DNA of 64,000 nt from IMG/VR virus record IMGVR_UViG_3300043468_001158. One strand, 5' to 3'. The stretch comes from a virus. Taxonomy: Duplodnaviria > Caudoviricetes. The notes under the pieces are model-generated. The model worked only from the letters and a program-made list of their open reading frames with translations, searched no databases and was not told the origin of the DNA. The first letter of the stretch is position 1, and every line of letters starts with the position of its first letter. Of this stretch, positions 1-64,000 are shown one piece after another. The position numbers were made by a program, and so were the translations under genes.

Positions 1-1
1 A

Positions 2-385
2 ACCTGAAAGAATAACTGCACGACCTGCTGCATTACCACCAAAGTCAATAGTGATTTGAGAAGCACTATTGATAGTGACTACGTTAGGAATAACCATTTG
101 ACTATTACCATCAAATACTTGAACAAGAACATAAGCAGTATTCAGAGGGTGATTGATAATCCATTCGTTACTTGCGACATCCTGAACGTGAACATACATT
201 TCGATTTCGCGAGTAAGTGGAACCCAAATTGGAAGACCACCAGAAATTTGAATGCAGATATAAACTACACTGTTCTTGAATACTAATTGACCGACTTTTG
301 GGTTAGCGGGCCAATCATATTCCGTTTGCATTACTGCCTGTTGGATTTCATTTTGGTTAAGAGCAATATCGCCATAGAATCTCAT
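2..385 (-). CDS. Virion structural/fibre-associated protein, truncated by the window edge (not in ORF track)
   Basis: Manual translation from ATG at 385: MRFYGDIALNQNEIQQAVMQTEYDWPANPKVGQLVFK...YVHVQDVASNEWIINHPLNTAYVLVQVFDGNSQMVIPNVVTINSASQITIDFGGNAAGRAVILSG, open to the edge. N-terminus resembles the 828 aa neighbour. GATAAATA lies upstream at 438-445. Confidence 0.8.
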   Translation of the reverse strand, partial: MRFYGDIALNQNEIQQAVMQTEYDWPANPKVGQLVFKNSVVYICIQISGGLPIWVPLTREIEMYVHVQDVASNEWIINHPLNTAYVLVQVFDGNSQMVIPNVVTINSASQITIDFGGNAAGRAVILSG

Positions 386-473
386 GATTAGTGTTCCTTT
401 TGAAATAGGGGGTGTGAGGATTATAATAAACTATCTGTATTTATCAACTTTCCTCACAAACATAGGATAACAA

Positions 474-497
474 AAAGGGTCTCCGAAAAGACCCTTT
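474..497 (-). terminator. Rho-independent terminator with UUCG-type loop
   Basis: Minus strand AAAGGGTCT-TTTCGG-AGACCCTTT followed by a T run, just downstream of the 828 aa gene. Confidence 0.8.
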
Positions 498-532
498 CTA
501 TTTTTACTTAATTGTAAGTATTAAGACTTAGC

Positions 533-3019
533 TTATGCTAAACCCATAACTACAACTTTAACTGCAAGTGACACATTCAATGTAACTGCCAAGCTATTAG
601 CATCAGTAAATACAATTGATTGTGGAATGATAACTTCATTATTAGCAGCATCAATAACAGTTACGTTGCAATACATTTGACCCAAGCTGTGAGTTACAGT
701 ATGACCTGTAGCAGCACCACCAGTGTACAAATAGTACATTTTGTTGACTTTGTTATTAATTTGAGTATCAAGAGCTTTAGTAGCAGTATCAAGAGCAGAA
801 ACTGCAGCTTTGAATGTAGTAGCACTATTTACATAGTTAGTACCTGACCAGCTGTTCAATGAACCATCAGTGTTCAAACCAACTGCAGATTCAATTGCAT
901 TGACTTCAGTAAGTAAGTTACCTGCATTAGTTTCGATAGTATCTACACGACCTTCAACTTCGTCGATAGCACCTTGAACCGTAGTAGCAACCAAAGTAGA
1001 AGTTGCACCAGAATAAGTGATAGCAGCAGCTTTGTGAGTGTGAGTACCAGGAGCTGCTTGAGTTGAACCATTACCTAAAGTAACACCAACGCTATCAGCA
1101 GTTACAGTTACAAGACCAACGCCACCCCAGTTTGCAGGATCATCTTGAGCACCAGAAGTACCAGTACCGGCATGAGATACAACAGCAATAGCTGAACCAT
1201 TACCACCAGTCAAACCATTACCAGCTACAGAAGCAGTCAATTCAGCTTCAGTGATAGTGTTTGTAGTAACTTTCAAACCAGCTACAGATTGAACTAATTT
1301 ACCATTGCCAGTCAAATCTAACAATAAGTGTAATTTAGCATTTGTATCAGTTGAACGAGTTGTAGCATTTTCTGTTAAGATGATAGCAGAAGAAGTTGGA
1401 TCATAAAGGTCGATACCAACGTCATCAGATGGAAGTTCAACGATACCAGCACCAAGGTTTACATTCAATGTGTTACCATCTTTAGCAAGACCGATACCAG
1501 CAGTGATACCAGCAGCACCATTAAATTGAGTCCAAACTACAGGGTCTGTACCGAAAGTAACAACTTCAGCAGTTTGAGTCCAACCAGTGTCGTTTTGAGT
1601 AGCACCTTGTTGTACGAATACTGCAGCAGAGTTAATGCTATCAGCTAATGCATCGAAATCAGTAGCACGTGCCCAAGCACTAGAAGCAACTACATAGATA
1701 CCGTTTTCAGAAGCAGTGGTTTGGTTTTTAACAAGAACACGGTTACCAGTAACAACAGCAACACCATCAACAGTTTGTTCGCCAGAAAGTGTTAAGTTAC
1801 CAACAGAAGCTGCAACAACAGCTGGTTTCCAAGATAAACCAGCAATGAAAGATTGCATTTGGTTTAAGTTGATTGCATCAGTACCAGCAGTACCAGGAGC
1901 TAAGTTAGTGATTTTATAGCCATTGAATGCTACATTATTGGAAATGTTAGAAGAAGCAGCATTTGCACGAATAAAATCATGCTCGTCCATGATTGCAATG
2001 TTGCCCAAACCTAAAGAAGTACGAGCAACTGCACCACGTTCTAGAGTCCAACGTGAACCTTCAGCACCACCAGTACCAACGATGATATCGTTAAGACCAG
2101 AGTGTGTAATTTCAGTAGTGTTAATAGTCAAAGTTTCTGAGCTATCAGCAGCAGGAGCGAAACCGGCCAAAGTGGTTAAGTCAGCATCAAATGCTTGAAC
2201 GTTAGAGCCTAAAGAAACACCAAGAGCAGCACGGAAACCAGCAGCATCTTGTAAGCTATAAACGCCACCAGCGCCACCTAACAAGAATGCAGAAGTTGCA
2301 TCAGGAGTCAAACCAGCCAAAGATGTCAATTGATCATCAAGAGGTTGTTTGTTGTTTAATTGAGACTGGATTGAAGAAGTAACACCATCAACATAGTTCA
2401 ATTCAGTTGTTGTAAGAGTAGCACCAGTTAAGATGTTAAGCTCAGCAGCAGTTGAAGTAACAGCATGAAGTTTTACTAAGTCAGCAGTTACGATACCAGA
2501 AGTATGTAGTTCGTTAACTTCAGAAGCAGTAGCAGTTACATTAGAGATATCAGCTAAAACTGGAGTTACGTTAGCCCATTGAGAACCAGTGTATTTGATG
2601 AAGTTGCCAGTTACTGGAGCAGAGTCAGCAGTATCAGCAACGTTATCAAGCTCACCTAAAGTGTTATGAGCAGTAACAGCTTGTTGAACCATATTGATAG
2701 CTTCAGTGATTGTAGTAGCACCAGATGCATAACCAGTAAATTGACCAGTTACGAATTGTCCAGAAGCATTGATAGAAGAACCTAAAGCAACTTCAAGAGC
2801 ATCAACTTCGTTTTGAAGAGCAGTAGCATTACCACCAGTAGCAAATGCCATCCAAACGGTGCCATTGTTATAGAAGTAAGTGTTGCTAGTCGTATTAAAA
2901 ACAATACGACCTTTTTCGGCTGGATTGACTGAAGGTACATCCGAAACACGTTCAATTAACGCATTTTGAAACTCGCCTTGGCCACCAGTAGGTAGTGATA
3001 CGTTACCATTTACACGCAT
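533..3019 (-). CDS. Tail fibre/whisker-like structural protein (828 aa)
   Basis: Ala/Thr/Gly-rich; contains the phage fibre module WKPAVVAASVGNLTLSGEQTVDGV...RVLVKNQTTASENGIY and short coiled-coil motifs (TVQGAIDEVE). RBS AGGAG and TATAAATA upstream. Confidence 0.75.
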   Translation of the reverse strand: MRVNGNVSLPTGGQGEFQNALIERVSDVPSVNPAEKGRIVFNTTSNTYFYNNGTVWMAFATGGNATALQNEVDALEVALGSSINASGQFVTGQFTGYASGATTITEAINMVQQAVTAHNTLGELDNVADTADSAPVTGNFIKYTGSQWANVTPVLADISNVTATASEVNELHTSGIVTADLVKLHAVTSTAAELNILTGATLTTTELNYVDGVTSSIQSQLNNKQPLDDQLTSLAGLTPDATSAFLLGGAGGVYSLQDAAGFRAALGVSLGSNVQAFDADLTTLAGFAPAADSSETLTINTTEITHSGLNDIIVGTGGAEGSRWTLERGAVARTSLGLGNIAIMDEHDFIRANAASSNISNNVAFNGYKITNLAPGTAGTDAINLNQMQSFIAGLSWKPAVVAASVGNLTLSGEQTVDGVAVVTGNRVLVKNQTTASENGIYVVASSAWARATDFDALADSINSAAVFVQQGATQNDTGWTQTAEVVTFGTDPVVWTQFNGAAGITAGIGLAKDGNTLNVNLGAGIVELPSDDVGIDLYDPTSSAIILTENATTRSTDTNAKLHLLLDLTGNGKLVQSVAGLKVTTNTITEAELTASVAGNGLTGGNGSAIAVVSHAGTGTSGAQDDPANWGGVGLVTVTADSVGVTLGNGSTQAAPGTHTHKAAAITYSGATSTLVATTVQGAIDEVEGRVDTIETNAGNLLTEVNAIESAVGLNTDGSLNSWSGTNYVNSATTFKAAVSALDTATKALDTQINNKVNKMYYLYTGGAATGHTVTHSLGQMYCNVTVIDAANNEVIIPQSIVFTDANSLAVTLNVSLAVKVVVMGLA

Positions 3020-3077
3020 AGTTATATCTCCTTATGAGAATGTTATTGAAATAAAAGATTGTTTTAAAATCTATAGG

Positions 3078-3085
3078 TATTTATA
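3078..3085 (-). promoter_or_regulatory. T4-type late promoter TATAAATA
   Basis: Exact TATAAATA on the minus strand about 60 nt upstream of the 828 aa gene; a gp55 homologue is in the window. Confidence 0.75.
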
Positions 3086-3108
3086 GTTGATAAGCCATTT
3101 TTCATATA

Positions 3109-3348
3109 TTATGATGCTTGTCTTCTTACCGCAGTTGTTAGAGATTTTATTTGATTGTTAAAAGATATAGGTTCAACTTTACATTGCCCCATATCAAATT
3201 CGTTTATAATACTTAACGGAACATTTTCAAAATGGAATGTCCCTTTATTTCCAACCTTTTCAATTCGCTTAATTGAATATCCAAGGGTTTTTAAAGTTGA
3301 TGCAAGCACTATATCCGATGTGCCAAAAGTTTCGTTAACATTATTCAT
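3109..3348 (-). CDS. Small hypothetical protein, DUF5659-like
   Basis: FGTSDIVLASTLKTLGYSIKRIEKVGNKGTFHF resembles the DUF5659 pattern; recognised by eye. Confidence 0.55.
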   Translation of the reverse strand: MNNVNETFGTSDIVLASTLKTLGYSIKRIEKVGNKGTFHFENVPLSIINEFDMGQCKVEPISFNNQIKSLTTAVRRQAS

Positions 3349-3373
3349 TATGTAGTATCTCTTAAAATTATTA

Positions 3374-4114
3374 TTAGAAGGTCATTAGAACTAAACGTCC
3401 AGCTTGTGGAGAACCAAAGAAGACATGCATAGTATTAGTATCTATCAATTTCACAGTATCTGGCATCACCATTTCATCGTTTTCATCCCATAGTGTCCAA
3501 TGAACTCGTTTAGTATTCTTATTATGTGATATAATCCATTGTGTTGCTGCAGTAAGTTGAACATGCTCCATGCCAAAGCCAGCATTTCCGCTAACATTAG
3601 TAATGAGGTTATTAAGTTCATCTAAAACTTGTTGAACATTTGTTGCGGACGGGTCAGCAGAGATTGGAGTAATGGCAATCTCTGCAGCCATATGTTTCCC
3701 GACAGATGAGAATGTTGTATGAGTTGAAACATTATCAACTAATCCCATGAAATCAACACCATTCAACAGACCATTGAATGTTAGCTCACCGGTTGTTGCA
3801 CTCATTGAGAAGTGGTGCAATTGGTCAGTAGTTCGCCATGAAATATCTTGGTTAGTGTTTAGAACAACTACTGCTTTTCCTGCTGAATTTAGTTGATTGT
3901 TATAAACTTTTTGTAAAGTAACAGAGCCAATGCCAGAGCCAGGACCTCCAGGAGAAGTAGATGACCCATCATCAAACAATAACCCTTTTCCATTTACGGT
4001 GAATGAAGTATGAGAAGTTCCGCCAATATTGACAATGTCACCATTAGCAGTTCGATGTAAACGACCTAAGGTATTGAGATAAACTAAACGTTTGATATCT
4101 GAAGATGAAGGCAT
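3374..4114 (-). CDS. Virion structural protein (246 aa) with C-terminal WxIxHN module
   Basis: ATNVQQVLDEL coiled-coil motif; C-terminal QWIISHNKNTKRVHWTLWDENDEMVMPD module shared with neighbours. Confidence 0.65.
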   Translation of the reverse strand: MPSSSDIKRLVYLNTLGRLHRTANGDIVNIGGTSHTSFTVNGKGLLFDDGSSTSPGGPGSGIGSVTLQKVYNNQLNSAGKAVVVLNTNQDISWRTTDQLHHFSMSATTGELTFNGLLNGVDFMGLVDNVSTHTTFSSVGKHMAAEIAITPISADPSATNVQQVLDELNNLITNVSGNAGFGMEHVQLTAATQWIISHNKNTKRVHWTLWDENDEMVMPDTVKLIDTNTMHVFFGSPQAGRLVLMTF

Positions 4115-4139
4115 TACTTAGAGAACCTTTAGAAAATGA

Positions 4140-5099
4140 TTACAAGATAATTGGTAATTGAATGCGAAGATAGATAGTATCTGCATCATATACATATCCT
4201 ATTTCTTGTAGCATTCCTACAGGTGGAGGTGTTAGAGTTACTTCTCCATTTTGGCCGCAAAATAACGGCATATTGACTTGACTTGGTAAAAAGTTCCACT
4301 GTTCGTTTCTTACTAAGCCATTAGATATAACATTTCCAACTTCTCCGATAAAGTATTCGTTAGTCATAATTCCACTAACTTCAATAGATTCATTGAGATA
4401 AGAAGCTAATTGAACTTTTCGCGGGGAAACATATGATACTAATGAAAAAGCTGGAATAAAACCTATAGCTTCAGCAAATAATTGAGCGGTATCAAATCTA
4501 ACATTCTCACCCGTTGTATGACTTACTCTAAGGTCACATTCAGTTGTAACAAAAGTTCCGTCACTATCACGAAGCGGAGTATTATTCTTCCCAATCATGA
4601 TGTTACCCGCATCACATCTTTCATTTTTATTGATTTGTGTTCCGCGGGGTTTTGGTATGATAACAGCAGAATTGTTATATGTTGCGGCAAATACTCTAAT
4701 CTTTGGAATCCATTTTGAGCCATTCCAAACTTTCATAATCATTGTAGTAGTATCATACCAATGTTGGTCGTTTAGAATTGGAGCAGGCGGAGCATTGACA
4801 CCAAAATATGGATTGACAGTAGTATATCCAAAAGTGACTGCAGCGTTGAGTAGTGAGATATCCCAATACAAGTATTGGGTTTGACCTAAAGGTGGCATTG
4901 GCCCCCATGCATCAATTACTGTCCTATTAAACTGTACTAAATAGTTATTATTAGCATGAGCCGCGGTAAAAATCAAAGGGGCTTCATCACATACTAAATC
5001 AAGATGTTCATCACCATTTCCAGACTTACGAATAAATGTCGAGGTTCCGGAGGTATCGGTTTGATGTCTGACAATACCATGTCGAAAGTTAAGTTGCAT
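4140..5099 (-). CDS. Structural protein (319 aa), paralogue of the N-terminal domain of the 1944 aa fibre
   Basis: MQLNFRHGIVRHQTDTSGTSTFIRKSG versus MELTFRHGIIRHQIDTSGTATFLRKSG; similarity continues over about 315 aa. Confidence 0.75.
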   Translation of the reverse strand: MQLNFRHGIVRHQTDTSGTSTFIRKSGNGDEHLDLVCDEAPLIFTAAHANNNYLVQFNRTVIDAWGPMPPLGQTQYLYWDISLLNAAVTFGYTTVNPYFGVNAPPAPILNDQHWYDTTTMIMKVWNGSKWIPKIRVFAATYNNSAVIIPKPRGTQINKNERCDAGNIMIGKNNTPLRDSDGTFVTTECDLRVSHTTGENVRFDTAQLFAEAIGFIPAFSLVSYVSPRKVQLASYLNESIEVSGIMTNEYFIGEVGNVISNGLVRNEQWNFLPSQVNMPLFCGQNGEVTLTPPPVGMLQEIGYVYDADTIYLRIQLPIIL

Positions 5100-5143
5100 T
5101 ATGGGTGTTCCATTTGATTGAAATTATTATACAGCATTAAACA

Positions 5144-5151
5144 TATTTATA
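5144..5151 (-). promoter_or_regulatory. T4-type late promoter TATAAATA
   Basis: Exact match 45 nt upstream of the 319 aa gene. Confidence 0.7.
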
Positions 5152-5174
5152 GCTTTACTGACAGAAGGAACTTT

Positions 5175-5825
5175 ATGATAGACGTTCATATGTTACAATT
5201 AGAAAGTGACAACAAACAATGGGCACAAGAATGCCTTACTATATTAGAACGAGAACCTAATATTACCATTCATCATTTACCTGGCATCTTTCGTAATATC
5301 AAACAAGCTCGCATTAATGGTTATTCAACTGGAACTTCTGAATATGTGTCTTTCGTTGACCCTGATGATTTGATTGAACCTGACATTTTTGCTAAGTGTC
5401 AGAAAGTATTAGATATGAATCCTCATTTAGTTGGGGTTTATACTCGTTCAAGTATTATAGATGAAAATGCTAATATTATCAAGGACTATATGAAACCCTA
5501 TCGAGAATGGCGAGACCATTATATGTTTCAAAACTATTTTGAGATTCATCAATTAGTTGTGATTAGACGAAAGTATTCTGATATAATCAATAGACAAATT
5601 GAGTTACTTACTAAAGAAGGTCGTTATACTTCGGATACTTATGTAGAACATCTTCGTTATACTTTGCTTGGATTATTAGGTCCATGGAAAGCGCTTCCTG
5701 ATTTAGGATATCATTGGAGAAGTGACGGAAATGCAGGTCGCTACAACAATGGATACTCCGCTAAAAAGATAACGGAGTTCCATCAATTGATGTCTTACTT
5801 AGCTAGAAGAGCCGCTATCCAATAA
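5175..5825 (+). CDS. Glycosyltransferase family 2 (GT-A fold)
   Basis: ARINGYSTGTSEYVSFVDPDD is the GT2 nucleotide-sugar binding and DxD region. Start moved to MIDVHML at 5175 because of the AAGGA RBS (track start 5118). Confidence 0.75.
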   Translation: MIDVHMLQLESDNKQWAQECLTILEREPNITIHHLPGIFRNIKQARINGYSTGTSEYVSFVDPDDLIEPDIFAKCQKVLDMNPHLVGVYTRSSIIDENANIIKDYMKPYREWRDHYMFQNYFEIHQLVVIRRKYSDIINRQIELLTKEGRYTSDTYVEHLRYTLLGLLGPWKALPDLGYHWRSDGNAGRYNNGYSAKKITEFHQLMSYLARRAAIQ

Positions 5826-8800
5826 CTTCAATAGTTTTGACAAATGCAACCCATCTAATTGTTTTTCCAGCTTCACCAGATACTAAGATTCTAAGAGCGC
5901 CATTTGTAGTATCAGCATATGCAGTTACATCCCATGCAGGTGAATCTTTGATGACGTTTGAAAGAGTAACCGTTCCTACTAATGCAGTTGTTGCAGCAGA
6001 AGCATTTCGGTCAATACATCCATCTAACGTAAATGAAGCGCTTTCATCATTTACATCAGTTCTTCTAGCAACTACTTGAACTTGGAACTTCCAAGTAGAA
6101 TCATTTGCTAATACCATACGGGTTGAACTTCCATTCAAGAAAAGTTCAGTTTGAGTAGCAGTTGTAGTTGAATTGCGTAATACGTAATCACGAGAAATAG
6201 CATCCCCATAAGTACTAAAGTTTCCATTATTGTGTGCAAGGTTATTTGCAGCAAATTGAACTTCGCCTGTACCTTTTGGCGCAATTTTTATAGTAATGTT
6301 AGTATCAGTTCCATTAGCACCTATTTGTACTGGATTAGTAGCTATATTACCCTGCAATGTTAGATAATTGACTGAATATGCAGTTTCAAGTATTCTTACT
6401 TGTTCAGTATTATTAGTATAAATTGATAATGGAAGATAAGTTCCTGTTCCAAATGCTCCAGAACTAATACGAGTATCAACATCAGTTGTGTAAATTTGAA
6501 TATTTGATGCATTTACAATGTTAGAATTATTAAATGCAATTATGCCAGCTTGCTGTGATGTACCGTTTGGCATGATTGGAATTACAGTATTTGTATTAGT
6601 AACACTTGATTGGAATGTTGGTCTAAGTGCATGATTAGCATTTCCAAACTCACCTAATATCTTTTGTCCTAATTGAACAAACTGTAAATTACCCTGTGTT
6701 GTAATTTTTACTTGTTCAATATTATTTGTAAGAAAAGATATTGGCAAGAAAGTTCCTGTTCCCAATGCACCTGATGCTAACCCTGCATATGTAGATGTTA
6801 CAACTAATTGAGCAAAAGCTGAATTTGTGACATTTGAACTATTAGCTGCAAATATACCAGCAGTAGTAGAAGTTCCATTTGGAAGTATTGGAATCATCGT
6901 GTTATTGTTAGTAACATTCGATTGGAACGATGGTCTATTTGCATGAGTAGCATTTCCAAAATCACCCCAGATTCTTTGTCCTGATTGAACAAACTGTAAA
7001 TGTCCTTGGTCAGTAATTCTAATTTGTTCTAATCTTACATTTGTAGTATTCTTAGTTGTTTCAAAGGATATGTAATTTCCTTGAGCAGTTGAAGTATAAT
7101 TCTCACTTGCAATGAATTGAATTGCGGCAGAGTTTGGACTAAAAGCTGCACCTGAATGATAACCTTTAGAATACAAACCAAATATTCTATCACCTGAAAG
7201 AATAGCAGTTGGAGTAGTCGAAGTTCCTCGAGCTTTCTGCGTAGTAATAGAAGCGAAATTAGCATCAGTACTATATTGAGATAAAGTAATTCCTCCACTT
7301 GTATTCACCCAGCTTGTTCCATTATATTGAAGCAATTGATTAGTAACTGGAGAAGTAATAACTACATCTGATAATCCATCTAAATTTGTTGAGCTAATAC
7401 CCACACTTGTATTCACCCAACTTGTTCCATTATATTGAAGCAATTGATTAGTAGTTGGAGAAGTAATAACTACATCTGATAATCCATCTAAATTTGTTGC
7501 ACTAGCAGTTGCAGATAATAATCCACTTCCATCAATTGAAAGTCCTGAACCAATTTTGACAACACCGGTTGTCATATAAGATGCTATTGGAAGCTGAGAG
7601 TTTTTCCATTCACCTAAATGATAGGTAAGAACATCAGATGCCATAAGTGGAAATGTAGAATTTATGCTTACATCAGAAAGATTATCTAAAGTTGAAGGAA
7701 TTGCTAATGTGTTCCATGATGGTAAAGCAGTCGCGCCATTTGAAGTTAATACTTCTCCAGCATGCCCAGGACTTCCATTAATTTGAAGTTGTCCTATCAA
7801 ATCGATATAGTAATCAACACCACCACTTATGCTTATAAATGATAAATGAGAAACATTTGATTGGGCTATTGAAATAACAGATGATGTAGTACTTGGAGTT
7901 AGCGATGTAATTGCAGACGGAACGATTGATTGAACAGTATGCATTGGTGTTCCTTCAAATTTGCTATCATTTGCAATAACATGTGTTCCAAAAGTTCCAG
8001 TAATTGAACCATCTTGTGGATATTTTAGTATCAATCCAGATGAAGCATACATATCAAAAGTACTTCCTGTTATATAAACAGCATTCCCATTTGTTACAAT
8101 TCCATTTAGATTATAATGTCTATCCCCAAATGTAGGATGTCCAAAAGTTTTTTGCCATTCAAGTACTAAAGACGAATTGAATTTGACTAATGATAATTGA
8201 TTATTAGCAGGTGCATATTGATCGCCTTCATAACCTAAGACATACACATTACCATTGATGTCTAATGACATACCAACACCATTGACAAATCTTACAAAAA
8301 ATGCATCATAGAATTGTTTGCTAGCTTCAACTGCTAAAGTAGCTTCATTATATTTGATGATTGAATAATCACCCATTGTCCAAGAAGCTGGTTGAGTACC
8401 CAATGCGTAAATAGAAGTTCCTGACCTTTTCAGTTCAACATATCTTTTGCCACCGGTAAGATTTACAGTGACATTAGAAACAAATGTAAAGCTGTTTCCG
8501 GTTACATTGAATTTGAATATGTTTGCAAAATTATCGTCTAATGGACTATCAAATAAATCACCACCTACAAACAATTCATTTCCAGAAGAACTTAGTTCTA
8601 ATGCATAAGTTCTAAATCTTTGGAGTTCGTAGAAGAAATCAACTGCGCCGGTTGTCATATTGATTTTACCAATATAACCTCTACCATCAGAATCTTGATA
8701 ACCTGATACATATAGTGAAGAATCATTAGCTCTTACTACCATATCAGAAATAGTACCATAGTAAGTATCAAATTTTGTTTGCCATACTATATTACCAAGC

Positions 8801-11649
8801 ACATCAAGTTTGACTATTGAACTTTCTGCATCACATGTTAGACCAACGTAAGTTGTGGTATCAGATTGATTGATGACTAATGCTTCAATAGTTGTTGGGG
8901 TTAATGTTGGACTTGATTGAGTTACAACTCCTTGGAATCCCTTTTGCCAAATGATATTTCCTAAGCTATCGTACTTTACAACAAAAGCTTTATTCTGAAT
9001 AGCATCTCCAACACTGACATTTTTTGCATATCCACCAACAACGATATCATCATTAGTATCAGCATCAATACATGTTGCATGAAACACAACATTAGATTGC
9101 AATACTGTTCCAGCATCAAAAAGAGCATACCAAAATTCAGGTGGAGCACTTTTGCCGATTGCAGTAATAGTTGGAGTTGTTGTGATGAAAGTAGTATCAT
9201 TGATATTATGAGTAATGATTTCACCAGTCTGGTCAACTAAAATGCGGCTTGTCAAATTATTGTATTGACTAACTATTCTGTCTAATGGTTGATTGACCCA
9301 TTCAGTTCCATTCCAAAGTAAAGATTGATTTGCAGTTGGAGTAGTGATAGTTACATCAAGTAAATCATCTAAGTACTGAATACTAGAAGGAATTGACAGA
9401 GTAGCATTAACCCATTGACTTCCGTTATACTGAAGTACTTGAGTATTTGATGGAGATGTTAAAGTAACATCAGATAGTTCATTAAGATTAGTAGCTCCAA
9501 CATTATCAACAATGTTTGACGCAGATGTCACACGACCTTTAGCATCAACGGTAACGGAGTTATAAGTACCTGGTGTCACACCAGAATTTGCAAGAGTGGT
9601 CGTAATAGTTCCTGTTCCTGTTCCAGTAACATCACCTGTCAATGTAGTTGCTGTTGAAGTAGGCACATTAGTTGCAGCTGTCACACGACCTTTAGCATCA
9701 ACAGTCACTGAGTTATAAGTACCAGCTACAACACCAGTATGACTTAGCGCGGTTGAAATGATACCACGACCACTTGCAAGAACATCACCAGTTAATGTAG
9801 TGTCGTTATCGTAATCAACATTAGATGCACCAACTATTCGACCTTCTGCATTGACAGTAAAGTTATTCCATGTTCCAGGTGTTACACCTGTTGGAGTAAG
9901 TGAAGTATTGATGAGATTTGAACCACTTCCAGTAATTACTCCGGTCAAGGTAACAGTTGTCAAGTAAGGCTCATTTGTTCCGTTTGTCACACGACCTTTA
10001 GCATCTACGGTTACGTTGTTATAAGTACCTTGAGTAACTCCAGTGTTACTTAGCGTTGTTGCAATAGTTGCACTACCACTTCCAGTAACATCGCCTGTCA
10101 GTGTTGAAGAGAGGTCAATCACATCAAAAGTTGCAGCTGTCACACGACCTTTAGCATCTACAGTCACTCGGTTATAGTTACCTGGTGCTACTCCAGTGTT
10201 ACTTAGTTGAAAAACGACATCACCTGGATTGGTAATAGTTCCTAATCCATAATTAGTTCCTAAGAAGTCGGAACCGAAGTTCAATAACTTTGTATTCCAT
10301 GCAGTAACGTCAAGAGACGCGCCATTGACAAAATCTACAAGAAGAGGTGCAACATTTTGGTCTGGGACGAATGAACCACTAATGACACGACCTTTAGCAT
10401 CAACAGTCACTGAGTTATAAGTACCCGGTGTTGTAACATTAGTAAGAGTAACAGGTATTGAAGTTGAACCACTTCCGGTTGCATCACCGCTAAGAGTAAT
10501 CACTTCATTATGAAGCAAGTAAGGCTCAACTGTGCCTGAAGTAGTTCTACCTTTAGCATCTACAGTAACATTGTTATAAGTACCTGGGGTAACACCGGAA
10601 TTTGCAAGAGTGGTGTTGATTGCAGATGAAGATAATCCAGCACCTGATACATCACCCGCTAAAGTAATACCGACAACTGCTTGTATCTGTCCAATACCAC
10701 CTCTCCATTGAATATCAACAAAGATTGAAGTTTTGTCATAGACATAACCAACAACATACTTATCTTGTAATGAAGGTTCTACTAATGAAAGTTCCCCATT
10801 TACGCCAATGTAAAGAGGATGATTGACTTGAGATGGAGCAAAGTTCCACTGTTCATTTCGAACAAGACCGTTAGCAACAACATTACCGATTTGACCAGGG
10901 AAGTATTCATTGGTCATAATACCGTTAATGATTTCTTCCGGTCTATTGCTTGATGCAAGTTTGACTTTGCCAGGAATTTCATATGTTACGAAAGAAAATG
11001 CAGGGATGAACTCGACAGCTTCGCCAAATAGTTGCATTGCTTCAATCTTAAGATTTTCACCTGAAGTATGAGAAGCGATTAAGTTGCTTTCAGATGTAAT
11101 GAATGTGCCATCGCTATCACGCACAGGTTGGGCTGAAGACCCTAAAATGATGCTACCTGCTTTACATGCAACATTCAATCCTGCTTGAGAACCACGAGGT
11201 GACGGGATGACTATTGCGTTATTTGAGTATGTTCCCGCAAAAAGACGAAGCTTTGGTATCCACTTAGCCCCACTCCAAACTTTCATTTGGTTGATGTTAG
11301 TATCATACCAGTGTTGGTCGTTTTGCGGAGATGCTGGTTCATTAGGACCAGCATATGGAGAAACTGAAGTAAAGCCACGAGATAAGGTTGCATTGAGAAG
11401 TGAAATGTCCCAGTAAAGATACTGGGTTTCACCATGAGCCGCCATAGGGCCCCAAGCATGAGTGACAGTTCTTGGTTCAGTTACAAGATAGTCAGCATTG
11501 ACACCATGAGCAATAGCAAAGATAAGAGTATCTTCATCACATACTAAGTCAATGAATTCGTCATTAGAACCAGACTTACGTAAGAAAGTTGCAGTACCAG
11601 ATGTATCGATTTGATGACGTATGATGCCATGTCTAAAAGTTAGTTCCAT
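5815..11649 (-). CDS. Long mosaic tail fibre protein (1944 aa)
   Basis: 7 repeats of G(T/N)(Y/W)NxVTVDAKGR, 5 repeats of LxxLxDV...WxN, a central beta-propeller-like region (VKYDSLGNIIWQK, VKFNSSLVLEWQKTFG) and a duplicated segment of about 105 aa near the C-terminus. Confidence 0.85.
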   Translation of the reverse strand: MELTFRHGIIRHQIDTSGTATFLRKSGSNDEFIDLVCDEDTLIFAIAHGVNADYLVTEPRTVTHAWGPMAAHGETQYLYWDISLLNATLSRGFTSVSPYAGPNEPASPQNDQHWYDTNINQMKVWSGAKWIPKLRLFAGTYSNNAIVIPSPRGSQAGLNVACKAGSIILGSSAQPVRDSDGTFITSESNLIASHTSGENLKIEAMQLFGEAVEFIPAFSFVTYEIPGKVKLASSNRPEEIINGIMTNEYFPGQIGNVVANGLVRNEQWNFAPSQVNHPLYIGVNGELSLVEPSLQDKYVVGYVYDKTSIFVDIQWRGGIGQIQAVVGITLAGDVSGAGLSSSAINTTLANSGVTPGTYNNVTVDAKGRTTSGTVEPYLLHNEVITLSGDATGSGSTSIPVTLTNVTTPGTYNSVTVDAKGRVISGSFVPDQNVAPLLVDFVNGASLDVTAWNTKLLNFGSDFLGTNYGLGTITNPGDVVFQLSNTGVAPGNYNRVTVDAKGRVTAATFDVIDLSSTLTGDVTGSGSATIATTLSNTGVTQGTYNNVTVDAKGRVTNGTNEPYLTTVTLTGVITGSGSNLINTSLTPTGVTPGTWNNFTVNAEGRIVGASNVDYDNDTTLTGDVLASGRGIISTALSHTGVVAGTYNSVTVDAKGRVTAATNVPTSTATTLTGDVTGTGTGTITTTLANSGVTPGTYNSVTVDAKGRVTSASNIVDNVGATNLNELSDVTLTSPSNTQVLQYNGSQWVNATLSIPSSIQYLDDLLDVTITTPTANQSLLWNGTEWVNQPLDRIVSQYNNLTSRILVDQTGEIITHNINDTTFITTTPTITAIGKSAPPEFWYALFDAGTVLQSNVVFHATCIDADTNDDIVVGGYAKNVSVGDAIQNKAFVVKYDSLGNIIWQKGFQGVVTQSSPTLTPTTIEALVINQSDTTTYVGLTCDAESSIVKLDVLGNIVWQTKFDTYYGTISDMVVRANDSSLYVSGYQDSDGRGYIGKINMTTGAVDFFYELQRFRTYALELSSSGNELFVGGDLFDSPLDDNFANIFKFNVTGNSFTFVSNVTVNLTGGKRYVELKRSGTSIYALGTQPASWTMGDYSIIKYNEATLAVEASKQFYDAFFVRFVNGVGMSLDINGNVYVLGYEGDQYAPANNQLSLVKFNSSLVLEWQKTFGHPTFGDRHYNLNGIVTNGNAVYITGSTFDMYASSGLILKYPQDGSITGTFGTHVIANDSKFEGTPMHTVQSIVPSAITSLTPSTTSSVISIAQSNVSHLSFISISGGVDYYIDLIGQLQINGSPGHAGEVLTSNGATALPSWNTLAIPSTLDNLSDVSINSTFPLMASDVLTYHLGEWKNSQLPIASYMTTGVVKIGSGLSIDGSGLLSATASATNLDGLSDVVITSPTTNQLLQYNGTSWVNTSVGISSTNLDGLSDVVITSPVTNQLLQYNGTSWVNTSGGITLSQYSTDANFASITTQKARGTSTTPTAILSGDRIFGLYSKGYHSGAAFSPNSAAIQFIASENYTSTAQGNYISFETTKNTTNVRLEQIRITDQGHLQFVQSGQRIWGDFGNATHANRPSFQSNVTNNNTMIPILPNGTSTTAGIFAANSSNVTNSAFAQLVVTSTYAGLASGALGTGTFLPISFLTNNIEQVKITTQGNLQFVQLGQKILGEFGNANHALRPTFQSSVTNTNTVIPIMPNGTSQQAGIIAFNNSNIVNASNIQIYTTDVDTRISSGAFGTGTYLPLSIYTNNTEQVRILETAYSVNYLTLQGNIATNPVQIGANGTDTNITIKIAPKGTGEVQFAANNLAHNNGNFSTYGDAISRDYVLRNSTTTATQTELFLNGSSTRMVLANDSTWKFQVQVVARRTDVNDESASFTLDGCIDRNASAATTALVGTVTLSNVIKDSPAWDVTAYADTTNGALRILVSGEAGKTIRWVAFVKTIEVIG
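7296..7499. repeat. Near-identical tandem duplication (about 96 bp, period 108 bp) in the fibre gene
   Basis: cacttgtattcaccc...taaatttgttg at 7296-7391 and 7404-7499; encodes TNLDGLSDVVITSP(T/V)TNQLLQYNGTSWVNTS twice. Confidence 0.9.
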
Positions 11650-11714
11650 AATGATGAATACCTGTATCGTAATGTATGTAAAGAGTGATACAGGTATTTA
11701 TCTAAACTAGGCTT

Positions 11715-12305
11715 CTATGAAACACTAATCGTTAAAGTATAACGAAGTCTTAAGTTACGATTTTGAGTTTTTGCAATTGGATGAAAGACAATGTGTGTTA
11801 GTAAGTACGGATGATTGACATCATCACTTTCTGCGAATAAGCCAAGTTCATCAAATTCGAACGCATATCCACCAGGTTCGTTGATATTACCAGCACCATC
11901 CGCATCAGTAAGCCATTGGCCACTACCCGGTTCATCGGGTGCAATCGTAAAGATGACTTCAACTAATGAAGTTACATCAGTCGTAGAAGCCATAGCAGTT
12001 ACTGAATTACCGGCTGCATCAGCAAATTCTGAATAGGTTTCATTGTATAGTTTTGCAGTAGTGCCAATAGTATTCGGAATGTTGAAGTGTAATGCTCCAG
12101 TGCTATCAACATAGCTTCCACCATTACCAACTGCTACTTTCCAAATGTGACTTTTGTTCTGGTTAGCAAGTCCTCTTGCAATGATATAGGCCATGTTCTC
12201 TGGATGAACTGCATTACAATCATCTAAGAAGATTTCACCAGTATTGGTATCTTCGATAATAACTCGTGAAGCAAACTTAACAGCTGCTTTATCTTGTGTT
12301 TGCAT
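11715..12305 (-). CDS. Putative baseplate/fibre-attachment structural protein (196 aa)
   Basis: Position in the late structural operon; FEFDELGLF...THIVFHPIAK...LRYTL pattern is typical of phage structural proteins. GATAAATA at 11695-11702 and ACTAAATA at 12339-12346 flank it. Confidence 0.6.
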   Translation of the reverse strand: MQTQDKAAVKFASRVIIEDTNTGEIFLDDCNAVHPENMAYIIARGLANQNKSHIWKVAVGNGGSYVDSTGALHFNIPNTIGTTAKLYNETYSEFADAAGNSVTAMASTTDVTSLVEVIFTIAPDEPGSGQWLTDADGAGNINEPGGYAFEFDELGLFAESDDVNHPYLLTHIVFHPIAKTQNRNLRLRYTLTISVS

Positions 12306-12341
12306 AGTATGTATAACTCCGTGTGTAAATGTTTGTTGTAT

Positions 12342-15300
12342 TTAGTAAGATACTAATTGCAAGGGTTGAGGTCTATGAATGGTAATTGCTTTATACGATG
12401 GCTGTCCAGGAATACTACTTGTAGTATAATCCAGACCTTCTTGTAATAAGTATCCTCTAACTCCAATTCCAGGAACTGACGGCGCATTAGTATAAAGTTC
12501 AATAACATTAGTCGCATCTTCTAACTGAAGTAACAATTCTGCAACAGGATGTTCTATTCTAGTGTCAGTGTAAGTATCATGTAATTGTAATAAGATGTCT
12601 AATACTCTAATATTAGATGGGTCTGGTAAATCTTCATCATATCCACCAAGTAAGTATGGAAGACCAGTTTCTAAATTGATTGCAAAATCAACCATATCAT
12701 ATCCATACATATCATATCCATGATAAGCAAGTATTTCATAATCAGACCTTGCATCTAACGAGAAGTCATCAAATTTTGTATCTGCCCAGTTATCACCATC
12801 ATCAGTTCCGGGAACTCCGGTATCCGGTAAATTGACGTTGATTGACTCTACCTCAATGTTAAGCATTTCAAGTTGCTCATACATCTTCACACGTACTAAG
12901 TCATTGTATTCATCAGCTTGTTCTACACGAATAGTTAGTTCAGTGTTTAGCTTCAAGTAATTAGAAGCAAAATGTGGAGTAACATCAAGCACTTGTCTAA
13001 AGACGTTATCAACTGGGTCAGCCATCCAAGTAATCGTTCCAACTTTGTTATGCTTTGCTTCTGATTGATAAGCAACATTACTTAAGAAGACATCATAGAT
13101 GTAAGCTCGGTCCGGAATGTTTGGCGACTGCTTATGTGGCTTATTAGGAAACGCACCGTCATTTGCTGTTCCGTAACCTGTAGTGTCATAAGGTTCAAAC
13201 TCAAAGATAGCATCATATGGTCCGTTACCTTGAGGGTCAACATTGATTTCGTTGAAGCTATTGAAGATAACTTGACCATTTTGAATAAGTGTTGTTGCAG
13301 GACTTGTATAGTTCAGTGGAGTAAGTGTATGTCCAAAGACGTCATACCCAAGTCTAAGGATATGTCCATCATATCCTTTGCCAACATTATAGTCATCCGA
13401 TGCGACAAGATATGTTGGGATAAGTTCTGAATAGCTTCCAAGTTCAGGATGATTAGTTCTAAGTTCTAATGTCAAGTTATCTTCACGATAAGTATTGACA
13501 CGTAATGTATTGATTGGACCTACTTGATGTGGAAGAAGTAAGACATCTTGCGAATGACACATTTTGAACTTATTAGCAATAATGCTAATAGAGAACTCAA
13601 AGTCACTTGCATATGATCCAGGTTCAATTGTAAAGTTGAACATATTACTTCTTTCGGCGCCACGTTCAGCACATTCGGCAAATACTACTTCATACGGGTC
13701 ACTACCTCCTACAATGGCTGATTGAAGTTGTCCTCTTGAACTTGAATAGACTAAGAACTGGTCGTACTCATCTATAAGAGGGCATTGGTCAATTTCTGGA
13801 TGAAACTTCAAGTCTAATCGTTCATCATCTGCATCAAGTCGTGGAGGTTCATTGAAAGTAATGACATTACCATTTGAAAGAGTTATAGCTCCAGCACCTG
13901 TAAGAGCAACTCCTTGTAAAGTATTCCCTTCATGAACTTGATACTTCGGTAAGTCAAGTTGAAAACCTATCTTCCCATTCCAGTAATATTGTCCAACCAC
14001 TGCAGGTTTAGTATAACCTGTGACTGAACCATGTACTAAGTAGTTAGGTCTTTCAGCAAGTATCTCAAAGTGAAAAGTATCTCCGTCAAGTAAGTCTAAT
14101 GCTGCTATACTTCTTTCAGTATAACCTAGCATATAGTTACGAGGATCTTCAAGCATCTTGGATATATCAAAGACTTCTGATGAACTGACAAGTCTGAACC
14201 TTACCAAACCATTATCATACTCATGTCCAAGGAATGCATTAGGATGCTCACCTGTTACTGAACCATCTACATAGAAGCACTTTTCGGATGCACTGAACGT
14301 AAGCTGAATAACTTCTGTCACTGCATTTGAGTATGCTTGTCCAAGAGGCAATAACTTGAGTGTTTCGCGACCTGGGTGGAATTCAGTGATGGTTCCAAAG
14401 TATGGAACATTAGTTAGACCATTATCATATGGGTTATAGATTGGTGAGCTATAGTCATCAGTATCATATCCAAAGGCAAAGTATGCATAATCTCCTACAT
14501 GCAATTGTCTTATAGAAGAAGTAATCGTAAACTCAAATAAGTCATCAGTTCCATTATTGATAGTGAAAGATGAACCTGTTCCACTAAAAGGTGGTTGATT
14601 GGTTGCTAAGTCGGTAATCAAATAAGTATCAGGTAATGATACAAGCTCTATCTTATAACGATGACGTAAGTAGTCAAATTCAGGTAAAGTAATGTCAAAC
14701 CCGTTCGGGTCAAGGGGATTAGGGATATCTTTTAGTGCTCGTATTTGAACAAGTGGTAATCCAACATATTCATGAACTAATTGACGGTAAGAAATCGGAT
14801 TGACTTTGATAAGTGTCCAGATTTCTTCCGGTGCATTAGGATGAATAGTAAAGCCTTCTTCTCGAAGTTCAATGTATGCTTCTAATCCACTTCCACCAGT
14901 AATATCGAATGAGATATGTTCATTCTCAAACCTATCAATCACATGACTAAACACGATTGGGGTCAAGTCATCATGAACGGGTTCATTAAGTCGAATATGA
15001 CCCGGTGTGATTGATGTAAAGCCGGTGTTTAGACCATCGACTAATACTGATGACGGGTCATGAGCAATATAGAAGTCTTGTTGTTCAATAGTAGGAGTAA
15101 CAACAATTGAGCCAGTCGTTACAAGTTTTGCATATCCTAATAGTCCTTCATTTCTGCTAGTTACTTTATATGAATTGTTATATCCGTAAGATACATAGCC
15201 TTTATAAGCTGACGGGAAAGTCAACGTCATTGCAACTGGAGATACAACAAAGTCAGGAGAATAGTCTTGAACATAAGAACCTATACCGTCATCGACATAT

Positions 15301-16454
15301 ATTGCAAAGAATGACAAGTCCGTTCCACTAAAGTTTCCAGGAATAGTCCAAGTAGTTGCAAGAGTTGATTGAGTAAATCCAAATGGCAAATTAGGTAAAA
15401 AGACTTTACCAACTTGTGGCATGCTAAACTGAAGTTCTACAGTATCTGCATCAAGAACTTTAGTTTCAACTGGAATAAGATACTCATAAGTAGATGGAGC
15501 AACTTCAATTAGTGGTTGAGCAAATACATTTAGACTATTATGGTTATGAGTAATAGTCCAGGTTGTTGATGGTACTGATTGAACAAATACTTGGTCAGGA
15601 ATAGTTTCATATACCACTACTTTACCAGTATGTGGCACCCCTAAAGTAATTTCAATAGTATTGTTATCAATAACAACAACTTGCATTGCAAGAATAGCTT
15701 CATATACTCCAGGAATATTCGATTCAATGTATGCTTGCCACATAATATTAGTTGAATCAAAGTTGTGATGAACCGTCCAAACATTCGATGCAATTGGAAA
15801 ATCAAATTGAACAATAGGATTTCGTTCAATAGTCCATTTATCAAATGATAATGAAGTATCTTTGAAGAAGATATTCGAAACATTGATTGGATTGAGCGGG
15901 TCTTTTTGAACGAGTAACAAACCTTCCCAAGTCTGAATTGGGGATTGAAAATCGCGATGAGGTTCTTGCCATTTACGAACAGCAGAACTAGGTTCATTCA
16001 GCTTGACAGACAACATACCCTTACTTACATAGTAGTCAAGTCCTTCAGCTAAACTTTCAGTTCCATTGACTATAACTGACTCGATACCTCTAGATGCTCG
16101 TAATTGATATGCGTTATCAATCCCGTAACTTGTTAGAAGATAGTTCGCTTTGCCAAAGTTTGAAGCTGTACTAAGAGTACTATCATAGTAATGTTGGTTA
16201 GACTCTAATGAATAACGCGGAAGATTGTAAGAAGGTGTCAAGAACCTACTACGTTGTCCATCATTGAAATACGACTTCTCCCATACTGAACTAAGTTCAA
16301 TGTCAATGAATATGTTATCTTTGATATTGACATTGAACGAGTCATAGAAGTCATACTGCTCTATGATTTCACTGATTTTGCAATGATAAGGTTTAGTATC
16401 AAGAACGTAATCAACTAAACCCTGAACATATTGTGATTTATTAGAAATAGACAT
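12342..16454 (-). CDS. Large virion structural protein (1370 aa), baseplate-associated
   Basis: Repeated WxIxHN-type modules, GS-x-x-G beta modules and multiple GYD motifs; overlaps the stop of the 3059 aa gene. Confidence 0.65.
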   Translation of the reverse strand: MSISNKSQYVQGLVDYVLDTKPYHCKISEIIEQYDFYDSFNVNIKDNIFIDIELSSVWEKSYFNDGQRSRFLTPSYNLPRYSLESNQHYYDSTLSTASNFGKANYLLTSYGIDNAYQLRASRGIESVIVNGTESLAEGLDYYVSKGMLSVKLNEPSSAVRKWQEPHRDFQSPIQTWEGLLLVQKDPLNPINVSNIFFKDTSLSFDKWTIERNPIVQFDFPIASNVWTVHHNFDSTNIMWQAYIESNIPGVYEAILAMQVVVIDNNTIEITLGVPHTGKVVVYETIPDQVFVQSVPSTTWTITHNHNSLNVFAQPLIEVAPSTYEYLIPVETKVLDADTVELQFSMPQVGKVFLPNLPFGFTQSTLATTWTIPGNFSGTDLSFFAIYVDDGIGSYVQDYSPDFVVSPVAMTLTFPSAYKGYVSYGYNNSYKVTSRNEGLLGYAKLVTTGSIVVTPTIEQQDFYIAHDPSSVLVDGLNTGFTSITPGHIRLNEPVHDDLTPIVFSHVIDRFENEHISFDITGGSGLEAYIELREEGFTIHPNAPEEIWTLIKVNPISYRQLVHEYVGLPLVQIRALKDIPNPLDPNGFDITLPEFDYLRHRYKIELVSLPDTYLITDLATNQPPFSGTGSSFTINNGTDDLFEFTITSSIRQLHVGDYAYFAFGYDTDDYSSPIYNPYDNGLTNVPYFGTITEFHPGRETLKLLPLGQAYSNAVTEVIQLTFSASEKCFYVDGSVTGEHPNAFLGHEYDNGLVRFRLVSSSEVFDISKMLEDPRNYMLGYTERSIAALDLLDGDTFHFEILAERPNYLVHGSVTGYTKPAVVGQYYWNGKIGFQLDLPKYQVHEGNTLQGVALTGAGAITLSNGNVITFNEPPRLDADDERLDLKFHPEIDQCPLIDEYDQFLVYSSSRGQLQSAIVGGSDPYEVVFAECAERGAERSNMFNFTIEPGSYASDFEFSISIIANKFKMCHSQDVLLLPHQVGPINTLRVNTYREDNLTLELRTNHPELGSYSELIPTYLVASDDYNVGKGYDGHILRLGYDVFGHTLTPLNYTSPATTLIQNGQVIFNSFNEINVDPQGNGPYDAIFEFEPYDTTGYGTANDGAFPNKPHKQSPNIPDRAYIYDVFLSNVAYQSEAKHNKVGTITWMADPVDNVFRQVLDVTPHFASNYLKLNTELTIRVEQADEYNDLVRVKMYEQLEMLNIEVESINVNLPDTGVPGTDDGDNWADTKFDDFSLDARSDYEILAYHGYDMYGYDMVDFAINLETGLPYLLGGYDEDLPDPSNIRVLDILLQLHDTYTDTRIEHPVAELLLQLEDATNVIELYTNAPSVPGIGVRGYLLQEGLDYTTSSIPGQPSYKAITIHRPQPLQLVSY

Positions 16455-19400
16455 CTGCGTTGTTTACAATAGTTTCTGGAGTAACGGTGATGATGCTATG
16501 AACTGAAAGTCTTGAAGTTTTGAAGATGTCAGTGAACTCATAGTTATTGGCAAGTGCATCATTTAGCACCTCAAAGAATAGTTCGTTGATATGTTGTGGC
16601 AAAGCATGTCTCCAGATATAGTCTAAAACTTGACGAGTAGAAGCCGGTGTCACGAACCAAGTTGATGATTGTGATAGGTCTAACCCGTTGATAGTTGCTG
16701 TAGTATTTATCCCGTTTAGATAAACTGAAGTTTTAGGATTTAGAATGCTATTAGTTAGTGAAGCAATAATCAATGAACGGTCAGCTAATACTTGGTCATC
16801 TCTAAAACCATAACGAGTTCTTGTACCATGTCTTTCATCATATAAGACTTTGTTCAATGCAGGTATTGCTTGACCTGCCAGGTTAGTACCGGCAGCAGAG
16901 TCAACAAGTTTGTTCCAAAGTGTAAGAGGTATCTTCATATCTTGTTGAGGTCTAATCAATGTCCATTCAGTATGAGAGTTCTTCAAATCAAGGTCTTGTG
17001 GGTTATCACGTAAGCTAAAGTCACGCGTAAAGCGAAGCTTATACGTATTATCCTTATTAACCATCATGTTCAATCCAGCAATCGTAATACCATGATAAGC
17101 GCCATCAAACAACTCTTGGAAAGTTAAGTAAGTAGAAGGTCCTTCACGAAGTAATTGAGCAGATTGCTGACAAGTCAATTGCTTATTACCTACAGGCACT
17201 GTCTTATCTTTTACCCAAAAGTAATAAGTATCGCCAGTGATATTACCAGAACTATCACGTGAAGGACGTATAACATATTGATAGTCTGACTTATATTGAG
17301 TTTGGATACTTGGGTCATCAGATACATCAGGGTCAAAAGCAAGTTCATCAGAAGTTGGTTCATAAGCAGACATAATAGCAACTACTTCATGTCCATGTGG
17401 AATAGCTTGAGTAGTTGAAATCAAAGTCCCGTTAGTTGAATAGAATGTACGAGGTTGGCTAATGCCATTCAAGTATAGACGTAATGTATTGTCCGCTATT
17501 CGGTTAGAAGAAGTAACTTGCAAGTCTAATGTATTACCACTTCCAAACTTACGAATGACTTCTTGTTGCAATAATATCCAATCACCCCAAACAGGATTGA
17601 ACTTTTCAACTGTGGTCCCGTCATTCAATACGAGTGGCTCTTTTTCATATGCAACAATTTCGTCAATCACTTGTCTTACCGAAGGCACTTCAACATAATC
17701 GCCATACACTGGAGTCCAACTATTATGTGGGTATTTGAGGTCGTTATCAAGTATCTCTTGGGTTGGAACATTGTAACCAATCCAACCGTATTCGTCAAGT
17801 ACAGTAGAAGTGCTATTCTCGATGCCAATAGAACCAGTAGATGCATCATACCCAATGACAACCATAGCACCAATAGTGCCAAGTTCATCTATGACTTGTT
17901 GAGCATCTACTCCACTAGCAAAGTAATCAGGATGTACATTCACATTGATAGTAATATGTCCAAGATTGAAGCTAAAAGTTTCTACAAGAGGTTGAATTGC
18001 TAAAGCAACCGAAGTCAAGGTATCAATAGCAAGTGATGATACGACTAATGATGAACCCGACGGTGTCGCTTGTATTAGTTTCAAGTAATAGGTATCATTA
18101 GTTGTATTAAGTTCTCCAGTTACTGAATATGTGCCAACTGAAGCAGTTGGGTTTTTCACAAAAGTGACTTCACTAAATGCATTGATGCCGGTCACTGTCA
18201 ATTTGTTATCATATGACACTGGCAAATTGATAGGTAACACATTGTCCAAAATCGAATGAGGGAACTGAATAAGTACTGTCACTGGAGCAACTTCTTTGAT
18301 TTCCAAGTTGAACAGTCCAACATCAGGAGATAAGACTTGTTGAAGGGCAACACTTATCTCAGCACCTGTCATAGTAGCGACAGCAGTTGTTGCTATCATC
18401 TTGATACCTAATTGAACGAAGTCAATTTCATAAGACCCGCCAACTTGACCACTATAGTCGTATAGTGGTTGGGTAACAGATAGAGACCCACCTGATGCTT
18501 GTTCAATAGCACGAATGTAATAAGTTGAACCAACTTGACTCCATTCAAATTCAATATGACCAATTGCTGCACCTTTGTAGTTCTTGTTATCAGACCAAAC
18601 AAACTGAATAACATCGAAGTAATTCCCGTCACCAGCACTTACGTGCATATCACCAGAATGATAACCATCACTTAATGTAAACGCGATTGGTCCGTTAAGT
18701 ATTGCTTCACCATAAGGTTTGCCACCTAAGAACCCGCTAAAATGCATACCTGGCACTAACCCGTATTGTGCAAAGCGACCTTTCTCTAACGAGACAAACG
18801 TTTCGCCAACACCTGGGCTATTCAATGTCAAACGAGTTGTTCCTGCTTTGAACAATTGAACATCTTGTGCTTCAGGTGGAGTTGGAACATATGACCATGC
18901 AATAGGTCTTGCTTCCCAAGTTCTTGTTCTTTTGTATGATTGCTTACGAGCAGCTTTACCAGTTTTCTTATCTTCAAGTGCAACGTCTGCTGACAATTGG
19001 TCGATTGCAGAACGAGCATCATATTCACTTGGAGCTATTGAAGACTTAACCCATTCGTAGACATTGATTGACGAGTATTCAGCCATGCTACCCCAACGGC
19101 CAAGTCTTTCTTCAAAAGTTGGAAAGATTTGCTTGTCATGGTAAGGCACATATTCAAGTAGTGTTTTGTCCCACCAAGTTCTTCCTACCTCTCTGTCACC
19201 CCATGATTTTTGAGGGTCAAAGTTAGGGTTCTTAACAGTCAAAGTTGAATAGTTGTAGAATGCAGGGTCTTTTTCCGATACAACATTGATGACTTCCATT
19301 GCAATAGCAGTATGATTATCAAATGCTGGATGCCAAGTAGTAATGTCTTCAATCAAAGCTCTATCAACATAGTCAAACAGTTTGATTGGTGAGAACTTTG

Positions 19401-22400
19401 GTTTAGCTGGAACTTGAAGTTCAAACTCATAAGTTCCTAAAGTATCACATGAAATGACTGATTGAGTATGGAATGTTACATTAGCAGTTGGAGCCGGTTT
19501 GCTCACAATAGTATATGCATCAGCTTTTGGAAGAGCAATCATTTCACCAATAGTAGTAACCTCTAAACGATGAGTTCTTAACTCAGGTTCAAACTTCAAT
19601 GACGTATTCAAGTCGCTCAGTGTGTACCAACGGTTTTCGTCAGTAGGCAAGATTGAAATGTAAGTTAACGGAGCTTGAACGACTAAGCTATCAGGTTGTT
19701 CAAAGAATAGCCTAGTATGTTTAAGAGTGCAATCATTTGCATTCAACTTAAGTTCAGGATAAGTTGGAGTTCTTGCATCACCATACTCTGCTACTTTATA
19801 AGCCCAAAACTCATCAAGTTTTGCATGTTCAAATTTGACAGAGTTCAAGAATGCATCAATGCTGTACTGAGTGCCTTTTGCATTGACCATTGCTCTCCAG
19901 AAATTAAACTCTGAACGTTCGTTTGTTCTAAGTAAATCAAAGTATCCTTTCTTACTAAAGCCTAATAACGAAAGAGCATGTTTAGTTGTATCATCGTTAT
20001 CATATACTTTATCTGCATTGTAATAATGACCTACATCATCGATGCTGCCTGCCAAGTTCTTCTTGAAGTCATGTCTATCATTCAGGAAGAACCCACCAAA
20101 AGTTGGTCTAAAAGTATGATTTCTTCTAGCTTTAGCATCAATCAATAGTTTCTCAACTGATAAGTTCAAGAATGGGTCATAGAACAAACCTTCTGGAAAT
20201 GGTGAAGAAGTAATGTAGTTCTCAAATAAGATAAGATGTTCATACTCGTCAATAGTTATATGAGACCCGAATATTGGAACATAGCCCGTGATTTCAGTAT
20301 GGTCATCAAAACGAATGACCGTTGAACCATGTGGCTGAATGATGTCTCCAGTTACATCATAGATGAACTGTGAAGTTAGAATGTCATCAAAGCGACGTTG
20401 AACAAAAGAAGCTGGCAAACCTCTATTTGTAAACAACCAAAACTTTTCCATGAATGGATTGACACCAAAACCTTTACCTGGAACTGTTCCTTTATACAAC
20501 CCATCAATGAAGCGCTCTATTTCAAGTTGCCAATTCTCAAGTCTTCCGGAGATAGGGTCTTGAGCCGGATTATCACCTTGACCAAAGGCAAAGCCTTGGT
20601 CTTCAGTATACATTGCATAAGCATGTAAGAAATTGACTACGTTTTGAATACCTGTGATATTGATTGGCAAATTAATTGATACTATACTTGTTACTTCTAA
20701 ATAGTTTCTCCATTCATCGACTGAATGAGCTTTAGAAAAAGCATTGAAAGTTTCAAATGTTCCACTTGTATTTAGAGTATAAGTATCTATTTGTGGATGA
20801 CGAGAGAAATAGTTCTCTATTCTAAACTTCCAATTAGAACCTTGATTTGGACCGGGTTTATATATATTATTTCCATTTGAATCTTGACCTAACCAAATCT
20901 TGTCTAATCCAATTTCAATTACTTGAACACGAAGTGCTTGAAGCCAAAGGTTCTTAGCAAGAGTGCTCTTATTCATGAATAGTCGATATGACGGGTCAGG
21001 AATATTGCGATAAGCATCATTTGATAAACGAAGATTACCTTGTTCAATTAAAGTTCCTGAACGATATGCAAGTTGAGTTTTCCAATTTCTTAGTAACTGA
21101 ACATTCTTAGAGACTGATGAATCCATTGCATTATACGCTAAGAATTGTGTATAAAGTTGATTTAGTCCTTTATATGTAACTTTAGTTGCAGGAACAAAAT
21201 TTGATGTTCCAGTTCCATTAGTAAGAAGAGTAACTTCAAACTTATCTCCTATAATCAATGGTCTCCCATTCTCAACTACCTCAAAGTTGAATGCAATATC
21301 AGCACCATTAGTAAAAGACGTTCCTTTATGTAAAATGATAATAGTTTCATCTTTAGTTGCAAGAATAAGCTGAAGGTCTAATTGTTGATAAACTACTTCT
21401 AATGTAAAGTTTCTTGTGCCTCCAACTGATACATTGCTAAACACAATTTCAGGAATTCCTAATAAAGTATTACTTGTATGAACAGGTTCTCCATGTAACG
21501 AGAACTTATAATGGGTTAGTAAATCACCTGTCATTCTGTCTAATTCAAGTTCATTTGAAGCAAATGTTTGGAAACCCCAATTAGTTTCAAGAAACTTAAC
21601 AGGATTTATCTTATAACTTGAACGTGCTTGTGAATATGCAAAGGCAATAGAATGTCGCCAAATAAGTTCAACAGGACCTTCATCTCCAAACAAGTAAGAG
21701 TCACGAACTCCTAACGGTTCAGCTGTCAAAAGAGCATAAGAGCTTATCGGTGAAGAAAGAGAGACATAAGGTGGCAATAAAGTATCAGTATTAGGATTAA
21801 CACAAAGTTTGATACCAGGATATAATGCTTGAACATCAGTCCATAATGATGGATTCCATATTCTACACTCGTTGATAATAAAAGCATCAACATCAATAGT
21901 CAATGGAACTGAAGTTACTATCCAGAAAGACCCAGCATAAGGACCTTTATCAATCATAAAGAAGTCATATAAAGAAATATCACCTGAAGTATCATATCCA
22001 GCAACACGAGATAAAGTCAATCCATTCCAAACATATAATCCGTTCTCAGAAGCATCTGTTTGAGATGTCAATAGAACAGTATCACCATTACCTAAACCAA
22101 AAGATGAAATACTAAGAGGCGGTACAATTGTCAATAAATCAATGTTAGTAGTTGATACAATGCTTACACTTTGTTTTAAAATTCCTTGTGCTAATAATGA
22201 TAATGGATAATCTGCTTCATATGCCCATTTACCTGGAATCGATGAAGGTTGTGCAAGTATAGCTTCTGCATAAGTGTCATGTCCAAAGAACTTCCAAGGT
22301 GTTGCATCAGGACGAGTAAGACCTGGAGCAATTCCAGCGAATGTCGCAAAATAAGCTTCATATAGTTTATGCCATCTTGCAATAGATGGTAGGGTTCCAA

Positions 22401-25400
22401 CTGTTGCCAAATGATAGTTCCATGAAAACGGGTCATTGATGTTATACACAGAACCTAATGGGTCATACGAGTTTTGAATAGCAAACTTAGCTAATTCATA
22501 TTGCAAATTGTAAGGGTCTTGATAGACTGGGTTAGAAATATCCCATCTAAGAGTATTAACAGAAGAACCTAAAGTAGAAGCATCATAGAGTTTTTGTTCT
22601 GCTTTTAGAACTAATGCATTCACTATATCTTGGATATTGACAACAACCCAATTCAGCGGAGTTGAAGTAATATCCCATACTAAAGTTGTTGCATTGTAAA
22701 GTCTAAGTTCATTCGTAATTCGATTATACCAAGACTTACCACTTGGGTTCAACACACCAGATACATCAGGTGCAACTTCACCTTCATAATCAACTGAAAG
22801 ATACTTAAGCTCTGTACCATTATACCATAATTGACCTCTATAAGGTTGAGTTGGCATCGAGACCGAAACTGTTCCTCGCGTAATAGTTCCATCATATCGT
22901 AATACTTCAGCTAAAGCAATGTTATGCGACAATGTTGAGTCTGCTGTAAAGATTGGAGATTGGTGTCCATCATGATGAATGGTAACATGTGCATCAAGTT
23001 CAAAGTCATATACTTGTAATGGTTGAACTGCATTCATCATTCCCATCATTGGTAAAGTGATTGGCCAATATGTAATAGGCGCAGTTGTTGAACTGAACGC
23101 ACCAACTGCAGCACCTTTTAGAGCATAATCTGCTTCATACATACTAAACAAGTTATCAAGACTTCCGTCAGCTGACATACCTAGTGCTTCGGGTAAAGAA
23201 GTCAAAATGTATTCAGGAATAGAGTTTAGTGCATTTCCATATTGAAGTTCTGCAAAATCTAACAACGAAATCGGAGTCAAATCTTGTTGGTTCAATAATG
23301 AGAAGAATAAGTTATGAGCTCCATTCAATGTTTTGATTTTGCCACCAAAACCTGGGTTAGCATTTTGCAATAATCGATAGTTATTAGAACCAAATGAACT
23401 TCCAAAGAATTCAGGTTGATTTGCTATAGTGTTGATAAAGTGATTAGACAAATCGCCAAATAGAATTTCAGAACGGTTTTCACGTTCAGGGTTCATCATC
23501 AATTGGGGAGGCGTAAGCCAGCATCCTGGATGATTGACATCATTGTAGATTGTACCTGTTTTTGGCATGCCATCTGCATCACTTATTGCATAACGAGGTT
23601 CTTCGTACGATGATGCAACACGGAATATCATATTATCGCTTTGGGCACTAGTAAATGTTACTGAAGATGGAACAGGTGCATCAAAGTTGAATGCGATGAA
23701 ATCACTATGATAAGTTGAACCGATTATCGCATTAGGTAATTGACCCGCTTTTGAACCTCTTACTTCATATGTTGTTGGGTTCTTATAGGTTAGTGTCCAA
23801 GTTTCGTTATTTGTATAGATAGAAGCTTCGATACCAGAGATGACAATGAATACCTCACTCTGGCTATATGTTCCATTAGCTTTTGGATGAATGAAGAACG
23901 AGATGTCCCCTGATGAACTTGTATAAGGAGTTCCTGCTACTGCATCGGGTGTCTGAATACCTGCTCTTGAACCTGTGACAGTAAAAGTAATCCCATCACT
24001 TTGTGGAACAATAGTCCATGTTTGACTATCAAGAATTGGATTGATTTCAAGCGAAGTTAGATTGCCCGTACCACTTCTATCAATGATGGCTTCATTTACA
24101 TAAGGTTCAACCGGTTGTTCTGATGAACGCCAAATGGTTCTGATAACGCCATCCTGTTTGAATGCAAGCATTCTTCCATCGCTATCAGGGGTTTTGAGTC
24201 CTTGAGCAAAGTAAAAGTTACCCGTCTTATCTGCTTTGACACGACGTTGAAGCACAGCATCAAAATCTTCATTAGGGTCTTCGACATAGTAAAAGATTGA
24301 AGAAGTCCATGGAGCTTTAGTTCCATCAAGAGGCCAATATAAGTTGAACAGCGGAGGCTGATTGAACCTTGACTTGACTTGACCTGGAACAAGTTCAAGA
24401 CCTTCATCATACTCAATGATTGGTCTTGTTGCGCGTTGAACTTCACCACTAGGATTTAGTCCAAATAGATGTAAATCTTTGCCATGAACCCAATAGTTAG
24501 AAGTTTGCCAATCAGAAAGTGGTTCTAGGTTAGCATCCTCAGTATAAGTTTCTGCGTCTAAAGATTTGAACATCTTGCCATGATTAGTCGTTCCACTCTT
24601 TACATATACTTCTATTCCATTATTAGAGTAAGAACCTTCTGTATCATATGTGCGAACCCAATTACCAGCAGAGACTAAGTAGATACCATTCTCACTTGAT
24701 ACCGCTTGGTTCTTGACTAATACTCTCATACCTTCAGTAAGAGTTACTCCATCTATAGAAGTAAAGGATAAAGTTCCTCTTGTTCCTGATAAGACTCCTG
24801 TTCCAATTCCGGTAAAACTTATTTGCGCAGGTAAAGTTGAAAGATGTTCAACTTGAATAGTAAACATATCTCCACTAACAAAAGGATTAGTTCCAACTTC
24901 AATAGTGAAAGCTAAAGGTTTAGAACCGCCTCCGCCTACATAAGTATAAGTTGAACCGCTAAAAGATATTGACTCAGGAATTGCATCAATAGAACCAACA
25001 ATAGTAAATGACGTCGGTCCAGTAAAAGTTATAGTCCAAACTTGATTGAGTTTACCTGTTCCATTTAGAGCTTCAAGCGGGTTAGTTGTTGCTAATAAGA
25101 CTGGAAGTTTCTGTTTACTTGATAGAGAAGGTTTAGCAATAGTATAGTATTCAGGTTTCTTTAGAGGGTTCCAACTAATATTTTCATAAGGTAAAGAAGA
25201 TTGAACCCAAAAGTAACTTGAGTAATTTGCAAACTTGTCAATGTCAGTAGGTGGTGCAAAATTGAAAGCTTTTGATGACATCCAAGAACTTACTGTTGAT
25301 AAGTCAATTCCAGAGATTTCTGCTTTGTTCAATAAGTCCGCAAATGACAGGAAATATTCTTCAGTTCCAACTTTAGTAGCTATCATTGGAACAAATTGGT

Positions 25401-25620
25401 TGAAAGCACGTTCAATACTTGATTGTGTTACCCAAGGTCGGGTTTCTTTAGCGTTCGGAAAATATCTGCCGATTAGTCCGTATAGTTTGACAGACTCTTC
25501 GTGTGTCAAACTTTTGTCAAACAAATCTGATAAGAGAGCGGTATTGACTGGGTTCTTGATGCTATTTGGAAGTAATGAAGTTAGACTTCTAAACGGTTTT
25601 GAGTAATCAGATGTTGACAT
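16441..25620 (-). CDS. Giant virion structural protein (3059 aa), probable baseplate wedge
   Basis: Uninterrupted ORF directly downstream of the gp6-like gene; two copies of the ...SENG(I/L)Y fibre module; CATAAATA at 25662-25669. Confidence 0.65.
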   Translation of the reverse strand: MSTSDYSKPFRSLTSLLPNSIKNPVNTALLSDLFDKSLTHEESVKLYGLIGRYFPNAKETRPWVTQSSIERAFNQFVPMIATKVGTEEYFLSFADLLNKAEISGIDLSTVSSWMSSKAFNFAPPTDIDKFANYSSYFWVQSSLPYENISWNPLKKPEYYTIAKPSLSSKQKLPVLLATTNPLEALNGTGKLNQVWTITFTGPTSFTIVGSIDAIPESISFSGSTYTYVGGGGSKPLAFTIEVGTNPFVSGDMFTIQVEHLSTLPAQISFTGIGTGVLSGTRGTLSFTSIDGVTLTEGMRVLVKNQAVSSENGIYLVSAGNWVRTYDTEGSYSNNGIEVYVKSGTTNHGKMFKSLDAETYTEDANLEPLSDWQTSNYWVHGKDLHLFGLNPSGEVQRATRPIIEYDEGLELVPGQVKSRFNQPPLFNLYWPLDGTKAPWTSSIFYYVEDPNEDFDAVLQRRVKADKTGNFYFAQGLKTPDSDGRMLAFKQDGVIRTIWRSSEQPVEPYVNEAIIDRSGTGNLTSLEINPILDSQTWTIVPQSDGITFTVTGSRAGIQTPDAVAGTPYTSSSGDISFFIHPKANGTYSQSEVFIVISGIEASIYTNNETWTLTYKNPTTYEVRGSKAGQLPNAIIGSTYHSDFIAFNFDAPVPSSVTFTSAQSDNMIFRVASSYEEPRYAISDADGMPKTGTIYNDVNHPGCWLTPPQLMMNPERENRSEILFGDLSNHFINTIANQPEFFGSSFGSNNYRLLQNANPGFGGKIKTLNGAHNLFFSLLNQQDLTPISLLDFAELQYGNALNSIPEYILTSLPEALGMSADGSLDNLFSMYEADYALKGAAVGAFSSTTAPITYWPITLPMMGMMNAVQPLQVYDFELDAHVTIHHDGHQSPIFTADSTLSHNIALAEVLRYDGTITRGTVSVSMPTQPYRGQLWYNGTELKYLSVDYEGEVAPDVSGVLNPSGKSWYNRITNELRLYNATTLVWDITSTPLNWVVVNIQDIVNALVLKAEQKLYDASTLGSSVNTLRWDISNPVYQDPYNLQYELAKFAIQNSYDPLGSVYNINDPFSWNYHLATVGTLPSIARWHKLYEAYFATFAGIAPGLTRPDATPWKFFGHDTYAEAILAQPSSIPGKWAYEADYPLSLLAQGILKQSVSIVSTTNIDLLTIVPPLSISSFGLGNGDTVLLTSQTDASENGLYVWNGLTLSRVAGYDTSGDISLYDFFMIDKGPYAGSFWIVTSVPLTIDVDAFIINECRIWNPSLWTDVQALYPGIKLCVNPNTDTLLPPYVSLSSPISSYALLTAEPLGVRDSYLFGDEGPVELIWRHSIAFAYSQARSSYKINPVKFLETNWGFQTFASNELELDRMTGDLLTHYKFSLHGEPVHTSNTLLGIPEIVFSNVSVGGTRNFTLEVVYQQLDLQLILATKDETIIILHKGTSFTNGADIAFNFEVVENGRPLIIGDKFEVTLLTNGTGTSNFVPATKVTYKGLNQLYTQFLAYNAMDSSVSKNVQLLRNWKTQLAYRSGTLIEQGNLRLSNDAYRNIPDPSYRLFMNKSTLAKNLWLQALRVQVIEIGLDKIWLGQDSNGNNIYKPGPNQGSNWKFRIENYFSRHPQIDTYTLNTSGTFETFNAFSKAHSVDEWRNYLEVTSIVSINLPINITGIQNVVNFLHAYAMYTEDQGFAFGQGDNPAQDPISGRLENWQLEIERFIDGLYKGTVPGKGFGVNPFMEKFWLFTNRGLPASFVQRRFDDILTSQFIYDVTGDIIQPHGSTVIRFDDHTEITGYVPIFGSHITIDEYEHLILFENYITSSPFPEGLFYDPFLNLSVEKLLIDAKARRNHTFRPTFGGFFLNDRHDFKKNLAGSIDDVGHYYNADKVYDNDDTTKHALSLLGFSKKGYFDLLRTNERSEFNFWRAMVNAKGTQYSIDAFLNSVKFEHAKLDEFWAYKVAEYGDARTPTYPELKLNANDCTLKHTRLFFEQPDSLVVQAPLTYISILPTDENRWYTLSDLNTSLKFEPELRTHRLEVTTIGEMIALPKADAYTIVSKPAPTANVTFHTQSVISCDTLGTYEFELQVPAKPKFSPIKLFDYVDRALIEDITTWHPAFDNHTAIAMEVINVVSEKDPAFYNYSTLTVKNPNFDPQKSWGDREVGRTWWDKTLLEYVPYHDKQIFPTFEERLGRWGSMAEYSSINVYEWVKSSIAPSEYDARSAIDQLSADVALEDKKTGKAARKQSYKRTRTWEARPIAWSYVPTPPEAQDVQLFKAGTTRLTLNSPGVGETFVSLEKGRFAQYGLVPGMHFSGFLGGKPYGEAILNGPIAFTLSDGYHSGDMHVSAGDGNYFDVIQFVWSDNKNYKGAAIGHIEFEWSQVGSTYYIRAIEQASGGSLSVTQPLYDYSGQVGGSYEIDFVQLGIKMIATTAVATMTGAEISVALQQVLSPDVGLFNLEIKEVAPVTVLIQFPHSILDNVLPINLPVSYDNKLTVTGINAFSEVTFVKNPTASVGTYSVTGELNTTNDTYYLKLIQATPSGSSLVVSSLAIDTLTSVALAIQPLVETFSFNLGHITINVNVHPDYFASGVDAQQVIDELGTIGAMVVIGYDASTGSIGIENSTSTVLDEYGWIGYNVPTQEILDNDLKYPHNSWTPVYGDYVEVPSVRQVIDEIVAYEKEPLVLNDGTTVEKFNPVWGDWILLQQEVIRKFGSGNTLDLQVTSSNRIADNTLRLYLNGISQPRTFYSTNGTLISTTQAIPHGHEVVAIMSAYEPTSDELAFDPDVSDDPSIQTQYKSDYQYVIRPSRDSSGNITGDTYYFWVKDKTVPVGNKQLTCQQSAQLLREGPSTYLTFQELFDGAYHGITIAGLNMMVNKDNTYKLRFTRDFSLRDNPQDLDLKNSHTEWTLIRPQQDMKIPLTLWNKLVDSAAGTNLAGQAIPALNKVLYDERHGTRTRYGFRDDQVLADRSLIIASLTNSILNPKTSVYLNGINTTATINGLDLSQSSTWFVTPASTRQVLDYIWRHALPQHINELFFEVLNDALANNYEFTDIFKTSRLSVHSIITVTPETIVNNADVYF

Positions 25621-25687
25621 ATAAGGTTCTTCTTCTCTCGTATAAAAGGATGTATATCAACTATTTATGTACTTTAGCAAACTGTGA

Positions 25688-25926
25688 AAAAACTGACAGA
25701 CTATATAATTGATTTCACCTGTGTCTAAGCAGTTGATTTTATTACTCGAAAAACTGACAGACTAAGGGTATATATTATATTCAGTTGTCTCTCCCTCTTC
25801 TTCATTTTCATATCATTTTCTCTTTTACTTCTGGTTTGTCTTTTTCTAAGTAGTTGATTTTATTACTAAAAATATTTATCATTATCTTCGTAACTTATTG
25901 ATTTATATACTAGTTTTCAAACACAT
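25688..25926. repeat. 239-bp non-coding element, copy 1 (inverted copy at 63039-63277)
   Basis: Matches the reverse complement of 63039-63277 except for one 16-nt block and one SNP (aligned by hand). Internal repeats AAAAACTGACAGACTA x2 and TAA-N4-TTGATTT x3. Confidence 0.95.
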
Positions 25927-25964
25927 TATTTTTACCGACCGATATGGCAGTACTTTTTAAGCAA

Positions 25965-25999
25965 AAAAGACGAAATGCTTAAAAAACATTTCGTCTTTT
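25965..25999. terminator. Probable bidirectional terminator hairpin
   Basis: AAAAGACGAAATG-cttaaaaaa-CATTTCGTCTTTT, a 13-bp stem just downstream of the gp6-like gene. Confidence 0.65.
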
Positions 26000-26032
26000 A
26001 TATTTCTGCTAAAAGTTTGACAAGTAATGTCT

Positions 26033-29000
26033 TTACAATCCACCTTGTCTAAGAACTGATGCATTCAATTCAGCAACAAGTTCAATGTCACTTAGCTGAG
26101 CACATGATTGAAGTATTTCATCAAGTCCTGAACTTACAGTAAATAAAGAACCAAATGAATTCACTGCATAAATTGGAACAAGAACTACAGATGCAATTTC
26201 AGTTGGAAGTCTTTGGTGTATCAATGAGAACAATTCGGTTGCATAGAAAGTTTCGCCAAAGTCCCAGTTCTCAATTCCAAAGTAAGAGTTGATAACGGCA
26301 AGAACTTCAATCTTTAACTTCTCATCGGATAATGTTGATGTAATGGCTTTAACAACTTTGAATTTTGCACGGAACTGAGGTTCAGCTAATGCGCCAAACA
26401 GTAACTTAATCTTGCCAGGATGCAAGACCACAGTATCCGATAACATTTTGTTATCAAGCAAGTCTGCAAATTGATTACGTAATTCAAGAGGTGTTGGTGG
26501 TGTCGGCAATACTAAAGTTCGTCCTTGTACATAGTTACTAATCGAGTTATAATAACCTTGAGTAAGAACGTAAGTATCATGAATGTTAGACACTGACGGG
26601 TCAATCAAGTTTTCGTATGGCGTAAAGTGTTGCCACATAAAGTCAAGTGTCGTTCTTTTTAGAGTTCTTCCATAATAAACACCACCAATTTTTGCATTAC
26701 TAACAAAACTTCCAGGAGCAAAGTAAGTTGTGGGGTCAAATGTTATATTAGCTGCATTTATTTCTGTTCCTGGAACTCTGATGCCTGAACTATCAAGTTG
26801 AAAGTATTCATAGTAATTACTTTCATTAGAAGCTGCTTCTGAAAACTCAGCAAATTGAAGAACACTATCCGGCAAAGTATTACCTGAAGTATCAATGTTT
26901 AACATATCCGATGGAATAACTTCAAGAGCATGCAAATTGACTATACCATTACTATCAACTATTGGTCCAACTACATCATAGTTTTCATTATGTCCAAGTG
27001 GTCTTCCGTCAGGTTTCAAATTAGAACGCAATACTCGTATAGTATCATATACTCGATTTTTTGTTTGCGAGTCAATAATTTGAACTCCGGCATTATACCA
27101 AAACTTAGTATTCTGACTTGATACTTGTAACTTCAGTTCACGGAAATTGACAGTGAAACTGGTTGGCAATTGAGTTATAGGATTGAGAGTTGCTTTGACC
27201 CATATTAGCCATGAATTAGGATTTCTTACTCCAGGTGATATGTATAAAGTCGGGTCATAAGGAAGGACGTTTGGGTTGACTGTATTTCCCGAAGTAAGGT
27301 CAATACCATCAATCAATTCCCAACGACCGAGTAAGTTCAGTGTTGACACATTACTTGATGCTAGTGTAAATGCATATGGTCCCGGACCAACATCAGCTAC
27401 TAAGTCAAGCGAATAACTTATCTTGATTGCATCACCTGGCATTACTTGATAACTTGCAGTTGATAATTGTGATAAGGTAAAATCAATAGTATCAGAAGTA
27501 AAAGGTAAGTTCATCTCACCTGTGCCAATATACCCACGAAGATTTGAACTAACATGAAGTAATGAACCGTTAGCAGCAACTTCAATCGTAATAACTTCTG
27601 CACCATATGTTAATGCATCAACTAAAATACGAGAAGTTAGTTGTCCAGTAAAGGTCAAGTCAGTCCCAACAATAGGAGTATGACGATTGAACGCAAGACC
27701 GAACTGAGATTGCCATGCAACTGATTGAAGACCTGAACCAACATCTCCAGGGATGTAAGGGTTTATACCGTCAATAGTTCGAGCAACAGTGTTTAGCCAT
27801 ATCTTCCCGTCATCCTCTGGATGTAACCCTGGGTCTTGTATACGTGCATATGAAATACCACTTATCGTTACAAAGTCAAGAGGTTCTCCATACCAATGTT
27901 GGTCAATTGCACCCTGTATCAATGTCTTTTCTTGAAGTGCACTTCGTTGACCAGTAGAATTCCAGTAGAGTTGTCTATTATCTTCAATGAATTGACGTCG
28001 TGTCAAACTTACCATGCCTGATGTAAGTGGGTCAGTTGAAGAAATATGTGCAAGCGTATTGATGATACCTGTAGATGATAGAAGAGGTTCAATGATTTCA
28101 TCAATCAATCCTCGACTTGAAGTACTTGTTCCAGTTGAAAGAGAATTGATACCAAGTGCTAAGTCAATTGTCAAATCGTCGCCAAATAGTTTGATGTTTT
28201 GATATTGACCAGAAGCATCGTTCCATTCAATGTATTTTGGTTGCCCTGCAAAAGTTCTATTCACTGAAGTCAATCTAAGAATAGATTGGTCTTTCAACAT
28301 ATAAGTATTGTAATCTTGAGCATTCACCATTCTATTTTGAGCATAGTATGTTGAAGGTGCAGATTGACGAATATGTTCAATACTTTCTGAAGCAGCAGAG
28401 TTTTGAATAGTTGATGTAAGCGAGAATGTCATACCACATGTTTCTGCCATACCTGTTGTAGGAGAAACATATTGAAACGCAAGTGGCTGATTGATAAGTC
28501 TATTTGTTGGAATGACGATACTTCTATTAGCTGATTGACGCATCCAAAAGAAGAAGCGACCTACAGGAATATCTGAGAAGTCGCCATCGCCAAACATCAA
28601 TTTAATTGCATCATTCTCTAAAGTTTCTACTTCAAACTTTTTACGATTTTTGATGATATTGAATGATAAGTTTTGGTCCGCTAAAGTTTCTACTTCTTCC
28701 CAAATTTCTTCGATTGCTCCAGAAGAACTAACTCGTGTAACCCATACATCTGTATCATTGACATTGATTGGAGCTAATGATAACGCTCTATTCGGAATTG
28801 CTTCATTCATAACATATTCCAAACGGGTCAAGACACCTTGCTTAGCATACATCAAAAAGCCAGTATAATCAGAACCATCACCAAGCCCATCATTTGAATA
28901 GATAACTGAAAGTTGTGAATTGACATCTGGAGTCTTTTCATACGGTCCATTTGAGTCTAACAAAACTGGCACAAGTTCCATTGGGAATGTTTCGATTCCA

Positions 29001-29602
29001 GTATCAACATTGAACGAGAAGATACCATTAGGAATAGTATTCAAAGAATTGTTGAATGTATAGAGCTGCATTGATACATCGCCAATCTGTTGAAGACTTG
29101 CAAACTGTCCAAAGCTACCGGTCAAACATCTATTCATGACTAAGAAGAAACGTTCTTTCCAAAGTGGAGAATTAGGGTCATTCCAAATGATGTTCAGCCC
29201 CGCTAAGTTGACGCCTTGGGAATCGATTACTCGTTCAGTAGTAGAGATTGAAGTAATCTTGACTAAACCACGAGCCGGGATATTGCGAGAAGGTGCATAC
29301 GATATTAGTTTCGCTAACTTTAGAATTGATTGCTTTCTTTGCGCTGTACTAATAAAGTTTTCATGCGATAACATATCAACTCGATAAGCTAATTGTTCTG
29401 CAACATATGCAAAGCTTTCAATTAAAGTAATTAGCTCAGAACTTTCAATAAAGTCGTTGAAACTTTCTGGAAAGTAAATGCGAATATAATCAATGATACT
29501 TAGTTTAATTGTGCTATAATCATACGCTGCAAAATTGATTTGCGAAAACGCTTGATATATCTTAGTCCAGCTTTCAGCTTGATAAAGGTTTTTGATTGAC
29601 AT
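26033..29602 (-). CDS. gp6: Baseplate wedge protein, T4 gp6-like (extended)
   Basis: N-terminal DYSTIKLSIIDYIRIYFPESFNDF...LIESFAY...ENFISTAQRKQSI and central ESIEHIRQSAPSTYYAQNRMVNAQDY motifs of the gp6/BplJ family. Confidence 0.85.
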   Translation of the reverse strand: MSIKNLYQAESWTKIYQAFSQINFAAYDYSTIKLSIIDYIRIYFPESFNDFIESSELITLIESFAYVAEQLAYRVDMLSHENFISTAQRKQSILKLAKLISYAPSRNIPARGLVKITSISTTERVIDSQGVNLAGLNIIWNDPNSPLWKERFFLVMNRCLTGSFGQFASLQQIGDVSMQLYTFNNSLNTIPNGIFSFNVDTGIETFPMELVPVLLDSNGPYEKTPDVNSQLSVIYSNDGLGDGSDYTGFLMYAKQGVLTRLEYVMNEAIPNRALSLAPINVNDTDVWVTRVSSSGAIEEIWEEVETLADQNLSFNIIKNRKKFEVETLENDAIKLMFGDGDFSDIPVGRFFFWMRQSANRSIVIPTNRLINQPLAFQYVSPTTGMAETCGMTFSLTSTIQNSAASESIEHIRQSAPSTYYAQNRMVNAQDYNTYMLKDQSILRLTSVNRTFAGQPKYIEWNDASGQYQNIKLFGDDLTIDLALGINSLSTGTSTSSRGLIDEIIEPLLSSTGIINTLAHISSTDPLTSGMVSLTRRQFIEDNRQLYWNSTGQRSALQEKTLIQGAIDQHWYGEPLDFVTISGISYARIQDPGLHPEDDGKIWLNTVARTIDGINPYIPGDVGSGLQSVAWQSQFGLAFNRHTPIVGTDLTFTGQLTSRILVDALTYGAEVITIEVAANGSLLHVSSNLRGYIGTGEMNLPFTSDTIDFTLSQLSTASYQVMPGDAIKISYSLDLVADVGPGPYAFTLASSNVSTLNLLGRWELIDGIDLTSGNTVNPNVLPYDPTLYISPGVRNPNSWLIWVKATLNPITQLPTSFTVNFRELKLQVSSQNTKFWYNAGVQIIDSQTKNRVYDTIRVLRSNLKPDGRPLGHNENYDVVGPIVDSNGIVNLHALEVIPSDMLNIDTSGNTLPDSVLQFAEFSEAASNESNYYEYFQLDSSGIRVPGTEINAANITFDPTTYFAPGSFVSNAKIGGVYYGRTLKRTTLDFMWQHFTPYENLIDPSVSNIHDTYVLTQGYYNSISNYVQGRTLVLPTPPTPLELRNQFADLLDNKMLSDTVVLHPGKIKLLFGALAEPQFRAKFKVVKAITSTLSDEKLKIEVLAVINSYFGIENWDFGETFYATELFSLIHQRLPTEIASVVLVPIYAVNSFGSLFTVSSGLDEILQSCAQLSDIELVAELNASVLRQGGL

Positions 29603-29672
29603 GTTAGTTAGATATTCCGTGTCGGCGAATGAAATGCGATATTGTATTTATTAGGAATAGCATAAGATAATC

Positions 29673-30050
29673 CTATGCACTGGTTTTGACTTCTATTTTT
29701 AGCATATCTTGAACTCCAAACTCAAGATAGAAAACATCGACTAAACCGAGGATAACATTATTATCAGTTAATGAAACTACTTGCATATCAACCAATCTTA
29801 CACGCGGGTCATATTCTATTACGTAACGAAGGTCATCTTCTATGATCTTACGAGTATTCTCATCATTTGGTTCAAACGTAAGTAAAGGAATACGAGTTCC
29901 AAACGTGGGCATCATTACTCTATCACCTTTAGCAGTAAAGATGTGGTTGTATAAGTCTTGCTTGACTACTTCAAAGTTAGAGATACCAAACTGTTTAGAG
30001 CTCATCCACTTATTAGAAGAGAAGCCATGATACAAAGTTTTGAATGCCAT
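29673..30050 (-). CDS. gp25: Baseplate wedge subunit, gp25/GPW-like
   Basis: VKQDLYNHIFTAKGDRVMMPTFGTRI...FEP...IEYDPRV is the GPW/gp25 signature. Confidence 0.9.
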   Translation of the reverse strand: MAFKTLYHGFSSNKWMSSKQFGISNFEVVKQDLYNHIFTAKGDRVMMPTFGTRIPLLTFEPNDENTRKIIEDDLRYVIEYDPRVRLVDMQVVSLTDNNVILGLVDVFYLEFGVQDMLKIEVKTSA

Positions 30051-30057
30051 TTACTTA

Positions 30058-31296
30058 TTATCCTTTATAATGCGAATTGCGATTTTTGTTTGCGGGTCTA
30101 ACGAAAGGTTCATGCGATGGAACAATAGATGCACCCGATGCTTCTTGTGCACATTCACCTGCTGCAGCGGGTCCACCTGGTAAGATACGTTCGTCTTTGT
30201 CAGCATCGGTTGGCGTTGTTTCTACTGCCGCAGTAATCTTACTTCCTTGCATAGCAAATAAACCCAAACTTTTGATATCAACTGTGTCACCAGTCAAACG
30301 GGTTTTTGTACCAACTAAGTCTAATGTACATCCTGTCGCAGCAAGAGTTGCTCCGGCTTTAATATGTACATTCCCACCCTGAACCCTAGTATCTGCTTCG
30401 CTTTTGATGTTGATACCAGTCTTTGCTTCAAGATTAATGTTACGACCTGCCGCTAAGTTAATGTCTTCTTCTGCTCGCACTGAGATAGACTTTGCCCCAT
30501 ACATATGAATGTGTCCGTCTTCATCAAGTTCTACCCAAGTATTACCTGAAGCAGTTGATATGTAGATACGTTCGTTAGTATCGTCAAGAATGATTTGATT
30601 GCCTTCACAAGTCTTGACTCTTATTCGACAGTTATCAGCAGTGTCGTTCATTGTGATGACATGATGACCTGGAGTTACCCAACAATAAGTTTGCGGGTCA
30701 AGATACTCAGTTGGGTCAGCCGCTGCCGGTGCATATCCTTCATTCCCGTCTGGGTGAAGTTTTGGTTGGGCAACTTGTCGTTCACTTACCCCACGAGTTT
30801 GAGCGATTGGATTACTTACGTCTCCATTGAAAGCTGCACGTAAGTTAGAGTAAGCAGGTTCCAGAGGGTCATACGAGTCGGTAAACGGGCCAACTGTTGT
30901 TTCATCAGGTTTCTTATTTCTTCCAGAAGGTAGTCCTCTATTTCGATGTAAGTCATACGCCGCAGCAAAGAAGAACCTTCGATTAGGATTACCATTCAGA
31001 AGAAAGACTAACACTTGAGAATTGAGTTTAGGTAAGCAATAGAAACCATAAGGTACAGGTCCTTTAGGTGCTTTTCTATTTCGACCAGCTGGGAAGTCAT
31101 TAGTAACTCCACCAAAAGGTGCTGCATATTCTGCCCAAGGTAATTGGCTAATATTATAAGACTCACCATCTAAAGCTGGACACCATACTTTCATTCTTCC
31201 CATTTGATTTGGGTCGTCCGTATCCATCACGAAACCATTAGTGATAAATGGAAAATGATTTTGATATCGATTTAGGATTGATTTATTAGTTTGCAT
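30058..31296 (-). CDS. gp5: Baseplate central spike, gp5/VgrG-like (no lysozyme domain seen)
   Basis: OB-fold start DTDDPNQMGRMKVWCP, beta-helix region GHHVITMND...GNQIILDD...WVELDEDGHI, C-terminal VPSHEPF. Confidence 0.8.
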   Translation of the reverse strand: MQTNKSILNRYQNHFPFITNGFVMDTDDPNQMGRMKVWCPALDGESYNISQLPWAEYAAPFGGVTNDFPAGRNRKAPKGPVPYGFYCLPKLNSQVLVFLLNGNPNRRFFFAAAYDLHRNRGLPSGRNKKPDETTVGPFTDSYDPLEPAYSNLRAAFNGDVSNPIAQTRGVSERQVAQPKLHPDGNEGYAPAAADPTEYLDPQTYCWVTPGHHVITMNDTADNCRIRVKTCEGNQIILDDTNERIYISTASGNTWVELDEDGHIHMYGAKSISVRAEEDINLAAGRNINLEAKTGINIKSEADTRVQGGNVHIKAGATLAATGCTLDLVGTKTRLTGDTVDIKSLGLFAMQGSKITAAVETTPTDADKDERILPGGPAAAGECAQEASGASIVPSHEPFVRPANKNRNSHYKG

Positions 31297-33352
31297 TATT
31301 CACACCTTCTTGTGCCTTTAGCGTACTTATTGCACCATAATTATGTTGCATTATTAGTATAAGTTCTTGCGTAAAATCACTTCCGCTAAAAGTATGAACA
31401 ACTGATTGTATCATATACCAATCATCATAAAATAGTTTGACTTTGTATTCATCTACATTACCTTCTTGGTTGAATGGATAATCTCGTGGTCCATATACAT
31501 TCACTTTAGCGAATTGGGTTTCTCCTAAAAACTTCTTATCAATCATTTGACGTTCAACAAACTTACGATGTTCAAGATGAGCTTGAACAATACTTCCATT
31601 TCCAGTTGCAGCGGTTTCATTCTTAGGGTCGTATTCCCATTTAGATAATTTGTCAATATAAGATGCATCGCCATTTTCAATATAGTCTTTGACCGAAGTA
31701 GTAATTTTTGGAACAGGAGCAATTGCTTCAACTACGAAGTTAGAAAATAAGTTAGGGTTTCCTCGAATTTTGACACTTGTTGTTCCCATTGCAAAATGCA
31801 TATCTGCCAAAGTTTGATGAAATGCTTGCGCATTTTTAAATACTTCTTTTGCTAATGGATTATTCGTAGGTGCAACATCTGCCTGATTAGAACGTTGAGT
31901 AGTTGTTTTTGGCGGTAGATACATAGGCTGATTTTTACCAGGATTCCCAACGAATGTTTTCTTATCAACTTCAGGAGAAAGTTTATCTTTCTTCTTTTGA
32001 GATTGGCTTGTAATATCTTTTCCTGTTTCATAAGGCGCACCTGATGATGTTTCAAGTCCTACAAATAAATTATCTATTTTGATGTTGAAGTCTAATACGT
32101 CAGGATTATGTCCTGAATAAAGATAGTCAAATTCAATTGAACCGTCAGGATTTTTTGCATCTCGTTCCGGTCCGGTTCTTGTGCCTTCACTTACTTTCTT
32201 TTGGTCGGCATCTGGGTTTGGCATCTTATACTGTATTACATCAAAATGTATAACCATTTCTTCTTCATTTGAAGAAACTGATTGATTGATTTTGAATTTA
32301 GTTATTTCATCAACCTTTGATATTTGACTAGCCATACCTGTAACTTCAGGACACAATTTCAGTAAGTTTTCTAAGATTTGTTTGACGTCATTAGAAATTT
32401 GAGATGAATATACTCCGCTATTTGCCTTATTATCTTCCATCGATTTTTGAACTTTAGCATACTCTTCTTCAGCCGCCGCTTTTGAACCGTCTCCATAAAA
32501 GATGGTTTCTGGAGTTCTATCATTAGTAGCACATACTGTAAGATAGAACCAATTAGGTGGAATAGTAATCATATAACGAATGATGCGACCTTTTCTTTCA
32601 GTCTTATCTTTCTTTTCGACGGGTTGTCCAGCTTCATCACGAGGTTTACTAACAGGATTAGCTTTTAGATACCATTCACGTGCAGCAACATTTAGTTGGT
32701 TTTCAATTGCTTGAACAGCCGTTCCAAGTAACGAGTTTTCGAACTTGACAGAAAGAACTTTTGGTATTTCTGACATTTGCGGCATTTGGCCGATACCCAT
32801 AGTCTGAGCACAAAAGCCCATATCATAAACAGCACCACGAGTTGTGTATTCTGATAAAGTAAACTCTCCACCCATTATCATAGGAATACCAACCGTTGAC
32901 ACATGTTCAGTTGTTCCAGTATCAGTATGTCCAATGAAGGTGATATGTAAACAAAAGACTAATCCACTCCCATCCGTTTTTAGCTTATCAAAAGTAAGGT
33001 ATCTAAAGTAATTGAAGAACCCAACACCGGATGGGTCAACAACTTGAATATGAATAAGCCCTTCATTAGTAAGGGTTTGTCCAGCATATTCACCTGAAGC
33101 ATTCACGAGAGTAGTAAAGGTCACATTAGCAATTGAGAACTCTGATGTCTTTCTTGAGTCAACAAGTAGATAAACACCTCCACCTATATCATCTCCTAGC
33201 TTCTTCCCTGTAACATTTGCTAGGAACCCTACCCCATCTGGTTTGCTAGGTGCTAGATATGGTTGAAATGCTTCTGAATTACTCGCAACGGTCATAATGT
33301 AATGGATACTATGTGACCTATACTTGTCTAATGGATTTGCTGGGATGCTCAT
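31286..33352 (-). CDS. Baseplate hub protein (gp27-like)
   Basis: Directly upstream of gp5; starts NPLDKYRSHSIH; C-terminal VKIRGNP...YMIQSVVHTFSGSDFTQELIL is typical of hub proteins. Confidence 0.65.
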   Translation of the reverse strand: MSIPANPLDKYRSHSIHYIMTVASNSEAFQPYLAPSKPDGVGFLANVTGKKLGDDIGGGVYLLVDSRKTSEFSIANVTFTTLVNASGEYAGQTLTNEGLIHIQVVDPSGVGFFNYFRYLTFDKLKTDGSGLVFCLHITFIGHTDTGTTEHVSTVGIPMIMGGEFTLSEYTTRGAVYDMGFCAQTMGIGQMPQMSEIPKVLSVKFENSLLGTAVQAIENQLNVAAREWYLKANPVSKPRDEAGQPVEKKDKTERKGRIIRYMITIPPNWFYLTVCATNDRTPETIFYGDGSKAAAEEEYAKVQKSMEDNKANSGVYSSQISNDVKQILENLLKLCPEVTGMASQISKVDEITKFKINQSVSSNEEEMVIHFDVIQYKMPNPDADQKKVSEGTRTGPERDAKNPDGSIEFDYLYSGHNPDVLDFNIKIDNLFVGLETSSGAPYETGKDITSQSQKKKDKLSPEVDKKTFVGNPGKNQPMYLPPKTTTQRSNQADVAPTNNPLAKEVFKNAQAFHQTLADMHFAMGTTSVKIRGNPNLFSNFVVEAIAPVPKITTSVKDYIENGDASYIDKLSKWEYDPKNETAATGNGSIVQAHLEHRKFVERQMIDKKFLGETQFAKVNVYGPRDYPFNQEGNVDEYKVKLFYDDWYMIQSVVHTFSGSDFTQELILIMQHNYGAISTLKAQEGVNNAN

Positions 33353-33357
33353 ATGTA

Positions 33358-33732
33358 TTATAGGACTAATGGAGGGAGGATAGCTTCGCTACTTCTAGCA
33401 CTATCTATTCCTCCAACTTTTTGGGTCAATAAGAGTTGAACTCGTTCGTTTGATGGTATCGTTAGCACACGACCGATGAAAGCTTCTTCATACGGGTCTA
33501 ATAAGTAGTTGTATTGAGCAATGACCCACCATAACCCCGGGTCATTGTAGAACCCATAAGCTACTTTGTCTAATCTTCCAGCAGTCGTTTCATTGATAGT
33601 ATAGAGAACATCACTTGCTTCATCCACTGGGAAATTGAAACGACCCCACCATTCTAAACCAATAGGACCGACTTCAGTTAGACCACCTTGAACAAATCGT
33701 GATAATTTTTGTTGAACACTTGATGTTGTCAT
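33358..33732 (-). CDS. gp53: Baseplate wedge protein, gp53/LysM-like
   Basis: GRLDKVAYGFYNDPGLWWVIAQYN motif. Confidence 0.8.
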   Translation of the reverse strand: MTTSSVQQKLSRFVQGGLTEVGPIGLEWWGRFNFPVDEASDVLYTINETTAGRLDKVAYGFYNDPGLWWVIAQYNYLLDPYEEAFIGRVLTIPSNERVQLLLTQKVGGIDSARSSEAILPPLVL

Positions 33733-35165
33733 TAATTACTTTGACCTCTACTGAAAGCCTTAGGAATAGTTTTTTCTGCTGTTGCTGAGTCTATGACTGA
33801 GTCTACAAAATCTTTACCTTCATAAAATCCTAAAGTGCTAACTGCTTTTTTCAAAGTCGAGGTTGAACTATTCTTTTCTATGATTGCTTTTGCTTTTTGT
33901 TCTAATTGTTCTTTACCCCAAGAGCCGAGTGATGTCGTTGCTTCAGACTTAGCAGTCGACGCATTTGTAGCTGCTGGTGAAGTCGGTGTAACACCTGAAG
34001 AATTAGCTGGTGTTGGTGCCGCATCAATTCCTTTTGGAGTTTCTGCAGGTTTAGCAGTTGGTTCTCCAGCTGAAGGAGTTGCTCTCGAACCATCATAAGC
34101 ACCTTTCATATCACCTTTCTTGTAAGCACTTAAACTAAATCCACTATATTCTCGTGGCGACCAAGCTTCTTTCAATGATATGCTTACGTTCATAATAACA
34201 GGAAATGCTTGACCATCTGATGTATGTAAGTAATCAACATCATTAGGCCAATCAATGTTTAGCTGTGTCAAAACGACTGAAATGTTTCCAATGTTCTTAC
34301 TGCCATACGCATTCAGTTCTAATAAGTCAGGTGGTGCTCCTAACATATTCCTATTCTCTGCTTCAGTTCCATAACCATAATATGGCATCAACCAGCTTCG
34401 TAATACATTGAGCACTCGTTGGTTTTCAGTTGCTTCAGAAATGTTTCGTGAAATTAGTTTGATTGAACCAATAGACCAACCTCTCGCTGCAGTATGATTA
34501 TACTTCAACATCGAACCAGGATGATGAGCAGGTGTCACATCATCATACATTGCACCACGTTCTTCAGAAATAGTTGGAGTCACATTGAAATAGACAATCT
34601 CACCACTTGTAATAGACTTTAGCTCAACTCCTTGACGTTTAGGACCACCTGCGTCTGAAGCAATTCCGCTACTCAATAAGGCTGAAGTCACATCAGTCGA
34701 ACCGATAATCTTATCCACAAAACCAGGTTTCAAACTATCAAAATTGAGTGAGTCTCCAATTCCCTTGATAGCATTCTCAGTTACCGATGAAAAGTTTCCG
34801 TTAGTCAATGATTTGAACGATTGAGGTATCATATTGTTTAAAGCATCGCTACTTCCTAATGCACCAGAAATCATATGCCCTGGAGTATTAGAATCGCCTG
34901 AAAAGAAGTCACCGATGTTGTCCATCATTTTAGATGCACCCCATTTGATTTGACTTGCAACTTCACCAAGCTTTTCGAAAGGCTGTGTCAAGTCAGACAT
35001 GCTCGGTAATGAAGGCAGGTCACTTTTTATTGCATCCCACGTAGAACCGGTGCCGTTATTTGCCGCATGCCAAGCCCTTGCTTGTTCAATAGTATATGCC
35101 TGACCATTAGGTCTATTGATTTGACTAGTCGGATAGATTGGTGGAAAAGAAGCATCCCAAGTCAT
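33732..35165 (-). CDS. Tail tube initiator/baseplate-tube junction protein (gp48/54-like)
   Basis: Central FNVTPTISEERGAMY...APPDLLELNAYG...VVLTQLNIDWP domain; position in the baseplate cluster. Confidence 0.55.
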   Translation of the reverse strand: MTWDASFPPIYPTSQINRPNGQAYTIEQARAWHAANNGTGSTWDAIKSDLPSLPSMSDLTQPFEKLGEVASQIKWGASKMMDNIGDFFSGDSNTPGHMISGALGSSDALNNMIPQSFKSLTNGNFSSVTENAIKGIGDSLNFDSLKPGFVDKIIGSTDVTSALLSSGIASDAGGPKRQGVELKSITSGEIVYFNVTPTISEERGAMYDDVTPAHHPGSMLKYNHTAARGWSIGSIKLISRNISEATENQRVLNVLRSWLMPYYGYGTEAENRNMLGAPPDLLELNAYGSKNIGNISVVLTQLNIDWPNDVDYLHTSDGQAFPVIMNVSISLKEAWSPREYSGFSLSAYKKGDMKGAYDGSRATPSAGEPTAKPAETPKGIDAAPTPANSSGVTPTSPAATNASTAKSEATTSLGSWGKEQLEQKAKAIIEKNSSTSTLKKAVSTLGFYEGKDFVDSVIDSATAEKTIPKAFSRGQSN

Positions 35166-35168
35166 AAC

Positions 35169-35900
35169 TTATTCCCCTTCGTTATCGTCAGTAAACCCAA
35201 ATGACTTTTGAAGTTTCTTGAACATTAATCGTGCAAGTGTCTTATTATGTTCTAAACCAACAATAGTTGCAAATTCGTCTTCATACCCAAGCTCTACCGC
35301 TCGACGTGCAACTGAACCACTTATCTCGTCATCATTCAAGTTCCCTGACGTATGTAGTTTTTCCATTGCTCTATCTAAAGCGGATTGCTTATCAGCTTTC
35401 TTGGTCTCAACCGCATCGTCCGTTCTATCAAGCCCTGGAATGATGATATGTTCAATAGGCTTATCATCTTCAGTCTTGAAGCCTTTGTCTAACATATCTT
35501 TATAACCCTTAGCCCTGTCAGAACCCGCACCAATTGCAATCGGTTCGAACCCTGCATCACGAATAGCACCAAGTGCAAAGAACGCACTTTTAGAAGTCAA
35601 GAACTCTACACCGTTAGCCTTACCTGATGCTTGCATATAAGTAATACGTTCATCAGCGGTAAGGGGGTTTTTCTTCTTATCTAAAGATGACTTCTCGCCA
35701 GCAATCACAACAACTACAGGTTTAGCTTCAATGTCTAAATGAGGGTTCTTACGAATGAACTCTTTCATTTTGTTGATTACTTTATAGTGGCCTTGAGTGG
35801 GCGGATTTAGTCTGCCTATCATAAACGCCACTCTTTTATTCTGCATTGGTGGCAAAGCTTCAAATAGGAATTCTTCTTCTGTTTCGTTTAGTAATGACAT
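35169..35900 (-). CDS. Cytidyltransferase-like (HxGH-class) nucleotidyltransferase
   Basis: GRLNPPTQGH, NPLTADER, AGSDR and ISGSVAR motifs of the T4-like phage cytidyltransferase family; GATAAATA at 35935-35942. Confidence 0.8.
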   Translation of the reverse strand: MSLLNETEEEFLFEALPPMQNKRVAFMIGRLNPPTQGHYKVINKMKEFIRKNPHLDIEAKPVVVVIAGEKSSLDKKKNPLTADERITYMQASGKANGVEFLTSKSAFFALGAIRDAGFEPIAIGAGSDRAKGYKDMLDKGFKTEDDKPIEHIIIPGLDRTDDAVETKKADKQSALDRAMEKLHTSGNLNDDEISGSVARRAVELGYEDEFATIVGLEHNKTLARLMFKKLQKSFGFTDDNEGE

Positions 35901-35964
35901 ATTGTTAATTCACACTTATTTTGGAGTATAGAACTATTTATCATTCAACAAAGAATGAAAAAAT

Positions 35965-35993
35965 TACACAAAATATCAAAATAGTGATATAAT
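35965..35993 (+). promoter_or_regulatory. Sigma70-type promoter (extended -10) for gp55
   Basis: TGA-TATAAT at 35985-35993 with a weak -35, about 50 nt upstream of the ATG. Confidence 0.5.
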
Positions 35994-36045
35994 TGATTAG
36001 TGGTCATTTATAACAGCACTAACCTTACAAGGGAGTTCCAATCAA

Positions 36046-36609
36046 ATGACCAAATCAATTTTAATTTTTGAACCTAATTCTAACGATACACCTTTAGAAG
36101 AACCAACAGCTTTAGAACCTCAGATAGAACAAAAAACAAAGAAAGAAAAACCACCTAAACCTCCAAAATTCAAACGTCCAAAGGCAACTTCTACTGAAGG
36201 GCATTATGTAACCAATGCCGTCTTATTGCCTGAAATGCTCCGTGCTAAAGCTCTCGGCCGAGTAACACCCGAACTCGCCGAAATGTTTTTGAAGATTGCT
36301 ACTCGTTATTCAATGAGTAAGAATTATGCTCATCTATCATCTATTCGTGATGATATGATTTCCAATGCAGTTCTCAATCTACTTCAAAACGGTCTCAAAT
36401 TCAACCCTGAAAAATCTAGTAATCCATTCAGTTATACTACGCAATGTTGTTATCATAGTTTCTTAATGGTTATTGCAGAAGAAAAGAAACAACGCGAAAT
36501 TCGAGATACATTACTTTTAGATAATGGAGTAAATGCATCGCTTGGACATATGGAAAAAGAACACGATAGTTATCGCGAAAAACATGCGGAGTTCTTTGAT
36601 AATGAGTAA
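36046..36609 (+). CDS. gp55: Late-transcription sigma factor, T4 gp55-like
   Basis: HYVTN...KIATRYS...DDMISNA...KFNPEKSSNPFSYTTQCCYHSF...EEKKQ; syntenic with gp47/gp46. Confidence 0.88.
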   Translation: MTKSILIFEPNSNDTPLEEPTALEPQIEQKTKKEKPPKPPKFKRPKATSTEGHYVTNAVLLPEMLRAKALGRVTPELAEMFLKIATRYSMSKNYAHLSSIRDDMISNAVLNLLQNGLKFNPEKSSNPFSYTTQCCYHSFLMVIAEEKKQREIRDTLLLDNGVNASLGHMEKEHDSYREKHAEFFDNE

Positions 36610-37687
36610 TGATATTGCTTTCATTGACATTTGTACAGAATACGGTATTCATATTTCATCAATCAGTAAAATTGCAATGTTTACTGATATTCATTGGGGA
36701 AATCATCATAATTCAGTTCAACATAATATAGATTGTGCAACTTATATTGAATGGTTTATAAAACAAGTTGCAAAGAATGATGTTGATTGTATCTTCTTTC
36801 TTGGAGATTGGTTTGAACATCGTGGTGCAATCAATAGTTTGACTGCACACTATTCAATTAACGCTCTTAGACGATTAAACTCGTTAGGTATTCCAATATT
36901 AATGTTAGTAGGGAATCATGATTTATATCATAGACATAATCGAGAAATCCATTCAGCGGAAACTTTCAAAGAATTGAACAATGTTCATATTATCGATGCT
37001 CCGGCTAAACTTAATGATATGTTATTATTGCCTTATCTTTTCAAAGATGAATATCCATTAGTTGCACCACAAGTTAATAAATCTAAATATGTCTTTGGTC
37101 ATTTTGAGTTTAGAAACTTTTATTTGACTGGTACTAATGCAAGAGCCGAACATGGATATCATCATAAATTATTTGATGGTCCAACTCATATCTTCTCTGG
37201 TCATTATCATAAAAGACAAGCAACTGATAATGTTATCTACATAGGTAATCCGTTCGGCACTTCATATGCAGATGCTGGCGATTATGAACGAGGTTGTTGT
37301 ATCTTAAATGTTAGTACAGCTGAAGTATCTTTTATTGATTATGAAGCAGGTCCAACTTATCTAAAAACTGAGTTAAGCTCGTTACTTGATGAATTAGTAA
37401 AACCTAAGAATAAAGCACGAGTTAGATGTTTATTAGATGTGGAAGTAACTTACTCTGAAGCTCAAGCACTAAAGCAAGAGTTTATGGAGTTATACGACTT
37501 ACGTGAGTTAATACTTGAAGAAAATGTCAAAGAACAACAAGCGGCTCTTGAAGAAAGTATTGCTGAGCTTGAAGAATTAGACTTAAGTTCTTTAGATGAA
37601 ACTGTTATGAAACTTATTGAAACTGGGGTTCAAGCAACATCAACTATTAACCCTACCACATTAGTATCAATCTACAAACTATTATAG
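36602..37687 (+). CDS. gp47: Recombination nuclease, gp47/Mre11/SbcD-like
   Basis: Metallophosphoesterase motifs DIHWG, GDWFE, GNHD, GHFE and SGHYH; start reset to MSND at 36602. Confidence 0.92.
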   Translation: MSNDIAFIDICTEYGIHISSISKIAMFTDIHWGNHHNSVQHNIDCATYIEWFIKQVAKNDVDCIFFLGDWFEHRGAINSLTAHYSINALRRLNSLGIPILMLVGNHDLYHRHNREIHSAETFKELNNVHIIDAPAKLNDMLLLPYLFKDEYPLVAPQVNKSKYVFGHFEFRNFYLTGTNARAEHGYHHKLFDGPTHIFSGHYHKRQATDNVIYIGNPFGTSYADAGDYERGCCILNVSTAEVSFIDYEAGPTYLKTELSSLLDELVKPKNKARVRCLLDVEVTYSEAQALKQEFMELYDLRELILEENVKEQQAALEESIAELEELDLSSLDETVMKLIETGVQATSTINPTTLVSIYKLL

Positions 37688-37691
37688 AATT

Positions 37692-39443
37692 ATGCAAAGA
37701 TTAAAAGCAATAAGATTACGTTTTAGAAACTTCATGTCATTTGGTAACCAATGGACTGAAATCAATTTTGAAGACTCTACTTCTACTTTCATTTACGGAG
37801 AAAACATAGATACTAATACTAGAAATGGTGCTGGTAAAACTTCAATTCTAAATGCTATTGTATATGCCGTCTATAATCGAGCTTTTGATAATATCACCTT
37901 ACCTCGACTAATCAATATCACTAATGCGGCAAAGAATACTTTGATGGAAGTTGAGTATCTTTTTTCTAAAGGTTCTGACATATATGAAATCAAACGTAAG
38001 CGAGGTGAATCTCACGGTGTAACTTTAGAAGAAAATGGAATTGATATTACTCCAGATAGTATTAACGAAACTGATGCATTGATAGAACGTATCTATGGTA
38101 GAAGTTATGAACTTTTTACTAGAGTAATTGTCTTTGCTGGTAATACTACGCCATTCCTTGATTTACCGGTTAGTTTGCAACGAGCTCATATTGAAGAACT
38201 ATTCAACATTACAGTCTTAAGCGAAAAAGCTCAAAAGCTGAAGAAGGTTATTCAAACTAGTGAAAGTGATGCAAAGGTAGAAGAAGCCTTATTGAAAGAA
38301 CGAGAAACTTCGTCAAAGCTGAAGCAGAAACGTTTAGCAGAGTTTGAACAAAAGGTCATTAGTTGGGAAGAACAGAAAGAAGCTAAGCTAATAAGTTATC
38401 GCAAGCAATTAGCTTCAGTAGAAGGCATTGACTTTACTAATGAACGAGAACTATTTGAACGTAAGACAAAGTTGTCAGAAGAACAACAACGAACCTCTTC
38501 AACTAAGGCATCGCTAACACGAGCTAAAGAACGACTTGATAAAGATATTGCAACACTCCTAAAACAGCAACAGCATTTGGAAGATGACAAGTGTCCGTAT
38601 TGCTTACAGAACATGGCAGATGCAGCTTCTAAGCTACATGACATTGAAGAGAAGCTGTTAGCTCTTGTTGCTTCTTTAGAAGAGCATGAAGAAAAACTAG
38701 CGACAGAAACGACTAAGCTAACTAACATCCAAGCTGAATTGAAAGAAGTCAACGAAAGTATGACATATGATAATCTTCCAGTGTTACTTGATACATTAGC
38801 AAACATGAATACCTTACAAGTTCAATTACGCGAACTCGAACTAGCAGAAAATCCATACTTTGAAACATATGAACAAATGGAGTCAGAAGTAAATGAAAGT
38901 TCTATTAGCTATGAGAAACTAGATGAATTGAAAAGCACCATTGAACACCAACAGTTTCTTTTGAAACTTTTGACTGATAAGAATAGCTTCTTAAGACGTC
39001 GCATTATCAGTCGAACTATCCCGTTTCTAAATCTTAGAATGAATACTTATGCTAAGCAATTAGGATTACCACATGTCATACAGTTCAAAGATGATATGAC
39101 TTGTATGGTGTCTCAGTATGGACGAGAACTTGATTTTGGTAACTTATCCGCTGGCGAAAAGAAACGTGTCAATCTTGCAATGTCATTAGCTTTTAGAGAT
39201 GTCTTACATCATTTACATGCAAAAGATAACTTACTGTTTGTCGATGAAATTGATGCTTCGTTATGTGCATCCGGGGTTGAAAGTGTTGTTGCTTTACTAA
39301 ACCAAAAGACAAAAGAAGATGAACTATCAACCTGGGTCATTATGCATCGTGAAGGTGTAGAAGATAAGTTTGATAGAAAGATGTTGGTCATAAAGGAGAA
39401 TGGCTTTAGTACCGTTAGTTTGCAAAGCGAAGAGTGTAAATAG
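37692..39443 (+). CDS. gp46: Recombination ATPase, gp46/Rad50/SbcC-like
   Basis: Walker A NGAGKT, coiled coil with CPYC hook, LSAGE signature, LFVDE Walker B. Confidence 0.95.
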   Translation: MQRLKAIRLRFRNFMSFGNQWTEINFEDSTSTFIYGENIDTNTRNGAGKTSILNAIVYAVYNRAFDNITLPRLINITNAAKNTLMEVEYLFSKGSDIYEIKRKRGESHGVTLEENGIDITPDSINETDALIERIYGRSYELFTRVIVFAGNTTPFLDLPVSLQRAHIEELFNITVLSEKAQKLKKVIQTSESDAKVEEALLKERETSSKLKQKRLAEFEQKVISWEEQKEAKLISYRKQLASVEGIDFTNERELFERKTKLSEEQQRTSSTKASLTRAKERLDKDIATLLKQQQHLEDDKCPYCLQNMADAASKLHDIEEKLLALVASLEEHEEKLATETTKLTNIQAELKEVNESMTYDNLPVLLDTLANMNTLQVQLRELELAENPYFETYEQMESEVNESSISYEKLDELKSTIEHQQFLLKLLTDKNSFLRRRIISRTIPFLNLRMNTYAKQLGLPHVIQFKDDMTCMVSQYGRELDFGNLSAGEKKRVNLAMSLAFRDVLHHLHAKDNLLFVDEIDASLCASGVESVVALLNQKTKEDELSTWVIMHREGVEDKFDRKMLVIKENGFSTVSLQSEECK

Positions 39444-39480
39444 TAATAACTTTCCACGAATACGTACAGGATTACTTTAC

Positions 39481-40077
39481 ATGAGCATATTACAAGAACT
39501 ATTAGAACTTCGCCGTCAATCACTAACTGAAGAAGGCGAACAAGAACAACAGCAAGAAGGTGGGGATAAAGAGGATGCACCTAAAGATGAACATAAAAGC
39601 ATGAAAGACCATCTTCAAGATATGTTCAAAGAAGCTGATGGTAATGGCAGTCTTCAACCTTATGTAAAGAATGAAACTTTACAAGCTAAGGAAGCAAATG
39701 TTGGAGAAGAAATCCATCAAAACTTTCCTGGTGTTCCGTCAAAGAACATTGTGACAAAAGAAGGTGACTTAGTTGTTCGTGATAGCGAAAATCCAAATGC
39801 AATGAAAGTTGTTCCAAAACACGAGTTTGAAGTTGAATACGAAATCGAAAAAAGCGATAGCAAACCAGATGCAGAAGGCTATACATCATATCGTTCAAAA
39901 GGGCAAATCTTAGCATTTCAATATAACGAACATGAACCTCTTAGACTGCAAGATGAACATGGACATACCATTCACGTAAAGTTCGGTGACTATCTCGGCT
40001 ATCCAACCGATGATGCTTCAACTCTAATCCAACTTGATAAGACTCATTTTGAACAAAACTATCGATTAGCGGACTAA
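39481..40077 (+). CDS. Acidic hypothetical protein with two PGDYG-like half repeats
   Basis: Start MSILQELLE after TGTAAATA (39435-39442); EGDLVVRD...FEVEY and FGDYLGY...FEQNY halves. Confidence 0.55.
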   Translation: MSILQELLELRRQSLTEEGEQEQQQEGGDKEDAPKDEHKSMKDHLQDMFKEADGNGSLQPYVKNETLQAKEANVGEEIHQNFPGVPSKNIVTKEGDLVVRDSENPNAMKVVPKHEFEVEYEIEKSDSKPDAEGYTSYRSKGQILAFQYNEHEPLRLQDEHGHTIHVKFGDYLGYPTDDASTLIQLDKTHFEQNYRLAD

Positions 40078-40078
40078 T

Positions 40079-40618
40079 ATGCAAACAGAAACTATAACAA
40101 TACCTATAAAGAAGAAGCGAATAAATTCCAAAAGTAAAGGTTCTTCAAATGAACTGAAGCTCTCAAAACTTTTAGCAGAACATTTGGCACCCCTTAAATT
40201 CGTAAGAACACAACAATCTGGTGCAATTACTGGCGGAAAGAACTTTGGGTTTAGAGGACATATGTTCTCTAAGCAAACACTTGAACATTATGTTGGTGAT
40301 GTAGTGCCAAGTAATGAAGAAGAAGCAGGAGTAAAGTTTCGATTTGTGATTGAGACTAAAGCATACAAAACTCCTGATAGCTTTGAGTCCCTCTTTGTCG
40401 GAAAGCATAGTGTGTATGGTTGGCTTGATGAAGTTGATGTTGATAAAGTCAAGGTCAATAAAGAAGGAATTGTGATTATGAAATGGAACAACACCCCTTA
40501 CTATGCCGCAGTAAGACCTCACATTGAACTCCCATGCAAACATATGACTTTACCATCTGGCGATAAAGTCTGTCATTTGTTAGAGCTTCTAAAACATAAC
40601 TCTTTTTGGATATTGTGA
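40079..40618 (+). CDS. Holliday junction resolvase-like nuclease (Hjc/D14 type)
   Basis: INSKSKGSSNE...RTQQSG...GDV...IETK follows the PD-(D/E)xK resolvase pattern. Confidence 0.75.
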   Translation: MQTETITIPIKKKRINSKSKGSSNELKLSKLLAEHLAPLKFVRTQQSGAITGGKNFGFRGHMFSKQTLEHYVGDVVPSNEEEAGVKFRFVIETKAYKTPDSFESLFVGKHSVYGWLDEVDVDKVKVNKEGIVIMKWNNTPYYAAVRPHIELPCKHMTLPSGDKVCHLLELLKHNSFWIL

Positions 40619-40657
40619 TATAATATAACTTCAATAATACTTTTAGGAAATACCCAT

Positions 40658-40942
40658 ATGAACTTAAAAACTGCAAAAGCATTAAGAAAAGCTGCTCGTG
40701 TTATGGCTGCTTCTAGTGGCATTGTCTTAGACAGACAATTGGTTGAAAACGAAAGCCGTCGCAAGTATCACTTTGAACTATTGAAAGATATTGATGGTGG
40801 TCCAATTGTTGATAGCGAAACAGGTCGTCCAAAATACAATGCAACGTTTGTTGCTTATGGGCAAATGACCAACGAACCTGCTTCAGTTCGCGGCACTTAC
40901 CGTTCGTTAAAACGTTCTTTCAAAAACACTCCTAATCGCTAA
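40658..40942 (+). CDS. Hypothetical basic protein
   Basis: ORF with AGGA RBS; no recognised domain. Confidence 0.6.
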   Translation: MNLKTAKALRKAARVMAASSGIVLDRQLVENESRRKYHFELLKDIDGGPIVDSETGRPKYNATFVAYGQMTNEPASVRGTYRSLKRSFKNTPNR

Positions 40943-41163
40943 TACACAGGGTTGTGTTTCTTAGCTTCCTGCTCTAATCTTTTATTGATAAAGTCGGAAG
41001 CAATGTCACGTTCACCCGCTGTCATTTGCAAAGTTGTATGATAATCCCATGCACCACGAGAATACCAAGATAGTTCTAAACAACTTTGAATGATTGATTT
41101 TATCTCTGCTCCGAGCTGGTCAATTAGTGCTTGAATTCGTGCTAATTCACCTGAACGGAGCAT
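40939..41163 (-). CDS. Baseplate hub assembly protein, gp51-like
   Basis: LSWYSRGAWDYHTTLQMTAGER; directly follows the gp26-like gene as in T4-like phages. Confidence 0.6.
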   Translation of the reverse strand: MLRSGELARIQALIDQLGAEIKSIIQSCLELSWYSRGAWDYHTTLQMTAGERDIASDFINKRLEQEAKKHNPVY

Positions 41164-41948
41164 TAGGAGAAAAAACTTATAGGGTTCAATGGAAGTTCAA
41201 CATCAAATTTTTCACCACAATCACGACATACTAAAGTAGATGTCAAATCTAATCCCCAATTATTGATATCATCAAGATATCCTGCTATTCGGTCAATATG
41301 ATTTGCTCCAGCAGATCTAATCCATTCGCTAATCAAATTTCTATCTTCAATTCCGTCAATACTCTGAATAACACTCATTAGGTTCATAAAGATATTGTTT
41401 TGAATATCCTCAACTGAGAGTTTTTCTTTGCCTTCGTTTGCTTGTAACACTTCAATAATTTTGTCATATCTAGCAGGTTGAAGTTTTACTATTTGTCCAT
41501 TTTCTAATCTAACCACAAACTGATTTTCTAGAATAGTTGAGTCAAGATACTTTATTGTTGATAATACTTGTTCTAAATCAATAGTATATGTATGTTGTCT
41601 TCCGTTTTCGCAACGATGATTGGCAGTAATTTCATAACTTGGTCCATAAGTCACTAATCTCAAGAATAGCATAATAGCATCAACATCTTTACCAAATAGT
41701 TCAGTTGGTTTTATAATTCCTTGAATACAATTTGAGAATACTGGGTCTAATGCTTTACCGGTAAATAACATATCAGGATTCTTGAGAACTACTTCATCAA
41801 ATGCATTCATTGGCTGAATATGTAATTCTCCAGCAGTAATACTACTATCTAATTCCCCGTTCGAATATAGAAGACCTCTAGAAGGTAATTGAAGAACTCG
41901 GCCTGGAAGTTTTAATTTAGCGAGAAGTGGATTGTGTTCATTTAACAT
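41163..41948 (-). CDS. gp26: Baseplate hub assembly chaperone, gp26-like
   Basis: LPSRG, QPMNAFDE, DVDAIMLFLRLVTYG and C-terminal CRDCG motifs. Confidence 0.8.
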   Translation of the reverse strand: MLNEHNPLLAKLKLPGRVLQLPSRGLLYSNGELDSSITAGELHIQPMNAFDEVVLKNPDMLFTGKALDPVFSNCIQGIIKPTELFGKDVDAIMLFLRLVTYGPSYEITANHRCENGRQHTYTIDLEQVLSTIKYLDSTILENQFVVRLENGQIVKLQPARYDKIIEVLQANEGKEKLSVEDIQNNIFMNLMSVIQSIDGIEDRNLISEWIRSAGANHIDRIAGYLDDINNWGLDLTSTLVCRDCGEKFDVELPLNPISFFS

Positions 41949-41986
41949 GATGTAAGAAACCTTATAATATAGAGTTATGATTATAC

Positions 41987-42020
41987 AATAAATACTAAAA
42001 CTATTTATACTTTGTAAATA
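41987..42020. promoter_or_regulatory. Divergent late promoters between gp26 and tape measure
   Basis: AATAAATA (+, 41987-41994), TATAAATA (-, 42002-42009) and TGTAAATA (+, 42013-42020). Confidence 0.65.
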
Positions 42021-42070
42021 CCCACCATATACCCAACATCACTGCAAAGCAAGAGAGAGAAATACAAATT

Positions 42071-45000
42071 ATGGCAAGAGCAGTTTCTGAAGCACAATTA
42101 CGAGAAGAAACATACCAAATTCTTCTAAAGATAGAAAGAGCACTTAGTAATGGTAGTGCTTCAGTTGGTTCGGGTGGTGATAGAGGAAGTGACCGACGAG
42201 GAGCAGGAAGTGGGACTAACGATAGCGGAAGTAATACTCAAAGTGATGCTGCTCAACGACGTCGTGAAGCCCTACAGAACCGCACTACACAAGAGTTAGA
42301 ACAAACTCTTGATAGTTTGATAAACTCTATTGAAGACTTAAAGAATAGCGTTGAAGGACATGAAGAAAGGTTATCAGATGATAGAAGACAACTTCTTGCT
42401 GACCAACGCGAAGAAGCTCAAATAGCACGTGAAATCATTCTTGAAGCTAGACGTGGGGAAATAGAACAATCAGAAATTATCCAAAATAGTTCGAGAAGAT
42501 TAGGTCGAGCTTTATCAAGTTTGACCGAACCTGTTCGTGCAAACTGGAATGCTTTTGAAGACTATAACTTGAGCATGAACAAATCCATTTCCGCTCAGTC
42601 TTCAATGTTAGCTGGAATGGTCGAAGGTTCAAGTCTTCAAAATGCGGCATATGATAAGTATATTACTAAGCTACTTGATGCAAGTGATACACTATCAAGC
42701 TTTACTAATTTAGGTCGAGAGTTGTCTTCGGTTCAAGATTTGTCTGAAGCAATTGATGAACTGAATAAAGATGGTAAAGTATTTGAAGCATTACTGAAAG
42801 AGCACGGAAATCAAACATCGGAATACATTGAAAGTCTATACGAGCTTGAACAAGCTACTGGTAATTTAACAGACCATCAACGAGAGATTCTGGAAATTGC
42901 AAGAAAAACTAATATGATGGATGAACATGGACGAGTTCAAAATGTTCAGGCTATTCGAAATCATACAAATCAAATCAAAGCTGATATGATAAAAATGCAA
43001 GAGATTGCAGTCAAGCATATGACTATTGCTAAAATGACACAATCGTTCCATGATAAGTTTGGAAAATACGCTAGCGCATTATTTGGAGGCAAAGGCCCAT
43101 TTGGGTTATTTGCTTTAGGTGTTATGATGCTTGGCGATAGCATTGTCAAAGTCTATGACCAGTTTACTAAAGCTGCTGATATTGGTATGCTTGGCGCAAA
43201 TGATTACTTAGGAAGTTTTGCAAGACTCAAAGAAGCACAAGTTCAGTTAGGTATTAGTTTTGAAGAAACTGCTAAAATCTTCCAAGAGAACCGAAGAATG
43301 GCTTATAGCGTTGGTGATAATGTTGGTGATTTTGCAGATGCCTTAGATGAAGGTCAAAAGAGTTTGATTTTGTTAGGCATGGGTAATGAAGATGCTGCTA
43401 AGACTGCGGTTGATTTTGCAAAGAATGCAACTAAAGCAGGTATTGACATCACAAGTAATGATAAAGTAAGAAAGGCTATGAAGACTCAAACGGAAGCATA
43501 TGGCCGATTGAAAGTATTGACAGGTGCTTCAGCTTCAGAGTTCAAAGCTCTTAATGATGAGCTTTTTGACGCTCAATCTGTTCAAGAGCAATTGAATGGT
43601 ATAGGTCGAGACGAGCGAGAAGTAAGAATGAATGCGATGTTCAAATTACGTGAAGACTTCGTCAAGTTAGGACTTTCAGCTCAATCCGCTAATAAAGCAC
43701 TTATCTCTATTCAGGATTTAGGCAAAGAAAAGTTAGCAGACAGATTTACCCAAGCAGCAAAGTTCCAACAATTAGCAGGTGTTCTTGGAATGAAGAATGC
43801 AGCTCAACTTGGTCAAATAGTTCGTAAAGGTGATAGAGCTACAGCTGATGAGAAGAAAGAACTAATGGAAGCTGCGGTTGAAATGCAAAAACGCGCTGAT
43901 GTTAGAAGACGCGGAAGTTATGGCGATGAGAACATTATCCAGTCTTTAGTTGGTGGTTTATCAGGACCGTTACTTGCTATGATGGAACAAGGACGAGAAG
44001 CTTCTAAAACAACCGATGCTTTAGGCAAGTTTGCTGAGAAAGCTTTTGGTCGTCAAACCGTTGATGGAGATATCAAGATACCGCCTTGGGCAGCAACATT
44101 GATTGACATTGGACATAGTATTGAGACTGTTATCACTGACCCGATTGTAAAAGCTATTGGTGGAATTGCTCTTGCTGCTGGTGGCTTGCTTCTGCTTTTT
44201 AGAGCCGGAGGTTCAGTTATTGAAACTTTCAGAAGCATGAAAAATTCGTTGTTCAATATTGACAAGAACACTGGTAGTATGTCATCATCGACAGGTGATG
44301 ATAGTAGTGGTGGAACCGCACAAGAAAGAGCTGAACGACGTAGAAGAGAAGAAAGTCAAAGAAGAAGACGAGGTGGGGTTAGAAATAGAACGACACCTGC
44401 AAGACCAAGAGCTGGAAATGTTAGCCGATTAGCTGGGGCGTTGAAGCCAACAGGTTTTGGAGTTGGTGCATTAGCTTCAGGTTTAGCGGCTAATGCTATT
44501 ATTGACAATCAAACTAACCCGGAAACTGGCGAAGTATCAACTGGCGGAAAATTGGCTGCAATGGCATCAGGCGCGATGTCCGGTGCATCATTGGGAATGC
44601 TATCTGGTAACCCGTTAGTCGGTTTAGCAGGTGGAGTGATTGGCGCAGGTGTTGGTTTATATGGTGCATCGGGAGGAGGAGAAGGTTCAAGTGATGCGTC
44701 TCCAACATCTGGTATATCAAGTTCATATCCGGTAGGAACGAATCCCCCATCAATCTATAGTCCACAACCATCTGCGTCAACAGCTTCTAGAGTAACCCCA
44801 ATAGGTGGTTCAACTGCTGGAACATCAAGTTCAAGTAGTTCAAACGAAGCTGATGCTCCAGTTATTAGGCTGTCAAAAGATACTATCGCTAAACTTGGTA
44901 ATTATCTAACAACTTTGAATGACACACAAACTAAGTCACTAAATATAGAACAAGACCAGCTTGATATGCTTGCCGCATTAGTGACAGCAAGTGATGAAGC

Positions 45001-45085
45001 TTATAAGAATGCAAAAAGTCTCAAACCAATTCCAGGTCATTCATCATTATTTGGCAGAGGTGGTCGTTATGAATATATCAACTAA
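42071..45085 (+). CDS. Tape measure-like protein (1004 aa)
   Basis: Long helical Ala/Gly/Leu-rich protein with hydrophobic Gly-rich stretches, divergent from gp26 and upstream of the portal. Confidence 0.7.
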   Translation: MARAVSEAQLREETYQILLKIERALSNGSASVGSGGDRGSDRRGAGSGTNDSGSNTQSDAAQRRREALQNRTTQELEQTLDSLINSIEDLKNSVEGHEERLSDDRRQLLADQREEAQIAREIILEARRGEIEQSEIIQNSSRRLGRALSSLTEPVRANWNAFEDYNLSMNKSISAQSSMLAGMVEGSSLQNAAYDKYITKLLDASDTLSSFTNLGRELSSVQDLSEAIDELNKDGKVFEALLKEHGNQTSEYIESLYELEQATGNLTDHQREILEIARKTNMMDEHGRVQNVQAIRNHTNQIKADMIKMQEIAVKHMTIAKMTQSFHDKFGKYASALFGGKGPFGLFALGVMMLGDSIVKVYDQFTKAADIGMLGANDYLGSFARLKEAQVQLGISFEETAKIFQENRRMAYSVGDNVGDFADALDEGQKSLILLGMGNEDAAKTAVDFAKNATKAGIDITSNDKVRKAMKTQTEAYGRLKVLTGASASEFKALNDELFDAQSVQEQLNGIGRDEREVRMNAMFKLREDFVKLGLSAQSANKALISIQDLGKEKLADRFTQAAKFQQLAGVLGMKNAAQLGQIVRKGDRATADEKKELMEAAVEMQKRADVRRRGSYGDENIIQSLVGGLSGPLLAMMEQGREASKTTDALGKFAEKAFGRQTVDGDIKIPPWAATLIDIGHSIETVITDPIVKAIGGIALAAGGLLLLFRAGGSVIETFRSMKNSLFNIDKNTGSMSSSTGDDSSGGTAQERAERRRREESQRRRRGGVRNRTTPARPRAGNVSRLAGALKPTGFGVGALASGLAANAIIDNQTNPETGEVSTGGKLAAMASGAMSGASLGMLSGNPLVGLAGGVIGAGVGLYGASGGGEGSSDASPTSGISSSYPVGTNPPSIYSPQPSASTASRVTPIGGSTAGTSSSSSSNEADAPVIRLSKDTIAKLGNYLTTLNDTQTKSLNIEQDQLDMLAALVTASDEAYKNAKSLKPIPGHSSLFGRGGRYEYIN

Positions 45086-45098
45086 TACGGAATACTAA

Positions 45099-46823
45099 AT
45101 GGCAACTTTACAAAGTTACTTCAGAATAATCACTCCAGTATCGAGTCAGAAGCAATATACTCAATTGCATGCTGACTCGACTAATATGAATGGACCTAAC
45201 GGGTTCTCAAACGCTGCATCGTCTGTTGCTTTTCTAACTCAAGTAATGAAAGGCGCTGGAACTCGTATGCAACGATACATTCAGTATGATAGCATGGATA
45301 ATGATATTGACATCTCTCGTGCTCTTGATATTATCGCTGAAGAAATATCAAATGACGACGAAACCACCAATCTTCCATTCGAAATAGAGTATCAAACTGA
45401 AGATGACCAGGAAGTATCGGAAAATACCGTTACTACTATTCGTGCGGCTCTTAGACAATGGTCTCGCGTTCAAGACTTTAGCAATCGCATCTTCCGCATT
45501 GGTCGCATTATGTCAAAGTATGGCGACTGCTTCTTCAAGAAGTCGGCTGATACTAAAAAGTGGGAATACCTTGACCCATCTAAAGTATTGGGTATCTATC
45601 TTGACGAAAATGGTGACCGAGTTGCATACCAACTAAAAGGCGATGGTGGTGGAATGGTTGGATATGCAGGTAAGGTGACTGATGTAGAGGTCGTACCTGC
45701 TGCAGGGATTATCCACTTTACCCTGTCTGATGACATGGGTGAAAGTGCTCCATTCGGCGAAAGTGTTCTTCAACCAATCTTTAGAACCTTCAAACAGCTT
45801 TCAATGTTAGAAGACTCTGTCATCATCTACCGTCTTGTTAGGGCACCTGAACGTCGAGTCTTCTATGTTGACGTTGGTAATATGCCTCAACAACGTGTTA
45901 AGCAATATCTTGAGAACATCAAGAATGAGATACGTCAAAAGAGAATGCCTAACACAACCAACAATCAAGACGTCATCGACGGAACTTATAATCCTAACAG
46001 TATCTCTGAAGACTATTACTTTCCAGTGACTGCCTCAGGTCGTTCTTCTCGTGTAGAAGTATTGCCAGGTGGCGAAAACTTGGGTGAATTGAATGAGTTG
46101 AAATACTTCCGTGAAAAGCTTTACAAAGGCTTACGTGTTCCAACCTCTTACTTAGGTGGAGCAGATGCACAACCTCAACAATACAATGACGGTAAGTTAG
46201 GTGTTGCACTTCTTGACGAGTTACGATTTGCCAACTACATCCGTCGATTACAGAACAAGATTGAATGTGTGATGGACGAACAGTTCAAACTCTATCTCAA
46301 AACGATTGGTATCAATGTCGAAGATTGGTTATTCCTTCTTAGATTACCTGAACCACAAAACTTTGGTATCTACCGTCAAAATGCTCTTGACTCAGACTTA
46401 ATCAATGCATTCAAATCGATTGAAGATGTCAAACAGTTGTCAATGAGATGGAAACTAAAACGTTACTTAGGCTTAACTGAAGATGACTTGCAAATGAATG
46501 AGAAAATGCTCAAACAAGAACTTGAGATTGATGAAGATGCTAATGTTTCTGATTTACGTCAAATCTATGACCCAGTTCAAATGGAAGCTAGACAAGCCGC
46601 GAAAATCAAACCTAAACATATCGAGTCAGATGAAGCTCCGGCTGGTGGAGGCGGAGGCGGAGATGAGTTAGGTATGGACATGGGAGGAGGAAGCCCTCCT
46701 CCAGGTGATGATTTAGGTGGTGGTCTTGGTGGTGATTTAGGTGGTGGTCTTGGTGGTGGAGCTGACGACATGGGACTTGGAGCACCAGGAGCCGGTGGTG
46801 GCATGGACAATTTAGGTCTATAA
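45099..46823 (+). CDS. gp20: Portal protein, T4 gp20-like
   Basis: KQLSMLEDSVIIYRLVRAPERRVFYVDVGNMP and EDYYFP...VEVLPGGENLG are gp20 signatures. Confidence 0.97.
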   Translation: MATLQSYFRIITPVSSQKQYTQLHADSTNMNGPNGFSNAASSVAFLTQVMKGAGTRMQRYIQYDSMDNDIDISRALDIIAEEISNDDETTNLPFEIEYQTEDDQEVSENTVTTIRAALRQWSRVQDFSNRIFRIGRIMSKYGDCFFKKSADTKKWEYLDPSKVLGIYLDENGDRVAYQLKGDGGGMVGYAGKVTDVEVVPAAGIIHFTLSDDMGESAPFGESVLQPIFRTFKQLSMLEDSVIIYRLVRAPERRVFYVDVGNMPQQRVKQYLENIKNEIRQKRMPNTTNNQDVIDGTYNPNSISEDYYFPVTASGRSSRVEVLPGGENLGELNELKYFREKLYKGLRVPTSYLGGADAQPQQYNDGKLGVALLDELRFANYIRRLQNKIECVMDEQFKLYLKTIGINVEDWLFLLRLPEPQNFGIYRQNALDSDLINAFKSIEDVKQLSMRWKLKRYLGLTEDDLQMNEKMLKQELEIDEDANVSDLRQIYDPVQMEARQAAKIKPKHIESDEAPAGGGGGGDELGMDMGGGSPPPGDDLGGGLGGDLGGGLGGGADDMGLGAPGAGGGMDNLGL

Positions 46824-46888
46824 AAATCAAAGATTATCCTAAATAGATAATCACTTAAAAATCTACAAATACATGGAGAGACAATATC

Positions 46889-47509
46889 ATGTCACAACAA
46901 ATATTACTTACTGAAGACCTAACTCCTGATCAAGCTAACTTAATTGAAAGCATTGATGATGGCAAAAACTATTATCTTTCTGGCATTATGATGCAAGCAG
47001 GCGTTATCAATGGAAATGGCCGCGAGTATCAATTAGCAGAAATGTTGAAAGTTGTTGAAGAAAACTCTAAAAAGATTGCAAGCGGTCAGCTAATCATGGG
47101 TGAGCTGACCCACCCTAACAATATCGCTATCAACCTTGCCAACGTATCTCATGCTATTACTGAAATGAGAATGGATGGTTCAAACGTAGTTGGTAAAATG
47201 AAACTTTTGAATACTCCATCTGGTCAAATTGCAAAAGCGATTCTTGAAGGTGGTGTTAGACTTGGTGTTTCTTCTCGTGGTACAGGTTCAGTCGGTGCTG
47301 ACGGTAAAGTATCTGGCTTTAGCTTTGTGACTGTTGATATCGTTGATAATCCTTCAGCTCCTGATGCTCGCCCTAACCTTGTTCGTGAAAGCTTAGAAAA
47401 TCAAAAGATAGTAACCTTAGCTGAAATTGTGGTAGAAGACAAAAGTGCTCAAAAGCATTTAGAAAAAGAAATCAAAAAATTCTTACTATCAATAGTTACA
47501 AAAAAATAA
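46889..47509 (+). CDS. gp21: Prohead core protease, T4 gp21-like
   Basis: NGNGREY, GELTHP, VSH, LGVSSRGTGS and DIVDNPSAPDA motifs. Confidence 0.97.
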   Translation: MSQQILLTEDLTPDQANLIESIDDGKNYYLSGIMMQAGVINGNGREYQLAEMLKVVEENSKKIASGQLIMGELTHPNNIAINLANVSHAITEMRMDGSNVVGKMKLLNTPSGQIAKAILEGGVRLGVSSRGTGSVGADGKVSGFSFVTVDIVDNPSAPDARPNLVRESLENQKIVTLAEIVVEDKSAQKHLEKEIKKFLLSIVTKK

Positions 47510-47530
47510 AGAACCAGGGAGAAAATAAAA

Positions 47531-48007
47531 ATGAAACCAGAAAAATCAATGAAAGAATTGTTTGAAATTGCTGGTATTAAAGATATTGATAAAGCTCTAT
47601 CTTTGATTACCGAAGTTAATCTACGAGAAGTCGACCTTACTACAAAACAAATTGCCGATAAAATAAGTGCAGCATTTGAAAAAGATTTTGGTTCGCTTAG
47701 AACCAGCGAAACTGAAAACCTGTCGAATAAAATGTATAAGCTAATTGTAGATAAAGATTTTCTTGATGGAAAAACACCTGTTGCTAGATTTAGAATACCA
47801 GTTATTACAAAAGCAAATGATTTGCATAACATTCACAATTCTTATGAAGCATTTAACAAAATACTAGATAAGTTCTACAATTCTTTACGTAATGAAGGAT
47901 ATCTTATAACTCAACCAAAAGGCGGGTATATTAAGGGTGATACTTGGGAAGGCAATGGAACAGTTGGAAATATCATGACATTTTTTGTAGCAGGAAAACC
48001 GGAGTAA
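47531..48007 (+). CDS. Putative capsid-internal protein 1 (LFEIAGI tag)
   Basis: N-terminus MKPEKSMKELFEIAGIKDIDKALSLITE; remainder unknown. Confidence 0.6.
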   Translation: MKPEKSMKELFEIAGIKDIDKALSLITEVNLREVDLTTKQIADKISAAFEKDFGSLRTSETENLSNKMYKLIVDKDFLDGKTPVARFRIPVITKANDLHNIHNSYEAFNKILDKFYNSLRNEGYLITQPKGGYIKGDTWEGNGTVGNIMTFFVAGKPE

Positions 48008-48013
48008 GTCAAA

Positions 48014-48640
48014 ATGAAATCAGAAAAATCAATGAAAGAGCTGTTTGAGATTGCAGGTATTAAGGATATTGACTCAGCTCTGTCTTTGATTACTGAGGCA
48101 TCAACTTCATCAGCAGGTTGGGCAGACTGGAATGATACTTTACGAGATGCGTTACAGATAATACTTATTGGTAAAGAACTTACCCGAGTTACTTTATCTG
48201 ACCCATCATCAGCAGTCATTATAAAAAATGTTGCATTTAATTCTTTTCGTGACCCTGAGAAATTGTTAATCATTTATGATAAAACTATAGATTGGCATCC
48301 GCTAAGAGAGCATAAAGAATATCAACAAGGCATGCTCAAGAAGATAAAAAGCTTTTTACCAAAAGGTAGTAAAGTGGGTGGATATGAAAGTCAAAACTAT
48401 CAATCACAAGGGATGATAGGCATTGATGGAGTAAAAATAAAAGCTCAATATCCTGGCAATTATGTTGGCGGTTTATTGTCTAATGTCAAAGATAAAGTTC
48501 CGGTTATAGTTGGAGCTAAAGCATCAGAACAATTATTAGAGGCAGCAAAGATTGTCAATGACGCCATTAAGAATAACGTAAATGTCATTGCATGCCAACG
48601 AGAACTAATTGAAAAGAATTTAGACGAGTACGCAGAATAA
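48014..48640 (+). CDS. Putative capsid-internal protein 2 (LFEIAGI tag plus conserved C-terminal domain)
   Basis: N-terminus nearly identical to the 47531 protein; ends GGLL...ACQRELIEKNLDEYAE. Confidence 0.6.
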   Translation: MKSEKSMKELFEIAGIKDIDSALSLITEASTSSAGWADWNDTLRDALQIILIGKELTRVTLSDPSSAVIIKNVAFNSFRDPEKLLIIYDKTIDWHPLREHKEYQQGMLKKIKSFLPKGSKVGGYESQNYQSQGMIGIDGVKIKAQYPGNYVGGLLSNVKDKVPVIVGAKASEQLLEAAKIVNDAIKNNVNVIACQRELIEKNLDEYAE

Positions 48641-49233
48641 TGAAAATTAACGAACTATTTACTGAAGCAGCACCAACTAAGTTTAATAAAGACCTATACG
48701 TTTTAAATTATATAAAAGAAAAACTTATTGGAAAAACATTAGTGATGCATAATGAAAACATGGCAGTACGTGATTCACGTAGTATGATGAAATTAGAAAT
48801 AACTGATATTGATATATGGAAACGTGGATGGAATGATTATCAGATTTATGTAAATGGACTTAAGAAGATGCCTATATGGCATAATCCAAGTAAGAAAGCG
48901 CTAATGCATCCCTATGGAGATAATTCTATAATTTCTCAAATTAAAGTACTTCTCGGAACTGATATGAGTTTTTCTGTTAGTTGGACTGAAAATGGGCAAC
49001 AATCAAAAAACTCTTTAGGAGTTTTTATTGATATGTGGGAGTATGATAATAATTTTAAAGGGGGCTTATTGCATCATCTTAAATCTAAAAAACCAATTTT
49101 AGTTGGCCCAAATGCCAGTAGTGAATTAAGAATGTCGGCTGATATTATCAATTCTTGTATTCAAAAAAATACCGACATCGTTGCATGTCAACGAGCATTA
49201 ATTGAAAGAGACTTAGACGAGTACGCAGAATAA
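48640..49233 (+). CDS. Putative capsid-internal protein 3 (MKINELF tag plus conserved C-terminal domain)
   Basis: Starts MKINELFTE; ends ACQRALIERDLDEYAE; TAATG coupling. Confidence 0.6.
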   Translation: MKINELFTEAAPTKFNKDLYVLNYIKEKLIGKTLVMHNENMAVRDSRSMMKLEITDIDIWKRGWNDYQIYVNGLKKMPIWHNPSKKALMHPYGDNSIISQIKVLLGTDMSFSVSWTENGQQSKNSLGVFIDMWEYDNNFKGGLLHHLKSKKPILVGPNASSELRMSADIINSCIQKNTDIVACQRALIERDLDEYAE

Positions 49234-49835
49234 TGAAAATTAATGAACTGTTTGAAAAGGTAACTTTACAAGAAGCATCGTTAGGATTTGCTGAGCATAA
49301 TGATATTCTATTGTTTTTTATTCAAAAGAAACTTGTCAAAAAACAATTGAAAACCAGTAAATCGCTAATCATTGATGAAGTAACCAAAATAGCTTCTCCT
49401 GATAGTAAAGAATATAACATTAGTTATACAATTCAAGGTGAAGAACCAGGTCCACGTAAACATCAAGTAGATTACAATGAAGATGCGGAAAATTTAGCAA
49501 TTTCAAAAGAAAAACAATTATTTGGAAAATTAATTGAACCATTAATTGCTAACGGGACACAAGTTGAAGTTTTACGTCAATCACGAAATTTTGTTAAAGG
49601 CAATGGTTCTTTTGGCACAACAATACAGGTGCCAATTCAATACGACAATAAGTTTGTTGGTGGTTTATTGCGTCATGTCAAAGAAGGAATCCCTGTTATC
49701 ATTGATGAAAATGCAATACCTGCGTTAAAACAAGCAGCAAAAAAAATAAATGAATATGTTTTAAAAAATAACACAGACATTATTGCATGTCAACGAGAAA
49801 TGATTGAGCGTGATTTAGACGAGTACGCAGAATAA
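49233..49835 (+). CDS. Putative capsid-internal protein 4 (MKINELF tag plus conserved C-terminal domain)
   Basis: Starts MKINELFEKVTLQE; ends ACQREMIERDLDEYAE; TAATG coupling. Confidence 0.6.
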   Translation: MKINELFEKVTLQEASLGFAEHNDILLFFIQKKLVKKQLKTSKSLIIDEVTKIASPDSKEYNISYTIQGEEPGPRKHQVDYNEDAENLAISKEKQLFGKLIEPLIANGTQVEVLRQSRNFVKGNGSFGTTIQVPIQYDNKFVGGLLRHVKEGIPVIIDENAIPALKQAAKKINEYVLKNNTDIIACQREMIERDLDEYAE

Positions 49836-49876
49836 CAAAATTTAACCCCCGAACACTTCATACGGAGAATTATAAA

Positions 49877-50254
49877 ATGAAAGACTTTGAAAAACTAATG
49901 AAAATTGCTGGAATTACTAATATCAATGAAAATGCTTTCAGCCAAAGCATTTATAGTGATGAAAAAGATTTTGAAACTAAAGAAAAAGCAATCAAAGGAA
50001 AACTCTTTAATGATCTTAAATCAAAAGATGAAAAGAAAATTGCATATGACTTAATATCAGAAGCAGAGCTTCTTCTTGGTCAATTCAATATGATGGTAAA
50101 CGATTTTGATAAGTATCTTGGTGTTCCTAAAACTGAAAGATTTTACCATGAAGTAGTACGTTTTGGTGAGGCACTTCAGGCTCATTGTAAAAAAATAACC
50201 GGGTTTGACGGCGTTCAATCCTTAAATTTACATGTACATAGCTTAAAGGACTAA
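49877..50254 (+). CDS. Putative capsid-internal protein 5 (IAGI tag)
   Basis: Starts MKDFEKLMKIAGITNINE; GGAG RBS. Confidence 0.6.
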   Translation: MKDFEKLMKIAGITNINENAFSQSIYSDEKDFETKEKAIKGKLFNDLKSKDEKKIAYDLISEAELLLGQFNMMVNDFDKYLGVPKTERFYHEVVRFGEALQAHCKKITGFDGVQSLNLHVHSLKD

Positions 50255-50258
50255 GATA

Positions 50259-50558
50259 GTGAAAACTCTTCAACAACTATTTGAAATTGCTGGCATCAAA
50301 GACATTGATAAAGCAATGGCAATTCTGAATGAAGACGACTTTCACACAATACTTTACAAGATTGATAAATGGATGCCTAGTGATTTATCAATTCAAGATG
50401 AGTATGATGATTTAGTTAGTAAAAAACATAAATCTTCAGCTGATGTTGAAGATTTAGCAGCTTTATTGTATAGAGAAGCAGATGAAGAAGTATTAAAGAA
50501 ATACGGTTTTAGTGGTAATTGGAAAGCTTTAGCTAATTATATTATTACTAATAAATAA
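50259..50558 (+). CDS. Putative capsid-internal protein 6 (LFEIAGI tag)
   Basis: GTG start; MKTLQQLFEIAGIKDIDKAMAILNE. Confidence 0.6.
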   Translation: MKTLQQLFEIAGIKDIDKAMAILNEDDFHTILYKIDKWMPSDLSIQDEYDDLVSKKHKSSADVEDLAALLYREADEEVLKKYGFSGNWKALANYIITNK

Positions 50559-50606
50559 AATCTAATAATGTAAATAGATTTTTATAATAATTGTAGTAGG
50601 AGATTT

Positions 50607-51338
50607 ATGTATTCGTTTTATCTAATTTATAGAACTATATGTATAGTGAATAATAAATTTTATATAGGAAAACATAAAACAAACAATCTTAACGATAATT
50701 ATTTAGGTAGTGGAAAACTTCTAAAAACCGCTATTGCCAAATATGGCAGAAATAATTTTGTTAGAGAAATATTACATTTTTGTTCCTCAGAAGAAGAAAT
50801 GAACGAGTTAGAGACAAAAATTGTAAATGCCGAAATGATTATGCGAGAAGATACTTATAATATTGCTATTGGCGGACAAGGAGGGTTAGGTGTAGCTCAA
50901 TGTATTTCTGACGAAAAACGAAAAGAAATGACTGATAGAATGGCACAAACCAAATCGGGAAGGACAAAAGAAGATTTTGAGTATCTACAGCGAATTAGTA
51001 ATAAACTGCTTGGTAAAAATAAATTTAATACAGAACATCATAGAAAAAATTCAGAAAGAATGTCTAAAGAAAATAAAGAAAACTCTGAAAGATGTAGAAC
51101 ACATTCTGAATTTATGAAAATAAAAATGAAAGGAGCAAATAATCATAATGCAAAAAATTGGATATTAGAAAATCCAATCGGAGAAGTGATTGAGACCGGA
51201 GACATAACGCTCTTTTGTCAAGAACTTGATTTAGCATATTCAATTTTTAGATATAAAGCTCAAGTTCAAAACACTCTTCCTGTAACTAGGGGTAAAAGTA
51301 AAGGATGGAAAGTCATTTCATCATATTCAAAAACGTAA
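50607..51338 (+). mobile_element. Free-standing GIY-YIG homing endonuclease (Seg-like)
   Basis: LIYRTICIVNNKFYIGKH...YLGSG...AIAKYGRNNFVREIL...E catalytic module followed by a basic helical DNA-binding region. Confidence 0.9.
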
Positions 51339-51359
51339 TAAAACTTAGGAGATACACAT

Positions 51360-51539
51360 ATGTCAGAAACGAAAGATTCAATAAGAAACTTCATTCAAAG
51401 CTTAATTAAAGATAATACAACTCAAGCAGAAATGGATTTACATCCAGTTTTTACCACTAAAATGAAAGAGATAGCCGGCATTCAATCAAAACCTTCAGGC
51501 GAAGATTCTATTTCTTCTGAAGAAGATAATGACGAGTAA
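51360..51539 (+). CDS. Prohead core protein, gp67-like (59 aa, not in ORF track)
   Basis: Manual translation MSETKDSIRNFIQSLIKDNTTQAEMDLHPVFTTKMKEIAGIQSKPSGEDSISSEEDNDE; AGGAG RBS; acidic tail; next to the scaffold gene. Confidence 0.7.
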   Translation: MSETKDSIRNFIQSLIKDNTTQAEMDLHPVFTTKMKEIAGIQSKPSGEDSISSEEDNDE

Positions 51540-51562
51540 AAATCAAATTTATAGGTAACTAC

Positions 51563-51570
51563 TATAAATA
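51563..51570 (+). promoter_or_regulatory. T4-type late promoter TATAAATA
   Basis: Exact match upstream of the scaffold and capsid genes. Confidence 0.8.
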
Positions 51571-51626
51571 AAGTTAGCACCCTTGAATTAGGGTTTTAGA
51601 TAATCAATATATCTTTGGAGGTAAAT

Positions 51627-52547
51627 ATGGATGAAATTTTACAAAAGTTGTTAGAAACAGACCTACTTAGCGAAGACACAAAAACCGAAATCTCAGAAGC
51701 ATGGGCTGAAGCTGTTGAAGCTAAGCGTGCAGAAATTAGAGAAGAAGTATCTTTGGAAGTTCGCGCAGAGTTAGCTGAACAATTTGTTGTTGCTCGTGAA
51801 GCATTAGTCGATAAGGTTGATGCATTTGTTACTGAACAACTAAAACAATCATACATCGAATTGAAAAGCGATATCGAACGTTTTCGCGATTTGGAAGCTG
51901 AGTTCGCTGGTAAACTAGTTGAAGAAAAGAAAAGATTAGCAGAAGAAGTTGAGTCTGAAATCGAGTCTTTAGTTGATAAATTGGATTCTTTCTTGGAAGT
52001 TAGACTTTCAGAAGAATTTGAAGAAATGAAAGAAGATTTAGAAGTTGTAAAACAAAATGACTTCGGTAAACGTGTATTTGAAGCGTTCGTAACCGAATAT
52101 TCAAAATCATATGTTGATGAAACTTCTATTCAATCACAATTAAGTATTGCAGAAAGTAAATTGGCTGATGCTGAAAAACGTATGCAAGAAGTTGAAACTG
52201 AAAAAGCACAATTAGTTCGCGAAGCTAAAATGCAAGACGTGTTAAGACCACTTTCTGGTTCAAAACGTGAGCAAATGAGTTTTGTTTTACAAAACGTTGA
52301 AACTGAAAAATTAGAAGAAGCTTATGGTTACTTCATCGGTCGTATTTTGAAAGAAGAAGCTGCTGCACCTAAATCATCCGCTACTGTCGCAAAAGACAAA
52401 GTTATTTCTGAAGACAAAGCTTTAGAAGACGCAGTCGTTCTTGCAACTGGTGATGATGAAACTAAACAGCCAATCATTTCTGAACAACAACAAAAATCTA
52501 TTGCTGATTTAGCGTTCTTAAAAAGAATTGCCGGCATAACATCTTAA
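51627..52547 (+). CDS. gp22: Prohead scaffold protein, T4 gp22-like
   Basis: Acidic coiled coil with KVDAFVTE, KLDSFLE and RVFEAF; between protease and capsid genes; start MDEIL after GGAGG. Confidence 0.9.
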   Translation: MDEILQKLLETDLLSEDTKTEISEAWAEAVEAKRAEIREEVSLEVRAELAEQFVVAREALVDKVDAFVTEQLKQSYIELKSDIERFRDLEAEFAGKLVEEKKRLAEEVESEIESLVDKLDSFLEVRLSEEFEEMKEDLEVVKQNDFGKRVFEAFVTEYSKSYVDETSIQSQLSIAESKLADAEKRMQEVETEKAQLVREAKMQDVLRPLSGSKREQMSFVLQNVETEKLEEAYGYFIGRILKEEAAAPKSSATVAKDKVISEDKALEDAVVLATGDDETKQPIISEQQQKSIADLAFLKRIAGITS

Positions 52548-52585
52548 AAATAAAATCTTAATATATCTGAATAGGAGTTAACTAT

Positions 52586-53878
52586 ATGGAACTTTTTGAA
52601 AATTGGTCACAAACCAAAGAAGCTTTACTAACTGAATTACCTGCTCATAAAAAAGCCTACATGGGCCGTATTATGGAAAACACTAAACAACAGTTGATGG
52701 AAACTGCTGCTGCTGGTGTTAACGCTGCAGGCGCAATTGGTAATTTCCAAAAAATCATTATCCCAATGATTCGTCGTATTATCCCTGGCACTATCGCTAC
52801 TGAACTTGTTGGTATCCAACCAATGTCAGGTCCAGTATCTTTAGCGTACTCATTACGTTTCCTTTTCTCTCAAAATACTGATGTTCCAACTGTTAGTTAT
52901 GTTACTAATCCAGATGGAACTATTTCTGCTGTGAACTTAACACCAGGTGCTGGTCCTGAAGACATCATCGGTGCTGGTTTAGTTGACCCAGTAACTGGTA
53001 CTTATTTAGGTGCTACTGAAGTATTTGGTAACAACAGCAAAACTAAACGTTGGTATTCTGGTGCAATCAATGCTGGTGGTATGGCTCTTGGTACTGCAGC
53101 TCTTACAGCTGACTTCGAAGCGTACGGCGGACGTCAATTGCAATTAGAAGTATTGAAACAAACTGTTACTGCTGGCTCACGTAAATTACAAGCTAAATGG
53201 ACAGTTGAAGCGATGCAAGACCTTTCAGCACAACATGGTTTAGACCTTGAAGCTGAAATCACTGCAGCTCTTTCTGCTGAAATCGTTTCTGAAATCGACA
53301 ACGAAATCATCAATGACTTGATTGCTCTTGCTGGTACTGTTGAAACTTTCGACATGAATGGTACTTTCACTGGTGTTCCTAACTATGTTGGTGACCGTCA
53401 TGCAGTTCTTGGTACTTTAATCAATAAAGTTGCAAACGAGATTGCTCGCAAAACTCGTCGTAATGCAGCTAACTGGATTGTTGTATCTCCAATCGTTGCT
53501 TCAGTATTACAATCTGCTGCAAAATCAGTATTTGCTCCAGCAGTAAGCGGTTCATTCGAAGGTCCTAACAACACCAAATTGATTGGTACTTTAAACGGTT
53601 CTATCAAAGTTTACACTTACATCTATCATGACACTGGTTCTGAGCCAATCTTGGTTGGTTACAAAGGTGGAAACGGCGAAATGGATACCGGTTATTTCTA
53701 CTGCCCATACGTTCCACTTATGAGCTCAAACGTATTGTTTGACCCTGCAACTTACAACCCACAAGTAAGCTTGATGACAAGATATGGAAAAGCTACATTT
53801 ACCGATACTGCTACTTCGTTGGGCAATAGTGCCGATTACTATGGTCGTGTGAATGTTGCAAATCTTTCATTCATCTAA
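52586..53878 (+). CDS. gp23: Major capsid protein, T4 gp23-like
   Basis: GIQPMSGP, VTAGSRKLQAKWTVEAMQDL..QHGLD.EAE, EIDNEII, YCPYVP and LMTRYG motifs. Confidence 0.97.
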   Translation: MELFENWSQTKEALLTELPAHKKAYMGRIMENTKQQLMETAAAGVNAAGAIGNFQKIIIPMIRRIIPGTIATELVGIQPMSGPVSLAYSLRFLFSQNTDVPTVSYVTNPDGTISAVNLTPGAGPEDIIGAGLVDPVTGTYLGATEVFGNNSKTKRWYSGAINAGGMALGTAALTADFEAYGGRQLQLEVLKQTVTAGSRKLQAKWTVEAMQDLSAQHGLDLEAEITAALSAEIVSEIDNEIINDLIALAGTVETFDMNGTFTGVPNYVGDRHAVLGTLINKVANEIARKTRRNAANWIVVSPIVASVLQSAAKSVFAPAVSGSFEGPNNTKLIGTLNGSIKVYTYIYHDTGSEPILVGYKGGNGEMDTGYFYCPYVPLMSSNVLFDPATYNPQVSLMTRYGKATFTDTATSLGNSADYYGRVNVANLSFI

Positions 53879-53901
53879 TAGAAATTAGAAATACGAAAGT
53901 A

Positions 53902-53929
53902 AAAAAACCCGCTTCATGGCGGGTTTTTT
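53902..53929. terminator. Bidirectional Rho-independent terminator
   Basis: AAAAAACCCGC-ttcatg-GCGGGTTTTTT between the convergent capsid and endonuclease genes. Confidence 0.85.
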
Positions 53930-53933
53930 GTTA

Positions 53934-55481
53934 TTACCCATCTGACAGTTCTAATTGATATTTTAGTTGTCCTGCATCCGAAATAGAATACCATCCTAGT
54001 GAGTCCCAATAATCTTTAGTGATAATATCATGTCCTAAATGAGCAGGTCTTCTAAATCCCCATCGATGTTTTCTTTCAGTAAAGTTAGTAAAGAATACGC
54101 CAATCTTAGTTTCACCTACTAATGAAAAGCCCAAGGTTTGATATACATTTTTATTATAATCAGTCCATCGCAAATCTGCCCAAGAAATAATTTTCTTTGT
54201 TGGATTATTTTTTATAAAACATGATAATAATTTCCCTGCACCACCAATAATCTGATAATCACTATGAGTTGCATAACGTAATAACTCCCACGTATTACCA
54301 TCATCAATTTGGTTCATCATTATTCGAGGTCTGCAAAATGTCATTACTGCTACTAAATCAATACCAGTGAATAATCCAATTTGCACTTTAGATTTTGCTG
54401 AACCTTGAATATGATATTGATTTAGAAATAACGTAGCTTCATTTGATGAAATAATTTTAGCTTGTAATTTACGTGCAAAAAGTTTCGTTGAAACATTACA
54501 ACCAATAATGTTGATGATTTTATTTTTTACTAAATCTTTTTTTGACAACCATTCATCTTCAAAAATTTGAACTAATCTAATTCCACGTTCTTTACATAAT
54601 TCATATTTTTTCCGATGCTTATACCTATCATAACCAGCTTTACTTGAATGCCAATATAAGCCATGATATTCGATAGCAATGTTTTTGCTTGGAATATAAA
54701 TGTCAAGTTCTAAGTTATTCGGAAGAATACTTTTATTATGTCTAACAATTTCAACATATTGAGACACAAAGTCAGCCAATTCTACTTCAGCTTTACTTTC
54801 TCCTTTTAGAGGAGGGAAGCAAGTATGACATAAAGTATTAGCAAATTGATGCTTTTTCAAAGTAACTAATGCAACATTCGAAACGTTATTACATGTACTG
54901 CATTTGATACTAAATCTAAAATTGCCTGATATGAAATGTTCACTATTTTCTAAAACTTCACCCCATTCAATTTGAAGATTAGTTTCTAGTTTTTTAGCGG
55001 TTTCTTCTTTCCTTCGCTTAGCAATTTTTTCTAGGTGAGGTATTTGAAACTCCATTCTTTCATCAGAAAGTGGAGGTTTTGGATTGTTATGATAATATTC
55101 ATTTAGCGCAATACTCAGTTTTTCACGATATTCATCTGAACGTTCATGAGTTCTACCAGTATTGAAATGCTCTCCATTTTCTGCAGCTTCTTTAGATCGT
55201 TGTCCAATACCATTCTTTTGTTTATCAGAAACCCTACCTTCTTGCCAAAGTTTTTTTGTAGTTTCAACAAGTTTAGCTTTAGTTTTAGTTTCTTCTGAAT
55301 GACCTTTACCTTTTAGGGGATGATTGTCACCAGACTTTTTTGCTTTTAGCTCTGGTGAATATCCAAATGGAGCATCATTTCCAAACTGTTCAAAGTATTC
55401 TTCTTTAGAAAAACCATGAGCTTTTAGATGTTGCTTATCAATTTTAGATAGCTTTCGGTTACATATTGGACATTCAATCAT
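53934..55481 (-). mobile_element. Hef-like homing endonuclease (Zn-finger, Vsr/DUF559-type nuclease, C-terminal GNAT-like part)
   Basis: CPICN...HLKAH; CSTC and CHTC; ELDIYIPSKNIAIEYHGLYWHS; QIFEDEW; LFARK...ELLRYA...GGAGKL...SWADLRW. Confidence 0.8.
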
Positions 55482-55816
55482 AAAATCTGCTTTACTTTTA
55501 CCGGTCGTACTTTCTTCAAATACTCTGCATAACGTTTTTCACTTTCTTCTTCGATTGCTAATTGTCTTTGGTTATACTCTTCAACTTTTTCATATGAAGT
55601 CAAAGTCTTTGCAAACACAATAGCTTCTTGATAGGTTCCTAACCATCGAGTCCAACAAAGTCCAGCATATGATACATCACCTTTAAGGTAATGATATTGT
55701 TCAATTGTAACCCAAGTCTTGAATAAACCAAAAAACCAGTATTCAGTGTATTCGATTTGATAATATTTGCTTGCCAAGCCAAGGGATTTGATGCGAACTT
55801 CAAATGGTCTTTTCAT
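55478..55816 (-). CDS. Hypothetical protein
   Basis: ORF coupled to neighbours by overlapping start/stop. Confidence 0.6.
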   Translation of the reverse strand: MKRPFEVRIKSLGLASKYYQIEYTEYWFFGLFKTWVTIEQYHYLKGDVSYAGLCWTRWLGTYQEAIVFAKTLTSYEKVEEYNQRQLAIEEESEKRYAEYLKKVRPVKVKQIL

Positions 55817-56082
55817 TTCACTAATGGCTCTTTTGAGTAAATCGATTCAAAGTATTTGTTGGTAAAGTACTTGTAAGCTTCATGGGAAATGTTTCGCATT
55901 GTCATAATAACACCGCCAGAATAATCGATGTTTGCTTCCCATTCTTGGGCTTTTTCTCGTAACAGACAATCACCAATTATACTACTTTTGTTGAATCGTT
56001 GGTCATCAGCAACAATTTCTTTCCAATCATCTTCTGTAAAGGATTCCAAAAATTTGGTCCAGGTCATCGGTTTGGTTGTCAT
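55813..56082 (-). CDS. Hypothetical protein
   Basis: ORF with GGGAG RBS. Confidence 0.65.
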   Translation of the reverse strand: MTTKPMTWTKFLESFTEDDWKEIVADDQRFNKSSIIGDCLLREKAQEWEANIDYSGGVIMTMRNISHEAYKYFTNKYFESIYSKEPLVK

Positions 56083-56158
56083 CGTAGTTCTCCCCTCTTT
56101 AGAATATGTAGCTATTATAAAAGGAATAAAGTCAGATGTAAACGGTTAAAAGTGATAA

Positions 56159-56923
56159 CTAGTTATCAAAATCGACAATATGTTGATGGAGCTTCTTGAG
56201 GAACCGCTTCCAAATGCGTTGGTCAAGTCGTTCTTCTGAAGTGCCAAAGTGTGTCCAATACTTGGTGATAGATGTGCCAATGGTGTCTTGTTTGGAAGTC
56301 TCGTTCTTTAGGTTATCTATAGAGTGCAAAATTTTGTTCTTGTCATTGTCAAATCTATTCATTAGCATCTCTGCTGTATTGACAGCAAGTGCTTCAATTT
56401 CTGATGGGTTGCTAAGGTAAGGCTTTATCATCACTTCCCCTTGGTCATCATGATAGTTAGAACGTTTGATGCTCTTTTCTGTAGGAGTTCTTTGGTTTTG
56501 AACTGCATGGGTTAGTTCATGCAGTAGGATAGCAATGGCAAGAGAAATGAACTTGTCTCGCTTAGCATCTCCAAAGTAGGTTGCTTTATTGACCAAATCG
56601 AATGGTATGTAAAACTCTAACCCACCATACCCGGCTGCGAAAGAACCAATACGTGCATGTCCGCTGTCGAAGTAAGCTTCTTTAGCCCCTTGGATGACAA
56701 CAGTCTTTACACCAAACTCTTTTAGCTCTTGTGCAATTTTAAGTTCAAGCTTTTTGATGGCTTGGATGCTTTCACTTATTTGTTCTAATGGTTTATAATG
56801 TTCATCAAAGATTTCAAGCTTACCGGAAAGCTTTTCAAGCTCTAAGCGGATGATTTTGTTCAACTTTGCTCGTATATCGGTAAGATTGATTTTTTCAGTT
56901 AGGAAGAGTTCGCGTACTTTCAT
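56159..56923 (-). CDS. Putative HEXXH zinc metallopeptidase with capsid-targeting-like N-terminus
   Basis: ILLHELTHAVQ and YLSNPSEIEA; starts MKVRELFLTE; TGTAAATA upstream at 56962-56969. Confidence 0.65.
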   Translation of the reverse strand: MKVRELFLTEKINLTDIRAKLNKIIRLELEKLSGKLEIFDEHYKPLEQISESIQAIKKLELKIAQELKEFGVKTVVIQGAKEAYFDSGHARIGSFAAGYGGLEFYIPFDLVNKATYFGDAKRDKFISLAIAILLHELTHAVQNQRTPTEKSIKRSNYHDDQGEVMIKPYLSNPSEIEALAVNTAEMLMNRFDNDKNKILHSIDNLKNETSKQDTIGTSITKYWTHFGTSEERLDQRIWKRFLKKLHQHIVDFDN

Positions 56924-56961
56924 TGTATGTCCAAAATTGTGAAGTAGTTATCATTATTGTC

Positions 56962-56992
56962 TATTTACATTTGCAACACTTCTGTATACAAT
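56962..56992. promoter_or_regulatory. Overlapping divergent promoters: early sigma70-type (+) and late-type (-)
   Basis: TTTACA-17 nt-TACAAT on + (56964-56992); the same bases read TGTAAATA on - (56962-56969). Confidence 0.6.
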
Positions 56993-57023
56993 GGTTCCAT
57001 CAACTAAAGAGAGGAACCTAAAG

Positions 57024-57209
57024 ATGTATAGCTTAACATGTTTGAAAGATGCATTCCAATCTAATCCCAGTAACTTCAAAGTATTCAGTTTCAATGGTAT
57101 GTTCATGACAACCATTCATGGCGAATGGGGAATGGCTGGAAACGAATACTACTTGAACCGTCAAATGATTTCTCGTAAAGAAATCAAAGCAATGTTGGCA
57201 GGAGCATAA
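57024..57209 (+). CDS. Small hypothetical early protein
   Basis: GAGGA RBS supports start MYSLT at 57024. Confidence 0.55.
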   Translation: MYSLTCLKDAFQSNPSNFKVFSFNGMFMTTIHGEWGMAGNEYYLNRQMISRKEIKAMLAGA

Positions 57210-57466
57210 TGAACTTATATTCAGACCTTATAGATAAAGCAAAATACAACGTAAGATCATATGGGCATGGTGCATTTGGCGAACCTGAAGCTTATACTGA
57301 TACATATGTCAATTCAGATAAGTTGATTGAATTGACATATCAAGAGGTATTAGATATCCTTAATGAGCAAATAGCTCAAATACCTTTAGATGAAATCACT
57401 AGTGTTCGTCGAGGAGTTTTGCACTCTATTAGAGGAGAAATCCTTGAACGGTTGGAGTTGAAATGA
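57209..57466 (+). CDS. Hypothetical protein
   Basis: TAATG coupling and AGGAG RBS. Confidence 0.65.
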   Translation: MNLYSDLIDKAKYNVRSYGHGAFGEPEAYTDTYVNSDKLIELTYQEVLDILNEQIAQIPLDEITSVRRGVLHSIRGEILERLELK

Positions 57467-57702
57467 GCGTTTTAGCATATCAAAAAACAGAAAAAGAATC
57501 TCGTTTCGGATTTGATGCATTCGATGATGGGCGTGAAACTAATCACAAAATTGTCGCTCAAGATATGTCATTCATTGAAGTGTTTGACGAGCTTAATAGA
57601 CAACTTGACGAGCTCAAAGAATGTACGTCAAGAGATGCGTTGAAGGCCAAACAAATCTTATTACATGCTAAAGCTAACCTAATCAAAAACTTCAAACAGT
57701 AA
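57463..57702 (+). CDS. Hypothetical protein
   Basis: ATGA overlap and GGAG RBS. Confidence 0.6.
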   Translation: MSVLAYQKTEKESRFGFDAFDDGRETNHKIVAQDMSFIEVFDELNRQLDELKECTSRDALKAKQILLHAKANLIKNFKQ

Positions 57703-57846
57703 TGTGGTATCTTTATAGACGACATATGTATTCGACTTCTATGTCGTCTGAATTGATTGGCAAGTATCGCTACAAGTGGGTAGCATTTCTTATTGCTTTT
57801 AGACGCATATCCAAATTTCATACGCTTACACTACGGTACCAAGACG

Positions 57847-58050
57847 ATGACTACTCCTTCTGATATTGATGAAAATCGAAAAGCTCTTTTTGGCTGGATG
57901 ATATTGAACAAGCTTGGTAATGATGCTGTTCATCACGTGGAACGGGAACCATCAAAACTTCCCTTATGGAAAGAACGTGGTTATCAGTGTATCCCGGTCT
58001 ATGTTACTCTCAAAGATGCTTTTGCAGTAGGTATGACTTACAAGATTTGA
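57847..58050 (+). CDS. Hypothetical protein (start uncertain)
   Basis: ORF; probable start MTTPSD (track start 57793). Confidence 0.45.
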   Translation: MTTPSDIDENRKALFGWMILNKLGNDAVHHVEREPSKLPLWKERGYQCIPVYVTLKDAFAVGMTYKI

Positions 58051-58073
58051 TAACTGGTTATCACAAATAGCCA

Positions 58074-58103
58074 TTTACACTTTTACATTTTGTATAGTAT
58101 AAT
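58074..58103 (+). promoter_or_regulatory. Sigma70-type early promoter
   Basis: TTTACA-18 nt-TATAAT. Confidence 0.6.
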
Positions 58104-58139
58104 AGACACATATTCAAACAGTATAGAGAGTAAGTCATC

Positions 58140-58487
58140 ATGATGAAAATTGTATATGATCCCAAAGAAGGTCAAGTTGTTAGTGATGCAAACATTGAAG
58201 ATTTCTACAAAATGTATTGTCGGTATCTTAAGCATAACCTGAAAATTGGGAAGACAATGAGAGTTCGAGTTGGTTCTGAACTTATTGTTCAACGCTTTCG
58301 TTTGGGTGTTGCTGAAGGTGATATCCCTGCATCTCAAATCGAGTTCTGGTTTGAAGGTAAGCAACTTGAAATGACTACATTCGGTAGCTACAACGGAATG
58401 CCTCCTAAAGGTTTCTGTGACTACTTGCAAACATACATTATGAGAATGTCCAAAAAACGTAGAGCAAATTTAACGGTAGTTGAATGA
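58140..58487 (+). CDS. Hypothetical protein
   Basis: ORF downstream of the promoter. Confidence 0.65.
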   Translation: MMKIVYDPKEGQVVSDANIEDFYKMYCRYLKHNLKIGKTMRVRVGSELIVQRFRLGVAEGDIPASQIEFWFEGKQLEMTTFGSYNGMPPKGFCDYLQTYIMRMSKKRRANLTVVE

Positions 58488-58765
58488 ACATTACATACCA
58501 CGATTTTGGATTCTTTGCTCCAATCACCCTTATTGCTGGTTGCATAATGTTGATATACATCTATCGTTATGCGCGAAAAGAATATTGTCGAAAGCGTCAA
58601 ATGACATTAATGGACATTTTTGGACTTACTTCATGGTGCATCTTATCATTTTGCCCAATTCTTGGATTTTGTATTTGTATTGTAGCATCAATCAATTTGG
58701 GCATTGATAAACTAATCAATCTTTTTTCTAAACTTGAAGACATTGTTATTTTTCGGAAGAAGTAA
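58484..58765 (+). CDS. Small membrane protein
   Basis: Two hydrophobic segments (FFAPITLIAGCIMLIYIY; ILSFCPILGFCICIVASI). Confidence 0.6.
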   Translation: MNITYHDFGFFAPITLIAGCIMLIYIYRYARKEYCRKRQMTLMDIFGLTSWCILSFCPILGFCICIVASINLGIDKLINLFSKLEDIVIFRKK

Positions 58766-58767
58766 GT

Positions 58768-58941
58768 ATGGCAAAACTTGACCCTAACAATTGTTGCATA
58801 ATGTTTGATGAATGCTTATTCTGGGCTTTAGTCCATGACATTATTGCACACCCGTTAATTGCACTAACATTGTATCAGTGGCAGCCAGCAATTGACTTCC
58901 ATAACTGGACATCGCAAAAAGCATGGAAACGAAAGCTATAA
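58768..58941 (+). CDS. Small hypothetical protein (57 aa, not in ORF track)
   Basis: Manual translation MAKLDPNNCCIMFDECLFWALVHDIIAHPLIALTLYQWQPAIDFHNWTSQKAWKRKL. Confidence 0.5.
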   Translation: MAKLDPNNCCIMFDECLFWALVHDIIAHPLIALTLYQWQPAIDFHNWTSQKAWKRKL

Positions 58942-58944
58942 ATA
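58937..58944 (+). promoter_or_regulatory. T4-type late promoter TATAAATA
   Basis: Exact match 80 nt upstream of the vWA gene. Confidence 0.6.
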
Positions 58945-59023
58945 GATATACGAGCTTATACTATTCGGTTCGTATACTTTATTGATTTTTACTTTTTACA
59001 CACATTTTAGAGGTTTATACTTT

Positions 59024-60115
59024 ATGGATACTTTAGCACAACAATACAAAACTCACGTCCTTATCTCCTTAGACCATTCTGCGTCTATGCGTGGTATTGC
59101 CAAACAAGCAGCTCGCGATTACAATTCCCAAATTGCAACAATCAAACAAAATGCAATTGACCTATCGCAAAACGTAGTCGTATCATTAGTCAATTGTGGT
59201 TATGGTCGAACTCGTGAAGTTCGAACTGAATTCGTCAATGCATCAATCACTGGCCTTGCTTCCATTCCTGAACACAGTTATGAAACTGATGGTAGTGGTA
59301 CTCCGCTTTACGACAGCGTCGGCGAGCTTATTGACATTGCAAAAAAATCTCCAGACTTTGCCGACCCAAACACTTCATTCTTGGTGTTGGTTGTAACTGA
59401 TGGTGAAGAAAACAGCTCTTATAACTGGAGAGCAACAACATTAGCGGCTGAAATCAAAGCACTTCAAAGCACTGACCGTTGGACCTTTGCTTTTAGAACT
59501 CCAAAAGGCTATGCACGTCAATTAGTCCGTGACCTTGGCTTATACGATGGCAATGTTCAAGAATGGGAAACTACTGCTCGTGGTATGGAACAATCAACAA
59601 CCATTACGACTACTTCATTAGGTTCTTACTTTACTGCTCGTAGCGAAGGTAAGACTGCAACTCGTTCGTTTTACGCAGACTTGCATAATGTATCACTTGA
59701 CGAAGTCAAAGCTCAATTGGTCGATATCTCATCTCAAGTCACTTCATGGTTGGTCCAAACTGAAGCTGAAGGTTCAAACATTCGTGAGTTCGTTGAACAT
59801 AAGCTTGGCGACAAAATGTTGAAAGGTGGAGCATTCTACAAACTTGTTGGCGGCAAAAAGACTGCAGACAAAGTACAACAAACCAAGCTGATTATGATTC
59901 GAGACAAAAATACGAAAGTCATCTATTCTGGTCAAGCTGCTCGCGATATGTTGGGATTGCCAAAGTATGGTGATGCGAAACTTAGACCTGGCGATTTGGG
60001 CAAGTGGGAAGTATTCGTTCAATCTACATCAGTGAATCGCAAACTGCCTGTCGGAACTGAAGTTCTTTACTGGCCTCAAGTTGGTGTTCACTTCAAAGAA
60101 GGGATTAGCGCATAA
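59024..60115 (+). CDS. von Willebrand factor A (vWA) domain protein
   Basis: MIDAS DHSAS, GTPLYDSV and LVVTDGEEN; start MDTL after AGAGG RBS. Confidence 0.85.
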   Translation: MDTLAQQYKTHVLISLDHSASMRGIAKQAARDYNSQIATIKQNAIDLSQNVVVSLVNCGYGRTREVRTEFVNASITGLASIPEHSYETDGSGTPLYDSVGELIDIAKKSPDFADPNTSFLVLVVTDGEENSSYNWRATTLAAEIKALQSTDRWTFAFRTPKGYARQLVRDLGLYDGNVQEWETTARGMEQSTTITTTSLGSYFTARSEGKTATRSFYADLHNVSLDEVKAQLVDISSQVTSWLVQTEAEGSNIREFVEHKLGDKMLKGGAFYKLVGGKKTADKVQQTKLIMIRDKNTKVIYSGQAARDMLGLPKYGDAKLRPGDLGKWEVFVQSTSVNRKLPVGTEVLYWPQVGVHFKEGISA

Positions 60116-60384
60116 TGAAACTTACAGCTCTTAACGACTTATGCGATGCTATTCTAAATCACGCAAGATCATTTGACCGGGACGCTAATATGTGTGCTAC
60201 AATGTATGCTCGGTCTGATAATCGTGATGATAAAGCATCATTCCAAATGTATGAGGCTAAAGCGGCAACAGTTCGTGAAGTTCATGTCTTAATGTGTCAG
60301 CACTTACATTATTTTGAATCGCTTTTGACTAAAGACGAAATTGCTCAATTGAACAAAATCGAAGAGGACAAAAAAGCAAAATGA
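60115..60384 (+). CDS. Hypothetical protein
   Basis: TAATG coupling. Confidence 0.6.
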   Translation: MKLTALNDLCDAILNHARSFDRDANMCATMYARSDNRDDKASFQMYEAKAATVREVHVLMCQHLHYFESLLTKDEIAQLNKIEEDKKAK

Positions 60385-61016
60385 AATTAAGTGAAGTGTT
60401 TATAGATTGGTCAAAAATCGATATTGACCTTCAAGATTTATCTGGGCGGTTAGGTATACGACCAATCTATAATGGCCATGTATTACGAGAAGAATATGTT
60501 TATCCTCCAGTGTGGGATGAATTTGTTCTAAACGAAATGGCTTTACCGGTAAAATGGGAACGAGCTACTGAAACAGGGCTGAATGGATTCTTTTCATCAC
60601 AAGGTTTTGATTACGTTATTCATTTTGAACTTTTTCAATACAAAGTAAATGATACTTTATTAAAAGGGGTTAATGTTAGTTTTGAAGTAAAAGTAGATGG
60701 TGAATATACAACTAATCTAACTTCTGCTGGACAACCCAATCAGGTAATAGGAACTATTCAAAACTCATTAGGTGAAAAGATTATTCATTTTGATGTTGAT
60801 GTAGTATTATTTGTTGCTGTTGACAACATAGAACCTCGAATGCGACTCTATGGTAGAATGGCAGATAAATTTGCGAAAAAGTTTGGAAATGTGTATAGAG
60901 ATATTATATTACCTAAAGGTAAAGCTATAGCAATTATAGCTAGACATATACCAGAATTAAAGCAAAAAGAAATCTATCAATTAGTAATAGAGGCAGGTCA
61001 GGATAAAACTCTATGA
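60381..61016 (+). CDS. Hypothetical protein with capsid-targeting-like N-terminus
   Basis: Starts MKLSEVF; later VLRE and VLNE sites; C-terminal VLFVAVD...RMRLYGRMA domain. Confidence 0.55.
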   Translation: MKLSEVFIDWSKIDIDLQDLSGRLGIRPIYNGHVLREEYVYPPVWDEFVLNEMALPVKWERATETGLNGFFSSQGFDYVIHFELFQYKVNDTLLKGVNVSFEVKVDGEYTTNLTSAGQPNQVIGTIQNSLGEKIIHFDVDVVLFVAVDNIEPRMRLYGRMADKFAKKFGNVYRDIILPKGKAIAIIARHIPELKQKEIYQLVIEAGQDKTL

Positions 61017-61429
61017 GTAGAACTCTTTCATGGGACGTTAATAACGACGGAGATAAGGTTGAAGTTTTTGTGTATAACAATACGTTACACGTTCAAGAAC
61101 CAACCTTACTTTCTATTTCAATTAGCGAAATCAAACAAGCGGCTGATAGCAAAAAGTTCCAAAGAATGTCAAAAATCAATGAACATAGGAAGGATGTTAT
61201 GCCATCAAACAAATCAAAAGCAAATTTGTCTATTACCGTTACAGAAGCTAAAGCTTTTGCTGAATGGATTTTAGAACATGCAGAAACGTGTCCTTACATC
61301 AAAGACCATGAAGAAGTCTTTACTCAAATTCACTTCAAAACTTCTCATGAAAGTGGTATCGGTCCAACTCATATCGTCACATGTGATTGCGGTGAATCGA
61401 TTGACATTACTGATGTAAGTTCTTGGTAA
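61013..61429 (+). CDS. Hypothetical protein
   Basis: ATGA overlap; C-terminal CDCG. Confidence 0.6.
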   Translation: MSRTLSWDVNNDGDKVEVFVYNNTLHVQEPTLLSISISEIKQAADSKKFQRMSKINEHRKDVMPSNKSKANLSITVTEAKAFAEWILEHAETCPYIKDHEEVFTQIHFKTSHESGIGPTHIVTCDCGESIDITDVSSW

Positions 61430-61513
61430 TATAAGATAAACTGATTACAAGTGTGGCATATACGATTAAATAGTTTATGCCACTAGTAATCATACAATAA
61501 GAAGGATAAAGAT

Positions 61514-61816
61514 ATGAACACTCTACAATTACCCACACATCATGATGTAAATCTAAGCTTGGACTTCAATGATAATTGTATCATTATTCAATTAGAGCTA
61601 AATAGCCCAGAACGTTTTAGCTTTGAAGACGAATACGATATCAATGTTATTGATAAGGTAAGCAAAGAGTCCGGAGTTCCTATAAGCCAAATCATTCTCA
61701 AAGGTTTGTTTTTAGAACTTCAGGAAATTGGTGTGACAGTAAGTTATGAAAATGAACAGTACATCAAACAACAAGTTGAAATGTACTGTGACTATTGCAC
61801 CTTAGGCGACTACTAA
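61514..61816 (+). CDS. Hypothetical acidic protein
   Basis: AAGGA RBS. Confidence 0.6.
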   Translation: MNTLQLPTHHDVNLSLDFNDNCIIIQLELNSPERFSFEDEYDINVIDKVSKESGVPISQIILKGLFLELQEIGVTVSYENEQYIKQQVEMYCDYCTLGDY

Positions 61817-61822
61817 AAACTA

Positions 61823-61851
61823 TTTACAACTAGTAAAGTCTATGGTATAAT
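61823..61851 (+). promoter_or_regulatory. Sigma70-type early promoter
   Basis: TTTACA-17 nt-TATAAT with TGG immediately before the -10. Confidence 0.75.
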
Positions 61852-61899
61852 AGACCTGTAAGTAAAGTTTTATTTCAATCTTTTATACAGGAAAATACG

Positions 61900-62151
61900 A
61901 TGACTACTAAACCTGATTATTCTGACAATGCTTTCTTCTCAATGAAGTTTATTGCTTCATTGCAAAATGAAAAAGATTTGACAAAAGCAAAGGAACGTGC
62001 TTACGAAGAAGTTAAAGCTAAGTCAAACGCTCGCCCAAAAAATATTGCAAAAGCAAATGCTCAAATCGCTAACGCTAAAAACATCAAACAACTAATGCAA
62101 GGTTGTGTCAATTTTCAGTTAGCCCATGATGGATTAGGCGTTATCAAATAA
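61900..62151 (+). CDS. Small basic hypothetical protein
   Basis: AGGA RBS, downstream of the early promoter. Confidence 0.65.
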   Translation: MTTKPDYSDNAFFSMKFIASLQNEKDLTKAKERAYEEVKAKSNARPKNIAKANAQIANAKNIKQLMQGCVNFQLAHDGLGVIK

Positions 62152-62159
62152 TCCCGCTC

Positions 62160-62897
62160 TTAATTAGAAAGGGATGTTTGTTCTTTTACTTGCATCCCTT
62201 TCAAAAATTCAATTCCTGTCTCATCTTTTATATCTTTCAGCTTTACCAATTTACGAGGTAATAAGCTAGAAGATATCTTTTCATTCGGTACAATAAAAGA
62301 CCAACTCTCAGATGACTTAGGGTCAAAAATGACTTTATACATTGCACGTGGAACTGGTATTCTATTTGGTCCGATAGTCAATGTAGTTTTACTCAACACA
62401 GGTCCAGTGAAGATAATCACTTCGCCATGCGACTTAGCAGTATCTTTAGCAAACTTTTCTAATACCTTCCAAATTCCTCGATTGTTTGACGGCTTCTGAG
62501 GCATCATGTTTGACAACAAGAAACTATCAGTCATTCCTTCAAGGGTATGCATATCTCCAGTTGGTACCATATGACCTCTATCAAAACCTGAGTTAGTATA
62601 ATCATATAGTTCAGCACGTTGTCCTTTTTCTAACTCTGGGTCTGCTTTGAATAAACTCATTCTTGGTTCAGTATCTCGAGCTTCAATTGCAGTTAGTTTT
62701 TCACCTGCCCACAATGTTATTTTTTTCTCAGTAGAATAACCAAGTTCAAATTCAGACCTGCATAGTTTAGTAATTTGATATGATAGCTTCGGTTCCAATG
62801 TATCATCAAGTTCAGGACAAGCATTTACATTGGATGCTACTAAAATGCTACTTAGAAGAAAAGATGTAGGAGTATAATGTTTGGCGAACCTAATCAT
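62160..62897 (-). CDS. DNA/RNA non-specific endonuclease (NucA/EndA type) with signal peptide
   Basis: YTNSGFDRGHMVP, FLLSNMMPQ, NNRGIWKVLE and IPVPRAMYKVI. Probable start MIRFAKH at 62897 gives a signal-like peptide ending VNA. CATAAATA at 62948-62955. Confidence 0.9.
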   Translation of the reverse strand: MIRFAKHYTPTSFLLSSILVASNVNACPELDDTLEPKLSYQITKLCRSEFELGYSTEKKITLWAGEKLTAIEARDTEPRMSLFKADPELEKGQRAELYDYTNSGFDRGHMVPTGDMHTLEGMTDSFLLSNMMPQKPSNNRGIWKVLEKFAKDTAKSHGEVIIFTGPVLSKTTLTIGPNRIPVPRAMYKVIFDPKSSESWSFIVPNEKISSSLLPRKLVKLKDIKDETGIEFLKGMQVKEQTSLSN

Positions 62898-63038
62898 ATG
62901 AACGAGAACCTTTGTTTGAAAGTGTTTGTATAAGTATATTTTATCACTATTTATGACACCCATAAACATCAAAATATGATTTTCTTCAAAATCCTCATTT
63001 TTCTTCAAAAATTGCCGAGTGATTAGTCATGGAAAATG

Positions 63039-63277
63039 ATGTGTTTGAAAACTAGTATATAAATCAATAAGTTACGAAGATAATGATAAATATTTTTAGT
63101 AATAAAATCAACTACTTAGAAAAAGACAAACCAGAAGTAAAAGAGAAAATGATATGAAAATGAAGAAGAGGGAGAGACAACTAAATATAATATATACCCT
63201 TAGTCTGTCAGTTTTTCGAGTAATAAAATCAATAAGTTACACCTAAGCGAAATCAATTATATAGTCTGTCAGTTTTT
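63039..63277. repeat. 239-bp non-coding element, copy 2 (inverted relative to 25688-25926)
   Basis: Reverse complement aligns to copy 1 without gaps. Confidence 0.95.
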
Positions 63278-63304
63278 GAGAGTAAAGTCCATAAGTGATG
63301 TCCG

Positions 63305-63333
63305 TTTACATCAACACAGAACTTGTATATAAT
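63305..63333 (+). promoter_or_regulatory. Sigma70-type early promoter
   Basis: TTTACA-17 nt-TATAAT. Confidence 0.75.
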
Positions 63334-63365
63334 TAACATTTGTATGTAATAGTGGAATAAATATA

Positions 63366-63638
63366 ATGAATACGACTGATATTGCCAATCGTAAAAAAAT
63401 GCTCAAAAGTTTTTTGAGTCATAATAAAGTTCAAGTGACATTTACCAAAGTCAACGGCGACACACGAATAATGAACTGCACCCTCAATGAAGACTTGATA
63501 CCGGTGACATTAGACAAAAGTGTTTATGAACCAAAAAATAAAGCTGATAATCCTAATACGATTGCCGTATATGATTTAGATAAGAATGCATGGCGATCTT
63601 TTCGAATTGAAAATATCATAGAAACTAAACTATTATAA
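63366..63638 (+). CDS. WYL_2/DUF2693-like SH3-fold protein
   Basis: VQVTFTKVNGDTRIMNCTL...VYDLDKNAWRSFR. Confidence 0.8.
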   Translation: MNTTDIANRKKMLKSFLSHNKVQVTFTKVNGDTRIMNCTLNEDLIPVTLDKSVYEPKNKADNPNTIAVYDLDKNAWRSFRIENIIETKLL

Positions 63639-63655
63639 GGGGAGATAACATACAT

Positions 63656-64000
63656 ATGAAAAAACTATACATAGCACTATTACTTTTAGCAACATCAGCA
63701 GGTTGTTCAAACATCAAGTTTGACGGACTTCAATATGATAGGTTTGTGACTATCTATGAAGTCGCTGTAGATTTGCAAACCAAATGTAGTGACCCGTCAG
63801 CAGTTCGTAAAGATACCCAAAGTATCAAGAACTATGTTCATCATATGGCAACATATGCGGAATTCAGGTCAAACAGTCCAGAAATCCAACGTTCATCTAA
63901 AGCACTACTTTCAATGGTCCAAGAATTCAGTGATAAGTATGCTGAAGGTATGACACCTCCATCAGTACCATATTGCACAGAAAAACTCAAAAACATTGCA
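63656..64000 (+). CDS. Lipoprotein, truncated by the window edge (not in ORF track)
   Basis: MKKLYIALLLLATSAG-C lipobox after a GGGGAG RBS; open to the end of the window. Confidence 0.7.
   Translation, partial: MKKLYIALLLLATSAGCSNIKFDGLQYDRFVTIYEVAVDLQTKCSDPSAVRKDTQSIKNYVHHMATYAEFRSNSPEIQRSSKALLSMVQEFSDKYAEGMTPPSVPYCTEKLKNIA

Follow-up and report, generated by a model that had tools for sequence, protein, structure and literature searches.

Several small proteins encoded in the head module of an uncultured jumbo myophage begin with a leader that recurs at the extreme C-terminus of the phage's own scaffolding protein. The best reading of this leader, to which a probability of about 70% is given, is a capsid-targeting propeptide that mimics the C-terminal docking peptide of the scaffold and is cut off by the S77 prohead protease. 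Judged from sequence, the tag most likely loads several unrelated small proteins into the capsid.

Head Module and Gene Content

The window, which is the whole 64-kb stretch of DNA analysed, contains a T4-type head module with portal, S77 prohead protease, scaffold, and gp23-type capsid protein. The relevant features are listed by position.

45099..46823, + strand: portal protein, T4 gp20 type, 574 aa (Pfam Portal_T4, E 1.2e-89)
46889..47509, + strand: prohead protease, T4 gp21 type, Peptidase_S77, 206 aa (Pfam PF03420, E 8e-24)
47531..48007, + strand: cargo candidate 1, 158 aa, IAGI leader MKPEKSMKELFEIAGIKDIDKALSLITE
48014..48640, + strand: cargo candidate 2, 208 aa, IAGI leader as MKPEKSMKELFEIAGIKDIDKALSLITE with S for K
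48640..49233, + strand: paralogue of the 48014 protein, 197 aa, short T4-CTS-like leader MKINELFTE, without IAGI
49233..49835, + strand: paralogue of the 48014 protein, 200 aa, short leader MKINELFEKVTLQE
49877..50254, + strand: cargo candidate 3, 125 aa, leader MKDFEKLMKIAGITNINE (nt 49877-49930)
50259..50558, + strand: cargo candidate 4, 99 aa, GTG start, leader MKTLQQLFEIAGIKDIDKAMAILNE
50607-51338: GIY-YIG homing endonuclease (Pfam), between the protease and scaffold genes
51360..51539, + strand: small protein, 59 aa, acidic tail, conserved in the clade immediately upstream of the scaffold gene
51563..51570, + strand: T4 late-promoter-like box TATAAATA, upstream of the scaffold gene
51627..52547, + strand: scaffolding protein, 306 aa (phrog_10922, E 1e-22; weak T4_CASP match; scaffold annotation in relatives)
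52586..53878, + strand: major capsid protein, T4 gp23 type, 430 aa (Pfam Gp23, E 3.6e-96)
56159..56923, - strand: possible further cargo beyond the module, 254 aa, T4-CTS-like leader MKVRELFLTE

The protease also matches the head maturation protease family phrog_207 (E 6e-54), and the N-terminal region of the major capsid protein, approximately 40 residues long, is strongly conserved in alignment and ends in L-x-E. The six unknown genes that an earlier note had placed between protease and scaffold are all present, but the interval holds eight ORFs once the GIY-YIG endonuclease and the 59-aa ORF are included. Across related head modules the length of this gap varies between 11 and 4106 bp, the window having the largest. 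For the scaffold, the most likely start codon is ATG 51627, which has GGAGG upstream and gives the MDEIL start found in relatives; a TTG start at 51615 is less likely on these grounds. The late-promoter-like box serves as a positional hint only, because such boxes are no more frequent in the window than chance predicts.

IAGI Motif in the Window

Exact IAGI occurs six times in the 34,517 residues of open frames in the window (at least 50 aa, six frames), compared with 0.57 expected from composition and a mean of 0.21 (maximum 2) in 100 shuffles. All six copies are on the + strand of the head module and span at most 5 kb, each at the place claimed in the earlier note. Four lie in N-terminal leaders that end in (I/L)xE (47531, 48014, 49877, and 50259), and the relatedness of these leaders was likewise borne out. 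The fifth lies inside the 59-aa protein in a K-x-K-E-IAGI context (KMKEIAGI, with IAGI at nt 51471-51482), and the sixth in the terminal residues of the scaffold, which ends in FLKRIAGITS (terminal peptide ...LAFLKRIAGITS, with IAGI at nt 52527-52538). The 59-aa protein had been described as a gp67-like core protein, a label that is not supported, as similarity to T4 gp67 is not detectable (hhalign probability 0.6%).

The leaders of the 47531 and 48014 proteins each comprise residues 1-28 (nt 47531-47614 and 48014-48097), end in LITE, and are 87% identical over residues 1-30. The 47531 ATG is preceded by GGAG, and the predicted mature body of this protein (130 aa, pI 8.1) matches no family in Pfam or PHROG. 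The leader of the 50259 protein (nt 50259-50333) ends in ILNE and precedes an acidic body of 74 aa that is conserved in relatives L003, L005, L006, and L098; in L098, homologues of both the 50259 and 48014 families bear that phage's own LAG flavour.

Similarity was said to stop after the leader, which holds for the unrelated bodies of the 47531 and 48014 proteins but not for the 48014 protein and its neighbours at 48640 and 49233, which are full-length paralogues (E about 1e-23). The 48014 body belongs to a paralogue family with a C-terminal ...ACQRELIE..LDEYAE domain; its AF2 model has a pLDDT of 77, with low confidence at the leader and cut site, and structure comparison of the model gave no fold match. 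Both untagged paralogues, the first of which starts over the preceding stop codon (TAATG), carry a second, T4-CTS-like leader (MKINELF...), a feature that the earlier note overlooked. In one cargo family, members thus bear either the long IAGI leader or the short MKxxELF type, and their cut sites fall in a single alignment column; the site of the 49233 protein lines up with LITE|A of the 48014 protein. The 56159..56923 protein, which belongs to no Pfam family, contains an invariant HELTH motif. Searches of Pfam, PHROG, and folds returned no recognisable function for any cargo body, so "payload" is an assumption.

Scaffold Tails and Leaders in Related Phages

The scaffold end L..L[KR]R-LAG-I-K is common to about 50 related jumbo-phage head modules. 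Among 49 related loci, 38 unique scaffold tails end in ...L..[LM][KRQ][RK][LI]AG[ILV](K), a pattern that PA5oct (LRRLAGIK), RAS14 (LRKLAGIDF), and XacN1 (MMKLAGIKG) fit and of which RsoM2USA (LKELGGVN) and 121Q (VLSGINKK) have variants. By this comparison, IAGI is the form taken in the window phage by a motif found throughout the clade, h-x-x-h-x-x-[LI]-A-G-[ILV]. In the scaffold profile, conservation is high in the helical body, breaks down in a variable, gappy stretch at about residues 250-295, and returns in the tail.

Leaders were surveyed as unique ORFs between portal and scaffold in related head modules. Thirty-nine such ORFs from 33 loci, adjoining the protease gene, open with L..L..LAG[ILVM]. 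Position-specific frequencies of leaders and scaffold tails agree at -6 (L), -3 (L), 0 (L/I), +1 (A), +2 (G), and +3 (I/L/V) and diverge at -1 and -2, where leaders have E/Q and L while tails have R and K; the leaders may bind less tightly or elsewhere. Within genomes, leader and tail agree in I versus L in 8/8 cases (all I-I), which come from one or two lineages only. Scanning genomes and related phages for the leader, a check proposed in the earlier note, revealed restriction to the head module: the strict pattern was found in 28/239 ORFs inside the module and 0/1076 flanking ORFs outside it (Fisher p 5e-22). In two whole genomes, the top match of the leader profile is the gene adjoining the protease, with few or no others, and a search of T4 with this profile found nothing.

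At the DNA level, a 96-nt repeat (85% identical) covers the 47531 and 48014 leaders including the ribosome-binding site, and the leaders also give a 43-nt repeat in four copies. The 47531 homologue in L004/L005 is truncated and keeps a leader remnant out of frame, which shows recombination at the leaders. The longer repeat and this scar would fit leaders that are merely left over from recent duplication of, and recombination between, neighbouring genes and have no common function. That explanation was already disfavoured and is barely credible, as the pattern is retained even where protease identity between phages falls to about 50-60%, sits always N-terminally on 24 unrelated protein families (mature bodies compared by blastp), and matches the scaffold tail position by position.

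A [LIVMF]xE site follows the motif within 28 residues in 38/39 tagged ORFs, which also argues against duplication remnants, and lies 4-8 residues past the Gly in 25 of the 39, against a 15% baseline. This short spacing would also suit a docking (exosite) element that contacts the prohead protease instead of the shell or core; recruiting the protease would then be the role of the scaffold tail, and the leaders would simply be good substrates, for example in zymogen-like activation by propeptide removal. The tagged genes come directly after the protease gene, and an exosite would make sense because known gp21-type cleavage determinants are very short (PMC9026906). This explanation is nevertheless improbable. 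The scaffold motif is at the extreme C-terminus without a downstream Glu site, the window's own leaders have the cut site 14 residues past the Gly, scaffold C-termini bind capsid protein in solved systems (PMC5644958), and a soluble substrate tag leaves the presence of carriers in virions unexplained.

Motif Carriers in PA5oct Virions

In the whole PA5oct genome, the helix and LAG pattern occurs only in the scaffold tail, gp203, and gp235. Both gp203 and gp235 are annotated "structural protein, ESI-MS/MS" and are thus virion proteins confirmed by mass spectrometry. The motif is at the exact N-terminus of gp203 (MFNINDILRLAGVQAVKE), with one further internal copy, and near the C-terminus of gp235, so the signal is not confined to N-termini.

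The presence of these carriers in mature virions bears on the possibility that the tagged proteins are assembly factors, namely additional components of the core or accessories of the scaffold, comparable to T4 gp67, gp68, or IPIII. Such factors would join the core via the shared peptide, help build or size the very large head, and then be degraded and expelled without delivery to the host. The motif is indeed common to the scaffold and a conserved small core-like protein, the tagged genes lie within the morphogenesis operon, the bodies are small and without enzyme signatures, and head assembly is slowed in T4 IPIII mutants (PMC9026906). Besides the PA5oct virion proteins, the 24 unrelated body families and a gene content that is hypervariable even among phages with 83-98% identical proteases make this role unlikely. 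A recognisable LAG leader gene is also missing in 32/54 related head modules by the strict pattern, which undercounts; the tag is therefore optional, which would be unexpected for assembly factors.

Proposed Mechanism

In the capsid-targeting reading, the extreme C-terminal peptide of the scaffold, behind its variable linker, is most likely the docking element that anchors the scaffold in the prohead. Downstream of the protease gene, four small genes encode an N-terminal copy of this peptide followed by an (I/L)-x-E site. A tagged protein would take the docking site of the scaffold tail during prohead assembly and therefore co-assemble inside the shell; the S77 protease would then cleave past the Glu, and the unrelated mature body would remain free inside the head. 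The second leader (MK-x-x-ELF...L-x-E) would serve the two untagged paralogues and probably also the HEXXH protein encoded near 56 kb. The docking partner is most likely the inner face or N-terminal propeptide of the capsid protein, as the 80alpha scaffold and CpmB suggest by analogy, with a core protein as the alternative. For the window phage, we infer that the cargo is present in the virion, is cut at the predicted Glu, and is retained in the mature head; it would be injected and may have an anti-defence role.

The earlier note had proposed that a core-assembly peptide does second duty as a removable address label for unrelated payloads. Comparison strongly supports its core idea through the scaffold-tail match, the number and diversity of tagged ORFs, their Glu sites, and the PA5oct virion carriers, and the proposal as a whole is partly supported.

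Relation to Known Systems

In T4, internal proteins reach the core by means of capsid-targeting sequence (CTS) propeptides of 10-19 residues, which are then removed by gp21, a protease that cleaves after L/I-X-E; the proteins involved are IPI, IPII, IPIII, and Alt (Mullaney and Black 1996; review PMC9026906). The window shares with T4 the gp20/21/22/23-type head genes, a short N-terminal propeptide on unrelated small proteins with an L/I-X-E end for a gp21-type (S77) protease, and a cargo set that differs among related phages. Its MKINELFTE and MKVRELFLTE leaders resemble the T4 CTS (MKTYQEFIAE), whereas the IAGI/LAG leader differs in sequence. The IAGI/LAG leader copies the extreme C-terminal peptide of the scaffold, while T4 gp22 ends in ...VYAKVASRF and resembles the CTS at its N-terminus (MLKEQLIAE). 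The window cargo genes also lie inside the protease-scaffold interval, and packaging, cleavage, and injection of their products are predicted.

The 80alpha scaffold and SaPI1 CpmB have a common C-terminal helix-and-hook (RIIK) and compete for one capsid-protein site (PMC5644958). Here too, a conserved peptide at the extreme C-terminus of the scaffold (an amphipathic helix and short basic/hydrophobic hook) is copied by another protein, which may thereby reach the same procapsid site. The CpmB copy is on a satellite's competing scaffold, C-terminal, and not removed; unlike it, the window copies are N-terminal, adjoin a protease site, and occur on many unrelated phage-encoded proteins, with capsid-protein binding proposed by analogy.

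In phiKZ-like giants (SPN3US, 201phi2-1), a gp21-related protease processes many internal head proteins after Glu, and N-termini that stay conserved while the paralogues diverge are regarded as targeting signals (PMC5694885). These propeptides are mostly longer than 100 residues and have an S/A-X-E cleavage motif, unlike the window leaders. Scaffold-tail mimicry has not been proposed there because no gp22-type scaffold is known in these phages.

With encapsulin cargo-loading peptides and with engineered P22 scaffold fusions, unrelated cargo is loaded when a short terminal peptide docks inside an HK97-fold shell, against its inner face. Encapsulin peptides mostly sit at the C-terminus and stay in place, P22 encapsulation of this kind is an artificial design, and neither is known to involve a maturation protease. 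The likeness is that a short terminal docking peptide is enough for unrelated cargo; the difference is that the window leaders are N-terminal and have a predicted protease site. The principle of capsid loading is already known from phage T4, and what would be new is this tag and its origin in the scaffold tail.

Organization of the Head Module

The window encodes a T4-type head module on the + strand at 42-54 kb, with the gp20/gp21/gp22-like/gp23 set expected for T4-type loading of internal proteins through a capsid targeting sequence (CTS). The module and its neighbor contain the following features:

42071-45085, +, 1004-aa protein just upstream of the portal, Gly/Ser-rich with hydrophobic stretches, without a Pfam family
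upstream of the protease, +, portal of gp20 type (Pfam Portal_T4, E 1e-89)
46889-47509, after the portal, +, prohead protease of gp21 type (Peptidase_S77 PF03420, 84.6 bits versus a cut-off of 27, E 8e-24)
50607-51338, +, GIY-YIG (SegE-like) homing endonuclease, flanked by the cargo genes and the small core-like gene
51627-52547 (probable start ATG 51627), +, scaffold (phrog_10922, weak T4_CASP, annotated relatives)
52586-53878, after the scaffold, +, capsid protein of gp23 type (Pfam Gp23, E 4e-96)
53934-55481, -, 515-aa protein with a NUMOD3 motif and weak similarity to REase_MTES_1575, immediately following the capsid gene, opposite strand

The protease scores above the curated cut-off of the Peptidase S77 family profile, the family of the T4 gp21 protease. 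Eight short genes lie between protease and scaffold; the six unknown genes counted there in the earlier note are indeed present, but the total is eight and one of them encodes the GIY-YIG endonuclease. This endonuclease occupies the same position in L003, a 98%-related fragment, and is absent from the related loci L005-L007. The 515-aa NUMOD3 protein probably adds another homing or mobile endonuclease to the head module. By position, the 1004-aa protein has counterparts in PA5oct (EST35_0148) and 121Q (gene 597), both annotated as structural proteins.

Megablast found no DNA-level relatives of the module among 50,697 phage records. At the protein level, the closest cultured relatives are the jumbo myophages RsoM2USA, XacN1, Xoo-sp13, CM1/RAS14, Phosso, and PA5oct, with the RaK2/121Q group more distant. 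The RsoM2USA capsid protein is 60% identical to that of the window, and the protease of the IMG/VR fragment L003 is 98% identical. As a late-promoter marker, TATAAATA has 5 matches in the window against 5.8 expected; since this is chance level, it is uninformative beyond the single copy preceding the scaffold gene.

The IAGI Peptide and Its Carriers

The exact peptide IAGI occurs six times in the open frames of at least 50 aa in all six reading frames of the window, compared with 0.57 predicted from composition and a maximum of 2 in 100 shuffles. These sites lie where the earlier note placed them: in the N-terminal leaders of four candidate cargo genes (47531, 48014, 49877, and 50259), in a 59-aa ORF (51360-51539), and at the scaffold end. 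The leaders are 18-28 aa long and, as had also been read from the sequence, every one ends in (I/L)xE (LITE, LITE, INE, and LNE). Their coding DNA contains a 96-nt repeat encompassing the ribosome-binding site, plus a 43-nt repeat in four copies. Similarity between the proteins was said to stop at the leader end. This is the case for 47531 and 48014, which show 87% identity across 30 residues and no relationship beyond, but not for 48014 and the adjoining genes 48640 and 49233, which are full-length paralogues (E ~1e-23).

The small core-like protein upstream of the scaffold keeps K-T-[RQK]-[EQ]-[VLI]-[AST]-G-[LM] throughout the clade. It is thus borne out as a motif carrier, and this third carrier class is likewise general. 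Its description as gp67-like is not supported, and homology to T4 gp67 was rejected: a 19-member clade profile aligned to T4 gp67 with an hhalign probability of 0.6%, and the protein has no Pfam family. The two agree only in size, acidic tail, and position in the head module.

LAG Leaders Across the Clade

IAGI is the window’s version of a clade-wide L..L..LAG[ILVM] motif, here termed LAG. N-termini of this type, defined as M-x(2-8) followed by the pattern, begin 45 ORFs (39 unique) in the portal-scaffold intervals of 33 loci, and the median leader length is 17 aa. Leaders and scaffold tails have in common Leu at -6 and -3, Leu/Ile at 0, Ala at +1, Gly at +2, and Ile/Leu/Val at +3. They differ at -1 and -2, where leaders carry E/Q and L and tails carry R and K.

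A [LIVMF]xE site follows the motif in 38 of the 39 unique leaders. It lies 4-8 residues past the Gly in 25 of them, versus 15% of other ORFs in the same interval of residues. Leaders of the window’s subclade are longer, with a predicted cut 14 residues past the Gly.

The leader pattern is specific to the head module. In its strict form, it begins 28 of 239 unique ORFs within the portal-scaffold interval and none of 1076 beyond it (Fisher p 5e-22), and the motif is therefore not common elsewhere, as opposed to the equal frequency in non-head proteins that the earlier note had named as a counter-indication. The motif was also scanned in related phages by running A1, a profile built from 32 leaders, against ten complete phage genomes. 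The top match is the gene after the protease in both RsoM2USA (E 6.5e-5) and a 336-kb IMG/VR genome (E 7e-6), with few or no further matches elsewhere in the whole genomes searched.

The Scaffold C-Terminal Tail

Among 66 related loci, drawn from an IMG/VR scan with the window’s protease, the scaffold ends in ...L..[LM][KRQ][RK]-[LI]AG[ILV]-(K) in 49, giving 38 unique tails. The same ending is found in PA5oct (LRRLAGIK), RAS14 (LRKLAGIDF), and XacN1 (MMKLAGIKG), and variant endings occur in RsoM2USA (LKELGGVN) and 121Q (VLSGINKK). A 331-aa acidic ORF of 121Q (L077, record 272694-272738) contains the internal motif ...SRMLSLAGINEEE. The T4 scaffold gp22 has a different end, ...VYAKVASRF.

Conservation along the scaffold is high over the body (residues 1-245), gives way to a variable and gappy stretch at about 250-295, and returns in the tail. 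This profile is that of a predicted peptide on a flexible tether.

The possibility that the LAG motif is itself a cleavage site was rejected, because cleavage by S77 proteases occurs after Glu, a residue missing from the scaffold tail beyond the motif.

LAG Carriers Annotated as PA5oct Structural Proteins

Across the complete PA5oct genome, helix plus LAG is limited to the scaffold tail, gp203, and gp235. The N-terminus of gp203 reads MFNINDILRLAGVQAVKE, and a second, internal LAG copy is followed by VEE; gp235 carries the motif near residue 160 of 208. Both proteins are annotated ‘structural protein, ESI-MS/MS’ in the PA5oct record, and the virion proteome of this phage comprises 93 virion-associated proteins among 461 coding regions (PMC7318152). 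These two carriers are supportive of tagged proteins in virions but not conclusive, as they are only two proteins.

A tandem double leader is present in one cargo gene (6396-6683) of the related locus L032, with LAGLPLKE ... LAGLPLVE. Together with the internal copy and VEE of gp203, it suggests that some propeptides may be polyprotein-like or cut at multiple sites.

Cargo Bodies and a Hypervariable Locus

The predicted mature bodies fall into 24 families (blastp, E <1e-3). Pfam and PHROGs returned nothing for the six window unknowns or for ten cargo proteins of relatives. The tag is portable: in the 48014 family, some members have a long IAGI leader and others a short one, MK(I/L)xELF...L(T/Q)E, and the cut sites of both fall into a single alignment column. 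A word-indexed search found 3 relatives of 48014 and an exhaustive profile search found 37, all unnamed. These 37 representatives share a C-terminal domain of ~60 aa (...IIACQRELIENDLDEYAEL), and nearly all begin MK[IV]xELF. One member, P0015, has the N-terminus MDLHRAKQLAGLIPLYE, and its gene lies within the protease-scaffold interval of the related locus L098. There, four consecutive genes after the protease have LAG leaders, including homologues of the 50259 and 48014 families. The proteins P0011-P0041 with the 48014 domain are ~200-290 aa long and have only this C-terminal domain in common; several have leucine-rich-repeat-like middles.

The AF2 model of 48014 has a pLDDT of 77, with its leader helices at low confidence. 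Foldseek found no significant fold match for it in the PDB (best E 0.44) or the AFDB clusters (best E 0.11), and a wide VIA-align search gave a best Z of 5.1 to a generic alpha/beta sandwich. For 47531, an Atlas search from a poor model returned only weak structural neighbors.

Over 54 loci, protease and scaffold are separated by 11 to 4106 bp, the window having both the widest gap and the highest number of tagged genes. Cargo content differs between phages whose proteases are 83-98% identical. In the related loci L004 (8300-8621) and L005 (9010-9331), a leader remnant (MKTPQQLFEIAGINV) and a stop lie out of frame before a truncated 47531 homologue consisting of the C-terminal half, which is likely a deletion or recombination scar at a leader. 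From these comparisons, the protease-scaffold interval emerges as a putative hypervariable cargo locus shaped by recombination at leaders. Roles of the candidate cargo in injection and anti-defense, modelled on T4 IPI, are speculation.

A Second Leader Class Resembling the T4 CTS

Short leaders of another class begin 48640 (MKINELFTE), 49233 (MKINELFEKVTLQE), and one further gene of the window:

56159-56923, -, 254-aa HEXXH protein with the leader MKVRELFLTE

This leader, a HELTH motif, and a downstream Glu are all invariant in five homologues. The protein is a candidate packaged metallopeptidase. It has no Pfam family, and its AF2 model is unusable (pLDDT 36.5).

The T4 CTS, MKTYQEFIAE, is found twice in the T4 genome and resembles the MKINELFTE/MKVRELFLTE class at M1, K2, F7, L/I8, and E10. 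In contrast, the IAGI/LAG leaders are not like it in sequence: the A1 profile had no match in the T4 genome at E values up to 10. The window’s IAGI leaders look like hybrids, with MKELFE followed by IAGI. An ORF in the protease-scaffold interval of two related loci (L057:1362-1667 and L058:10909-11214) begins with MITFKQFIAEE, which is almost the T4 CTS. Since this ORF belongs to a phage with a LAG-tailed scaffold, both tag types occur within one head module.

The N-terminus of T4 gp22 (L070:118-927), MLKEQLIAE followed by A, resembles the T4 CTS and has the same I-A-E cut motif. This resemblance suggests, purely as a hypothesis, that copying of scaffold termini may be a general property of targeting tags.

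Proposed Mechanism of Cargo Loading

In T4, the internal proteins as well as Alt carry an N-terminal CTS of 10-19 residues that has affinity for the scaffolding core and is removed by gp21 after L/I-X-E, and the first 10 residues of IPIII are enough to load foreign proteins (PMC9026906; PMC5694885). The IAGI/LAG system resembles this arrangement at the sequence level, with a short N-terminal propeptide, unrelated bodies, and an L/I-X-E end, and is predicted to work like the T4 CTS/internal-protein system.

In the scaffold of phage 80alpha, the final 16 residues form an amphipathic helix and a hook (RIIK) bound to the N-arm of the capsid protein; SaPI1 CpmB has its own copy of this peptide and competes for that site (PMC5644958). 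The LAG scaffolds are similar in having a conserved extreme C-terminal peptide behind a variable linker (38 unique scaffolds), and the pattern L..L[KR]R-LAG-I-K is compatible with a helix and hook. The tethered L..L[KR]R-LAG-I-K of the scaffold would be a docking element equivalent to that of 80alpha. Cargo would be drawn into the assembling prohead because its leaders copy this docking peptide, and the S77 protease would then take off the tag.

As docking partner, the capsid protein would be the first choice, a core protein the second, and the protease the third. The first 40 residues of the capsid protein are strongly conserved and end in L-x-E. An uncontrolled prediction of the complex between the capsid protein (alignment A2) and the 50259 family's residues 1-36 (alignment A3) scored 0.00 and speaks neither for nor against binding.

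In its broadest form, the reading is that LAG is a portable helix-and-hook docking module inside the gp23-type procapsids of a large jumbo-phage clade. The module would be interchangeable among the scaffold C-terminus, the small core protein, and the N-terminus of freely exchangeable cargo, with internal or tandem placement in some cases. Capsid-targeting tags generally would be copies of a scaffold terminus, the C-terminus for LAG and the gp22 N-terminus for the T4 CTS (MLKEQLIAE versus MKTYQEFIAE). This reading is tentative, with a probability of roughly one in three.

Significance

For decades, the T4 CTS has served to bring foreign proteins into phage heads, and its binding target in the core is unsettled. 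No description of the LAG tag or of its identity with the scaffold tail was found in the searchable literature, a coverage that mostly excludes subscription journals. The general CTS phenomenon is already known; what appears to be new is the scaffold-tail mimicry, together with its breadth and the cargo locus. As the tag visibly copies the conserved terminal peptide of the scaffold, the question of the CTS target becomes concrete and testable. In addition, the sequence rule L..L..LAG[ILV] plus L-x-E lists candidate packaged, and possibly injected, proteins across a widespread group of jumbo phages, both cultured and uncultured, among them PA5oct, RsoM2USA, and RAS14.

If the portable-module reading is true, it would answer the question, open since 1996, of what a CTS binds, and the tag would be ready for use in loading jumbo-phage heads with proteins. 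If the cargo consists of anti-defense or takeover proteins, the locus would yield many genes of this kind.
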